63,755 nucleotides of DNA, from positions 1 through 63,755 of the forward strand of contig JAPLWM010000016.1 in assembly GCA_026396575.1 (NCBI GenBank). The letters are read 5' to 3'. The first letter of the stretch is position 1, and every line of letters begins with the position of its first letter. Shown piece after piece: positions 1 to 63,755 of this stretch. The DNA is from Candidatus Komeilibacteria bacterium (lineage in GTDB: Bacteria > Patescibacteriota > Patescibacteriia > UBA1558 > UBA10009). Both the position numbers and the translations under genes were made by a program. The notes under the pieces were generated by a model. That model had not been told where the DNA came from. It saw nothing but the letters and a program-made list of their open reading frames with translations, and made no database searches.

Positions 1-9347: not shown

Positions 9348-11814
9348 AAAATTAAAATTTTTTAATTATTTTTTAATTTTATTGATTGTTTTTTTTGTTA
9401 TTGTTTTATTTTTTATTTTCCATAATTTTATTTTAGCCGCCGCTGCGGCGCCCACCGTTACTTTTTCCGGCGACGATATTTTGCAGAACGGGGGCACCGA
9501 CGACGCTTATGATTCTTTATTGGCCATGGATATTACCACCGCCCAGGCCAGCCCTGATACCTGGGATCTGCAATATTCCAATGATGCCGGGCAAACCTGG
9601 CAAACAATATCGCCCAATTACATCGTTGTTTCGGCCCAGCGCCGGCAATATTACTGGTCAACTTCCAAAGTTTACGCCCCCACTTTGCTATTAAGAGTCA
9701 GAACGGCCCAAAGTGGCGTTTATACCGATTATTATCAGGCGGCCTTGGCTTTATCCCATCGCGCTACTAACAATGGCGGCCATTATTTCGTGGAAAGCTT
9801 TAACGATTCCACCTATCAAGGCGCCAGCAGCAATATTACCTGGGATACCGGCCAGGCCTTGATGGAATTGGCTAAAAGCGGCGGTAATAATTATAAGCCC
9901 AACGGTTCGGCGGTTTCTTTGGATTTATTAAGCGGTTTTGCCAACGGCAATATTTTAAGCGCCACTTTTCAGCCGGTCCAGCGTCTGTTTGACGGCACCC
10001 AGTATGCCCATTATCAGCTTTCCAACGACGGCACTAATTGGTACGGCAGTACCGGCCTGGGGTCTTATTTCAGTTTTCTCGGGCAAATTGTGCCAGAGGC
10101 CGTAACCGTTACTTTTAACCAGTCCGTGGGCGATAAATTGTATTGGCGATCCGATTTGCACGCCGCCAACCCCCATGATTCTCCCCAGATTTACCAACTG
10201 CGCTTTAAGTGGCAGGAAAACAGCGCGCCCCAGGCCTGCTTTACCGTCAGCCCGACCAATTCCAATAGCAAAAGCCAAGTTTACGCCTTTAACGCCAACT
10301 GCTCTTCGGATTACGAAGATTCTTTAAGTCAGCTTTCATTTAGATGGGATTGGGAAAATAACGGCACTTGGGATACGGTATCGCAAGCCGGTGCCGCCGG
10401 TTACAGCAAAACCCATATTTATAATTCCACTTCCACTTTTACCGCCAAAGTGGAAGTTAAGGATACTTACGGCGCCACCGGCAATTTTTTAAACAGCATC
10501 AATCAGTCGGGCGTTTCCGGTTCGGTTTCCGGCTGGCTTTGGGCTTCCACTTTCGGCTGGGCTTCTTTAAATTGCGACAACACTTATTACGGTACGGCCA
10601 TCAGATATTGCCCGCCGGATTACGGCTGGGAGCTTAATCCGGATTACACCATGTCCGGCTGGGCCTGGGACGCCAATGCCGGCTGGATTTGTTTGGGCTC
10701 CTCTTGTACGGGATTAACGCCCGACGGCCAGGCCTCCATAGCCGTTTATTCGCGAGTCGACGGCATCGTTACGGGCTGGGCCAAATATATTCTTTTCGGC
10801 GAAAGCGGCTGGTTAAAACTAAGAGGCGATTGGTGCGGGGCTGACTCGGAAAACGACCAGTGCGTCCATGTTAATTTAAGCCAGCGTTCGCTGTTGGGCT
10901 GGGGCTGGGCCGGCGGCGTTAATGCGGCTGGCGTGGCCGACGGTCCGGGCTGGGTGCAGTTTGCCGGCAGTTTAAACGTGCCTTGGCTGGAAACCAAATA
11001 CGGCGCCGTTTACGGCCAAAACAACGCGGGCAGTTCCAATACGGCCATGGCGCCGCAGGGCCGCTATAATTCCAGCTACTGCATTTTAGCCACCGGCAAT
11101 ATTGTCAATTTAACCAGCGAGAACGGCTGTTTAAGATCCGGCTATCCGGACTTGAAGTTTCCCAATGCCAGTGAAAAATATCGGACTGTTAATGGCGTTA
11201 TTGATTTTGAAAGAATCCTGAATGGCGAAGAAACCGTTTACAAAAGCCAGGATGTGGATGCTAATCTGCCCAATGTTTTAGCGGGCCAGGTTTATCATTT
11301 TACCGGCCAGGACAGCTATACCATTGATAATCCCTTAACTTTTTATAACGCGCGCAATTTTAATTCTACCGGAGCCGGTACGGTGGTGGTGGACGGTGAT
11401 TTGTATATTAATAGCAATATTTTTTATGAAAACAGCGCTGTGGCCAGTAAAATTGAAAATCTGGCTTCGGCGGCCTGGATCGTTAAAGGCGACGTGATTA
11501 TTGATTCGAGCGTTACTAACCTGGCCGGCGATTTTATCGTTTTGGGCAAAACCGGCATTGGCTGTCCGGCTGCGGGTTGCGGCAATTTTAAAACCGGCAA
11601 TGATGCCGGCTCGCCCAAACAATTGATAATCAGCGGTTTGGCCATGGCCAGGCAATTTTCCTTTGAACGCTTTTACAAGCAAGCGGGCGAGCCGGCGGAA
11701 AAAATAATTTATGATGGCCGGGTGATAATAAATACGCCGCCGGGCTTGGAAGACGTGGCCAAGGGCCTGCCGATTTGGCGCGAGGCCTATACCACCACGC
11801 AAATAGAACAATAA
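9334..11814 (+). CDS. PKD-domain surface protein with GWAW-type repeats
   Basis: TM/signal, PKD-like FNANCSSD...FRWDW...HIY, GWLW/GWAW/GWGW motifs typical of CPR pilus-linked proteins. Confidence 0.75.
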   Translation: MPMSKKLKFFNYFLILLIVFFVIVLFFIFHNFILAAAAAPTVTFSGDDILQNGGTDDAYDSLLAMDITTAQASPDTWDLQYSNDAGQTWQTISPNYIVVSAQRRQYYWSTSKVYAPTLLLRVRTAQSGVYTDYYQAALALSHRATNNGGHYFVESFNDSTYQGASSNITWDTGQALMELAKSGGNNYKPNGSAVSLDLLSGFANGNILSATFQPVQRLFDGTQYAHYQLSNDGTNWYGSTGLGSYFSFLGQIVPEAVTVTFNQSVGDKLYWRSDLHAANPHDSPQIYQLRFKWQENSAPQACFTVSPTNSNSKSQVYAFNANCSSDYEDSLSQLSFRWDWENNGTWDTVSQAGAAGYSKTHIYNSTSTFTAKVEVKDTYGATGNFLNSINQSGVSGSVSGWLWASTFGWASLNCDNTYYGTAIRYCPPDYGWELNPDYTMSGWAWDANAGWICLGSSCTGLTPDGQASIAVYSRVDGIVTGWAKYILFGESGWLKLRGDWCGADSENDQCVHVNLSQRSLLGWGWAGGVNAAGVADGPGWVQFAGSLNVPWLETKYGAVYGQNNAGSSNTAMAPQGRYNSSYCILATGNIVNLTSENGCLRSGYPDLKFPNASEKYRTVNGVIDFERILNGEETVYKSQDVDANLPNVLAGQVYHFTGQDSYTIDNPLTFYNARNFNSTGAGTVVVDGDLYINSNIFYENSAVASKIENLASAAWIVKGDVIIDSSVTNLAGDFIVLGKTGIGCPAAGCGNFKTGNDAGSPKQLIISGLAMARQFSFERFYKQAGEPAEKIIYDGRVIINTPPGLEDVAKGLPIWREAYTTTQIEQ

Positions 11815-11830
11815 AAGCCGTGCCCTATAT

Positions 11831-11912
11831 GTCATCATGAGCTTGCCGAAGGATCCCGTAATTTTTAGAACGTTCATTAAACAACGGGATTCCTCGTCAA
11901 GCTCGGAATGAC
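11831..11912. repeat. GTCAT...ATGAC REP-like element
   Basis: Reverse-complement sibling of 994-1076. Confidence 0.8.
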
Positions 11913-11979
11913 AACGGATGGGCGCGGCTTTGCATTTACTGGATTCAAGTTTTATCATCTTTTTGAAAAAAGGTTTTTG

Positions 11980-11988
11980 TGTTATAAT
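11980..11988 (+). promoter_or_regulatory. Extended -10 promoter upstream of pilM
   Basis: TGtTATAAT. Confidence 0.5.
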
Positions 11989-12106
11989 TAGCAATGAGGG
12001 AGGAAAGAAAACTTGTTTTCTTTCCGAGCGAGTGAACTAATTATGCAAAGCATAATTAATCTTGAATTAGGCAGATTTTTTGATTGATTAAACCCATTGT
12101 TTGAAT

Positions 12107-13195
12107 ATGGCATTATTTTCTCCCAAAGAAAGCTATTTAGGCGTTGATATAGGCACGGCCAGCATTAAAATTGTTGAATTGGCTCCTCTTGGTGGAAAAC
12201 CCAAGCTGGTTACCTATGGCTACATAGATATTGCCAGCGATATTGTGCACAGCCGCTCTGCGCAAACCCAGCAAATCATCGCCGTTTCTTTAAAAAAACT
12301 TTTACAAAAAGCCAAAGTCGGCACTTCGGCGGCTTTAGCGGCTTTGCCGACATTTTCGGTATTTAATTCCATTATCAGTTTGCCGCCTATGTCGGCCAAA
12401 GATCTGGGTTCGGCCGTTAAATGGGAGGCCAAAAAATACGTGCCAATGCCTTTGGAAGAAATGATTTTGGATTGGAAGCTGATTGACGGCGCCGCGGCCA
12501 GTGCCGCGGCCAAAAATTCGCCAAAAATCACTCCGGCCGCGGCTAAGCCCAAGGATTTAAGGATTTTAGTGACGGCGGCGCCCAAAACCTTGGTTAACCG
12601 CTATTTGGAAATTTTTCGGGCTGCCGGCTTAAAATTAATGAGTTTGGAAACCGAGGCCTTTGCCTTGGCCCGTTCGCTGATCGGCGCGGATAAGTCCACG
12701 GTGCTGGTGGTGGATATCGGCTCCATTACCACCGATATTTGCATTATCGAAAACAGTTTGCCCATTTTAAACCGCAGCATTGATGTCGGTGGTTTGATTA
12801 TTACCAAAGCGATCGCGGCCAGTTTGAATATTAATTTGGATCGGGCCGAACAATTTAAGCGCGATTACGGCTTAAGCTTAAGCGCGCAGGATGCCCAAAA
12901 GGGGATTAATAAAACCATTGCTACCTCGCTTTCACCCATTATCAATGAAATCAAATATGTTTTTGATTTATACCAGAATCAGGAAAACCGGCCGGTGGAA
13001 AAAATGATTTTATCGGGCGGTTCGGCTTTTCTGCCCAATTTAGCCCAATATTTTCAGCAATTATTCAATAAACCCGTTTTTATCGGCAATCCTTGGGACA
13101 AGGTAATTTATCCCACCGAACTTAAGCCGGTGTTGGACGAAGTCGGTTCCCGGCTGGCGGTAGCCATCGGCTTGGCCATGCGGGACATTAAATAA
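12107..13195 (+). CDS. pilM: Type IV pilus assembly protein PilM
   Basis: GVDIGTASIKIVEL, VDIGSITT, ILSGGSA actin-like motifs; ATG at 12107. Confidence 0.93.
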   Translation: MALFSPKESYLGVDIGTASIKIVELAPLGGKPKLVTYGYIDIASDIVHSRSAQTQQIIAVSLKKLLQKAKVGTSAALAALPTFSVFNSIISLPPMSAKDLGSAVKWEAKKYVPMPLEEMILDWKLIDGAAASAAAKNSPKITPAAAKPKDLRILVTAAPKTLVNRYLEIFRAAGLKLMSLETEAFALARSLIGADKSTVLVVDIGSITTDICIIENSLPILNRSIDVGGLIITKAIAASLNINLDRAEQFKRDYGLSLSAQDAQKGINKTIATSLSPIINEIKYVFDLYQNQENRPVEKMILSGGSAFLPNLAQYFQQLFNKPVFIGNPWDKVIYPTELKPVLDEVGSRLAVAIGLAMRDIK

Positions 13196-13196
13196 T

Positions 13197-14111
13197 ATGA
13201 GCGACATTAATTTATTGCCGGAAGAATTAAGAGGCGCGGAAGAGAAGGTTTTGGCGCGCCCAAGCGGATCGGCGGAGAGAGCGTCTTTTTATGTTCCGCC
13301 TAAAGAATCCATTCAATCAGCTCCTCTGGTTAAAGCCAGCGCGCCTGCCTCGCCGCCTAAGCCCAAGGCTGTTTTTAACGCCGGGCCTAAACCGGACCGC
13401 GGCTTAACCCCGCCCAAGTTAATGACCGATCAAGAAGTCAATTTAACGGCGAACAAGCACGAAAGTTTACTGGCTCGGTTTTTGCGCAAGCGCAACAAAG
13501 GCGCGATTTTAAAAAACGTAGCGGCCAAAAACCATAACAACTATTTTATCGAGCAATCGCTGGATGTTAATTTGATTCCCGAGGGCTTAGACTTGCTGCC
13601 GCTAAAAAAACTTTACCGGCGCTGGTTGCTTTTTGCCCTATCCGGCGTTTTATTGGTGGCCTTGAGCTATTTCGGCTTGGTTTTGTATGCTCAAAAAGTA
13701 GCCAACGACGATCAAAGTTTGGCCGCGGCCTTACAAAGCGGCGAAACCAAATATAATCAGTTGCGTCAGCAGGAAAAGGATTTAACCGCCTGGCTGGAAA
13801 AAATGGGCCTGATTAAAAATTTATTCAGCGACCATGTTTATTGGACCAATTTTTTCAAGGCCCTGGAAAGCGTAACCATCCCCAGCGTTTATTACACGGA
13901 TATCAGCACGTCTTTGCCCGGCGAAGTAACTTTAAGCGCCACCACCGACAGCTATTTATCGGCCGCCAGGCAGTATTTGGCTTATCAGGAAGCCGCCGGC
14001 ATTATTAAATCGGCGTCGATCAGCGGACTGGCCAGCAGTGAAACCGGCGGCGTTTCTTTTAGCGTTAATCTTTCTTTTTCACCGGCTGTTTACGCGGCCG
14101 CGCCCAAGTAA
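13197..14111 (+). CDS. pilN: PilN-like protein
   Basis: INLLP N-terminus, TM, coiled coil, YWTNFFKALE; follows pilM. Confidence 0.7.
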   Translation: MSDINLLPEELRGAEEKVLARPSGSAERASFYVPPKESIQSAPLVKASAPASPPKPKAVFNAGPKPDRGLTPPKLMTDQEVNLTANKHESLLARFLRKRNKGAILKNVAAKNHNNYFIEQSLDVNLIPEGLDLLPLKKLYRRWLLFALSGVLLVALSYFGLVLYAQKVANDDQSLAAALQSGETKYNQLRQQEKDLTAWLEKMGLIKNLFSDHVYWTNFFKALESVTIPSVYYTDISTSLPGEVTLSATTDSYLSAARQYLAYQEAAGIIKSASISGLASSETGGVSFSVNLSFSPAVYAAAPK

Positions 14112-14123
14112 TCAACTATTTTT

Positions 14124-14816
14124 ATGCCCAGCCCGGATAAAAAAACCGAACAAGCGAACAAATTGGCCATCGCGCTTAATCAGCGCCAGCATTTGATTTC
14201 CTGGACTATTTTTGCGATTGTTTTAGCTTTGGGTTATGTTGTCTTACTCCAGGGTAAAATCAGCCAGTTGAATCAGTCGGGGAGCAGCATCTTGTCCGCT
14301 AAAAGTTCAGCTTTGGCGGATTTGGACGCTTATAGCCAAAAATTAGGGGAATTGGACGCGAAAATCAAAAGTTTCCAGGAAAAATATAAGCAGGCCGCCG
14401 TGGATTTAAATCAAATTTTGCCTTCCCAGGCCCAGGTTCCGGAATTAATCGCCGAGCTGGACGCTTTGGTTAAGCAGGCCGGTTTTACCCTTAACTCTTT
14501 GGATATAGCGGAAGCGGGTAAAACCGCTAAAACCGACGAAGCCGCTGACAATCCCGATGCCGCCGCCGTTGCGCCCGCTTCGCCGGCGCCGCCGGCCGAT
14601 AATAATTTAACCAACGTGCAGCCCGTGGATATTACCATGGCGGTTACCGGCGGCGATTATCCGGCCTTTAAAGTTTTATTGGATAAAATTGAAAAAAATA
14701 TCCGCTTGTTGGATTTGGTTTCCATTAAGTTTTCCGCCGGGGGGAGCGCCGCCGGCCCGGCGGGCACGGGCTATTCTTTAATTTTAAGGACTTATTATTT
14801 TTCTGCGCCAAAATAG
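14124..14816 (+). CDS. pilO: PilO-like protein
   Basis: TM, coiled coil, LPSQAQVPELI, GDYPAFKVLLDKIEKNIRL. Confidence 0.75.
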   Translation: MPSPDKKTEQANKLAIALNQRQHLISWTIFAIVLALGYVVLLQGKISQLNQSGSSILSAKSSALADLDAYSQKLGELDAKIKSFQEKYKQAAVDLNQILPSQAQVPELIAELDALVKQAGFTLNSLDIAEAGKTAKTDEAADNPDAAAVAPASPAPPADNNLTNVQPVDITMAVTGGDYPAFKVLLDKIEKNIRLLDLVSIKFSAGGSAAGPAGTGYSLILRTYYFSAPK

Positions 14817-14819
14817 CTT

Positions 14820-15137
14820 ATGAAAAAATCAAATAAATTTTTATGGTGGCTGGCCGGCTTGGTTTTAATTATGATTTTCTTTTTAGCTGGTGGCTGGCCG
14901 GTAGCCCAAGGCCAGATTGATTCGGTTTTAAGCGTTCTTAAATACCAGAGCGCTTTGGCTAAGATAAATTTTTGGCTGAATAATTTTCCCGAAGATATTT
15001 TTCAAAATCCCTTGATTAAACAGTTGAATAAGCCGATTGCTTTGCCTTTGGAAATCGGGGCCCAGGGTTCAACTAATCCTTTCAGGGCTCCACTGACGCC
15101 CGAAGAGTTGCTTAAAGGCGGCAATAAAGGCCTGTAA
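14820..15137 (+). CDS. Hypothetical pilus-operon protein (PilP position)
   Basis: TM/signal, G...NPF motif; position only. Confidence 0.6.
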   Translation: MKKSNKFLWWLAGLVLIMIFFLAGGWPVAQGQIDSVLSVLKYQSALAKINFWLNNFPEDIFQNPLIKQLNKPIALPLEIGAQGSTNPFRAPLTPEELLKGGNKGL

Positions 15138-15161
15138 TTTTTTAATTTATTTTTTTAGCCC

Positions 15162-16904
15162 ATGCCCGAAACCAACCGGCAAATTTTAGAAGCGCTGCGT
15201 TCGTCCGGCCAGCTTAATCAGGCCAAGTATCAGCAGTACCAGGCCTTAGCCGACCAAGACCAAGGCGCTTTTTTTGCCGCTGTGGAAGCCGATAGCGATA
15301 TTTCATCCGAGGCCTTGGCTCAAGCCAAGGGCCGGGCCTGGGAAATTCCATATGTTAATTTGGAGGGCAAGAATATTCCCTTGGGCATTTTAAAAATTTT
15401 ACCACAGGATTTGTCGGCCAATTACCAGATGCTGGTTTTTAGCCAGGAGGGCAGCGTTTTAAATATCGGCATGGTGGATCCGCATAATTACAAGGCGGTG
15501 GAAGCGATTGAGTTTTTGGCCCGCAAAAAAAATTATCGGCTCCGCTATTTTATCATTTCGCCGGACAGTTTTAAGCTGGCTTACAAAAATTATGAGAGTT
15601 TGCGCGAACAGGTAAGCCAGGCTCTGGATTTTGCCGAGGAAAAATTCGGCCCCAAGGCCGGCGAGGGCGAAGCCGCCACGGTTTTGGAAGAAGTGGTAAA
15701 AACGGCGCCGGTTTCCAAAATTGTTTCGGTAATTTTGCGCCATGCCATTGAAGGCGGCGCTTCCGATATCCATATTGAGCCGGTGGGCGATAAAAGCCGC
15801 GTCAGGTATAGGATTGACGGCATTTTGCATACTTCCATTGTTTTGCCCATTTACGTCCACGCCGCTTTGGTTTCGCGCATCAAGGTGCTTTCCAATTTAA
15901 AAATAGATGAAACACGCATTCCCCAGGACGGCCGTTTGCGGATTACCACCGGCGGCCAGGATTACGATTTTCGCATTTCCACTATCCCCTTGGTTAATCA
16001 GGAAAAGGTGGAAATGAGAATTTTGGAATCGCCGGAAAAAGCGCCCAGTTTTGAACAGCTGGGTTTTCTGGGCAATCAGTTAAAATTAATGGAGCTTAAT
16101 TTAACCCGGCCCAATGGCATGTTTTTGGTAACCGGGCCGACCGGTTCGGGCAAATCCACCACCTTGTTCGCCGCCCTATTCAAGCTTAATCAGGAAGGGG
16201 TTAACATCAGCACCTTGGAAGACCCGGTGGAGTATTATATCAAGGGCGTTAACCAATCGCAGGTAAAAACCGAGGTGGGCTTTACTTTCGCTACGGGCCT
16301 TAGAGCCCTATTAAGGCAGGATCCCAATGTAATTATGGTGGGTGAAATCAGAGACGGCGAAACTTCCCAATTAGTGATTCAAGCCGCTTTAACCGGGCAT
16401 TTTGTTTTATCCACCCTGCACACCAACGACGCGGCCGGCGCCATTCCCCGCTTGATTGATATGGGCGCTGAACCGTTTTTATTGGCTTCCACTTTAAATT
16501 TAATCGTTGCCCAGCGCTTGGTGCGTAAAATTTGCCCCAACTGCAAAGCCAAAAGCGAACTGCCCCCGGAAATCAGGGAAGAAATTCATACCTCTTTAGC
16601 CAACTTGCCGCCGGAGGTTTGGTATGAGGGCGTTAAGGCTAATCAGGATTTAACGGTTTACAAAGGTTCGGGTTGCGCCCAGTGCGGCCAGACCGGCTAT
16701 AAGGGCCGCTTATGCATCAGCGAGACCTTAACCGTGGCCGAGAAAATGCGGGATATTATCGCCCGCGGCTCGCCGGCGGAAGAGCTGAAGCGCGAGCTGG
16801 CAGTGCAGAAATTCATTAACATCAATCAGGACGGCTGGATGAAGGCCTTATTGGGCATGACCACGGTGGAAGAAATTTTGCGCGTTACTAAAACCGAAGA
16901 ATAA
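15162..16904 (+). CDS. pilB: Type IV pilus extension ATPase PilB/GspE
   Basis: ASDIHIEP, GPTGSGKSTT, EDPVEY, LRQDPNVIMVGEIRD, STLHTND, two CxxC. Confidence 0.95.
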   Translation: MPETNRQILEALRSSGQLNQAKYQQYQALADQDQGAFFAAVEADSDISSEALAQAKGRAWEIPYVNLEGKNIPLGILKILPQDLSANYQMLVFSQEGSVLNIGMVDPHNYKAVEAIEFLARKKNYRLRYFIISPDSFKLAYKNYESLREQVSQALDFAEEKFGPKAGEGEAATVLEEVVKTAPVSKIVSVILRHAIEGGASDIHIEPVGDKSRVRYRIDGILHTSIVLPIYVHAALVSRIKVLSNLKIDETRIPQDGRLRITTGGQDYDFRISTIPLVNQEKVEMRILESPEKAPSFEQLGFLGNQLKLMELNLTRPNGMFLVTGPTGSGKSTTLFAALFKLNQEGVNISTLEDPVEYYIKGVNQSQVKTEVGFTFATGLRALLRQDPNVIMVGEIRDGETSQLVIQAALTGHFVLSTLHTNDAAGAIPRLIDMGAEPFLLASTLNLIVAQRLVRKICPNCKAKSELPPEIREEIHTSLANLPPEVWYEGVKANQDLTVYKGSGCAQCGQTGYKGRLCISETLTVAEKMRDIIARGSPAEELKRELAVQKFININQDGWMKALLGMTTVEEILRVTKTEE

Positions 16905-16914
16905 TAAAAAACAT

Positions 16915-17295
16915 ATGCCGGACAAATTAAAAATTTTAATCATTGAGGACGACAATTTTTTACTGTCCATGTACGCCACCAAGCTGGAGCTGGAGGGCTT
17001 TAAGGTTTTAAGCGCCACTGATGGCGACAAGGGCCTAAGAATGGCCAAAAAAGATTTGCCCAACCTGATTTTATTGGATTTATTATTGCCTAAAAAAGAC
17101 GGAATAACGGTATTGGAAGAATTAAGGCAGGAAAGCTCCACTCGCCAGATTCCGGTCATCGTGCTTTCCAACATCGGCCAAAAAGATAAAATCGACCGTT
17201 GTTTTTCTTTGGGCGCCGTTGATTATTTAATCAAGGCCCACTTTATCCCTTCGGAAGTAATTGCTAAAATCAAGCAGGCCTTGGAAAAATTTTAA
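16915..17295 (+). CDS. Single-domain response regulator (CheY-like)
   Basis: IIEDD, LILLDLLLP phospho-acceptor, YLIK. Confidence 0.92.
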   Translation: MPDKLKILIIEDDNFLLSMYATKLELEGFKVLSATDGDKGLRMAKKDLPNLILLDLLLPKKDGITVLEELRQESSTRQIPVIVLSNIGQKDKIDRCFSLGAVDYLIKAHFIPSEVIAKIKQALEKF

Positions 17296-17297
17296 TT

Positions 17298-18371
17298 ATG
17301 ACTACCGCCGATACCATTAACATCAATCATATCCTTAACGCCGTGGCCGAAAGAAAAGCCACCGACGTCCATTTTGTGGTGGGCAATTACCCGTTTCTTA
17401 GGATTAAGGGCAAGCTGTTGCCTTTGGAAGATGAAAAATTAATTACGCCCGAGACATTGCAGGGGATCATCAGTTTTTTCGTGCCTGAAGAAAAAAAAGA
17501 GGAGTTGAATCAAACCAAGGATTTTAAATATATTTACGATTGGCTCGGCAAAGCCCGCTTTCGGGTCCATATTTTCCAGCAAAAGGGCTATTTTAGCGTT
17601 TCTTTAAAGCTGATTAACCCGCAATTGGTATCTTTAAGGGATTTGGGTTTGCCTAAAATCGTGGACAGTTTTTTAGAATCGCCCATGGGCCTGATTTTTA
17701 TTACCGGCCCTTTTAATTCCGGCCGCAGCACCACCCTGGCTTCTTTAATCCAAACCATCAATCAAACCCGGGCCGAGCGCATCCTTTATCTGGAAGAGCC
17801 GATTGAGCATTTGTTTATTAACGATAAAAGCGTGATTGAACAGCGGGAAGTGGGCAGCGACGTTAAATCGTTCGCCGCCGGCTTGCAATCGGCCAAAGAC
17901 GAAGACGTCAACATCGTGGCGGTTTCCAAAATAGACGGCCACGAATCGCTGGAACTGCTGTTTGAGCTGGCCGAATCCGGCCGGCTGGTAATTGCCTGTT
18001 TGGATTATTATTCGGCCATTACGGCCTTGGATGGCATGGTCAGCGAATTTTCGGATGCCAAGATTCCCTGGGCGCAAAACGTTTTAGCCGATTTTATGGT
18101 GGGTTTGATTTGCCAGCGTTTGGTTCCCACCGTGGAAGGAGAGATGACCTTGGCCGTGGAAATTTTAACGCCCTCGCCTTCGGCCAAAGCCTTAATTAAA
18201 GAAGGCCGCTTTGCCCAACTTGAAAGCATCGTGCAAACCAGCCGGGCCGAAGGCATGATCAGCTTGGAAAGGTCTTTGGTGGATTTGGTAACAGCGGGAA
18301 AAATTACGGCCGAAGCGGCCATTGGCAACGCCATTGATCCCAAGGCGATGAAGACGCTCTTAAGGAAATAA
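17298..18371 (+). CDS. pilT: PilT-like ATPase with degenerate catalytic motifs
   Basis: ATDVHF, RFRVHIF, QREVGSD, QRLVP; Walker A GPFNSGRSTT, altered Walker B and His box. Confidence 0.8.
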   Translation: MTTADTININHILNAVAERKATDVHFVVGNYPFLRIKGKLLPLEDEKLITPETLQGIISFFVPEEKKEELNQTKDFKYIYDWLGKARFRVHIFQQKGYFSVSLKLINPQLVSLRDLGLPKIVDSFLESPMGLIFITGPFNSGRSTTLASLIQTINQTRAERILYLEEPIEHLFINDKSVIEQREVGSDVKSFAAGLQSAKDEDVNIVAVSKIDGHESLELLFELAESGRLVIACLDYYSAITALDGMVSEFSDAKIPWAQNVLADFMVGLICQRLVPTVEGEMTLAVEILTPSPSAKALIKEGRFAQLESIVQTSRAEGMISLERSLVDLVTAGKITAEAAIGNAIDPKAMKTLLRK

Positions 18372-18375
18372 AACA

Positions 18376-19596
18376 ATGCCCCAATACAATTACAAAGCCA
18401 AAAAGAAAGACGGCCAGATTTTTCAGGGAGTGGTGGAATCCGCTGCCGAAGAAGAAGCCGTGGCGGTTTTGCGCGACCGCAATTTGGAAGTGCTTTTTTT
18501 GGAGCCGGTTTCCCGTCTTATCCAAAAAAAAGCGCGTGGCTATCAGTTTACCTTTATCAAGCCCCACGTTAAAAGGAAGGATATCGTAATTTTCGCCCGC
18601 CAGCTTTCGGTAATGATTTCCGCCAATCTTTCAGTGGTGGAAGCCCTGCGGATTATCGTGGCGCAAACGGAAAAAGAAGGATTAAAAGAAACCATTACCA
18701 ACGTGGCCGACGAAGTGGAAAGCGGCACCAAATTATCTGTGGCTTTAGAGCGGCAGGGCAAAACCTTTTCCCATTTTTTCGTTTCCATGATCCAAAGCGG
18801 CGAAACCTCGGGCAAACTGGATGAGGTTTTGGAGTATTTGGCCGATCAGGAGGAAAAGGACTACGATTTGGTGGCTAAAATAAAGGGCGCCATGATTTAC
18901 CCGATTTTTATTATTTCCGGCCTGGTGCTGGTGGGCGCGGCCATGATGATTTTTGTTATTCCCCAGCTAACGGCCATGTTAACCGCTTCGGGCGCCACTT
19001 TGCCGTTTACCACCAGGGTTTTAATCGGCACCAGCAATTTTATGCGCGGCTACTGGTGGCTGCTGATTATTATAATTGCCGGCGTTGTTTTCGGTTTTAA
19101 GGCCTTATTAAGAACATCCCAGGGCCGTTATGCCTTTGACTTGATAAAATTAAAGTTTCCGGTTTTCGGCAACCTGTTCAAGATGATTTATCTGGTGCGG
19201 TTTACCCAGTCGCTTTCCACCTTAACCCGCGGCGGCGTGCCCTTAACCGCCGGCTTACGGATTGTTTCCGACGTGGTGGGCAATAATTTATATCAGGCCT
19301 TGATCAACCGCACTATTAAAGAAGTGGAAGACGGCAACAGTGTGGCCGTGGTTTTTTTGGAATCGCCTTTGGTGCCGAAATTGGTTTCCCAAATGCTTTC
19401 GGTGGGCGAAAAATCCGGCCGGATGGACCAGGTTTTGGATAAGGTTTCCGGTTTTTACGGTAGGGAAATAGAAAACATGGTGGCCAACATGACCCATTTG
19501 ATTGAGCCGTTTATTATGGTGTTGATCGGCATTGCCGTGGGCGGCATGGTCGCCAGCATCATCCTCCCTATGTATAATTTAGCAAACCAGTTTTGA
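18376..19596 (+). CDS. pilC: Type IV pilus platform protein PilC (T2SS F family)
   Basis: FARQLSVMI, GETSGKLD, AMIYP, GEKSG, IEPFIMV. Confidence 0.95.
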   Translation: MPQYNYKAKKKDGQIFQGVVESAAEEEAVAVLRDRNLEVLFLEPVSRLIQKKARGYQFTFIKPHVKRKDIVIFARQLSVMISANLSVVEALRIIVAQTEKEGLKETITNVADEVESGTKLSVALERQGKTFSHFFVSMIQSGETSGKLDEVLEYLADQEEKDYDLVAKIKGAMIYPIFIISGLVLVGAAMMIFVIPQLTAMLTASGATLPFTTRVLIGTSNFMRGYWWLLIIIIAGVVFGFKALLRTSQGRYAFDLIKLKFPVFGNLFKMIYLVRFTQSLSTLTRGGVPLTAGLRIVSDVVGNNLYQALINRTIKEVEDGNSVAVVFLESPLVPKLVSQMLSVGEKSGRMDQVLDKVSGFYGREIENMVANMTHLIEPFIMVLIGIAVGGMVASIILPMYNLANQF

Positions 19597-19606
19597 TATC
19601 TGTATT

Positions 19607-29087: not shown

Positions 29088-29843
29088 ATGTTTTTTTCCA
29101 AAGAAGGCGGAATTTTCAGCAAATTGCCTGCTCAAGCCAGTTTTATTTTAGGCCTGATTTTAGGCATTTTAGCGGTTTGCACAGTTGGTTTTTTTATCCT
29201 GCTGGCCACGGTGTTTAACAATAAGGGCAGCGCGGCGGCTAAAAATAACGCCAATGTTAACGCGGCGGCAGTTCAGCCGTCGGCAGGCGACAATGCGGCG
29301 GCCGGGCAGCCCGCCGGCGATGCCACGAATTTAAAAGCCATAACCAAAGATGACCATCTTCAAGGCAGCTTAAACGCCAAAGTAATGATGGTGGAATTTT
29401 CCGATTTGCAGTGCCCCTATTGTTCCAAAGCCCACGAAACTTTAAAGCAGTTGGTTAAGGATTACGGCGGCAAGGTTGCCTGGGTTTATAAGCATTTTCC
29501 CTTGGACCAGCTTCATCCTTTTGCCCGCCGGGCCGCTTTGGCTTCGGAATGCGCCTCGGAACAGGGTAAATTTTGGGAATACGTCGATGAATTGTTTGCC
29601 AATCAAAGCTCGTTTGCACAAGATTATTTTGCCCAAGCCGCTGCCAAACTTGGTTTGGATTCGGCCAAGTTTAACAGCTGTTTGGATTCATCCAAATATG
29701 CTTCCCAAGTACAGGATAACGAGCAGGAAGGCGCCGACTCCGGCATTACCGGCACTCCGGGCATTTATATCAATAATGTTTTAATCCCCGGCGCCCAGCC
29801 CTACGACAGCTTCAAAAAAGTCATCGATTCCTTCTTACAATAA
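29088..29843 (+). CDS. DsbA-family thioredoxin-fold protein
   Basis: TM, EFSDLQCPYC, GTPG. Confidence 0.9.
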   Translation: MFFSKEGGIFSKLPAQASFILGLILGILAVCTVGFFILLATVFNNKGSAAAKNNANVNAAAVQPSAGDNAAAGQPAGDATNLKAITKDDHLQGSLNAKVMMVEFSDLQCPYCSKAHETLKQLVKDYGGKVAWVYKHFPLDQLHPFARRAALASECASEQGKFWEYVDELFANQSSFAQDYFAQAAAKLGLDSAKFNSCLDSSKYASQVQDNEQEGADSGITGTPGIYINNVLIPGAQPYDSFKKVIDSFLQ

Positions 29844-29848
29844 ACTTT

Positions 29849-30481
29849 ATGAAAAAATATTGGTGGATTTTAGTTATCCCGATTTTAATTATCGGCGCGT
29901 GGCTGATCTTTAACCCTAAAAAACCCGGTTATACGGAATTGAATGCCGGGCCGCATCTGCAAGGCAATCCCGACGCCAGCATTTCTTTGGTGGAGTTTTC
30001 CGATTTCCAGTGCCCGGCTTGCCAGGCAGCCTTTACCATGGCGCATGATTTAATTGCCAATTACGGCGATAAAATAAAACTTGAATACCGCCATTTTCCG
30101 CTGCCTCAGCATAGTTATGCCCTAGGCGCGGCCGTGGCGGCTGAGTGCGCGGCCGATCAGGGCAAGTTTTGGGAATACTATGATTTATTATTCCCCAATC
30201 AGGCTAAATTAACCAAGGCCGATTTAAGCGGCTATGCCGCCCAAGTTGAGGGTTTAAATGCCGATCTCTGGCAGGTTTGCGCGGCTTCGGGAGTTAAGGA
30301 AAAACGGGTTAAGGCCGATTTGGCCGAAGCAATTAAACAAGGGTTTAATTCCACGCCCACCTTTTTATTGAACGGCCAGAAAGTGGAGGATTGGTCGGCT
30401 TTGCCCGGCATTATCCAGTCATTGCTCCAGCCGGCCGTGTCTTTAAATCCCGCTGCTTCGGCCACTTCCACAGTTAAATAA
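29849..30481 (+). CDS. DsbA-family thioredoxin-fold protein
   Basis: TM, EFSDFQCPAC, STPTF. Confidence 0.9.
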   Translation: MKKYWWILVIPILIIGAWLIFNPKKPGYTELNAGPHLQGNPDASISLVEFSDFQCPACQAAFTMAHDLIANYGDKIKLEYRHFPLPQHSYALGAAVAAECAADQGKFWEYYDLLFPNQAKLTKADLSGYAAQVEGLNADLWQVCAASGVKEKRVKADLAEAIKQGFNSTPTFLLNGQKVEDWSALPGIIQSLLQPAVSLNPAASATSTVK

Positions 30482-30485
30482 ACCC

Positions 30486-31289
30486 ATGTTCAATTTTCTC
30501 CATAACTTTTCGCCCGCGCCCATTCTATTGGATGCGGGCGTTTTCAGGATTTATTGGTACGGTTTAATTATGGCAATGGCCGCGGGAGCGGGTTTTATGG
30601 TTTTTCTTAAATTGGCCAAAACCGGCGCTTTGCCCAAAGCCCGGATTTTTGATCTGGGTTTTTATTTGATTATTTGGGGAATTATCGGCGCTCGCCTTTG
30701 GCACGTCTTGTTTTACAATTCGGCTTATTTTTTAAGCAATCCCTTGAAAATTTTCAAGCTCTGGCACGGCGGCCTGGCGATTTTCGGTTCCATCTTTGCC
30801 GGCTGCTTAGTTTTATTTTATTTTAGCAAGAAATCGCGGATTTCTTTTTGGCTGCTGGCGGATTTAGCGGCCGTGGCCCTGCCTTTGGGCCAAGCCATTG
30901 GCCGTTGGGGCAATTATTTTAATCAGGAATTATTCGGCCGGCCTTGCTCTTATTCCTGGTGCATCCCCATCAATGCTATTAACCGTCCGGAACAGTATTT
31001 AAATTTCCAGTATTTTCAGCCGGTTTTTTTGTACGAATCATTGCTTTGCCTGGCCCTGTTTATTCTTTGTTTTAATTTTTTTAAAATTAAGCGATTACCA
31101 GTCGGCACCACGGTCTTGGTTTATCTGGCTGGCTATTCGGCCATCAGGTTTGTGATGGAGTTTTGGCGTTTGGACGTGAGCGGCTCTTTGTTTTCAGGGT
31201 TAAAGTGGACCCAGTGGCTGTGTTTGGCGGTTATGGTTATTTCAATTATTTTTCTGGTAAATAAAAAAAGAAAGCAGCTTGCTTTCTAG
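30486..31289 (+). CDS. lgt: Prolipoprotein diacylglyceryl transferase
   Basis: YWYG, GARLWHV, WHGGLAIFG, GRWGNYFNQELFG, RFVMEFWR. Confidence 0.95.
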   Translation: MFNFLHNFSPAPILLDAGVFRIYWYGLIMAMAAGAGFMVFLKLAKTGALPKARIFDLGFYLIIWGIIGARLWHVLFYNSAYFLSNPLKIFKLWHGGLAIFGSIFAGCLVLFYFSKKSRISFWLLADLAAVALPLGQAIGRWGNYFNQELFGRPCSYSWCIPINAINRPEQYLNFQYFQPVFLYESLLCLALFILCFNFFKIKRLPVGTTVLVYLAGYSAIRFVMEFWRLDVSGSLFSGLKWTQWLCLAVMVISIIFLVNKKRKQLAF

Positions 31290-31290
31290 C

Positions 31291-31367
31291 TGGCGGGACG
31301 GACGGGACTCGAACCCGTGACCTCTGCCGTGACAGGGCAGCGTTCTAACCAACTGAACTACCGTCCC
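31291..31367 (-). tRNA. tRNA-Asp(GTC)
   Basis: Canonical cloverleaf, CT-GTC-AC loop, G73, CCA; upstream TTGCCA-17-TATAAT. Confidence 0.97.
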
Positions 31368-31420
31368 AAAAAACTTAGTCTATTATAAGGTAATTATTGA
31401 TTTTTGGCAAGTATTTGAAT

Positions 31421-31451
31421 AAAAACACCCTCTGGTTGAGAGGGAGTTTTT
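31421..31451 (-). terminator. Terminator after rplT
   Basis: ccctct/agaggg stem with A/T runs on both sides. Confidence 0.7.
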
Positions 31452-31462
31452 TAATTTAGAAT

Positions 31463-31807
31463 TTATTTTATTTGGTCCACGATTTTAGAGAAGATCGCCG
31501 GATGCTGCCTGGCCAGTCCGGCCAAAACTTTCCGATCCAAGGCAATGCCTTGTTTTTTTAACTTATCGATGAATTTACTGTAGTTCAGGCCTTGGCTTCT
31601 GACGGCGGCATTTAAATTAACCAGCCATAGGCCCCGGGCCGCGCGCTTTTTATTGCGGCGGTCGCGATAGGCGTAAACCCCGGCTTTTTTAATAGCCGGC
31701 TTGGCCAGCTTGATTTTTTTCTTGCGGCCCCATTTAAAGCCCTTGGCTTGCGCCAGGAAAGCGCTGCGTTTGCGGGCCCTTACTCGGCCTCGTTTAACTC
31801 TTGGCAT
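31463..31807 (-). CDS. rplT: 50S ribosomal protein L20
   Basis: MPRVKRG, AKGF, YAYRDRR, RGLW, NYSKF, LDRKVLA. Confidence 0.97.
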   Translation of the reverse strand: MPRVKRGRVRARKRSAFLAQAKGFKWGRKKKIKLAKPAIKKAGVYAYRDRRNKKRAARGLWLVNLNAAVRSQGLNYSKFIDKLKKQGIALDRKVLAGLARQHPAIFSKIVDQIK

Positions 31808-31839
31808 AAAATATCGGTTTTAAATTTTAAGTTAGAAAT

Positions 31840-32037
31840 TTAGCTGTAAGGCAGCATTTTATCGATGCCCCGGGTATTGGCGGCGGATAGGGTATTGTCC
31901 CGGCGCTTGTTGCGGGTGGTATTGCCCCGTTCGCGGGCGTTAAAATGATTCTGTCCGCCGGCTTTGATTTTCATTTTTCGGTTCTTGGTGATTTTAATCC
32001 GCTTGTTGATTCCTTTATTGGTTTTTAATTTAGGCAT
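31840..32037 (-). CDS. rpmI: 50S ribosomal protein L35
   Basis: MPKLKTNKG..KRIKIT; between infC and rplT. Confidence 0.93.
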   Translation of the reverse strand: MPKLKTNKGINKRIKITKNRKMKIKAGGQNHFNARERGNTTRNKRRDNTLSAANTRGIDKMLPYS

Positions 32038-32040
32038 AGT

Positions 32041-32640
32041 TTAATTGTTAGCTTCGTTAGTTTTCTCGCTTGGAGCGGCGTTTTTTCCTGCCGGCGCGAT
32101 TAAAACGGAAATCTGGTTGCCCAATTTTTTCGGGGGCTGCTCCATGGTCACGTCCGTTTCCTGCTTTAAAGTATTGATAAACTCCATTATTTTATCGCGG
32201 GTATTGAAGGCGTATTGTTTTTCCCGGCCCCTTAAAATTATTTCAATCCGCACCTTGTCGCCTTTGCTTAAAAATTTTAAGGCCTGCTCTTTTTTAAAAT
32301 CCAAGTCGTGCTGGCCGATTTTATAGGAAAGGCGGATGCCTTTGGTTTCGGTTTTTTTAACCTTGCTTTTTAATTCCTGGGTTTTGCGCGATTGCTGGTA
32401 TTGGAACTGGCCGTAATCCAAAATTTTACAGACCGGCGGATCGCTTTTAGGGAACACTTCTATTAAATCCAGCTCTTTTTCGCGGGCGATGGCCAGGGCC
32501 TGGGCAATATCCAAAACGCCTGCTTGCGCTCCGTTTTCGTCTATGACCCGCACTTTCGGCGAGCGGATCCTTTCGTTGATCCGGTAGGCGAATTTATCCA
32601 CGGGAATAAATTTTTTTCTTTTGCCTTTGGTTCGTAACAT
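32041..32640 (-). CDS. infC: Translation initiation factor IF-3
   Basis: INERIR, VRVID, LDLIEV, PPVCKILDYG, KGDKV. Confidence 0.96.
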   Translation of the reverse strand: MLRTKGKRKKFIPVDKFAYRINERIRSPKVRVIDENGAQAGVLDIAQALAIAREKELDLIEVFPKSDPPVCKILDYGQFQYQQSRKTQELKSKVKKTETKGIRLSYKIGQHDLDFKKEQALKFLSKGDKVRIEIILRGREKQYAFNTRDKIMEFINTLKQETDVTMEQPPKKLGNQISVLIAPAGKNAAPSEKTNEANN

Positions 32641-32646
32641 TTAAAC

Positions 32647-32889
32647 TTATATATTAATTAATCTTTTTCTTAAGAAAGCCTTTCCTGAACCGCTTTTAAG
32701 GTATCTTTCAAAGTTTTTAGCCAACTTTTCATTATTAAAATTTATATAGGTTTCAATTTTCCAAGGTTTATATTTATTAGTATAAATTGATAAACCATTA
32801 TTATGATACCAAATTCTTCTATCTAGATTTGTTGTATATCCTATGTAAATTTTATTGTTTAGATTTTTTAAAATATAAACAACATACAT
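32647..32889 (-). CDS. GIY-YIG nuclease
   Basis: VYIL...IYIGYTTNLDRR...HN, FERYLKSGSG; AT-rich. Confidence 0.92.
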   Translation of the reverse strand: MYVVYILKNLNNKIYIGYTTNLDRRIWYHNNGLSIYTNKYKPWKIETYINFNNEKLAKNFERYLKSGSGKAFLRKRLINI

Positions 32890-32910
32890 AAATCGCTTTT
32901 CTTTAACTTT

Positions 32911-33144
32911 TGTCCGCCTACGCTTGCTTTCAGCAAGCTTCGGCGGATCAGCCTTCCGTAGCCTGACGGCTACTTCGTCTGGCTCTGCCAGCCGAAGCTT
33001 TTGCTTTCAGCAAAAGCGAAGGTAAATGAATCTGTCCGCCTACGCTTGCTTTCAGCAAGCTTCGGCGGATCAGCCTTCCGTAGCCTGACGGCTACTTCGT
33101 CTGGCTCTGCCAGCCGAAGCTTTTGCTTTCAGCAAAAGCGAAGG
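32911..33144. repeat. Tandem duplication of a 112-bp nested-palindrome element (period 122 bp)
   Basis: Copies 32911-33022 and 33033-33144 abutting the tmRNA 3' end. Confidence 0.9.
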
Positions 33145-33145
33145 C

Positions 33146-33541
33146 TGGTGGAGATGGCGGGATTTGCACCCGCGTGTAACTACTTTTAAATAAAACTTCT
33201 ACTATAGATAGTTCTTTTTGCAATTTTCCGTTTGGCTGGATAAAAGAACAAAATCTGCGCCTCGGTAAGCCCATTAAGTTTCACTTTTTAAGGAAGGGCG
33301 CTTTAAAAAGCTAGCCTGGTTGTTGACACCCGGCACTGGATCTACAGGCGAAGACCCAAGCGGATGGTTGCAGTTTTTAGGCTACAACGGTAGCAAAGGA
33401 ATTAAAAGTGAAAGCGCTTTTAACCCTCGCTATAAAGTTCTTGGCATTTATATCCAAGCGCTCGATTTTTAAAGAAGATCCGAGCAACTTCCCTATAGCC
33501 GCCTTAAATTAAAAGTGAGCTAGCGAAGATAAGTCATCCCC
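33146..33541 (-). ncRNA. ssrA: tmRNA; tag (A)AKNFIARVKSAFTFNSFATVVA* at 33445-33377
   Basis: GGGGATG/CATCTCC-ACCA acceptor with G3-U70, T arm, TAAAT-GCC resume context, adjacent smpB. Confidence 0.92.
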
Positions 33542-34001
33542 GTTTAATTAGGAATTGTTTTTTTCGGTCAAATTCCCTTTTTTTAATCGTTTCTCGTTTG
33601 TCAAATTTCTTCTTGCCTTGGCCCAAACCCAGGCCAACCTTAATTAATCTGCCCGCAGTATACACTGAAAGTGGTATTAATGTCAAGGATTTTTGCTTGG
33701 TTTTGCCTATCAGCTGGGCGATTTCCCCTTTATTAAGCAGCAGCTTGCGGTCGCGGTCGGGATTATAGCCGCTTTGGCTGTAGCCGGCTTTTTTGTATTT
33801 GGGAATATGGCTGCCGGTTAACCAAGCTTCCGGCGAATTTGACCCGGGACGAGCCTTAATTAAAACATATGCCCCTTTCAGGTCAATTTGCCCCGCCCGG
33901 ACCACTTTTACTTCCGGGCCGGTTAGTTTTATTCCCGCCTCTATTTTTTCCAGGATTTGATAATCAAACAGGGCTTTTTTATTTTCGGCAATCGTAGGCA
34001 T
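33534..34001 (-). CDS. smpB: SsrA-binding protein
   Basis: AENKKALFDY, EAGIKLTGPEVK, RKLLL, GKKKFDKRETIK. Confidence 0.96.
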   Translation of the reverse strand: MPTIAENKKALFDYQILEKIEAGIKLTGPEVKVVRAGQIDLKGAYVLIKARPGSNSPEAWLTGSHIPKYKKAGYSQSGYNPDRDRKLLLNKGEIAQLIGKTKQKSLTLIPLSVYTAGRLIKVGLGLGQGKKKFDKRETIKKREFDRKKQFLIKRG

Positions 34002-34056
34002 GCATATATAATAGTAAAGATGCGCCTAAGATACAAGCTTTGTTTATTTGAATTTT

Positions 34057-34148
34057 TGTCCGCCTGCGCTTGCTTTCAGCAAGCTTCGGCGGACTAGCCT
34101 TCTACTGGCTTCGCCAGCCGAAGCTCGCCAAAGGCGAGCGAAGGCTGG
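34057..34148. repeat. Nested palindromic element related to 32911-33144
   Basis: tgtccgcctgcgcttgctttcagcaagcttcggcgga...gccagccgaagct...gcgaaggctg. Confidence 0.85.
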
Positions 34149-34237
34149 GGATAAACTGTTCATGCCGGGGGTTTGTTAAACCGACGTTGTTTCATTATAA
34201 TATACGGGCTTAAAATATAAACTGTAAAACAAAAATT

Positions 34238-35839
34238 ATGGAAACCTTAAGAAAACAGCTTGCCTCGGCTTTAACCGCCAGCTTAACGGATTTAAATCCG
34301 GTTTTTAAGGATGTAAAAGTTGAAGTTGACTATCCGGCCATTGGGCAATTCGGCGATTATACCTCCAACATTGCTTTAAAAGCGGCTAAAATACTTAAAA
34401 TTTCGCCCCAGTCCGTGGCCGAGGAATTGATTTTAAAGCTGAAAAATCTTAAGGGACTTAATGGTATTTTTGAAAAAATTGAAACAGCCGGCCCGGGGTT
34501 CATCAATTTTTATTTAAGCCAAGCTTATTTAAGCGCTCAAGCGGATAAAATCCTGTCTTTAAAAGGCGCTTATGGCCAGTTGAAGCCGCGAGGCAAGGCT
34601 AAAAAGATTCAGTTGGAGTTTATCAGCGCCAATCCGACCGGCCCATTAACCATCGGCAACGGCCGGGGCGGTTTTTTTGGCGATGTTTTAGGCAATGTTT
34701 TTAAGCAGTGCGGCTATGGCGTAGTTAAGGAATATTTAATCAACGATGCCGGCAAGCAGATTGAGGTATTGGGACACTCGGTGTTGCAGGATGAGCAAGC
34801 CCTTTATAAGGGCGACTACATAACCGAGCTGCATAAAAGATTGCAAAAGTTTAATGGTCCGGCTAAGGTTGGCGCTCGGGCTGCTAAAATTATTTTGGTT
34901 GAGCTGCTTAAAGCAACGATTGAGCAGGGGATGCGGGTGCGTTTTGATCGGTGGTTTTCCGAAACCAAGGAGTTGAGAAAAACCAAGAAGATTGAAAAAG
35001 TTATTGCCTGGTTGAAAAAGAAAAATTATCTTTACCAAAGCGAAGGCGCTTGGTGGTTTAAAGCTACGGAGCGTGGCGATACCCGCGATCGGGTCTTGGT
35101 AAAAGGCAACGGCGAGTTTACTTATCTGGCCAACGACTGCGCTTATTTGGTGAATAAGTTTTCCGAAAGAAAATTTGACCGGGTCATAAATATTTGGGGA
35201 GCGGATCATCACGGCGATGTGCCGGGTTTGTTGGCGGCCGCCGAAGCGCTGGGCTATAAAGGCAGGCAGGAAATTATTTTAATGCAGTTCGTCAGATTGT
35301 TTAAAGAGGGCAAAGAGGTGCGGATGTCCAAACGTTTGGGCACTTACATAACTATGGACGAATTGCTTAAAGAAGTGGGGCACGACGCCGCCAGATTTTT
35401 ATTTTTAATGTATTCCAATAATACGCATATTGATTTTGACTTGAACGCGGCCAAAGAGAAATCGGAAAAGAATCCGGTTTATTACGTGCAGTACGCTTAT
35501 GCCCGGCTTTCCGGAATTTTAAAACAAGAGGCGATTGCCAAGGGCAAGCAAGGAAAAATTAAGGCCCTAGCTTACGGCAACGGGCAGGAGTTGGCGCTGA
35601 TTAAATCACTCTTAAGGTATCCTGAAGTTTTGGAAGAAATCATTATCGGTTATCAGGTGCAAAGGCTGCCTCAATTGGCTTTGGAAATAGCCGAAAAGTT
35701 CCATGATTTTTATAATCATTGCCGGGTAATAGACCGGGATAAGGTTGATTGGCAAAGAGTCGCTTTGGTTAAGCTTACGCGCAAGGTTTTAGGAGAGGTT
35801 TTGGCAGTAATTGGCGTGGCCGCGCCGGAAAAAATGTAA
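34238..35839 (+). CDS. argS: Arginyl-tRNA synthetase
   Basis: FGDYTSN, GPGFINF, SANPTGPL(T)IGNGRG, GADHHG, MSKR, NPVYYVQYAYAR. Confidence 0.97.
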   Translation: METLRKQLASALTASLTDLNPVFKDVKVEVDYPAIGQFGDYTSNIALKAAKILKISPQSVAEELILKLKNLKGLNGIFEKIETAGPGFINFYLSQAYLSAQADKILSLKGAYGQLKPRGKAKKIQLEFISANPTGPLTIGNGRGGFFGDVLGNVFKQCGYGVVKEYLINDAGKQIEVLGHSVLQDEQALYKGDYITELHKRLQKFNGPAKVGARAAKIILVELLKATIEQGMRVRFDRWFSETKELRKTKKIEKVIAWLKKKNYLYQSEGAWWFKATERGDTRDRVLVKGNGEFTYLANDCAYLVNKFSERKFDRVINIWGADHHGDVPGLLAAAEALGYKGRQEIILMQFVRLFKEGKEVRMSKRLGTYITMDELLKEVGHDAARFLFLMYSNNTHIDFDLNAAKEKSEKNPVYYVQYAYARLSGILKQEAIAKGKQGKIKALAYGNGQELALIKSLLRYPEVLEEIIIGYQVQRLPQLALEIAEKFHDFYNHCRVIDRDKVDWQRVALVKLTRKVLGEVLAVIGVAAPEKM

Positions 35840-35870
35840 TATCGGATAACATTATACATATCGGATAGGG

Positions 35871-35896
35871 GATTCCCGGGAAACCGGGAATCTTTT
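35871..35896 (+). terminator. Terminator after argS
   Basis: gattcccgg-gaaa-ccgggaatc-tttt. Confidence 0.8.
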
Positions 35897-36022
35897 ATTT
35901 TAGGCCTAAAATAGTAATATCGGATAGCTATTTAAGGCATTATTGGATTAAAAAGAAATATCGGATAGCCGATATGGTAGATTTTTCCAATGTTGTTTGC
36001 CGGGCCGTTTTGCCTTTGACGT

Positions 36023-36135
36023 GTCATTGCGAGCCCCGAAGGGGCGTGGCAATCCCGATGTTAATGGTATTAATAACGGGATTGTGGAGCCTGTCCCGAG
36101 CGATAGTGAGGGATCGCGCGGCTCCTCGCAATGAC
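36023..36135. repeat. GTCATTGCGAG...CTCGCAATGAC REP-like element
   Basis: 11-bp perfect terminal IR with internal hairpins. Confidence 0.8.
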
Positions 36136-36250
36136 AGTGCAGGCAAAACGGCCCTTGCAGGGATCTTGTAAAGGGTTAATCATGCGGGGTTTATTTTATA
36201 GGTTTTATGCGGGCGCTTGCGCCCTATTAATTTATGGCTTGGTTTTCTAT

Positions 36251-36325
36251 ACCCCCACCCAACCTCCCCCTAAATTAGGGGGAGGAGGAAATTCCCCTCC
36301 TAGATTAGGAGGGGTTAGGAGGGGT
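36251..36325 (+). repeat. C/G-run hairpin REP
   Basis: Near-identical to 3646-3720. Confidence 0.85.
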
Positions 36326-36547
36326 AAGTTTTTATTTTTCAACAGGCAAAATCAAAAATCAGGTCCTTGTGGAGTAGGTAAGTCTTCTATAATGTGGATA
36401 AGTTTTTTTGAAGATTTTACCGATATATACTATATTATGCGAAAACCCTATTACTTAGGGCAATTTTCCGCTTGATTTCTTGATTTTTTGATTCATTGAA
36501 AGGCCTATTTGACATGTTTAAAAGCTCTGTAAAAATGGTTGAAAAAA

Positions 36548-36575
36548 TGTTATAATTAATATCGGATAGCCGATA
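36548..36575 (+). promoter_or_regulatory. Extended -10 promoter overlapped by palindromic operator TATCGG-N4-CCGATA
   Basis: TGtTATAAT at 36548-36556; palindrome 36560-36575, identical copy at 35959-35974. Confidence 0.6.
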
Positions 36576-36587
36576 AATAGTGTCCCC

Positions 36588-39500
36588 ATGCTTAACAAAA
36601 AAGAACTAAAACAAAACCATGTATCCCACGAAGCTTTAAAAGCGAAGGGGGAGCAGAACCAGCCAGTTCAAACCGTTGATGATTTAGATCGCTTTGTATC
36701 TCTTACGGAAGCTTCGGGCTTGTGTTCTTACTCCCAGGAATATCTTTCCTTGCTGGCCAGAAAAGGTTTAATCGGGGCGGTTAAAATGGGACGCAACTGG
36801 GTAATTACCCGTAGGGTCCTTTTTAGTTACATTCAAGGGCATGCCGAGGATCTTAAAGGCAACAATCGGGGCAGGATTATGGCGGCCCAGGAAAAAGTCA
36901 GGGAGTTTTTGGAAAACAACATTTTTACCATCCGCCTTTCCGACTTAGCCAAAAGAGGATTGGCCGCTGCTAAGTTGGGCTTAAAACGCGGTTGGCAGAA
37001 TTTGCCCGGTTTAACCAAGAACGCCTTTAAGCAATCGGTTGGCACAACCCGCCAGGCGGCTGATACCGTGAGCCGGGTTTTTACTCCGCTGGTTTTAAAG
37101 AGGGCTTTGGCAATTTTGATTTTAACCGGTTTTGCCGCTTTAAGTTTTATCATCTCGCCGGTGGCGGCCAAGTACTACAAAAAAGATTTTGATTTGATTG
37201 CCAAATTCGCCAGCGCTACCGTGGGCCGTTCCTTGGCAGCCGGAAGTAAAAGTTTTCAGGACACCGTAAAAATTTACGAGGATACGATTGCCTTTGTTAA
37301 AAAACCAAATGTTGCCGATGTAAAAATTACCGGAAAATATTTAGCGCGCGGCTTTGCCGATTTAGGCAAAGATATTTTAGTGGGTTCGGTTTTTTTGGCC
37401 AATGATTTTTCCAATAAATATTTAGACACGGCTGTTTTAAAACTGGCGCGGTTTTCCGAATCAGCCGGACAAGTTTCCAAGCTGCTTGTTTCGCCAACCA
37501 ACGTCAGGGATATTTTAGCCGTTGCCGCCGAAACAAAATTAAATTATTTTGATTTTCAAAATTTTATCGGTCAGCTGGCAGCGACGCATAATTATGCGTC
37601 GTTACATATTTTTTCGCCTTTAATTGATTCTTACGCGGAGCTGGGCGAGCGCGTCAAATTGCTGGCGCAAAATAAATTGCAGCCGGCAATTTTCGCGGTT
37701 AGAAATTCTTTCAACCGGGGAATAATTAAATTGGCGCAGCGGAAAACCATTCAACCGCAGGTAGCCGGTGTTTATGAGATACAAGAAACAAGTAATAATT
37801 TCCAAGTAACAAAAAATACCCAAATTTCAAATTTCAATTTTCAAGCATTTTTAACGGCTGTTAAAAATTCATTAAAAGATAATTTTAAAACCGGACAAAC
37901 GCTGGTTGCCCAACTTGGGGAATTATTCGGTAAAGCGCCGGCAAAGTTTATTGCTTTCTTGCAAAATAGCAATGATCGGCCGCAAATTTTAGCCGGGTTG
38001 TTTAAACGGGTCGGCGACGGTTTAGCCGATCTGGCCAATCTTTCTTTTGATAAATTTTCCCGGCAACTGGCTAGGGATAAGTTTTTAGCCCAGCTGGCTT
38101 ATCACAATATTTTTTATCCCGACACCCGGCTGGTTAGCAACAAAAACTTTTTAACTCGCGAAGAAGCGGTTCAATTATTTGGGCAAATCGGCCAAAATAT
38201 TACTTACATTACCAATGCCGAGGGCAAAATAGTCGGCATTGTCGGCCCTAAGGGTTTAGCCGGGCTAGCCGGACCGGCAGGGCCAGCTGGAGCAAAGGGC
38301 GAAGCCGGACTGCCAGGAATTCAAGGCCCGCCCGGCGGACCATTTAACGGCAATACCACCCAATACGGTTCAACCACTGTCTATAACAATAGCACAGTGG
38401 TTCAGAGTTTATCGGCCTTGGACAGCATGTCGGTTAAAAACGGCTTGGGCGTGGGCGGCAACTTAACCGTGGCCGGCAGCGCGCAATTCGGCACCAACGC
38501 TAATAATACTTTTTTGGTGGTTGGGCCGGCCACTTTTAACAACAGCTTAACCGCCGGATCTTTAAGCACCGTCGGGGAAGCCACCATCGGCACCACCCTG
38601 AAGGTGACGGGGGTTTCCACTTTTGCAGGTAATATTGCAGTGGGCGGCATGGCCACCATTACCGCCTCAACCGGCGATTTTAATACCCAAGGCAATGTAA
38701 CCATTGGCGGAACTTTAAATGTCGGCGGCAGCCAGTTTGGCGCTACGACCACGCTTTCCGCTACCGGAACAAACACCATTTTAACCGTCAGGCAGGGTGG
38801 AACAGGGGACTTGTTTAATTTGTATGACGGCGGAACAGAGGTAATGACGGTAACGAATGGCGGTTATGTTGGCATCGGCACAAGCACGCCCGATGTACTT
38901 TTGGCGATAGGCAACGGGCAATTAAAAGTTGCGGCTGCCGGCCCGGTTACTTCGCAAGGGCATACTTTGCGTTTAAACGTTAATAATTTTTCTTCGGCTA
39001 AAGTTCCAGCGCCTCTTATTAACGGCAAATACGACGCTTTCGGCATTATAGACATGTTTCCTTCTGGAAAGTTTATTATTGTTTACCGCGAAGGCACTGA
39101 TCACGCAACCACCCTTAATGGTGTTATAAGAATTCAGACATCCGTTAATCAGGGTGGCAGTTGGAGCGCTCCGGTAACAATTGCTTCCGCAAATGGAATT
39201 GATTTGCGCAATATCGGCGGAGGCATTACGCCAACGGGCCGTTTAATTGTTTTTTACAGCAGATATAATGCTGTTAATCCGCAAAGGGCGGAATATATTT
39301 ATTCCGATGATGAGGGCGTAACTTGGTCGGCCCCAATTTCCATGGATAGGGGCGAAGATTATAACAGCTTTGTGGCTTACGGCAAAACAATTGCCATTGG
39401 CAATAATACCATTATGGCATCTTTTTATGGCGCGCAAAATGACGGCATTTACACTGTTGCCGTGGTTAAAAGCGCTGATAACGGCAAAACCTGGGGCAAG

Positions 39501-40337
39501 CCGATTATTACGGGAGTAAGCGCCAATCATCAGGAGTACGTTGAAGGTTCTTTTGTTTATCTGGGGGGAAATTACATAGTGGGCTTAGCCAGGGATGATG
39601 GCGGCGGTTATCCACCATACTTGCTCCACCAATTTGTAAGTTCCGATAACGGCGACACCTGGACGGATCAGGGCGATGTTGATCTTAAGGCGCCTGTTGG
39701 TTCTAGCGGCGGCATTAAAATGCCCTGGCTTAGCACTTATATTTCCAATGGCAAACGGATAGCGGCGGCTTATTATTATGATCGTTCTTACAATGAATTA
39801 AGGGCTATTTACGGCGCTCCCGAAGATATTATTAAGGGAGTTTCCGGCTGGAAAAGCGATGACATAATAACCATTGCTCATAATTACAACCCGGTTTCCA
39901 ATGGGAGCGGATATCCAACCGTTGTTCATCCTTATGACAGCCCCGAAGGGCTTGGCTGGTTTTACGAGGAACTAACGGCAACGAAAACGCAAATGGTTTT
40001 CTTTAAGGTGCCGATAGACCGCTCAATGTTTAACAGCCCCATGGTTATCAATGTGGCAACTTCAACCATTAACGCGCCCGCTTTAAAAGTTGTCGCTACA
40101 TCCTCCATTGACTTAATCCAATTTTCCCAGCAAGGCACTGGTAAAATTTTAGGGCTTTATGACGGCGTTGCTTCATCAACTATAGATAAAAATTTGGCTT
40201 TTGGCGTTTATAATGGCGGTTATGCCAAATTGTACGCCACTTCCACGCAAACCGCCTTGCGGATTCAGGATTCAGCAATCTTCAACCGGCAATATTTTAG
40301 AATTGTACAGTTCTTCAACTTTGGCTTTAAGCGTTAA
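36588..40337 (+). CDS. 5' part of giant surface protein: HTH, TM, collagen-like stretch, BNR/Asp-box sialidase-like domain
   Basis: SLTEASGLCSYSQEYLSLLARKG HTH; 11 GXY triplets 38244-38342; four SxDxGxTW-type boxes; frame broken by 7-nt duplication at 40261-40274. Confidence 0.85.
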   Translation: MLNKKELKQNHVSHEALKAKGEQNQPVQTVDDLDRFVSLTEASGLCSYSQEYLSLLARKGLIGAVKMGRNWVITRRVLFSYIQGHAEDLKGNNRGRIMAAQEKVREFLENNIFTIRLSDLAKRGLAAAKLGLKRGWQNLPGLTKNAFKQSVGTTRQAADTVSRVFTPLVLKRALAILILTGFAALSFIISPVAAKYYKKDFDLIAKFASATVGRSLAAGSKSFQDTVKIYEDTIAFVKKPNVADVKITGKYLARGFADLGKDILVGSVFLANDFSNKYLDTAVLKLARFSESAGQVSKLLVSPTNVRDILAVAAETKLNYFDFQNFIGQLAATHNYASLHIFSPLIDSYAELGERVKLLAQNKLQPAIFAVRNSFNRGIIKLAQRKTIQPQVAGVYEIQETSNNFQVTKNTQISNFNFQAFLTAVKNSLKDNFKTGQTLVAQLGELFGKAPAKFIAFLQNSNDRPQILAGLFKRVGDGLADLANLSFDKFSRQLARDKFLAQLAYHNIFYPDTRLVSNKNFLTREEAVQLFGQIGQNITYITNAEGKIVGIVGPKGLAGLAGPAGPAGAKGEAGLPGIQGPPGGPFNGNTTQYGSTTVYNNSTVVQSLSALDSMSVKNGLGVGGNLTVAGSAQFGTNANNTFLVVGPATFNNSLTAGSLSTVGEATIGTTLKVTGVSTFAGNIAVGGMATITASTGDFNTQGNVTIGGTLNVGGSQFGATTTLSATGTNTILTVRQGGTGDLFNLYDGGTEVMTVTNGGYVGIGTSTPDVLLAIGNGQLKVAAAGPVTSQGHTLRLNVNNFSSAKVPAPLINGKYDAFGIIDMFPSGKFIIVYREGTDHATTLNGVIRIQTSVNQGGSWSAPVTIASANGIDLRNIGGGITPTGRLIVFYSRYNAVNPQRAEYIYSDDEGVTWSAPISMDRGEDYNSFVAYGKTIAIGNNTIMASFYGAQNDGIYTVAVVKSADNGKTWGKPIITGVSANHQEYVEGSFVYLGGNYIVGLARDDGGGYPPYLLHQFVSSDNGDTWTDQGDVDLKAPVGSSGGIKMPWLSTYISNGKRIAAAYYYDRSYNELRAIYGAPEDIIKGVSGWKSDDIITIAHNYNPVSNGSGYPTVVHPYDSPEGLGWFYEELTATKTQMVFFKVPIDRSMFNSPMVINVATSTINAPALKVVATSSIDLIQFSQQGTGKILGLYDGVASSTIDKNLAFGVYNGGYAKLYATSTQTALRIQDSAIFNRQYFRIVQFFNFGFKR
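40127..40267 (+). repeat. 141-bp exact direct repeat, second copy at 42219-42359
   Basis: Base-by-base identical. Confidence 0.95.
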
Positions 40338-43300
40338 AAACACCGGCCAAACAATTTTATCCGCTTTGCCAAAAATTTCGGCGCCGGCTTTATTGATTCA
40401 GCCGTACAACACTTCTTCTTTCAGCCAAACAACTTCCACTATGGCGCTGGTTAACGCCGCTTCCGGCTTTACCGGCGATTTGCTTTCCTTGCAGGTTAAC
40501 GGTTCAACCAAGTTCAGGATTGATTACCAGGGCAATGCCTCTTATTACAGCACTTCGGTTTATGGCGGCGATATAATTCCCGGTTTGGATAATACTTATG
40601 ATATCGGCAGTTTGGCAAACACCAAGCGCTGGCGCGATGTTTCCTTGTACCGCGATTTAAATATTGGCGCCGTTAATACCGCCGATAAATTAGTGCGCTT
40701 AAGTTCCACTTCCATCGCGGTTTACAATACCGATTTAACCATTCAAACGAATAATTCTAAAAATTTACTTTTAAATCCGAGCGGCAATAAAGTGGGGATC
40801 GGCTCTTCAACTCCGGCCGCAACTTTAGCCATCCAAAGCCAGCCGGGCCAAACTTATGATTTATTCCGCATTGGCACTTCTTCAAATTTAATTTTAGCTA
40901 CAACAACCGACGCTTCGTTCTTTAAAGTTTCGGCTGGTGGAAATACAACTATCGCTGGCAAAGCTATAAATCCAACCTGGGTCGGCCAATTATCCACCAG
41001 CTCTTTGGATTTTACTAGAGGAGTTTATGTGGTTGGCAATTACGCTTACATGACAGCTCACGACAGGGATGCTTTGGTTATAGTGGATGTTTCCAATCCA
41101 ACAAGCCCTACTTTTATTTCCGAATTAAGGCCTGATGGCGCCAATGGCAAGCTTGACGGCGCCAGAACGATTGTTGTCCAAGGCAAATATGCTTACATAA
41201 CCAGCCAAGACCGTGATGCTTTATCAGTTGTTGATATTTCCAATCCTTACAACCCGGTTTTTGTTTCCGAATTAAGGCCGAATGGCGCCAATGGATTATT
41301 GGATGGCATTTATGATATTTTTGTTTCGGGCAATTATGCTTATGTGGCAAATGTTTCCAGGGATTCTTTAGCCATTATTGATATTTCCAATCCTTACAAT
41401 CCGGTTTTTGTTTCCGAAGTTAAAAATCCCAATGGCAATAACGAACTTGACGGTGCTGCAGGGGTGTTTGTTTCCGGCAGGTATGCCTATGTAACTGGTT
41501 ATAGCAGGGATTCTTTTGTGATTATTGATGTTGCCAATCCGGCTTCTCCAAGATTTGTTTCGGAACTTCATCCCAGTGCGGTTGCGTTTGGACCGCTTGA
41601 TGCCGTTAGAGGGCTTTTTGTAAGGGGTAAATACGCTTATGTAGTTTCGGAACAAAGAAACGCCTTAACGATAATTGATATTTCCAACCCAACAAGCCCA
41701 ACTATAGTATCCGAAGAGCGCGGTCCGCGTCCGGGAAGTGGAACCGGAGATTATTCGTTAGGCGGCGGTTCGGGAATAGTTGTTTCCGGCAATTACGCTT
41801 ACATTGCCTTGGAACGGGGATCCTTTGCCGTAATTGATATTTCCAATCCCTTGGATCCTGTTTTTATTGCTGAAGTTAAAAATCCTGGTGGCAATAACGA
41901 ACTTGCCGGCGCTTTTGGATTATTCGTTGCCGGCAATTACGCCTATACTGCCAATGATGGCAATGACTCTCTTTCAATTATTGATATTTCGGGGCTTACG
42001 GTAAATAATGCAGAAATCGGCACTCTTAAAGTTGGCAATATGGTGGTTGATTCCATGGCGCAGTTTAACAGCGGCATGCAAATCCAAGGCGGATTAAATG
42101 TTGGCAAGGGCGCCATGTTTGGCGGACCGGTTGCCATTAATGTTTCCACTTCCACTTCGGTTGGAATTTCTGCTTTGACGGTTACGGCTACCTCTTCAAC
42201 TGATTTGATTGCCTTTGGCCAGCAAGGCACTGGTAAAATTTTAGGGCTTTATGACGGCGTTGCTTCATCAACTATAGATAAAAATTTGGCTTTTGGCGTT
42301 TATAATGGCGGTTATGCCAAATTGTACGCCACTTCCACGCAAACCGCCTTGCGGATTCATAAAGGCGCCAGTAATTATTTAACCGTTTCTAATAGTGGTT
42401 TGGTTGGCATAGGAACAACCACTCCCAAATCCGTTTTATCCGTTTCCACTCTGGCTCAAGTTTCCGGAAATACCAAATTATTTACTGTTGCTTCAACAAC
42501 CGGCGCCAGTTTGCTTACGGTTTTGGCTAATGGCAACGTGGGGATTAGCACCAGCACGCCTTCTTACAAATTAGCCGTTCAAGGAACCTCTAATAGTGTT
42601 GGCGCAATCGGCGCCGATCAGGTAACTAACGGCCTTTTTTCAACAGATCCTTCCGCCAATTGGACATATTCCGGAACTTGGTCTTGGAGTTCTTCCAGAA
42701 TGAACTATACCGGCACTACCGGCGGGGTCGCGGCTGTAACCATAGATAACGGCGGCACCGGCTATGCCGTTGGCAACACTTTAACCATTACGGGCGGAGG
42801 CGGCAATGCTGTTTTAACAGTTTCTACGGTTTCTTCGGGAGTTATTACCGCTGTAACCATTGCTTCAGCCGGAACTGGTTACGCAGTTGGCGCTGGCAAA
42901 ACTGTAACCGGCGGAGCCGGCTCCGGCGCGACTTTTTCCATTTCCCGCCTGTCAGACAGCGCCAATACATTATCCCAAAACGTTTCCGTAATTGCCAGCA
43001 GCACTTATGAGGTTGTTTACACGGTGGATTACCGTACGGCCGGAGAAGTTAATGTTACCTTAGGCGGAGTTTCAGGACACCGCATTAGCACTCTTTATAA
43101 TATTGTAAGCCAAATTATTACCACCAACGATACCGGTAACTTAATCTTTACCCCGACCGCTGATTTTTCCGGCAGGATTGACACTGTTTCCGTAAAGCTT
43201 TTAACCAAATCAACCGCTATTGCTTCTTTTGCCAATTCCAACGGCACCACCGGTATTGAAGTAAGATCGGGCGGTTCTAATTTCTACAATACTTTTATCG

Positions 43301-46300
43301 GCGTTAATGCCGGAATAAGTACTTATAATCCATCTTCTGTTTACGGCTTCTATAATTCAGCTTTTGGCAGCCAGGCTCTTATGGGTAATACTACGGGTAC
43401 CTATAATTCAGCTTTTGGCAGCCAGGCTCTTATGGGTAATACTACGGGCGAGGCTAATACGGCCATTGGGGCGGATACGCTTCAATTCAATACCATCGGC
43501 AAAACTAATATAGCAGTTGGAGCCGCTACCTTGAAATATAATACCACTGGCTCAAATAATACCGCTGTTGGTTATGGCACGCTTTTTTATAATACTACCG
43601 GCTTAAATAATACCACTTTTGGCTATGGCGCCGGCTACATTCAAACCACCGCTTCAAACAATATTTATTTAGGCTATCAAGCGGGTGATAACATTACTAC
43701 CGGTTCCAACAATATCGTTATCGGCTACGATATTAACGCGCCTTCGGCAACGGCTTCCAATCAGTTAAATATCGGCAATCTTATTTTTGGCACAGGCATA
43801 GACGGTACCGGTAATATTTTAAGCACGGGTAAAATCGGCATTGGCACCACTACTCCTGCTGCTAAATTCGCGGCTTCTTCAACCAGCAATATCGTTGCCA
43901 TGTTTGACCAAAGAGGCACTTCGGATATTTTAAGGTTGAATGACGCTGGCACGACCGTGTTTAAAGTCCAAGACGGAGGATATGTTGGAGTGGGAACCAA
44001 TACTCCAAAATCCGTGCTTTCTGTTTCCACTTTAGCTCAAGCTTCCGGAAATACTAAATTATTTACCGTGGCTTCAACCACCGGTGCTTCACTATTCCAA
44101 GTTTTAGGCAATGGAAATACAAGCATAAACGGCAATACTGTTATTACCGGCAATGCTACAACTACCGGCAAGTATTATGTTGGAGGTGATTTTAAAACAA
44201 ACGCCAATGCCACGACAACCGGCAGTTACTATATTGGCAATTCATTAACAGTCGCTGGCGCTTCGCTTTTTAGCAATCCTGCCACATTTAATTCTACAAT
44301 CAACGGCCAAACAATTTCCAGCGCTGCCAACTTTACCGGCTCGCTTACAACTGCCGGCAATATTAATACTACCGGCGGTGTAATTCAAACCAACTCCGTA
44401 ACCAGAATAGATAACTCCGGCAATCTAACCAACATCGGCACCATTACTTCCGGCCTTATCAATGGCCAAACTATTACATCGGCTGCCAACTTTACCGGTT
44501 CTTTAAATGTTGCCGGCAACACTACTCTGCAAGGAACATTGGCTGTTACTGGAAATCAAACTTTTGCCGGCAATTTTTCCGTGGGCGGCAGAGCAACCAT
44601 TACCGCCGCTACCGGCAACATACAAACCAGAGGCAATATTTACGCCACCGGCACATTAGCAATTGACGGACAATCAATTTTTAGAGATAAGATTGGCATC
44701 GGCACAACTTCACCCAAATCAATGTTGTCTGTTTCTACCTTGGCTCAACAAGCTTCAAATTACAAACTATTTACCGTTGCTTCCACCACCGGCGCTTCGC
44801 TGTTTCAAGTTCAAGGCAGTGGTTTGGTTGGCATTGGCACTACCACTCCTGTTGCCAATTTAACAGTTGCCGGTTCAGTTTCAGGCAGATCATTTAACGG
44901 CAATACTGCTGCCAGCTGGGGCGGACCATGGTTTGCCACAGGAACAAAGGACTTGCTGGCTTGGTATCCGCTAGGCAAGCGCGACAGCCAAAATGGCAAA
45001 ATGAGCGATATTTCGGGCAATGAACATCATGGCACCATAACAGCTGGCTCCAGCGCTGGTTTTGTGGCTGACTGGTCTGGCAGAATGGAATCGGCTTATG
45101 ATTTTGACGGAGCCGATACCAAAATTGATACGGGTTCGGATTGGATTGGCACACAGGCAGTTACTATTTCGGCTTGGATTTATGCGGATGGGTGGGGAGA
45201 AAGTGACAACGGGATGATTCTTTTTAATAATAAATTATTTATAGGGGTAAAATTAACAACAGATGAAGGTTATGTTGAAAATATTTGGGCAAGCAATAAT
45301 AATGCTTCTATTATTCATTCAGCAAGTTATTCAATAACTTTAGGAAACTGGTATCATGTTGTGGTTACAAGAAATTCAGCAGGAACAGGAAATATTTATA
45401 TAAATGGAGTTCAGTCAGGTGAAGCAAATCATAATTTTGGAACTCCAGAAGCAGGTACTACAAATGTAATAATTGGAAATAGCACAGGACAAACAGTAAC
45501 CTTTGACGGCCGCATTTCCGATTTAAGAGTATATAATAGAGTTTTATCAGCCGGTGAAGTTGCCGGATTATACAATGGTTCCGAATCAACTTATGCTACC
45601 CGCGTAGGCATTGGCACCACCACTCCTCAATCGGTGTTAAGCGTTACCACCGCTTTACAGCAGGCCGCTTCTACAAAATTATTTACAGTGGCTTCCACCA
45701 CCGGCGCTACTTTGTTCCAAGTATTAGGCAACGGCCAAACAATAGTTGGCTCTGGCGGCGCTGCCGGTTCCAACAAATTGACGGTTAATGGCAACTCGGT
45801 ATTTATAGGCAATGTAGGTATCGGCACCACCACGCCCGCGGCTAAATTATCTTTAGCCAGTCCAGGCTCGTTAGCTTCCGTGTTCCAGGTTGATGTTCCT
45901 TCTACTTATACCGGCAATCTTATAGATTTAAAAATAGCTTCAAGTTCCCGCTTGGTATTTAAAGAGAGCTCCAGCGGTTTAGGGCGTTTAGGAGTCGGCA
46001 CTTCCACTCCTTCAGCCAGAGTGTCCATTTCCGCTACCGCTCAAACAAGCCTGCCTTTACTTAGAGTTGCTTCAACCACTAATGCCACTTTATTAACCGT
46101 AGAATCCACTGGCAAAGTTGGCATCGGCTTAAGCAATCCTTCCGCTTATTTGCACGTTCAAGGCACTAACGAACAACTGCGTTTAAGCTACAATTCAACC
46201 GCTTACTGGTCCAACACCGTTAATGCTTCTGGAACTGCCACATTATTCGCCACCGGCAGGGACCCGGGATTTAATTTCCAAGTCAGGGACACAACCGCTT

Positions 46301-49300
46301 TAACGGTTAACGATGTTCAAATTACTTCCAACGTGCCTCTGCAAATTGCCCAATCAGGCGATGTTGGAGTTGCCGGAGATATTTTAATGTCCAACGGCAC
46401 CGCTTCCTATATAACAGGGGAGAATCCGTTAACTATCAGAACATATAATCCGTCGGCTAGCGTTGATTTAACCTTAACCGCGGCCAACAATGGCGTAGTG
46501 GTAATAGATGACGCTTTGGAAATTTACGGCACCACTACCATTGCCTTAACCCAAACTTCGGCTAACGCCGTTAATATTAAAGACCATTGGGGAACTAATA
46601 TTTTTAATATAAATAATTTAACCACTTCTTCACTGCGAACCTTTACTTTCGGGCCTAATAATGGAGCAGTGGCTACGGCTACCGGCATTCAAATCGGCTA
46701 TGGCGGAATTTGCGTTGATAACGACGGCAATTGCCAGGCCTCTACCACCGGCCGCGTTACCGCCCGTTCTTTCGGTACCGCCGGATCGGATGTGGCCGAA
46801 AATTATCCGTCGGTAGAGCATTTGGCAGCCGGTGATTTGGTTATGGCCGATCCCAATAATCCCGGCTATATTATTAAAACAACAGGCGAATACGATAATA
46901 ATGTTATCGGCGTAATCTCCGAAACTCCCGGCATTATTATGGGTTCCGAAGTAATCGGCTATCCCGTGGCTTTGGTTGGCAGGATTCCAACAAAAGTTTC
47001 TAATGTTAATGGCGAAATCAAGCCGGGCGATTTATTAACCGTTGCGCCTATTGCCGGTTATGCCATGAAGTTCAACGAAGGCGATACTTCCAAAATTATC
47101 GGCACGGCTTTGGATTCATTTAACGGCGCCGGCGCTTCAACCGACGGCCTTATTTCCATGTTTGTTAATCCGGATTACAAGTCGGTTAATAATCCTCAAA
47201 CATTCGGCTTAATTACCGATGGCCAGATTGCCACTAATGCCGCTATTTCCGATATTAAGCTGGCTACTATTTCCACTAAAGGCAAAATCATGGTAAGCGC
47301 TTTGCCGGTGGAAATCGCTTTGTTGCAGGGCGATACCCAGACCTTTACCGGCAATTATATTTTCGGCAAAGATGCCAATACTGCCGACTTGGTAGTTTTG
47401 AATGCCAAATTAGGCAGCGATATCAAGTTTGCCGCGGACAACTTCTATAATATAGGAAGCGCTGCCGCCTCGGCTGCCAATATTTATACCAAACAATTGA
47501 ATTCTTCCAAGATTGTGGTGGCCGCCGACATGGCCAATATGCAAAATATGAATCTTGACGATTACGGTTTGTATTTGGCCGCTTCATCGGGTAACGCTCT
47601 ATTTGGTGATAATGCGATTGTCGGTGCGCGCCGTGGCGCGCCCGTACAGGTAGCATTGCCCGAGTATCCTGATTTCGTAATGAACGGCGGCGACCTTTTA
47701 GTTAACGACGATTTGGGAGTGCGCGGCGATTTATACGTGGTCGGCGATATCCGCGTGGCCGGCGCCATTGAATTTGCCAAAGAGGGCATAGCGCAAATGA
47801 TGAATCTAACAGGTGAATATTTAATAAGCGGTAATATAGTGGTTGTTAATGCCAGCGGAACTTCACAAGGCAAGGTGGCTGCTTTGGCTAATTCCAGCGA
47901 AATTATTGGTGTGATTGGTACAAATTCTGCAGCGATTTTTGGACAAAATAATCATGAAAACAATTTACCTGTTATTGTTTCGGGCATGGCAATCGTTAAT
48001 GTTTCAGCGGAAAATGGATCTATCAAGAGAGGCGATAAATTAACCACTGCCGATTCGGCCGGTTACGCCCAGTTGGCTACCCGCCCGGGCGCCGGAGTTT
48101 TAGGCATTGCTGCCGAAGATTTAAGCGAAGGCCAAGGCAAAATAAAAGTTTTGGTGGATTTGGGAACCTATTTTGCGCCGCTGGCCAAGGTAATTACCGT
48201 GGGTTCGTCCGGCAGCGATTATAAAACCATTACCAAGGCTTTAAACTCCATTAATGATAATTCCAATGAAAATCGGTATTTAATCAAAGTAGCGCCGGGC
48301 GTTTATAACGAACAAATTATCTTGAAAGATTACGTGGACGTGGTGGGCGAAGGCAGCGGTTTGGTAACCGTTAAGAGCGATAAATCGCCGGTAGTAATCG
48401 CTTCCGCCAATGCCCGTTTGGAAGGCGCCACGATTTCTTCAAACAATTCTTCAAGCGAGCCGATGATTGTTTCCATTAATAACGATAATAAGGAAATAAT
48501 CTTGAAGGATTTGAAATTGGATGCCGCTACCGATAATCCGGCCGTGGGCGTAAGCATTACTGGAAATTCGGGCAAAATCATGTTAAGCGAATTAACTTTT
48601 AATTCAAACTTCACCCAAGGCATTGTTAATTTGGGCGCCGCCGATGTTTCGGTGATGAATTCCGATTTAAGCTCAATTATCGGCACGGCTTTAAGCGCCC
48701 AAAACGGCCGGGTTTTAACTTATAATAATAACTTTAACGGCGTGTTGGGCGATATTAACGTGGCTCAAGGCGCTCGCGTTGAATCCACCGGCGACCAGTA
48801 TGCCAAAGTCAGCAATGCCGGCGTATTCTTGGATAAAACCAACCGCGGCAAAGTTGACAGCGATTACATTGACTATGGTTGGTTAGCCGAGCAATCAGCC
48901 GGTTTGCAAATCAATATTTCCGCGGGCCAGGGCTATGTTAACGGCGTTAAGGTTAATACGGCGGCCGTTGGCAATTTGGCCGTAAATGCTTCTTCCACCA
49001 ATTATATTTTTATGACGGATGAGGGTAATGTTTTGGCTACAACTACCCCCAACCCCCTCTTTAATCTCCCCCTTGATAAGGGGGAGAAAGAGAGGGGGTC
49101 GGTTATCATCGCTACGGTGCAAACTTCCATTTCGGCCATTACTTCCATTTCCAATGAACGCGCCAACGAAATTACCGTGGCCAAGCAGGGCGGCAAATTC
49201 AGGACCATTACTGATGCCCTTAATTCCATAACTTCCGCTTCGGAACATAACCGTTGGACCATTAGAGTCGGCTCCGGCGTGTATAACGAACAAATTGTGT

Positions 49301-50619
49301 TAAAACCGTTTGTAGAGATAATCGGACAAAGTAAAGACAGCACGACAATTTTAGGTATCAATAAATCAGCTTTAGTTGCAGGAGTAAATGCCACAACAAC
49401 AGCAAGTGTTAAGGTTTCTAATCTTAAACTTTCCTTGGCCGGTGATATAACAGGTCAGGCAGTTGTATCAGCATCGTCAACTGATTTAACCTTGGAAGAT
49501 GTTAATCTTACTTGGTCAGGCAGTGAAGGCATTAATGGTACGGCGGTTGAGGTTAATGGCAACAGCAATATTACGATTAATCGGTTAAATATCAGCAATA
49601 TTGCTTATGGTATTGTAGCGACGCATAATTATGCGTCGCTACAGAATGGTTTAACTTTTGTTTCCACCTCTACCGTGGCCGTTTCCTATTCCACTATATC
49701 ATCATCTATCGCCGATATTAAAACGATTTGTATTAATACTACTACCAACCAGGATTGTGGCGCAGATGTACCGACGCATAATTATGCGTCGCCCAACATT
49801 ATTTCTTCCTATAACACCTTATCGGGAACAGGCACCAATTTTGAAGTAGCCAAGGGCACAATAATTTCTTCCGCCCACGATACCTACCTTAAATACACCG
49901 GTGAAGGCGAATTCCGGCAGAATGATTATTTTCGCAATAACAATAATCCAACGGCTTCATTATTCAACATTCAAAACGCCGGCTTTAATTTATTCAACGT
50001 TTCCGCTTCCGGCACCGTGGCCATTAATCCGCAGAATACAACAGGGGATAGCGTGGTTATCAGTTCGCCCACTGCTTCTTCTACTTTGACCGTGGTAAAT
50101 ACCGGCGCCGGCACGGCATTAAAGGTGGTTGGCAACGTGATTTTGACATCCGCCACCAGCGGTATTCCCGTGGTTTTATCGTCAGCCGGCGCCGAACTTA
50201 ACGTTGGCGCCCCCGGCGACACCATTAACCTTAATCTGGAAGGCGTGGTTTATAATTTCAAAGAAAACGTTAGAAAAGATACCATGTCGGCTTATTTATC
50301 CGCTCCTGTTTCCGGCGATCATATTTGGGGATCCTCTGCCAACGCCTGGTCGCCTTCGGAAAACATTACCGTGCTGGGCGTGAAGGTTCAATATTCCTGC
50401 GCCGACGGCGGCGTGTTGCAAATGGTTTTGAAAGATAAGAATGGCAATGTAATCGCCAATTTGGACGGATATTCCTGCGGCGGATTCTATAAGATTGAAC
50501 AGAATGATTTGCAATACCATTTAACGCCTGATGATGGCATGTATGTTGATGTTGTTTCCTCAACCGAGGGCGTAACCAATGTAACCGTGACGATTGAATT
50601 TGTGTATGATAATAGATAA
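40201..50619 (+). CDS. 3' part of giant surface protein: 7 LVIVD repeats, NTAxG repeats, LamG, DVAENY-type domain, two pectin-lyase-like modules
   Basis: Continuous ORF; true frame begins near 40268 (RIQQSSTG); joined gene would be 4,674 aa. Confidence 0.85.
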   Translation: MAFIMAVMPNCTPLPRKPPCGFRIQQSSTGNILELYSSSTLALSVKNTGQTILSALPKISAPALLIQPYNTSSFSQTTSTMALVNAASGFTGDLLSLQVNGSTKFRIDYQGNASYYSTSVYGGDIIPGLDNTYDIGSLANTKRWRDVSLYRDLNIGAVNTADKLVRLSSTSIAVYNTDLTIQTNNSKNLLLNPSGNKVGIGSSTPAATLAIQSQPGQTYDLFRIGTSSNLILATTTDASFFKVSAGGNTTIAGKAINPTWVGQLSTSSLDFTRGVYVVGNYAYMTAHDRDALVIVDVSNPTSPTFISELRPDGANGKLDGARTIVVQGKYAYITSQDRDALSVVDISNPYNPVFVSELRPNGANGLLDGIYDIFVSGNYAYVANVSRDSLAIIDISNPYNPVFVSEVKNPNGNNELDGAAGVFVSGRYAYVTGYSRDSFVIIDVANPASPRFVSELHPSAVAFGPLDAVRGLFVRGKYAYVVSEQRNALTIIDISNPTSPTIVSEERGPRPGSGTGDYSLGGGSGIVVSGNYAYIALERGSFAVIDISNPLDPVFIAEVKNPGGNNELAGAFGLFVAGNYAYTANDGNDSLSIIDISGLTVNNAEIGTLKVGNMVVDSMAQFNSGMQIQGGLNVGKGAMFGGPVAINVSTSTSVGISALTVTATSSTDLIAFGQQGTGKILGLYDGVASSTIDKNLAFGVYNGGYAKLYATSTQTALRIHKGASNYLTVSNSGLVGIGTTTPKSVLSVSTLAQVSGNTKLFTVASTTGASLLTVLANGNVGISTSTPSYKLAVQGTSNSVGAIGADQVTNGLFSTDPSANWTYSGTWSWSSSRMNYTGTTGGVAAVTIDNGGTGYAVGNTLTITGGGGNAVLTVSTVSSGVITAVTIASAGTGYAVGAGKTVTGGAGSGATFSISRLSDSANTLSQNVSVIASSTYEVVYTVDYRTAGEVNVTLGGVSGHRISTLYNIVSQIITTNDTGNLIFTPTADFSGRIDTVSVKLLTKSTAIASFANSNGTTGIEVRSGGSNFYNTFIGVNAGISTYNPSSVYGFYNSAFGSQALMGNTTGTYNSAFGSQALMGNTTGEANTAIGADTLQFNTIGKTNIAVGAATLKYNTTGSNNTAVGYGTLFYNTTGLNNTTFGYGAGYIQTTASNNIYLGYQAGDNITTGSNNIVIGYDINAPSATASNQLNIGNLIFGTGIDGTGNILSTGKIGIGTTTPAAKFAASSTSNIVAMFDQRGTSDILRLNDAGTTVFKVQDGGYVGVGTNTPKSVLSVSTLAQASGNTKLFTVASTTGASLFQVLGNGNTSINGNTVITGNATTTGKYYVGGDFKTNANATTTGSYYIGNSLTVAGASLFSNPATFNSTINGQTISSAANFTGSLTTAGNINTTGGVIQTNSVTRIDNSGNLTNIGTITSGLINGQTITSAANFTGSLNVAGNTTLQGTLAVTGNQTFAGNFSVGGRATITAATGNIQTRGNIYATGTLAIDGQSIFRDKIGIGTTSPKSMLSVSTLAQQASNYKLFTVASTTGASLFQVQGSGLVGIGTTTPVANLTVAGSVSGRSFNGNTAASWGGPWFATGTKDLLAWYPLGKRDSQNGKMSDISGNEHHGTITAGSSAGFVADWSGRMESAYDFDGADTKIDTGSDWIGTQAVTISAWIYADGWGESDNGMILFNNKLFIGVKLTTDEGYVENIWASNNNASIIHSASYSITLGNWYHVVVTRNSAGTGNIYINGVQSGEANHNFGTPEAGTTNVIIGNSTGQTVTFDGRISDLRVYNRVLSAGEVAGLYNGSESTYATRVGIGTTTPQSVLSVTTALQQAASTKLFTVASTTGATLFQVLGNGQTIVGSGGAAGSNKLTVNGNSVFIGNVGIGTTTPAAKLSLASPGSLASVFQVDVPSTYTGNLIDLKIASSSRLVFKESSSGLGRLGVGTSTPSARVSISATAQTSLPLLRVASTTNATLLTVESTGKVGIGLSNPSAYLHVQGTNEQLRLSYNSTAYWSNTVNASGTATLFATGRDPGFNFQVRDTTALTVNDVQITSNVPLQIAQSGDVGVAGDILMSNGTASYITGENPLTIRTYNPSASVDLTLTAANNGVVVIDDALEIYGTTTIALTQTSANAVNIKDHWGTNIFNINNLTTSSLRTFTFGPNNGAVATATGIQIGYGGICVDNDGNCQASTTGRVTARSFGTAGSDVAENYPSVEHLAAGDLVMADPNNPGYIIKTTGEYDNNVIGVISETPGIIMGSEVIGYPVALVGRIPTKVSNVNGEIKPGDLLTVAPIAGYAMKFNEGDTSKIIGTALDSFNGAGASTDGLISMFVNPDYKSVNNPQTFGLITDGQIATNAAISDIKLATISTKGKIMVSALPVEIALLQGDTQTFTGNYIFGKDANTADLVVLNAKLGSDIKFAADNFYNIGSAAASAANIYTKQLNSSKIVVAADMANMQNMNLDDYGLYLAASSGNALFGDNAIVGARRGAPVQVALPEYPDFVMNGGDLLVNDDLGVRGDLYVVGDIRVAGAIEFAKEGIAQMMNLTGEYLISGNIVVVNASGTSQGKVAALANSSEIIGVIGTNSAAIFGQNNHENNLPVIVSGMAIVNVSAENGSIKRGDKLTTADSAGYAQLATRPGAGVLGIAAEDLSEGQGKIKVLVDLGTYFAPLAKVITVGSSGSDYKTITKALNSINDNSNENRYLIKVAPGVYNEQIILKDYVDVVGEGSGLVTVKSDKSPVVIASANARLEGATISSNNSSSEPMIVSINNDNKEIILKDLKLDAATDNPAVGVSITGNSGKIMLSELTFNSNFTQGIVNLGAADVSVMNSDLSSIIGTALSAQNGRVLTYNNNFNGVLGDINVAQGARVESTGDQYAKVSNAGVFLDKTNRGKVDSDYIDYGWLAEQSAGLQINISAGQGYVNGVKVNTAAVGNLAVNASSTNYIFMTDEGNVLATTTPNPLFNLPLDKGEKERGSVIIATVQTSISAITSISNERANEITVAKQGGKFRTITDALNSITSASEHNRWTIRVGSGVYNEQIVLKPFVEIIGQSKDSTTILGINKSALVAGVNATTTASVKVSNLKLSLAGDITGQAVVSASSTDLTLEDVNLTWSGSEGINGTAVEVNGNSNITINRLNISNIAYGIVATHNYASLQNGLTFVSTSTVAVSYSTISSSIADIKTICINTTTNQDCGADVPTHNYASPNIISSYNTLSGTGTNFEVAKGTIISSAHDTYLKYTGEGEFRQNDYFRNNNNPTASLFNIQNAGFNLFNVSASGTVAINPQNTTGDSVVISSPTASSTLTVVNTGAGTALKVVGNVILTSATSGIPVVLSSAGAELNVGAPGDTINLNLEGVVYNFKENVRKDTMSAYLSAPVSGDHIWGSSANAWSPSENITVLGVKVQYSCADGGVLQMVLKDKNGNVIANLDGYSCGGFYKIEQNDLQYHLTPDDGMYVDVVSSTEGVTNVTVTIEFVYDNR
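43350..43448 (+). repeat. Intragenic tandem repeat, period 51 nt (YNSAFGSQALMGNTTGx)
   Basis: 48 identical nt in both copies. Confidence 0.9.
49045..49099 (+). repeat. C/G-run hairpin REP translated in-frame in the giant gene
   Basis: Encodes TPNPLFNLPLDKGEKERGS. Confidence 0.75.
49615..49642. repeat. 28-bp perfect GTAG palindrome in-frame in the giant gene
   Basis: gtagcgacgcataattatgcgtcgctac encodes VATHNYASL. Confidence 0.9.
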
Positions 50620-50634
50620 CATATCCCTTTCCAT

Positions 50635-50838
50635 ACCCCCTCCCAGCCTCCCCCTTTATATACCCCCTCTTAATCTCCCCCTAAGATAGGGGGAGAAAGT
50701 ATAGGAAGTAGGGGGAGAAAGTATAGGAAGTAGGGGGAGAAAGTATAGGAAGTAGGGGGAGGAGGCGCATCTTTTCCCCTCCTAGATTAGGAGGGGTTAG
50801 GGGAGGTAGTGTCGGGAGTAGAGGGGGCAGGGGGAGGT
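50635..50838 (+). repeat. Composite C/G-run REP containing three tandem 22-nt units
   Basis: tagggggagaaagtataggaag at 50687, 50709, 50731; direct sibling at 51450-51579. Confidence 0.85.
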
Positions 50839-50860
50839 AAAAATAACAAAGTAAATAATT

Positions 50861-51370
50861 ATGAACAACAATTTTGCCTACATAGACGGAAATAATCTTT
50901 ACAGGGGAGTTAATAATTCCGGCTGGAATATTGATTTTATAAGGTTTAGAAAATGGCTTTTAGATAAATATCAGGTTTCCAGGGCTTACTATTTTATCGG
51001 CTTAATTCCCAAAGAAAAGGATTTATATACCGCTTTGCAGGAAGCAGGGTTTACCTTGATTTTTAAAGAAGTTGTTTATAATTCTCAAGGTCAGGCCAAA
51101 GGGAATTGCGATGCTGATTTGGTTTTACAGGCGGTAAGCGATGCTTATGAAAATTTATGCGATCAAGATATTATTGTAACCAGCGACGGCGATTATGCCG
51201 GTTTGGTAAAATTTTTGCAGGCCAAGGATAAATTAAGGATTATTTTATCGCCCGGTATCCAGGAAAAATGTTCAATTTTATTAAAAAGAACCAATGCCCC
51301 GATTACGTATTTAAATGATATAAAAGATAAAATTTCCTTAAATTGGATAAATAGAAAAAGCCCCCATTAA
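50861..51370 (+). CDS. NYN domain protein (PIN-like putative RNase)
   Basis: AYIDGNNL, KGNCDADLV, VTSDGDYAGLV. Confidence 0.92.
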   Translation: MNNNFAYIDGNNLYRGVNNSGWNIDFIRFRKWLLDKYQVSRAYYFIGLIPKEKDLYTALQEAGFTLIFKEVVYNSQGQAKGNCDADLVLQAVSDAYENLCDQDIIVTSDGDYAGLVKFLQAKDKLRIILSPGIQEKCSILLKRTNAPITYLNDIKDKISLNWINRKSPH

Positions 51371-51404
51371 GGACGAACCTTAATAGGGTCTTTTTCGTAG
51401 TGAT
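51354..51404 (-). ncRNA. Predicted ~50-nt small RNA antisense to the NYN 3' end
   Basis: Perfect TTGACA-16-TATAAT upstream; long hairpin plus U5 downstream. Confidence 0.55.
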
Positions 51405-51410
51405 ATTCGT

Positions 51411-51438
51411 ATTATAGCAAATTAAAAAACTGTGTCAA
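51411..51438 (-). promoter_or_regulatory. Consensus sigma70 promoter pointing into the NYN 3' end
   Basis: TTGACA (51438-51433), 16 nt, TATAAT (51416-51411). Confidence 0.75.
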
Positions 51439-51449
51439 TAGGGCGATTT

Positions 51450-51579
51450 ACCCCCTCCCAGCCTCCCCCTTTATATACCCCCTCTTAATCTCCCCCTAAG
51501 ATAGGGGGAGAAAGTATAGGAAGTAGGGGGAGGAGTCGCATTTTCCCCCTCCTAGATTAGGAGGGGTTAGGGGAGGTAG
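51450..51579 (+). repeat. Composite C/G-run REP
   Basis: Direct sibling of 50635-50838 with a single 22-nt unit. Confidence 0.85.
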
Positions 51580-51687
51580 AAAAACTATGAAACAGCAATT
51601 AAATAAATATCTACGCGTATATCTCATCATCACGGTAATAATTACCAACGCTTTTATAAACGTTAATTTTGTGATTGCCGCCGGCAC

Positions 51688-51828
51688 GCAAACCAATTCT
51701 TTGGATAAAGGCCTGATTGCTCATTTCCCCTTAAACCGCGCCGCCAAGCAAAGTTCCACCAAATTTGCCGATACTTCGCCTTATGCCAGAATCGGAACTA
51801 TTACAGCAGGCGCATCAGCCGGGCTTTC
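51688..51828 (+). repeat. 141-bp exact direct repeat, second copy at 52359-52499
   Basis: Base-by-base identical; both copies end at a frameshift. Confidence 0.95.
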
Positions 51829-53594
51829 CAAAAGGGCCTGGCCGGCGGAGCTTATGATTTTGACGGAGCCAATACCAAAATTGTTACTAACTGGACTTCA
51901 AATTCAGAATTTCAAAATGGCTTTACTATCTCTGTTTGGATTAAATCCGATAGTTTGGGTGAAAACGAACAGGGAAGAATTGTTGATAAAAGTGACAGTA
52001 GTTTCGCAGTAAATGGGTTTGCGCTTGTGACTATAGTGGCTGGGGGTCAAAATTCGGTTCTATTTAACATAAAAAATACAGGAGATATCTATGCCCCAAT
52101 TACTTTAGGCGCCTGGCAACACGTTTTAGTAACGGTAAATTCTGCTGCGTATGCTTCAATGTATATTAATGGCGTATTTAAAGATGGTAAAACCCAAGCA
52201 GCATTATCAGGCATTACCACTGCTAATCCTTTAATTATCGGCAATCTTTTTAGTGATGGAAGGGGTTATGACGGCCGTATTTCCGATTTAAGAGTTTACA
52301 ACCGTGCCTTATCCGCTACCGAAGTTAAAAATCTTTACAAATCCTACGACCCTGTGGTGCAAACCAATTCTTTGGATAAAGGCCTGATTGCTCATTTCCC
52401 CTTAAACCGCGCCGCCAAGCAAAGTTCCACCAAATTTGCCGATACTTCGCCTTATGCCAGAATCGGAACTATTACAGCAGGCGCATCAGCCGGGCTTTCG
52501 GCGGAGCTTATGATTTTGACGGAGCCAATACCAAAATAGATACTGGTTCGGATTGGATAGGCACGCAGGCAGTTACTATTTCAGCTTGGATTTATGCTGA
52601 TGGCTGGGGGGAAGTAGGAAATGGTCTTGGAACAATAATTGATAATGGTAATCTAATATTGTTTCTGTATTCGGGAGGAGTTAATGAGTTGATATTTTAT
52701 TCAAATGGTGTTACTTATGGTGGATCTGGCGTTAATTCAATTAAATTAAATACTTGGTATCACGTAGTTGTAACCAGAAATAATGATAATGATGCTCATT
52801 GTAATTTTTATATCAATGGTGTTTTATCAGGAACTGCAAATCAACATTCTGCAACTGCTGGACCTGTTGCTGGCACAACTAATGTAATTATTGGCAATAG
52901 AAATGCTCAAGATAGAACTTTTGACGGCAAGATTTCCGATTTAAGAGTTTACAACAGGGTTTTAAGCGCGGGTGAAGTTAAAAATCTTTACAAATCCTAT
53001 GATGCCGGCATCACCACTAAATGCAGCGGACTGGTTGATGCCAGAGATGGAAAAGTTTATAAAACAATCCAAATCGGCAATCAGTGCTGGATGGCGCAAA
53101 ACTTAAATATCGGCACGCAAGTAAACAGCCCGGCCGCCGCTTCCGTAACTGCCGCCTGCACCGGCCATATCGGTGAAACATTAAGCATAGACGGCACCAG
53201 CTGTTACTGCGAAACAGCGGATTACGCTTCCTGCCAGTTAAACGGCGTAAACGGAACAATCCAAAAGTATTGCTACAATAATACAGCTTCCATGTGCGCG
53301 GCCGAAGGCGGATTGTACGAATGGCAGCAAACAATGAACTTGGCTTCTTCCTGCGCCCATTCCAGCTGTACTCCTGCCTCGGGCAATAAAGGCATTTGCC
53401 CATCCGGCTGGCACATTCCAACAGATGCGGAATTTAAAATTTTGGAAATAAATCAAAGTATGTCTCAAGCCCAGGCAGATGCCGCAGATTGGCGAGGCAC
53501 CACCCAAGGCGATAAATTAAGAGGCTCCGGTTTGTGCCAAGGCAGAACGCCTTGCGGAACGAGCGGCTTTAATGCCTTGTTAGCCGGCTATCGC

Positions 53595-53765
53595 AATGTT
53601 ACCGGTGCGTTTAATGGCCGTGCTTCCTACGCCAGCTTCTGGTCTTCCTTGCAGGATGAGGCTTTGTATACTTGGTCCCGGCTCTTGTACGTCAATTATT
53701 CTACCGTCTTTAGGGATACATTTAGTAAGAACTTCGGCTTCTCTGTAAGGTGTTTAAAGGATTGA
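53595..53765 (+). other. DGR variable region VR1 (putative)
   Basis: FWSS..Q....W.R.L......V.R....K..GFSVRCLKD scaffold; colinear 171 nt with VR2. Confidence 0.75.
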
Positions 53766-53786
53766 TTTGTCTATTTTTCTATTTTT

Positions 53787-53820
53787 CCCCTCCTAGATTA
53801 GGAGGGGTTAGGGGAGGTAG
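53787..53820 (+). repeat. C/G-run hairpin REP 21 nt downstream of VR1
   Basis: cccctccta-gat-taggagggg 9-bp stem. Confidence 0.85.
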
Positions 53821-53902
53821 AGTAGAATATCAACAATTGACTTAAATTTTTGTTAAGTATAAAATAAGGAGTGTATTCCAAAAAATTACTATTATTAAAA
53901 TT

Positions 53903-55024
53903 ATGGCTAATATAAAGCGTTATTTGGAGGAAAAAATTTCACAAAACCTTCAAGAAAATAAAATTTTGATTATTTATGGCCCTAGGCAAGTTGGTAAAAC
54001 GACCTTGATTAAAGGTTTTTTGGAACGTTTTCCTAATAGCGTTTATATCAATGGGGATTTTATTGACGATCGCGAAAAATTGGCCAGTCCTTCGCGGGAG
54101 ATGGTTAGTCAGTTTGCCGGTTATGATTTGCTGGTGATTGACGAGGCCCAGCGGATTGCCGATATCGGCCTTAAGCTTAAAGTTATTTTTGACGCTCTTC
54201 CTAAGCTTAAAATTATCGCCACGGGTTCATCGGCCTTTGAACTTGCCAATACCGTTAACGAGCCCTTAACCGGCAGGTATTTTTCTTATAACATGTATCC
54301 TATTTCATTCGGCGAAGCCGAGGCCGGCCGTTTGTTTGAATTGAACAAATTTTTAGTGTATGGTTCTTATCCCGAAACGGTAACGGCCAAAAATGATGAA
54401 ACGCGGCTAAAGATTATTCAAAATATCGCCGCTAATTACCTGTTCAAGGATGTTTTAAACATTGAATATATTAAAAATCCCCGTTCACTGGAACTATTGC
54501 TTAAGGCCTTAGCTTTGCAGCTGGGCGGTGAAGTGTCCAAGAATGAATTGGCGGCCGTGATAGGCATAGACAGCAAGACCGTGGCCGGCTATTTGGATAT
54601 TCTGGAAAAACTATACATTATTTTTCCCTTAAAGCCGTATTTTAGCAACAAGAGAAAATCCATTATCAAGCAGAAAAAATATTATTTTTACGATCTGGGC
54701 ATCCGCAACGCCATCTTGAATGATTTTACTCCCATAGAAAAACGGCAGGATTTTGGCCAGCTTTGGGAAAACTTTTGCGTGGCGGAGCGAATTAAGCGCC
54801 ATGAGGCATTAGGGTCTTTTGCCGGCCTTTATTTCTGGCGTTCGTATAAAGGCGAGGAGATTGATTTGGTGGAAGTTGTAAACGGAGCAGTGGACGGTTT
54901 TGAATTTAAATGGCAAGATCGCGGCCTGCCTAAAAGAATTAAGGATATTTACACTAAGGATTTAAAAGGCCGTGAAGAATTGCGCGTGGTTTCTCCGCAA
55001 AGTTTTTCCAAATTTATGAAATAA
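53903..55024 (+). CDS. AAA+ ATPase with DUF4143 domain (AAA_14 family)
   Basis: GPRQVGKTT, VIDEAQ, ATGSS, YFYDLGIRN, GQLWEN, EIDLV...FEFK. Confidence 0.92.
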   Translation: MANIKRYLEEKISQNLQENKILIIYGPRQVGKTTLIKGFLERFPNSVYINGDFIDDREKLASPSREMVSQFAGYDLLVIDEAQRIADIGLKLKVIFDALPKLKIIATGSSAFELANTVNEPLTGRYFSYNMYPISFGEAEAGRLFELNKFLVYGSYPETVTAKNDETRLKIIQNIAANYLFKDVLNIEYIKNPRSLELLLKALALQLGGEVSKNELAAVIGIDSKTVAGYLDILEKLYIIFPLKPYFSNKRKSIIKQKKYYFYDLGIRNAILNDFTPIEKRQDFGQLWENFCVAERIKRHEALGSFAGLYFWRSYKGEEIDLVEVVNGAVDGFEFKWQDRGLPKRIKDIYTKDLKGREELRVVSPQSFSKFMK

Positions 55025-55098
55025 AAATTTATTTTTACGCTATAATTCCGTTATATGTTAAAAAACACATCTTTTGGAAATAAAATACGAAATAATTT

Positions 55099-58000
55099 AT
55101 GCCGAATATAATCAATTTAAAAAAATCGAATAATCGCAAATCCGCGGGCGGCGCGGGCGCTGTTGGTGTTGCCAAAAATGTGGGTGATACCAATGTAGGG
55201 GCACAACATGTTGTGCCCCTACCGCCAAAACCGCCATTATTTATATCCGCATCGCGCCCGCGCCTTTTCCCCTCCTTTTTAAGGAGGGGGCAGGGGGTGG
55301 TCGTTTCCCCTCCTAGATTAGGAGGGGTTAGGGGAGGTAGAAACCGTTGGGTTATCGGCGCCGCCATTTTTGTTGCCCTGATTGTTTTAATTTCCTCATT
55401 CTTCATTTTTAAACACAATACGCAAACAACCCAAGCCGCGGCTTGGTTTAACGACGAATGGCATTATAGGCAGCAATTTGACGTATTCAACGCCTCTACT
55501 ACGGAAGATTTAATAGATTTCCAGGTGGAAATGTCTACCTCAACCTTGGCTTTGCGCACTGCCTGGTCTGCCGGCAAACTGCGCAATGATTTTAAGGATT
55601 TAAGGTTTACAGATTCAGCAGGTAATTTGCTTGATTATTGGTTTATAGATGCCACTTCAACCATGATGTCGGTTTACGTTAAAATGCCTAGCATGCCTAA
55701 AAACGCCACCAGCACCGTAATGATGTATTATGGAAATCCATCAGCTCCGGATAAGCGCGACGGCAACAAGGTTTTCCCTGATTTTTTTGATGATTTTTCC
55801 GATGGAACTTACGCTGCCGGCCCCAGGCCTTGGACAGTTTCTTCCGGTGCCTATTCCGTTGCCGGAACGGATAAATATTTGGTAAATGGCACTGCGGGCA
55901 GAATCAGCACTCCTTCAACTAAGGCCTATGGAACTTGGGAGTTTAATTGGTATAAAGGTGCGGATACAAATAATGAAATAGTTGGTTTTATAAGTGATAG
56001 GGTGGGTTGGGTAAATTCATTTCAAGGATATAGTGCATGTCTACAAGATGGAAATGGCAGATTTTACATATTGAAAAATAATATTGGTTCAAATAATAAT
56101 TTAATAGTAACTGGCGTTAACTATATCGCTATCTCTACTTGGTATAGATTTAAAATAACCAGAACAACCGCGGGTATATTTACAGCTTATATTAAAGGCG
56201 GTGTTTATGGAAATTCAACTTGGACAACTATTGGCACTGCCACAGACAATACTTACACCACTTCCGCGTATCTCTTTAATTACAGTAATGTTTTCAATGC
56301 CTCTGACCGCATAGACAACATCCTTTGGCGGAAATTTGCCACTACCGATCCCAGAGTAGTTGCCACTGCCGGCACATCCGAAGAAACCGGCGGCGGACCG
56401 GTTGGTTATTGGAGTTTTGATGAAGGTTTTGGCGCAACCGTTTACGACAGATCCGGCATGGGTAATCACGGCGCTTTAACCAATATGAGTACCACCGGCA
56501 CCAGCACCGCCTGGACAACCGGCAAAGTTAACAAGGCCTTGCAGTTTGACGGGGTAAATGATTATGTAAATGTCGGTAATGTTAATAAAACTGTTAATTC
56601 CGTTGGTTTTTGGTTAAATGCCAAAAATTTAACCAAGGATATTATAGATTTTGATGGCGGCACTCATTATATTACCGTTTCAGGCGGAACTTTAAGCGCC
56701 ACCGGTTTTACTTCGCCTACTATATATGTTAACGGCAAAGCGGGAACCAGAATTCAGGCAAATAATTGGCATTATATTACCGTAACAACCGCTACCGGTT
56801 TTACTTCAAATAATTTAAAATTTGGCTTAAAAACAAGTTATTTTCAAGGTTCTTTGGATGAAATAAAAATATATAATTATGTTTTAAATAATTCTCAAAT
56901 TAAAACAGAATACAACCGCGGCGTTTCGGCAAAATTAAGCATTTCGCCATCAAGCGAGCAGGATATTTATCAAGGTTTGGTTGGCTGGTGGAAAATGGAT
57001 GAAGCAACAACCACCTGGGACGGCGCGGGCGATAGGGTTAACGATTATTCCGGTATAGGCAACCACGGCACCGCATCAGGCGATGCCCATGCTACCATTA
57101 CTGCCAAATACGGCAATGCCGCCGAATTTGATGGAACTGATGATTATATTACCATTCCATCAGGCGCCACCTTAGCCGGTAAAACACAGATCACTGTTTC
57201 TGCATGGGTCTATGCCGATGATTTTGGCGTTACTAGCTGTATTTATTGCGAACAAACCTCAACGGCGGGCAATGATCGCCTGGGCTTGTATGTTAATACC
57301 AACGGCAAGGTTGTTTTAACTTACCGCGATTCCAGCAAAGATCCGGCCGGTACCGCTACTTCCTTAACCGGCAATGCCACCCTTTCGGCCGCTACTTGGT
57401 ATTATATAACAGGAGTTTATGATGCCGATACGGATAAACAAATTATCTACATTAACGGCACGGAAGATAAAAAAGCCACTGTTTTAATATCCGGTTTTGG
57501 CTCTTCGGTTGCCAATGCCATTAGAATAGGTGATCTTAATGGTGATAATGAATGGGACGGTTATCTTGATGACGTAAAAATTTACGGCATTGCCCGCCCG
57601 CCGGATCAAATAATGGCTGATTACCTCCAAGGCCCGGGCCCTATTGCTTCTTATAATTTTGAAGAAAAATCAGGGCTTACGGTTAATGATATTTCAGGGT
57701 TTGGGCATACGGGCACTATTACCAAAGGCGCTTCAAAAGGTTTTGTTAAAGGCCGGGTAGGCAGGGCTTATGATTTTGACGGCGCCAATACTAAAATTGA
57801 TACGGGCAGTGATTGGATTGGCACAGGAAATATCACTATTTCCGCTTGGGTTTATGCGAGAAGTTATGGGGAAAATACCCTTAATACCCTTGGAACAATT
57901 ATTAGTAATGGGAGTATGCATTTATTACTTAATGGCTCGACATACTATGTTCCCAACAATAATACTATCATATTCTTTAACAGCAGTGGATATGCAAACG

Positions 58001-63755: not shown

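Follow-up and report, generated by a model that had tools for sequence, protein, structure and literature searches.

How ultra-small episymbiotic bacteria recognize and hold their hosts, and how they control their enormous surface proteins, is to our knowledge largely unknown. A 14-kb locus in the window analysed here, a 63,755-nt contig of Candidatus Komeilibacteria bacterium, raises this question directly, because two overlapping ORFs appear to encode a giant surface fibre that begins with a helix-turn-helix (HTH) domain. Is this one gene, what would its product look like, and what is a DNA-binding fold doing at the head of a surface protein? A previous sequence-only reading had proposed a single mosaic surface protein of 4,674 aa with a cytoplasmic HTH. 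The elements that bear on the first question are as follows.

36588..40337, + strand: ORF1, 5′ part of the giant fibre gene (1249 aa)
40201..50619, + strand: ORF2, 3′ portion of the giant gene (3472 aa), in the +1 frame with respect to ORF1
40261..40274, + strand: tandem GGATTCA GGATTCA (GGATTCAGGATTCA), at which the reading frame changes (+1)

These ORF coordinates and the doubled heptamer agreed with the sequence-only reading, and deletion of one heptamer copy fused the two into one open frame, exactly 4,674 aa long. The giant gene represents 1.4% of the 1-Mb genome. The proposed layout was found intact in relatives: both P0004, a 4,338-aa orthologue at the syntenic locus L001, and P0006 carry the N-terminus (HTH, TM helix, stalk and collagen) and the ORF2-type modules in the same single frame. 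Synteny with L001 extends from ArgRS (65% identical) through the giant gene to LamG genes. ORF2 is 58% identical to P0004 and runs for 3,472 codons without a stop, and a hydropathy scan detected neither a signal peptide nor a TM helix of its own. Since the relatives span both parts, the locus is syntenic and ORF2 is open without an export signal, we conclude from these sequence comparisons that 36588-50619 is one gene. Our favoured account, held with moderate confidence, is that it encodes a bitopic surface fibre protein of about 4,630-4,675 residues, N-terminus in and C-terminus out, whose frame break is an artefact and whose HTH regulates its own gene.

The origin of the break was considered in relation to a feature that the sequence-only reading had not recorded: the doubled heptamer lies at the 3′ edge of one copy of an exact repeat.

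40127..40267, + strand: 141-nt exact repeat, copy 1, with flanks ~65% identical to those of copy 2
42219..42359, + strand: 141-nt exact repeat, copy 2, in a native long-type linker and read in frame

The tandem heptamer marks the exact point at which homology changes frame (the chance expectation of a tandem 7-mer in the 137-nt ORF overlap is about 0.008), and the final 23 codons of ORF1, past 40267, are out-of-frame read-through. The long-type linker that holds copy 2 is also found after the second propeller of P0006. The length of the repeat recurs throughout the assembly, in which 29 contig end-to-end overlaps measure exactly 141 nt, no exact repeat exceeds 141 nt, and this contig contains the two longest internal repeats, each of exactly 141 nt. 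Frame changes at 40268, ~51826 and ~52500 coincide with three of the four 3′ ends of these repeats, and the corresponding genes of L001 are intact. Because the repeat length equals the contig-end overlap, and three of four repeat ends break genes that are intact in a relative, we regard the frame break at 40268 as probably an assembly artefact, likelier than a mutation. An assembler of de Bruijn type, with words of 141 nt, may have carried the contig through the word-sized intragenic repeat, and joining at this repeat could have left an indel. Such an artefact requires an additional joining step; a de Bruijn graph alone cannot invent a 7-nt duplication. In MAG contigs, frames at exact repeats of the assembler's word length are not to be trusted. 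On another reading, the lesion is a 145-nt block that was copied in from the paralogous linker downstream: removal of 40128-40272 gives a product of 4,628 aa, with a junction colinear with both orthologues.

It is possible, if unlikely, that the cell itself carries the frameshift, whether a recent mutation or a phase-variable allele, and that intragenic conversion from the downstream linker or heptamer slippage has split the gene. The product would then be a 1,249-aa short fibre with the pseudaminidase-like propeller at its tip, and ORF2 would be silent unless, in some cells of the population, a 7-nt slip restored the long fibre. Such a short fibre would retain the anchor, stalk, trimerization region and enzymatic head, tandem 7-nt duplications are ordinary mutations that graph assemblers do not normally make, and CAGCAA microhomology flanks the 145-nt block. 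Other frames are broken in the neighbouring surface-protein genes as well. Against this reading, the repeat matches the word length of the assembler exactly, and the one other 141-nt repeat of the genome interrupts a gene too, at each end. ORF2 shows no decay along its length or in its identity to the orthologue, and two heptamer copies make a poor slippage tract. The exact sequences directly upstream and downstream of the junction had no match in the metagenome contigs scanned. Further broken frames occur nearby and away from the 141-nt repeats, for example at the C-terminus of a 2,151-aa ORF, and because of these, genuine decay of the surface-protein cluster is possible.

The contig also encodes an unusual tRNA that could in principle bridge the two frames.

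26284-26357: tRNA whose anticodon loop (ACAA) has 8 nt; Rfam tRNA score 55.5 bits

Joining of ORF1 and ORF2 in translation, by programmed +1 frameshifting in the overlap or by quadruplet decoding with this evidently real tRNA, is barely credible and was rejected: ORF2 is indeed in the +1 frame and an in-frame TTGT lies within the overlap at 40230, but judged by homology the frame changes at the heptamer and not at TTGT, no known slippery motif was found at the frame change in the overlap, the unbroken orthologues need no shift, four earlier TTGT sites among the five in frame in ORF1 would be shifted as well, and TTG-T is not avoided genome-wide (T follows 9.9% of TTG codons).

With the gene read as one unit whose break is probably artefactual, the N-terminal elements are as follows.

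36693..36857, + strand: winged HTH of excisionase/MerR (HTH_17) type, aa 36-90, predicted to be cytoplasmic
37104..37169, + strand: single TM helix, aa 173-194, from hydropathy scans

The proposed HTH gained support from a sub-threshold Pfam match to HTH_17 (PF12728; 19.1 bits and E 0.0016 against a cut-off of 27, profile positions 3-49 of 51), and several homologues are labelled PF12728 in precomputed annotation. Structure prediction, which had been suggested as a domain-wise check, returned a winged-HTH fold (AlphaFold2, aa 36-90, pLDDT 94-96, beta-alpha-alpha-beta-beta-alpha). Foldseek matched the model to TraN, BldC, Xis, RacA and MerR (TM(target) 0.7-0.77, rmsd 1.5-2.5 Å) with probabilities of 0.96-0.99 and a good local fit, yet with weak E-values (0.07-0.5). 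Residues conserved across family members (Y52, R58, G60, G68 and W71, with Y52, G68 and W71 invariant) are, by alignment, those of the Xis/MerR DNA-binding consensus, and the giant-fibre HTH is a candidate DNA-binding domain. The single hydrophobic helix at aa 173-194 agrees with the TM segment proposed earlier, and hydropathy identified no other TM helix in ORF1 or ORF2. Lys and Arg residues on the N-terminal side of the helix point to an N-in, C-out topology.

An N-terminal HTH was present in 27 of 118 giant homologues and was followed by one TM helix in 25 of these and in 35 of 44 family ORFs. The HTH family was found in 79 of 401 Patescibacteria genomes, with one copy only in this genome, and members of the HTH-TM module behind the giant fibre number in the thousands, with 5,891 matching cluster representatives at E<=1e-10. 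By sequence, the HTH heads a phylum-wide family of membrane-tethered proteins; we found no description of the module, or of the HTH-TM-fibre architecture in CPR bacteria, in the literature searched.

The coupling of an HTH to a surface protein, which the sequence-only reading had left unexplained, can be placed in context by a conserved operator-like motif at the promoters of this large family. At the giant gene the relevant elements are as follows.

35839..35975, + strand: distal cluster of four ATATCGGATA sites, just past the ArgRS stop codon
35959-35974: full palindrome TATCGGATAGCCGATA, the last of the distal cluster
36548..36556, + strand: extended -10 element TGTTATAAT of the predicted giant-gene promoter
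36560..36575: proximal operator-like palindrome TATCGG-ATAG-CCGATA, from 4 nt past the -10 box to 12 nt short of the ATG

The operator-like site overlaps the expected transcription start. The exact palindrome has two copies in the genome, both upstream of the giant gene, and five of the seven occurrences of ATATCGGATA in the 1-Mb genome lie in the distal cluster or at the promoter. At L001 and L002, both orthologous to this locus, the distal site cluster is likewise present, and the -10 region recurs there with the identical TGTTATAATTAATATCGGATAG. Across Patescibacteria, TCGG-N4-CCGA was 33-fold enriched upstream of HTH-family genes (Fisher p=5e-14), with 15 matches in 15.4 kb upstream of HTH genes versus 6 in 224 kb elsewhere; the half-site was likewise enriched (p=5e-17), and five composition-matched control palindromes gave 0 matches upstream of HTH-family genes. 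The context TATAAT-TAATA-TCGGATA(A/G)CCGA recurs in unrelated genomes. Among 39 HTH-family loci, the full palindrome was present at 15 and some form of the motif at 23, with no recognizable motif at 16. The motif accompanies the HTH gene across families with unrelated ectodomains, from 73 aa to >4,000 aa in length, and none was found in a search of L041, a giant homologue without the HTH.

Since the palindrome adjoins the -10 box, the sequence evidence points to autoregulation from the membrane, and the most likely role of the HTH is to control the promoter of its own giant gene. Two other explanations of the palindrome were rejected. The promoter-proximal sites in L001-L003 are half-sites only, which identifies the signal as DNA and not an RNA hairpin, and confinement of the palindrome to the promoter region of the giant gene conflicts with chromosome-wide tethering of the RacA kind.

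A different role for the HTH, which we consider improbable, would be to bind a protein or act as an anchor, in the manner of RodZ, or to tether DNA in a non-regulatory way like RacA, with the palindrome bound by another factor. HTH folds are reused for protein contacts, as in RodZ, where the cytoplasmic HTH binds MreB; RacA is among the fold matches, and the family loci that lack a recognizable motif would fit such a role. It would leave unexplained why the motif tracks the HTH gene across unrelated ectodomains, adjoins the -10 box, is essentially unique in the genome to the giant-gene promoter and is missing from the HTH-less homologue, and why the conserved residues of the domain are those of a DNA-binding consensus.

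Beyond the membrane, the autoregulatory protein that we favour would continue as a long modular fibre, with these features.

38244..38342, + strand: collagen-like GXY x11, aa 553-585
39012..39857, + strand: six-bladed BNR/Asp-box propeller, homologous to P. aeruginosa PA2794 sialidase/pseudaminidase
40984..42036, + strand: seven-bladed LVIVD beta-propeller, Pfam LVIVD (PF08309) 183.7 bits, 7 stretches
43288..43845, + strand: NTAxG/NSAxG repeat region, phage-/adhesin-like beta-roll
45106..45564, + strand: LamG/concanavalin-like lectin domain, Pfam Laminin_G_3 (PF13385) 88.6 bits
46738..47205, + strand: Peptidase_G2-like intramolecular-chaperone domain
46786-46806: putative self-cleavage site S2196/D2197 of ORF2 (GS/DVAENY)
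47698..48135, + strand: second beta-barrel, related to the G2-like domain and to phage cement proteins
48148-49080 and 49123-50070, + strand: two modules with a pectinesterase/pectin-lyase-type N-terminal motif
50071..50616, + strand: conserved C-terminal domain, the distal fibre tip

The domain order given by the sequence-only reading was largely recovered. Its helical stalk was supported as far as aa 215, where the structure model ends. The 11 Gly-X-Y triplets are uninterrupted and recur in P0004 and P0006; they score 18.5 bits against Pfam Collagen, below the cut-off of 27.2, and such a repeat implies that the fibre would be trimeric. The sialidase-like propeller was well supported by BNR_2 (54.4 bits against a cut-off of 31.4), by PDB 2w38/3h6j (E 2e-31 over 280 aa) and by four S-x-D-x-G-x-T-W-like boxes, and its alignment with 2w38 keeps a YR..T.H stretch. 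In the orthologues an LVIVD propeller takes the place of the BNR propeller at the same fibre position. The seven LVIVD repeats scored above threshold and include GxYAY cores, and the LamG match, also above threshold, is full-length (profile positions 1-151 of 151). The NTAxG repeats, common to 52 homologues, matched PHROGs of a virion structural protein (E 1e-20) and a tail spike (E 6e-12). A fibre motif, V-G-x-G-x-x-x-P-x-x-x-L (VGIGTxxP), occurs in 12 copies, 1 in ORF1 and 11 in ORF2. This domain content suggests host attachment or glycan cutting.

The DVAENY-type domain proved to be Peptidase_G2-like by profile and by model. The alignment profile of the region matched phi29 gp12 (6qz9, E 3e-4), whereas the region as a single sequence had no match in the PDB, and in the alignment the Asp of S/DVAENY falls opposite residue 1 of 3gqh, the gp12 cleavage product. 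The best Foldseek match of the AlphaFold2 model was 3suc (E 1.8e-4), with a model core pLDDT of 77-87 only. The pattern D-x-A-E-x-Y, with Asp and Glu three residues apart, is invariant in nine sequences. Pfam Peptidase_G2 (PF11962) gave 13.6-15.2 bits, below the cut-off of 25, with a weak match in three of nine aligned relatives, and Pfam revealed no Peptidase_S74 in ORF1 or ORF2. By analogy with gp12, the G2-like domain may be self-cleaving. The second beta-barrel matched Pfam XM1_gp53 (E 2e-4), and its internal similarity to the G2-like domain is seen in P0004. In the two pectin-lyase-like modules proposed earlier, the N-terminal cap motif alone gave weak matches (Pectinesterase, 25.6 bits against a cut-off of 27; PDB 1gq8, E 0.025; NosD, E 5e-4), and no Pfam match exceeded its cut-off. 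The C-terminal tip is conserved in P0004 and P0005 only (E 1e-103 to 1e-105) and matched no family and no PDB entry. For the stalk, tip and beta-helix modules, searches of NCBIfam and PHROGs yielded no further information.

Taken together, we propose that residues 36-90 form a winged HTH inside the cell, followed by the TM helix at aa 173-194, and that outside the cell the helical stalk and collagen triple helix trimerize the protein. Beyond the collagen, beta-fibre segments connected by VGIGTxxP linkers would display swappable heads, in the order pseudaminidase-like propeller, LVIVD propeller, beta-roll and LamG lectin. The phi29-gp12-like, putatively self-cleaving chaperone domain would come next, and the final ~1,270 residues would comprise two beta-helix-like modules and the conserved tip. 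Such a fibre may bind, and perhaps trim, glycans of a host bacterium. The membrane-tethered HTH would bind TATCGGATAGCCGATA at the transcription start of its own gene, with more sites upstream, and by repression could limit or tune the output of a very costly protein. A DNA-binding head, TM helix, phage-like fibre and own-promoter operator in one system would link the cell surface directly to the control of a gene.

We also speculate, and consider it rather doubtful, that the fibre is a one-molecule contact sensor in which the state of the ectodomain (trimerization, G2-type self-cleavage, load or host-glycan binding) is passed through the TM helix to three clustered HTH heads on the operator. 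Host attachment would then switch the fibre gene and other operator-bearing genes. Because translation of the 14-kb gene starts with the HTH, the domain could also work in cis, at the gene copy from which transcription is still in progress.

Components of the giant fibre resemble several known proteins. The best local structural matches of its HTH are the minimal MerR-like winged HTH proteins BldC, the phage/ICE excisionases Xis and RdfS, and TraN of pIP501, and TraN is its best PDB sequence match as well; these proteins are small and soluble, whereas the giant-fibre HTH heads a membrane protein and forms its own subfamily. The six-bladed Asp-box propeller is shared with PA2794 (2w38, 3h6j), and is carried here as one cassette within the fibre. 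The phi29 pre-neck appendage gp12 (3suc, 3gqh, 6qz9) matches the G2-like domain by profile and model, with the Asp-x-x-Glu spacing kept. The gp12 domain forms the C-terminal 163 aa, which are discarded, whereas in the giant fibre another 1,130 residues come after it.

As a fibre, the closest parallels are phage tail fibres or spikes and the mosaic adhesive trimer (MAT) fibres of Bdellovibrio bacteriovorus (Caulton et al. 2024; PMC10769870). The shared features are beta-fibres, predicted here to be trimeric as well, with swappable binding heads, a self-cleaving chaperone domain (putative here) and, we infer, recognition of the surface glycans of another bacterium; the MAT consensus V-G-x-G-x-x-x-P-x-x-x-L is the motif that recurs in the giant fibre. 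MAT fibres begin with a signal peptide, followed by an N-terminal domain that is conserved, beta-rich and ~130 aa long; in the place of both, the giant fibre has an HTH, a linker and a TM anchor. Its chaperone is G2-like, as opposed to S74 in MAT fibres, and is internal, with about 1,270 residues after it, and the giant fibre is four to five times longer.

As a regulator, the protein resembles the transmembrane transcription regulators ToxR, TcpP and CadC, surveyed by Demey et al. 2023 (PMC10269533) in a text that makes no mention of HTH_17, MerR or Patescibacteria. Both combine a cytoplasmic DNA-binding domain, one TM helix and an extracytoplasmic part in one chain. ToxR-like regulators are thought to act on promoters from the membrane, and the position of the operator suggests that the giant fibre does likewise. 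The DNA-binding domain of the ToxR class is of OmpR type and that of the giant fibre of Xis/MerR type (HTH_17), and the small sensor domain of the former is replaced here by a probably trimeric fibre of ~4,400 residues. Unlike the ToxR class, the likely target of the giant fibre is the promoter of its own gene.

The giant surface-fibre gene lies in the contig as two overlapping ORFs of different frame, preceded by a candidate promoter element:

36588-40337, ORF1, 1,249 aa
40201-50619, ORF2, 3,472 aa, in the +1 frame relative to ORF1
36548-36556, extended -10 box of the giant gene, TGTTATAAT

The heptamer GGATTCA is present twice in tandem at 40261-40274 and deletion of one copy yields a single 4,674-aa frame, so that the ORF coordinates and arithmetic of the sequence-only reading were correct. 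Its proposal of a single protein was likewise upheld by comparison with relatives. Searches with ORF2 recovered the 4,338-aa orthologue P0004 (58% identity over 74% of ORF2) and P0006 (partial, 2,128 aa, Ca. Komeilibacteria), and the N-terminus of ORF1 to residue ~780 aligns with both at 48% identity. The HTH, TM helix, stalk, collagen and first fibre segment therefore share one polypeptide with ORF2-type modules in these relatives. The P0004 locus is syntenic with the window, with ArgRS (65% identical) followed by the giant gene and then LamG genes. Neither a signal peptide nor a TM helix was found in ORF2, which is stop-free across 3,472 codons, and its codons 1-24 are a conserved linker read out of frame. 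Given the joined relatives, the synteny and an ORF2 free of stops and export signals, ORF1 and ORF2 are, judged from sequence, a single gene, or were one until very recently.

An exact 141-nt repeat occurs at 40127-40267 and again at 42219-42359, the latter being the linker that follows the LVIVD propeller, and the doubled heptamer falls at the 3' end of the first copy. In the flanking sequence, similarity between the copies drops to ~65%. Relative to P0004 and P0006, the first linker carries a 46-residue insert composed of this repeat block; if 145 nt bordered by CAGCAA (40128-40272) are taken out, the frame becomes 4,628 aa long and its junction, 'LIQFSQQSSTGNILELYSSSTLALSVKNTGQ', is colinear with both relatives. 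The assembly has 40 contigs, among whose ends 29 pairwise overlaps measure exactly 141 nt, and no exact repeat in it exceeds that length. The two longest internal repeats genome-wide are exactly 141 nt each, both in this contig, followed by repeats of 140 and 125 nt. Such a pattern is characteristic of a de Bruijn assembly whose last word length was 141, the MEGAHIT default. Since a shared 141-mer should end a unitig, some later step must have carried the contig through the repeats. The second exact repeat (51688-51828 and 52359-52499) lies within a LamG gene (51587-53765) that comprises three ORFs here vs one intact 740-aa ORF in the relative (L001, the P0004 locus, 17085-19307). By tblastn, its frame changes at ~51826 and ~52500, the 3' ends of both repeat copies. 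Frame-breaking indels thus mark three of the four places where a copy of a word-sized repeat ends, which speaks strongly for an artefact of assembly or joining, and we consider such an artefact the probable cause of the giant-gene frame break. However, a graph assembler on its own does not make a 7-nt duplication, other frames are also broken in nearby genes, and exact-pattern scans of metagenome contigs found no second assembly of the same population. The C-terminus of a 2,151-aa DUF2341/LamG ORF (55099-61554) is out of frame vs that of the 52659-53765 ORF ('...QAQADAT|TMLPV' vs '...QAQADAADWRGTTQGDKL'), away from any 141-nt repeat.

Programmed frameshifting between ORF1 and ORF2 was rejected, as was quadruplet decoding by a nearby tRNA whose anticodon loop has 8 nt; the genome shows no avoidance of in-frame TTGT, T following 9.9% of TTG codons. 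The tRNA gene (26284-26357, minus strand; loop CU-ACAA-GA, ARAGORN anticodon 'acaa') scores 55.5 bits against the Rfam tRNA model, has a short variable loop and lacks a G3:U70 pair.

Several other repeats mark the gene and its surroundings. The palindrome GACGCATAATTATGCGTC ('THNYAS'; four in the genome) has three in-frame copies in the giant gene and the hairpin CTCCCCCT..AGGGGGAG (11 in the genome, otherwise intergenic) has one, at 37583, 49620, 49773 and 49066, respectively. P0004 is without these inserts, and the further relative P0005 has a different one ('VRAQNFAPLPA') in two of the same loops. The ArgRS-giant gene spacer holds a long inverted repeat (36003-36153; GGCCGTTTTGCC...CATTGCGAG / CTCGCAATG...GGCAAAACGGCC) for which no Rfam family reached its gathering score. 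L001 carries related arms (3240-3360), and the spacer of L002, also orthologous (1362-3295), has 5-6 occurrences of the words ATTGCGAG and GCAATGAC. G/C-run hairpins lie on both sides of the giant gene (36252-36326 and 50663-50808), one flanking pair being 94% identical over 35 nt, and three exact 22-nt tandem units (TAGGGGGAGAAAGTATAGGAAG, 50687-50761) lie directly downstream.

The N-terminal HTH proposed from sequence is supported by three approaches. Residues 36-90 give a sub-threshold Pfam HTH_17 match spanning the whole model. AlphaFold2, run on an alignment of 21 N-termini, returned a beta-alpha-alpha-beta-beta-alpha winged helix (pLDDT 94-96) followed by long helices. The best local Foldseek matches (TraN of pIP501, BldC, the excisionases RdfS and Pukovnik Xis, RacA and MerR proteins) are all DNA binders. 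Residues 173-194 form the only strongly hydrophobic segment of the protein and are preceded by K/R, which predicts an N-in, C-out topology.

The HTH-TM head is a family member, not an oddity. Among 118 giant homologues collected via their ectodomains, 27 begin with the HTH, and in 25 of these the single TM helix comes after it. A profile search found the HTH in 79 of 401 Patescibacteria genomes (69 of 320 genera), in open frames of 65 to 8,840 aa, with a TM segment behind it in 35 of 44 family ORFs. When 1.84 billion cluster representatives were searched exhaustively, 5,891 proteins matched at E<=1e-10, typically with the module at residues 1-145. A single copy is present in this genome. In L042, a 248-aa HTH-TM protein has a gene of its own (751-1497), which ends 3 nt before the HTH-less giant gene encoding P0016, an arrangement that is a split form of the fusion. 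Small HTH-TM genes also lie directly upstream of the HTH-giant genes of L008 and L010.

Five of the seven genomic copies of ATATCGGATA fall within 740 bp upstream of the giant gene. Only two genomic sites, 35959 and 36560, carry the 16-nt palindrome TATCGGATAGCCGATA, and the proximal copy starts 4 nt past the extended -10 box and ends 12 nt before the ATG. 'TGTTATAATTAATATCGGATAG' and the distal site cluster are kept in L001 and L002, the spacers having otherwise diverged. Counts over 39 further loci gave 15 copies of TCGG-N4-CCGA in 15.4 kb of sequence preceding the HTH vs six in the other 224 kb (Fisher p=5e-14); half-sites are enriched upstream (p=5e-17), and 23 of the 39 have a palindrome or half-site; five composition-matched control palindromes had zero upstream matches. 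The exact core TCGGATAGCCGA was found again in unrelated genomes, often as TATAAT-TAATA-TCGGATA(A/G)CCGA, and the motif is absent from 14 kb at the HTH-less giant gene of L041. As the HTH-TM head is the only element common to the operator-bearing genes, the simplest reading is that it would bind the operator-like palindrome and repress or tune its own promoter from the membrane. An RNA hairpin reading of the palindrome and chromosome-wide tethering by the HTH were rejected. A perfect DnaA-box word, TTATCCACA (here TGTGGATAA), lies at 36393-36401, ~190 nt upstream of the giant gene; it occurs 33 times in the genome vs ~7.6 expected, and also directly upstream of several other HTH-giant genes (L005, L007, L010).

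The ectodomain is a mosaic, in which the sialidase-like, seven-repeat LVIVD and LamG assignments of the earlier reading held:

aa 553-585, collagen GXY x11
VGIGTxxP linkers, 12 copies, the motif of the mosaic adhesive trimer (MAT) fibres of Bdellovibrio (PMC10769870)
First head, propeller homologous to the P. aeruginosa PA2794 sialidase/pseudaminidase, E 2e-31
Seven-bladed LVIVD propeller, Pfam, 183.7 bits
NTAxG beta-roll, similar to phage virion and tail-spike families
LamG, Pfam, 88.6 bits
Two 'pectin-lyase' modules, weak matches only, to a pectinesterase N-terminal cap
C-terminal tip, no match in family and PDB searches

The collagen repeats argue for a trimer. In P0004 and P0006 the first-head position is occupied by an LVIVD propeller, indicating that whole heads are exchanged as cassettes. 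D-x-A-E-x-Y is invariant in the 'DVAENY' domain, whose profile matches phi29 gp12 (E 3e-4), the Asp aligning with residue 1 of the autocleaved gp12 fragment; the top PDB match of its model is pre-mature gp12 (E 1.8e-4). Together, these results identify a predicted Peptidase_G2-like intramolecular chaperone with a putative Ser|Asp self-cleavage site, downstream of which lie ~1,270 residues.

The giant fibre resembles MAT fibres and phage tail fibres, but their own N-terminal domain and S74 chaperone are both absent from it. We found no description, in the literature searched, of an HTH-TM head fused to a giant fibre, and a 2023 survey of transmembrane transcription regulators makes no mention of HTH_17 or Patescibacteria (Demey et al., PMC10269533). 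As a regulator, the HTH-TM-fibre protein would work like the transmembrane transcription regulators ToxR and CadC. Unlike that class, its head is of the Xis/MerR type, and its 'sensor' is a giant fibre.

Follow-up and report, generated by a model that had tools for sequence, protein, structure and literature searches.

The closest described relatives of the locus reported here are toxin-antitoxin systems of type I and type III, in which the antitoxin is an RNA. Type I toxins are typically small membrane peptides, with SymE and RalR as exceptions, and in bsrG/SR4 and txpA/RatA the toxin mRNA is degraded with the help of an antisense RNA that overlaps it at the 3′ end. In ToxIN, an endoribonuclease is joined by a small structured RNA, which is strongly expressed, with a terminator between the two partners. 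On the protein side, the NYN domain of MARF1 is an RNase, and NYN-type RNases recognise stem-loops, as known from the eukaryotic Regnase-1 literature. Most NYN/LabA proteins are, to our knowledge, not known as toxins. In par (Fst/RNA II) of Enterococcus faecalis pAD1, the toxin mRNA and a regulatory RNA (about 65 nt) are transcribed from convergent promoters, and the bidirectional terminator at which both end gives them their complementarity (PMC7472228). For yonT/SR6, a 3′ overlap between the toxin mRNA and its antisense RNA is described, with decay of the mRNA promoted by that RNA (PMC5848175).

CPR bacteria (Patescibacteria) represent a large share of bacterial diversity, and their small RNAs, toxin-antitoxin systems and defence are almost unstudied. 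In the window, which is the whole stretch of 63,755 bases that was analysed, a gene for an NYN RNase lies tail-to-tail with one for a hairpin RNA (about 55 nt), which has a strong promoter of its own. The same pair is present in about 175 loci that we gathered, mostly from ultra-small (CPR) bacteria. It probably represents an RNA-controlled nuclease module, similar to a toxin-antitoxin system, without earlier description. The module measures about 600 bp, and its features and borders in the window are the following:

50634 to 50810, plus strand: left copy of a G/C-rich interspersed repeat, with three 22-nt tandem units (50687-50756)
50861 to 51370, plus strand: gene of an NYN-domain (LabA-like, PIN-like) nuclease of 169 aa, stop codon TAA at 51368-51370
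51343 to 51404, minus strand: predicted small-RNA gene, composed of an 8-nt leader (AUCACUAC), the hairpin and a U-rich 3′ tail
51349 to 51359, minus strand: U-rich tract UUUUUCUAUUU, where the small RNA is expected to terminate, as read from the sequence and a terminator scan
51354 to 51396, minus strand: hairpin, also a bidirectional intrinsic terminator, based on fold energies and covariation
51411 to 51419, minus strand: extended −10 element TGCTATAAT, with TATAAT at 51416-51411 and a 16-nt spacer to the −35 that ends in TGC
51433 to 51438, minus strand: −35 hexamer TTGACA, an exact match, at a fixed position in the homologues
51448 to 51456, no strand assigned: site at which relatives carry a DnaA box by the −35; it reads TTACCCCCT and matches TTATCCACA at 6 of 9 positions
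51449 to 51580, plus strand: right copy of the G/C-rich interspersed repeat, delimiting the module on this side in the window

The NYN module and par are both convergent, compact and self-contained, and both have a shared terminator, which in the NYN module is read from the sequence. The par/Fst arrangement of convergent promoters around a bidirectional terminator is thus found here as well, with a conserved promoter on the RNA side; on the NYN side no promoter was identified, and no conserved promoter or leader motif was found upstream of NYN across the homologue loci. Where the NYN module encodes a nuclease of 169 aa, however, par has a membrane peptide of about 33 aa as its toxin. In par, direct repeats pair over the ribosome-binding site of the toxin, a second site that the NYN module lacks. 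The RNA of the NYN module is hardly more than a terminator hairpin, and its sequence conservation is far higher than that of the par RNA. The overlap of the RNA with the mRNA 3′ end is common to the NYN module and to yonT/SR6, bsrG/SR4 and txpA/RatA of Bacillus subtilis. These three lie in prophage regions of Firmicutes, their toxins, unlike NYN, are small peptides, and their antitoxins (100-220 nt) form longer overlaps. An invariant sequence core or a DnaA box, as in the NYN module, is not reported for them. The small antisense RNA overlapping the toxin mRNA, the mark of a type I antitoxin, is present at the sequence level and with a predicted transcript, whereas the small hydrophobic membrane toxin (under ~60 aa) is replaced by a soluble protein of 169 aa.

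Type III systems (ToxIN, CptIN and TenpIN) share with the NYN module the combination of an endoribonuclease with a small structured RNA as its possible binding partner and inhibitor. Their antitoxin consists of tandem direct repeats that precede the toxin gene on its own strand and are processed by the toxin, whereas the NYN module has a single hairpin, downstream and convergent. A repeat search found no tandem repeat inside the module, between the two flanking repeat copies, and thus no type III architecture; instead of the ToxN/AbiQ fold, the protein has an NYN/PIN-like one. The NYN/LabA-like PF01936 nucleases, namely VPA0982 (2qip), MARF1 (NYN domain) and Rae1/YacP, resemble our NYN in fold and acidic residues. 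They differ from it in the RNA: a dedicated convergent small-RNA gene is not known for them, and none was found in a literature search.

The assignment of the protein to the NYN family is supported by both sequence and predicted structure. It matches Pfam PF01936 with E = 8.5e-14 and 52.7 bits (cut-off 24.2). Its AlphaFold2 model (pLDDT 87.4) retrieved in Foldseek VPA0982 (2qip; E = 4e-10, TM 0.74) and the NYN domain of MARF1 (E = 3e-5, TM 0.63), and the significant top PDB matches were all NYN proteins. Five aspartates, D9, D84, D86, D109 and D111, are invariant among 24 NYN sequences (alignment A1) and are taken to be catalytic. Together, model and alignment show a PIN-like alpha/beta fold with conserved acidic active-site residues. 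A protein search with NYN returned 3,291 related protein clusters, the named ones being almost all from Patescibacteria. The subfamily consists of stand-alone proteins of about 170 aa, is almost confined to CPR bacteria, and appears patchy in its distribution, with at least 265 species genomes positive in the scan. PADLOC gave only weak matches for NYN (HEC-09 at 7.6e-6, NYN at 3.9e-5), and NCBIfam gave none.

The promoter of the small RNA in the window scores 12 out of 12 against the consensus. As the first-pass annotation had claimed, a perfect TTGACA-16-TATAAT lies on the minus strand (51438-51411); it is the single exact occurrence of TTGACA-N16-TATAAT when both strands of the 63,755 bases are scanned, and 100 dinucleotide shuffles contained none. 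In 78 homologue loci, the promoters score 8-12 of 12 and keep a fixed distance to the hairpin. Their −35 is TTGACA (43 loci) or TTGACT (29 loci), the spacer has 16 nt in 55 and 17 nt in 21 of them, TGn precedes the −10 in 49, and 13-14 nt separate the end of the −10 from CGAAAAAG in 59. Among copies from metagenomes, retrieved with the hairpin as search pattern (120 loci), 111 have a promoter of at least 9 of 12. The same annotation had seen no ORF served by this promoter, and we also found no conserved minus-strand ORF after the hairpin. The sole one past it in the window is a 33-aa TTG ORF (51294-51193) inside antisense NYN.

Transcription is predicted to start at A 51404 and to end near 51349-51354, which would give an RNA of ~51-56 nt. 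Its hairpin has an outer stem of 7 bp (GAAAAAG/CUUUUUC), an invariant A·G mismatch, an inner stem of 11 bp (CCCUAUUAAGG/CCUUAAUGGGG) and the loop UUCGU, and is followed on the minus strand by CUUUUUCUAUUU. The hairpin announced by the first reading of the sequence is therefore real, with 18 pairs in its stem and not the ~19 given there, and its overlap with the last 17 nt of the NYN coding sequence holds, stop codon included. In the homologues, alignment columns 47-56 are at least 89% T, except for column 53 at 77%. The minus-strand RNA folds with −24.2 kcal/mol (z = −6.1), and none of 200 shuffles was as stable. The plus strand folds with −20.7 (z = −3.5), and there the hairpin resembles a terminator for NYN, its stem being followed by UCUUUUUCG. 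The description as a bidirectional terminator is based on this folding on both strands and on the A-tract and U-tract that flank the hairpin. Because the hairpin is common to both transcripts, the final ~45 nt of the NYN mRNA, with the stop codon among them, would be perfectly complementary to the RNA. With our covariance model (R1), the minus strand of the element in the window scores 79.5 bits (E = 2.6e-17) and the plus strand 31.7 bits; the model detected this one copy in the window and no other.

In 78 of 80 homologue loci, the 3′ end of NYN is accompanied by the same minus-strand element of promoter, 8-nt leader and hairpin. These loci are the top protein matches from genome assemblies, share 58-80% amino-acid identity and come from many CPR lineages. 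Ten of the 18 pairs change on both sides, which none of 500 shuffles matched. Across 79 sequences there are 137 compensatory cells, as opposed to 36 ± 10 in the shuffles, none of which reached the observed value. The covariation is located in the upper stem. The structure belongs to the minus strand: pairing is kept in 94.7% of cells there and in 87.3% on the plus strand, G·U cells outnumber A·C cells 117 to 13, and the minus strand is the more stable one in 74 of 79 loci. Covariance scores across copies lie at 65-84 bits (minus) and 17-37 bits (plus). One pair is U·G in 59 of 79 sequences, which indicates that the folded strand is the minus-strand RNA. Furthermore, the position of the NYN stop codon with respect to the hairpin varies from −5 to +46 and covers all three frames, and the conservation is therefore at the nucleotide and not at the protein level. 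In the leader, conservation is at least 90% at columns A1 and U2 and complete at A7 and C8; the A·G mismatch, loop bases G32 and U33, and the CCC/GGG stem base are likewise invariant. Part of this invariance can be explained without a partner, because a bidirectional terminator needs an A-tract, a U-tract and a GC-rich stem base. Where NYN copies stand in tandem, each has its own RNA, and the stems differ. Rare variants of the RNA core are seen in copy 1 of locus L046, copy 2 of L056 and L202.

The comparative check proposed by the first-pass annotation, conservation beside NYN homologues and covariation of the hairpin, thus came out positive, the opposite of the outcome it had given as refuting, and we regard the element as a real, undescribed RNA gene linked to NYN. 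Features that this annotation did not mention are the second role of the hairpin as a terminator for NYN, the DnaA box near the promoter in relatives, the local repeat on either side of the module, and the departures from type III architecture and from the peptide toxins of type I. It had recognised no described family in the module, and our searches agree. Rfam 15 returned nothing at gathering score at the hairpin position, and up to E = 10 only terminator-like chance matches (the best, rli38, with 27 bits against a gathering score of 49), so that a known RNA family was rejected. No description of an NYN-RNA pair was found in the literature on NYN/LabA, Patescibacteria/Parcubacteria, toxin-antitoxin systems or antisense RNA.

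The genomic context of the module is variable. All-against-all clustering of the flanking ORFs found no gene family shared among the flanks, and no transposase or integrase linked to the module. A conserved neighbour or operon partner was therefore rejected, which makes NYN and its RNA a self-contained module. In most loci, the next gene lies on the same strand as NYN, within 80-200 nt. Decay of the module is one-sided, with NYN lost and the RNA kept. Among loci found via the RNA alone, NYN is deleted or truncated in 22 of 103, while the RNA beside it has the exact motif and, of 30 promoters scored, 27 have at least 9 of 12. NYN loci without hairpin are 2 of 80 (Fisher p = 1e-4), in a comparison of sets gathered differently, as top protein matches in genome assemblies and as exact RNA-motif matches in metagenomes. 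By design, the exact-motif set contains only intact RNAs, and RNAs that outlast their NYN are therefore no proof of selection on the RNA.

A single DnaA box, 2-10 nt from the −35 and just upstream of it, accompanies about a third of the copies. Boxes within 40 nt of the −35 occur in 29 of 78 and 32 of 111 loci, compared to ~1% of background windows (p ~1e-34 to 1e-36). Further boxes in the next 300 nt are at background rate (0.10, with 0.08 expected), and an oriC element was rejected, because the box is single and not part of a cluster. In the window, the C-rich repeat sets in at 51449 and this position is therefore degenerate; L201, which is the closest relative with 91% amino-acid identity, has TGTCAATAGGGCGGTTTATCCACA where the window has TGTCAATAGGGCGATTTACCCCCT. 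The G/C-rich repeat brackets the NYN and RNA module in the window, and 84 nt of its left copy are 100% identical to 51449-51532. The bracketing repeats were rejected as target-site duplications, given that members of the repeat family are present at seven places in the window.

In our preferred reading, to which we give a probability of about 0.5, the NYN RNase is neutralised or negatively regulated by the RNA in a toxin-antitoxin-like or addiction-like cassette, with the RNA acting as antisense RNA, by binding the protein, or both. This reading is partly and indirectly supported by the self-contained nature of the module in variable contexts, the near-consensus promoter and the one-sided decay. 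The predicted RNA would be transcribed from its own near-consensus sigma-70 promoter, convergent with NYN, and made in such excess that a potentially toxic NYN is kept silent. At the 3′ end of the NYN mRNA, the loops of two complementary hairpins could make contact and a duplex could spread from there, leaving the mRNA open to double-strand-specific cleavage and 3′ decay, in the manner of type I systems with a 3′-overlapping antisense RNA. Pairing of the 5′ part of the RNA with the NYN start region, the par-like second site, was not supported, as duplex energies were no better than for shuffles (mean z = −0.35; below −2 in 6 of 65 loci). Any antisense effect should therefore come from the 3′ end only. 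The hairpin may also be recognised directly by NYN, as a type III-like component: leader A7 and C8, the A·G mismatch, loop G32 and U33 and the CCC/GGG base are unneeded for cis-antisense action, which makes direct recognition by NYN the most likely explanation for them. Binding and inhibition of NYN by the RNA are suggested only by the unpaired ones among these invariant bases. In the third of modules in which a DnaA box abuts the −35, RNA output might be tied to the replication initiator; in the window, the box has been overrun by the repeat.

A more far-reaching version, which we put forward tentatively and with considerable doubt, is a new class of RNA antitoxin, in which the invariant hairpin binds and inhibits, or is cleaved by, the NYN RNase, and its synthesis is gated by DnaA at the −35. 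If true, the antidote would cease and the nuclease would be freed whenever replication stalls or is hijacked, for example by a phage. It would be the first pair of an NYN toxin and an RNA antitoxin, the first DnaA-controlled toxin-antitoxin switch, and the RNA would be among the first functional small RNAs defined in CPR bacteria.

Other explanations attribute the pair to something else than control of a toxin. The RNA could itself be the functional product, trans-acting or protein-sequestering and under DnaA control, with NYN as the enzyme for its processing or turnover and no toxicity or addiction. The invariant leader, mismatch and loop bases do point to a sequence-specific partner, RNA and promoter are intact where NYN is deleted, the DnaA box suggests a regulated output, and stem-loop recognition is what NYN-type RNases such as Regnase-1 are known for. 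We nevertheless consider it unlikely. The module has no conserved target or partner gene, and with an 8-nt leader and a loop of 5-6 nt as its only single-stranded parts, the RNA offers little for pairing in trans. A patchy family in which NYN is often deleted fits an accessory element better than a regulator, and the differing stems of tandem copies suggest specificity for a cognate partner. Transcription alone might also be what matters, with a strong convergent promoter colliding with or occluding NYN transcription, a hairpin that insulates the neighbours and an RNA that is a by-product. This would agree with the convergent layout and the one bidirectional terminator for both genes, with an NYN that has no conserved promoter of its own, and with a next same-strand gene so close in most loci that a strong terminator is useful. 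Yet the polymerase would halt at the hairpin before NYN, so that collision within the gene is minimal. Ordinary terminators are not conserved in sequence across proteins of 58-80% identity, and the minus-strand-specific G·U pairs, together with the unpaired bases that are conserved, show that the RNA product is under selection, which makes this explanation quite improbable.

The latter observations also bear on readings that dispense with the RNA altogether. A plain NYN terminator was rejected, as the wobble pairs fit the minus strand only and the unpaired bases are invariant. That a promoter-like match happened to arise beside such a terminator has a negligible chance of being right: the plus-strand hairpin does resemble an NYN terminator, but promoter, spacing, leader and hairpin are kept in 78 of 80 genome loci, the 111 metagenome copies have their promoter, and shuffles contain no perfect one. 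The comparative data across loci thus refute a chance promoter. A DNA-level role, in which the hairpin serves a mobile element as a site for recombination or nicking by NYN and the promoter is incidental to mobility, would account for the variable context, the direct repeats around the module in the window, and two loci with rearrangements, one with the promoter region duplicated upstream of NYN (L060) and one with the hairpin precisely excised (L056). Against it, the wobble asymmetry shows folding of an RNA from one strand, the distance of the promoter is constant in all copies, the repeats on either side are members of a window-wide family, no transposase or integrase is linked, and the nearest structural relatives of NYN include MARF1, an RNase. 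We therefore regard such a site as very improbable.

Independent of its function, the RNA is a cleanly defined family, with promoter, predicted start, covarying hairpin and terminator, that is tied to a nuclease family of thousands of protein clusters. If it restrains the nuclease, as in our preferred reading, RNA antitoxins would extend to an NYN/PIN-like toxin, and the RNA would be a minimal antitoxin that doubles as the terminator of both genes. The DnaA box raises a possible link between replication state and RNA cleavage.

Mobility of the module is suggested by its variable context only. On plasmids, only distant NYN genes were found, with 25-32% identity and from alphaproteobacteria, and no such RNA element was seen in the one 3′ flank read by eye. 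Deposited phage genomes contained no NYN relative by tblastn, and the exact RNA pattern had no match in viral contigs. A protein scan of viral contigs did return one distant NYN homologue with the RNA element present. In this homologue, of 39% identity and on a predicted viral contig, the layout is kept, and the stem is different and compensated.

The NYN gene of the window is faced by a convergent RNA gene, predicted from a promoter, a short leader and a terminator-like hairpin.

50861-51370, plus strand: NYN-domain protein, 169 aa (Pfam E = 8.5e-14)
51438-51411, minus strand: perfect extended sigma-70 promoter, TTGACA, a 16-nt spacer ending in TGC, and TATAAT (from the sequence)
51396-51354, minus strand: hairpin, directly 3' of the AUCACUAC leader (from the sequence)

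The exact TTGACA-N16-TATAAT pattern occurs once in the 63,755 bases, with both strands scanned, and in none of 100 shuffles. The first-pass annotation had described this promoter, an RNA start near 51404 and an overlap with the last 17 nt of the CDS, and all three are borne out. The predicted start is the A at 51404, seven bases past the -10 element and the first base of the AUCACUAC leader, and the overlap with the reading frame includes the TAA stop. The hairpin it had reported is also present, with 18 counted pairs in place of the claimed ~19 bp: an outer stem (GAAAAAG/CUUUUUC), an A·G mismatch, an 11-pair inner stem with one U·G, and a UUCGU loop. On the minus strand, a U-rich tail lies 3' of the hairpin and the fold energy is -24.2 kcal/mol (z = -6.1), compared with -20.7 (z = -3.5) on the plus strand. 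There, the hairpin is followed by UCUUUUUCG and therefore also resembles a terminator of the NYN gene, so that it looks like a bidirectional terminator. Similar promoters at similar distances precede other RNA genes of the window, tRNA-Asp and a tRNA with an unusual anticodon loop, which makes it plausible that such promoters function in the source organism. For the tRNA at 26284-26357 (minus strand; Rfam tRNA score 55.5 bits), ARAGORN gives a four-base anticodon (acaa) with no assigned amino acid, and a TTGACA-17-TACAAT promoter of its own lies 11 nt upstream.

The comparison covers 80 homologue loci from genome assemblies, with 58-80% identity and from many candidate phyla; all evidence is sequence-based and comes from metagenome-derived assemblies. 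Archaeal, gammaproteobacterial and Bacteroidetes bin labels of some loci are probably binning errors and were not relied on. Conservation of promoter and hairpin next to NYN homologues, which the first-pass annotation had proposed as a check, was found in 78 of the 80 loci, on the minus strand at the NYN 3' end. Among these 78, the -35 element is TTGACA in 43 and TTGACT in 29, the spacer measures 16 nt in 55 and 17 nt in 21, TGn directly precedes the -10 element in 49, and the distance from the -10 end to CGAAAAAG is 13-14 nt in 59.

The stem also covaries, a further check from the same source. Across 79 distinct copies (alignment A2), standard pairs fill 94.7% of cells (85.9% in shuffles; 43-74% in a sliding-partner control), 10 of the 18 pairs changed on both sides (6.2 ± 1.1 in shuffles), and compensatory cells number 137, compared with 36 ± 10 in shuffles, none of 500 reaching 137. 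Variation is found in the upper seven pairs (e.g. AUUAAGG/CCUUAAU, AUGCGG/CCGCAU, GCGGGG/CCCCGC). Little or no change is seen in the CCC/GGG stem base, in the A·G mismatch, at positions A7 and C8 of the leader or at loop positions G32 and U33. A U·G pair occupies one stem position in 59 of the 79 sequences, and G·U cells total 117, compared with 13 A·C cells. Plus-strand folding would pair just 87.3% of cells, and the minus strand is the more stable in 74 of 79 loci. With R1, the covariance model built from A2, every locus reaches 65-84 bits on the minus strand, compared with 17-37 on the plus strand. The selected structure is thus, as these patterns indicate, a minus-strand RNA that runs in the direction of the promoter. 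In the window itself R1 gives 79.5 bits on the hairpin's minus strand and 31.7 on the plus strand; no second copy was found within the 63,755 nt, and Rfam 15 holds no family for the hairpin RNA.

The window protein is a genuine NYN/LabA family member, its AlphaFold2 model (pLDDT 87.4) having the LabA-like protein 2qip and the MARF1 NYN RNase domain as best structural matches. Related proteins form 3,291 clusters, the named ones almost all from Patescibacteria/CPR, and the 119 relatives listed are 65-91% identical to it. Their C-termini read KRKSPH or KEKAPIKDEP, which are one nucleotide string, GAAAAAGCCCCCATTAAGGACGAACCT, in two reading frames. NYN stop codons occur in all three frames, from 5 nt short of the hairpin to 46 nt into and past it, and this scatter therefore indicates that conservation at the module's 3' end is one of nucleic acid, not protein. 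Upstream of the NYN start codon, no conserved motif was found among the homologue loci compared. No promoter was recognised for the window's NYN gene itself. The gene starts 240 nt past the end of a 3,472-aa reading frame (40201-50619, plus strand) that contains repetitive segments resembling beta-propellers and LamG, and NYN transcription may come by read-through from that gene or from repeats.

The conserved block extends from the NYN start codon to just past the -35 of the RNA gene, and clustering of all flanking ORFs of the 80 loci gave no shared family besides NYN. Where NYN is duplicated (loci L046 and L073), each copy has one RNA gene, with different stems. Both loci are tandem modules, the two L046 copies differing in stem sequence, and at locus L060 a second copy of the RNA promoter region lies upstream of NYN. 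A NYN homologue of just 39% identity lies on a predicted viral contig (L202; IMG/VR UViG_3300005823_000488, 1-600). The convergent promoter, the A/U outer stem and a leader reading AUCACUAU are retained there, the loop is UUUUGU, and the hairpin (R1 32.4 bits) has an inner stem of different, compensated sequence. The other ORFs of the contig gave no Pfam match. Alphaproteobacterial plasmids carry distant NYN genes (25-32% identity), and no hairpin element was seen by eye in the 3' flank of one of them.

Decay of the module is one-sided. A search of metagenome contigs with the RNA core only gave at least 120 loci, 103 of them true copies with 520 nt or more of sequence on the NYN side (L102, a generic terminator, excluded). 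Among the matches listed, a convergent NYN is intact in ~81 of the 103, and in 22 it is truncated or cut to a few N- and C-terminal codons by large internal deletions (e.g. L097, L124, L131, L139, L155, L173, L179, L193). The core is exact in 30 scored RNA copies without an intact NYN, and 27 of their promoters match at 9/12 or more, again among the matches listed. The hairpin is missing from just two of the 80 NYN-anchored loci: L035 has a replaced C-terminus, and in L056 (380-1100) the hairpin is precisely excised and the promoter kept, with a remnant module with a variant RNA gene 130 nt downstream. The asymmetry is significant (Fisher p = 1e-4), for sets that were gathered differently and with the RNA-anchored set intact by construction. 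Loss of the nuclease with the RNA kept, and rarely the reverse, is the pattern expected if the RNA were an antidote. In L155 the NYN of the orphan RNA is almost wholly deleted, and a second, different NYN-like gene starts directly past the RNA's promoter (~6300-6799; NYAFIDSQNVNLAIREQGW...), the contig ending before its 3' end.

An RNase gene predicted to be catalytically intact and without a conserved promoter, a short, complementary, stably folding RNA with its own near-consensus promoter, a self-contained module in variable contexts, and a nuclease side that is often decayed together lead us to read the module as a nuclease cassette of toxin-antitoxin type under RNA control, with a probability of roughly 0.5. 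The predicted RNA is a perfect complement of the NYN mRNA's 3' end, including the stop codon, and a putative antisense route is in this sense built into the architecture. No second pairing site was found at the NYN start, so any antisense effect must work from the 3' end, where it could strip the protective terminator hairpin or the stop codon from the mRNA. Pairing in cis leaves the invariant unpaired bases unexplained, and the need for a two-way terminator covers the A/U tracts and the GC-rich base, not the A·G mismatch, leader AC or loop GU. NYN is the only constant companion of the RNA, and a natural second component would therefore be that NYN itself recognises the hairpin, which would serve as its inhibitor, its substrate or both. 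It is also conceivable that NYN mRNA cut upstream of its stop codon is tagged by trans-translation; a tmRNA gene lies at 33146-33541 (minus strand; 93 bits in Rfam).

Other readings of the locus fare less well. That the RNA is the functional product and NYN its processing enzyme is doubtful, if the strongest competitor to the cassette. Purely transcriptional interference or insulation, with the RNA as by-product, is unlikely given the selection on RNA fold and unpaired bases. We give very little credence to the hairpin as a DNA site of a mobile element, against which stand the strand-specific wobble pairs and the fixed promoter, and a chance promoter match is refuted by the comparative data.

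Among known systems, the cassette would work most like type I modules of the par or Bacillus 3'-overlap kind. In par, two promoters converge on one bidirectional terminator (PMC7472228), a layout that the NYN module resembles, and yonT/SR6 combines a 3' overlap, likewise predicted for the NYN module, with promoted decay (PMC5848175); both are precedents for the antisense route. However, the module belongs to neither family, as its putative toxin is no small membrane peptide and par-type repeats are absent. Nor is it type III by definition, without an upstream tandem-repeat RNA and the ToxN fold, although a type III-like protein-RNA mechanism may apply. No published description of a NYN and hairpin RNA pair was found in the literature searched, and we propose that, within the broad class of toxin-like modules under RNA regulation, both the RNA family and the pairing of nuclease and RNA are new.

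About 30-37% of modules carry a candidate DnaA box (a 9-mer with at most one mismatch from TTATCCACA, within 40 nt upstream of the -35). It was found in 29 of 78 genome loci (20 perfect; background 40-nt windows 0.9%, 0.09% perfect; Fisher p ~1e-36) and in 32 of 111 metagenome loci (16 perfect; background 40-nt windows 1.1%; Fisher p ~1e-34), its distance from the -35 being 2-5 nt for one orientation of the box and 5-10 nt for the opposite one. The next 300 nt contain additional boxes only at the background frequency, so the box is judged to be single, and this points to a promoter-proximal site, not an origin. With the consensus match as its sole basis, the box suggests that RNA output is tied to the replication initiator, whose state it would follow in many modules. 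The closest relative of the window's module (L201, 91% amino-acid identity) has TGTCAATAGGGCGGTTTATCCACA where the window has TGTCAATAGGGCGATTTACCCCCT; the box position in the window (51448-51456) is taken by the first bases of a C-rich interspersed repeat. Seven copies of this G/C-rich family, which may be REP- or MITE-like, lie in the window, all on the plus strand.

3689, 36294, 50776, 51546, 53787, 55307 and 62394, plus strand: repeat 31-mers with the shared sequence CCCCTCCTAGATTAGGAGGGGTTAGGGGAGG
50634-50810 and 51449-51580, plus strand: longer repeat copies bracketing the NYN module (repeat comparison)
50687-50756, plus strand: tandem 22-nt units within the left repeat copy

The longer copies add TACCCCCxCCCAxCCTCCCCCT...AGGGGGAGG, giving two short palindromes, and a motif of similar kind precedes the NYN gene of L201. 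The presence of the family at seven places rules out the bracketing copies as target duplications; they are therefore local genome features. Downstream of the module, a LamG / Fib_succ_major region (51587-53765) of three overlapping or adjacent ORFs contains a 100% identical 141-nt direct repeat (51688-51828 and 52359-52499) and additional repeats of 83-96% identity, and looks like recently duplicated, frameshifted paralogues or an assembly collapse.
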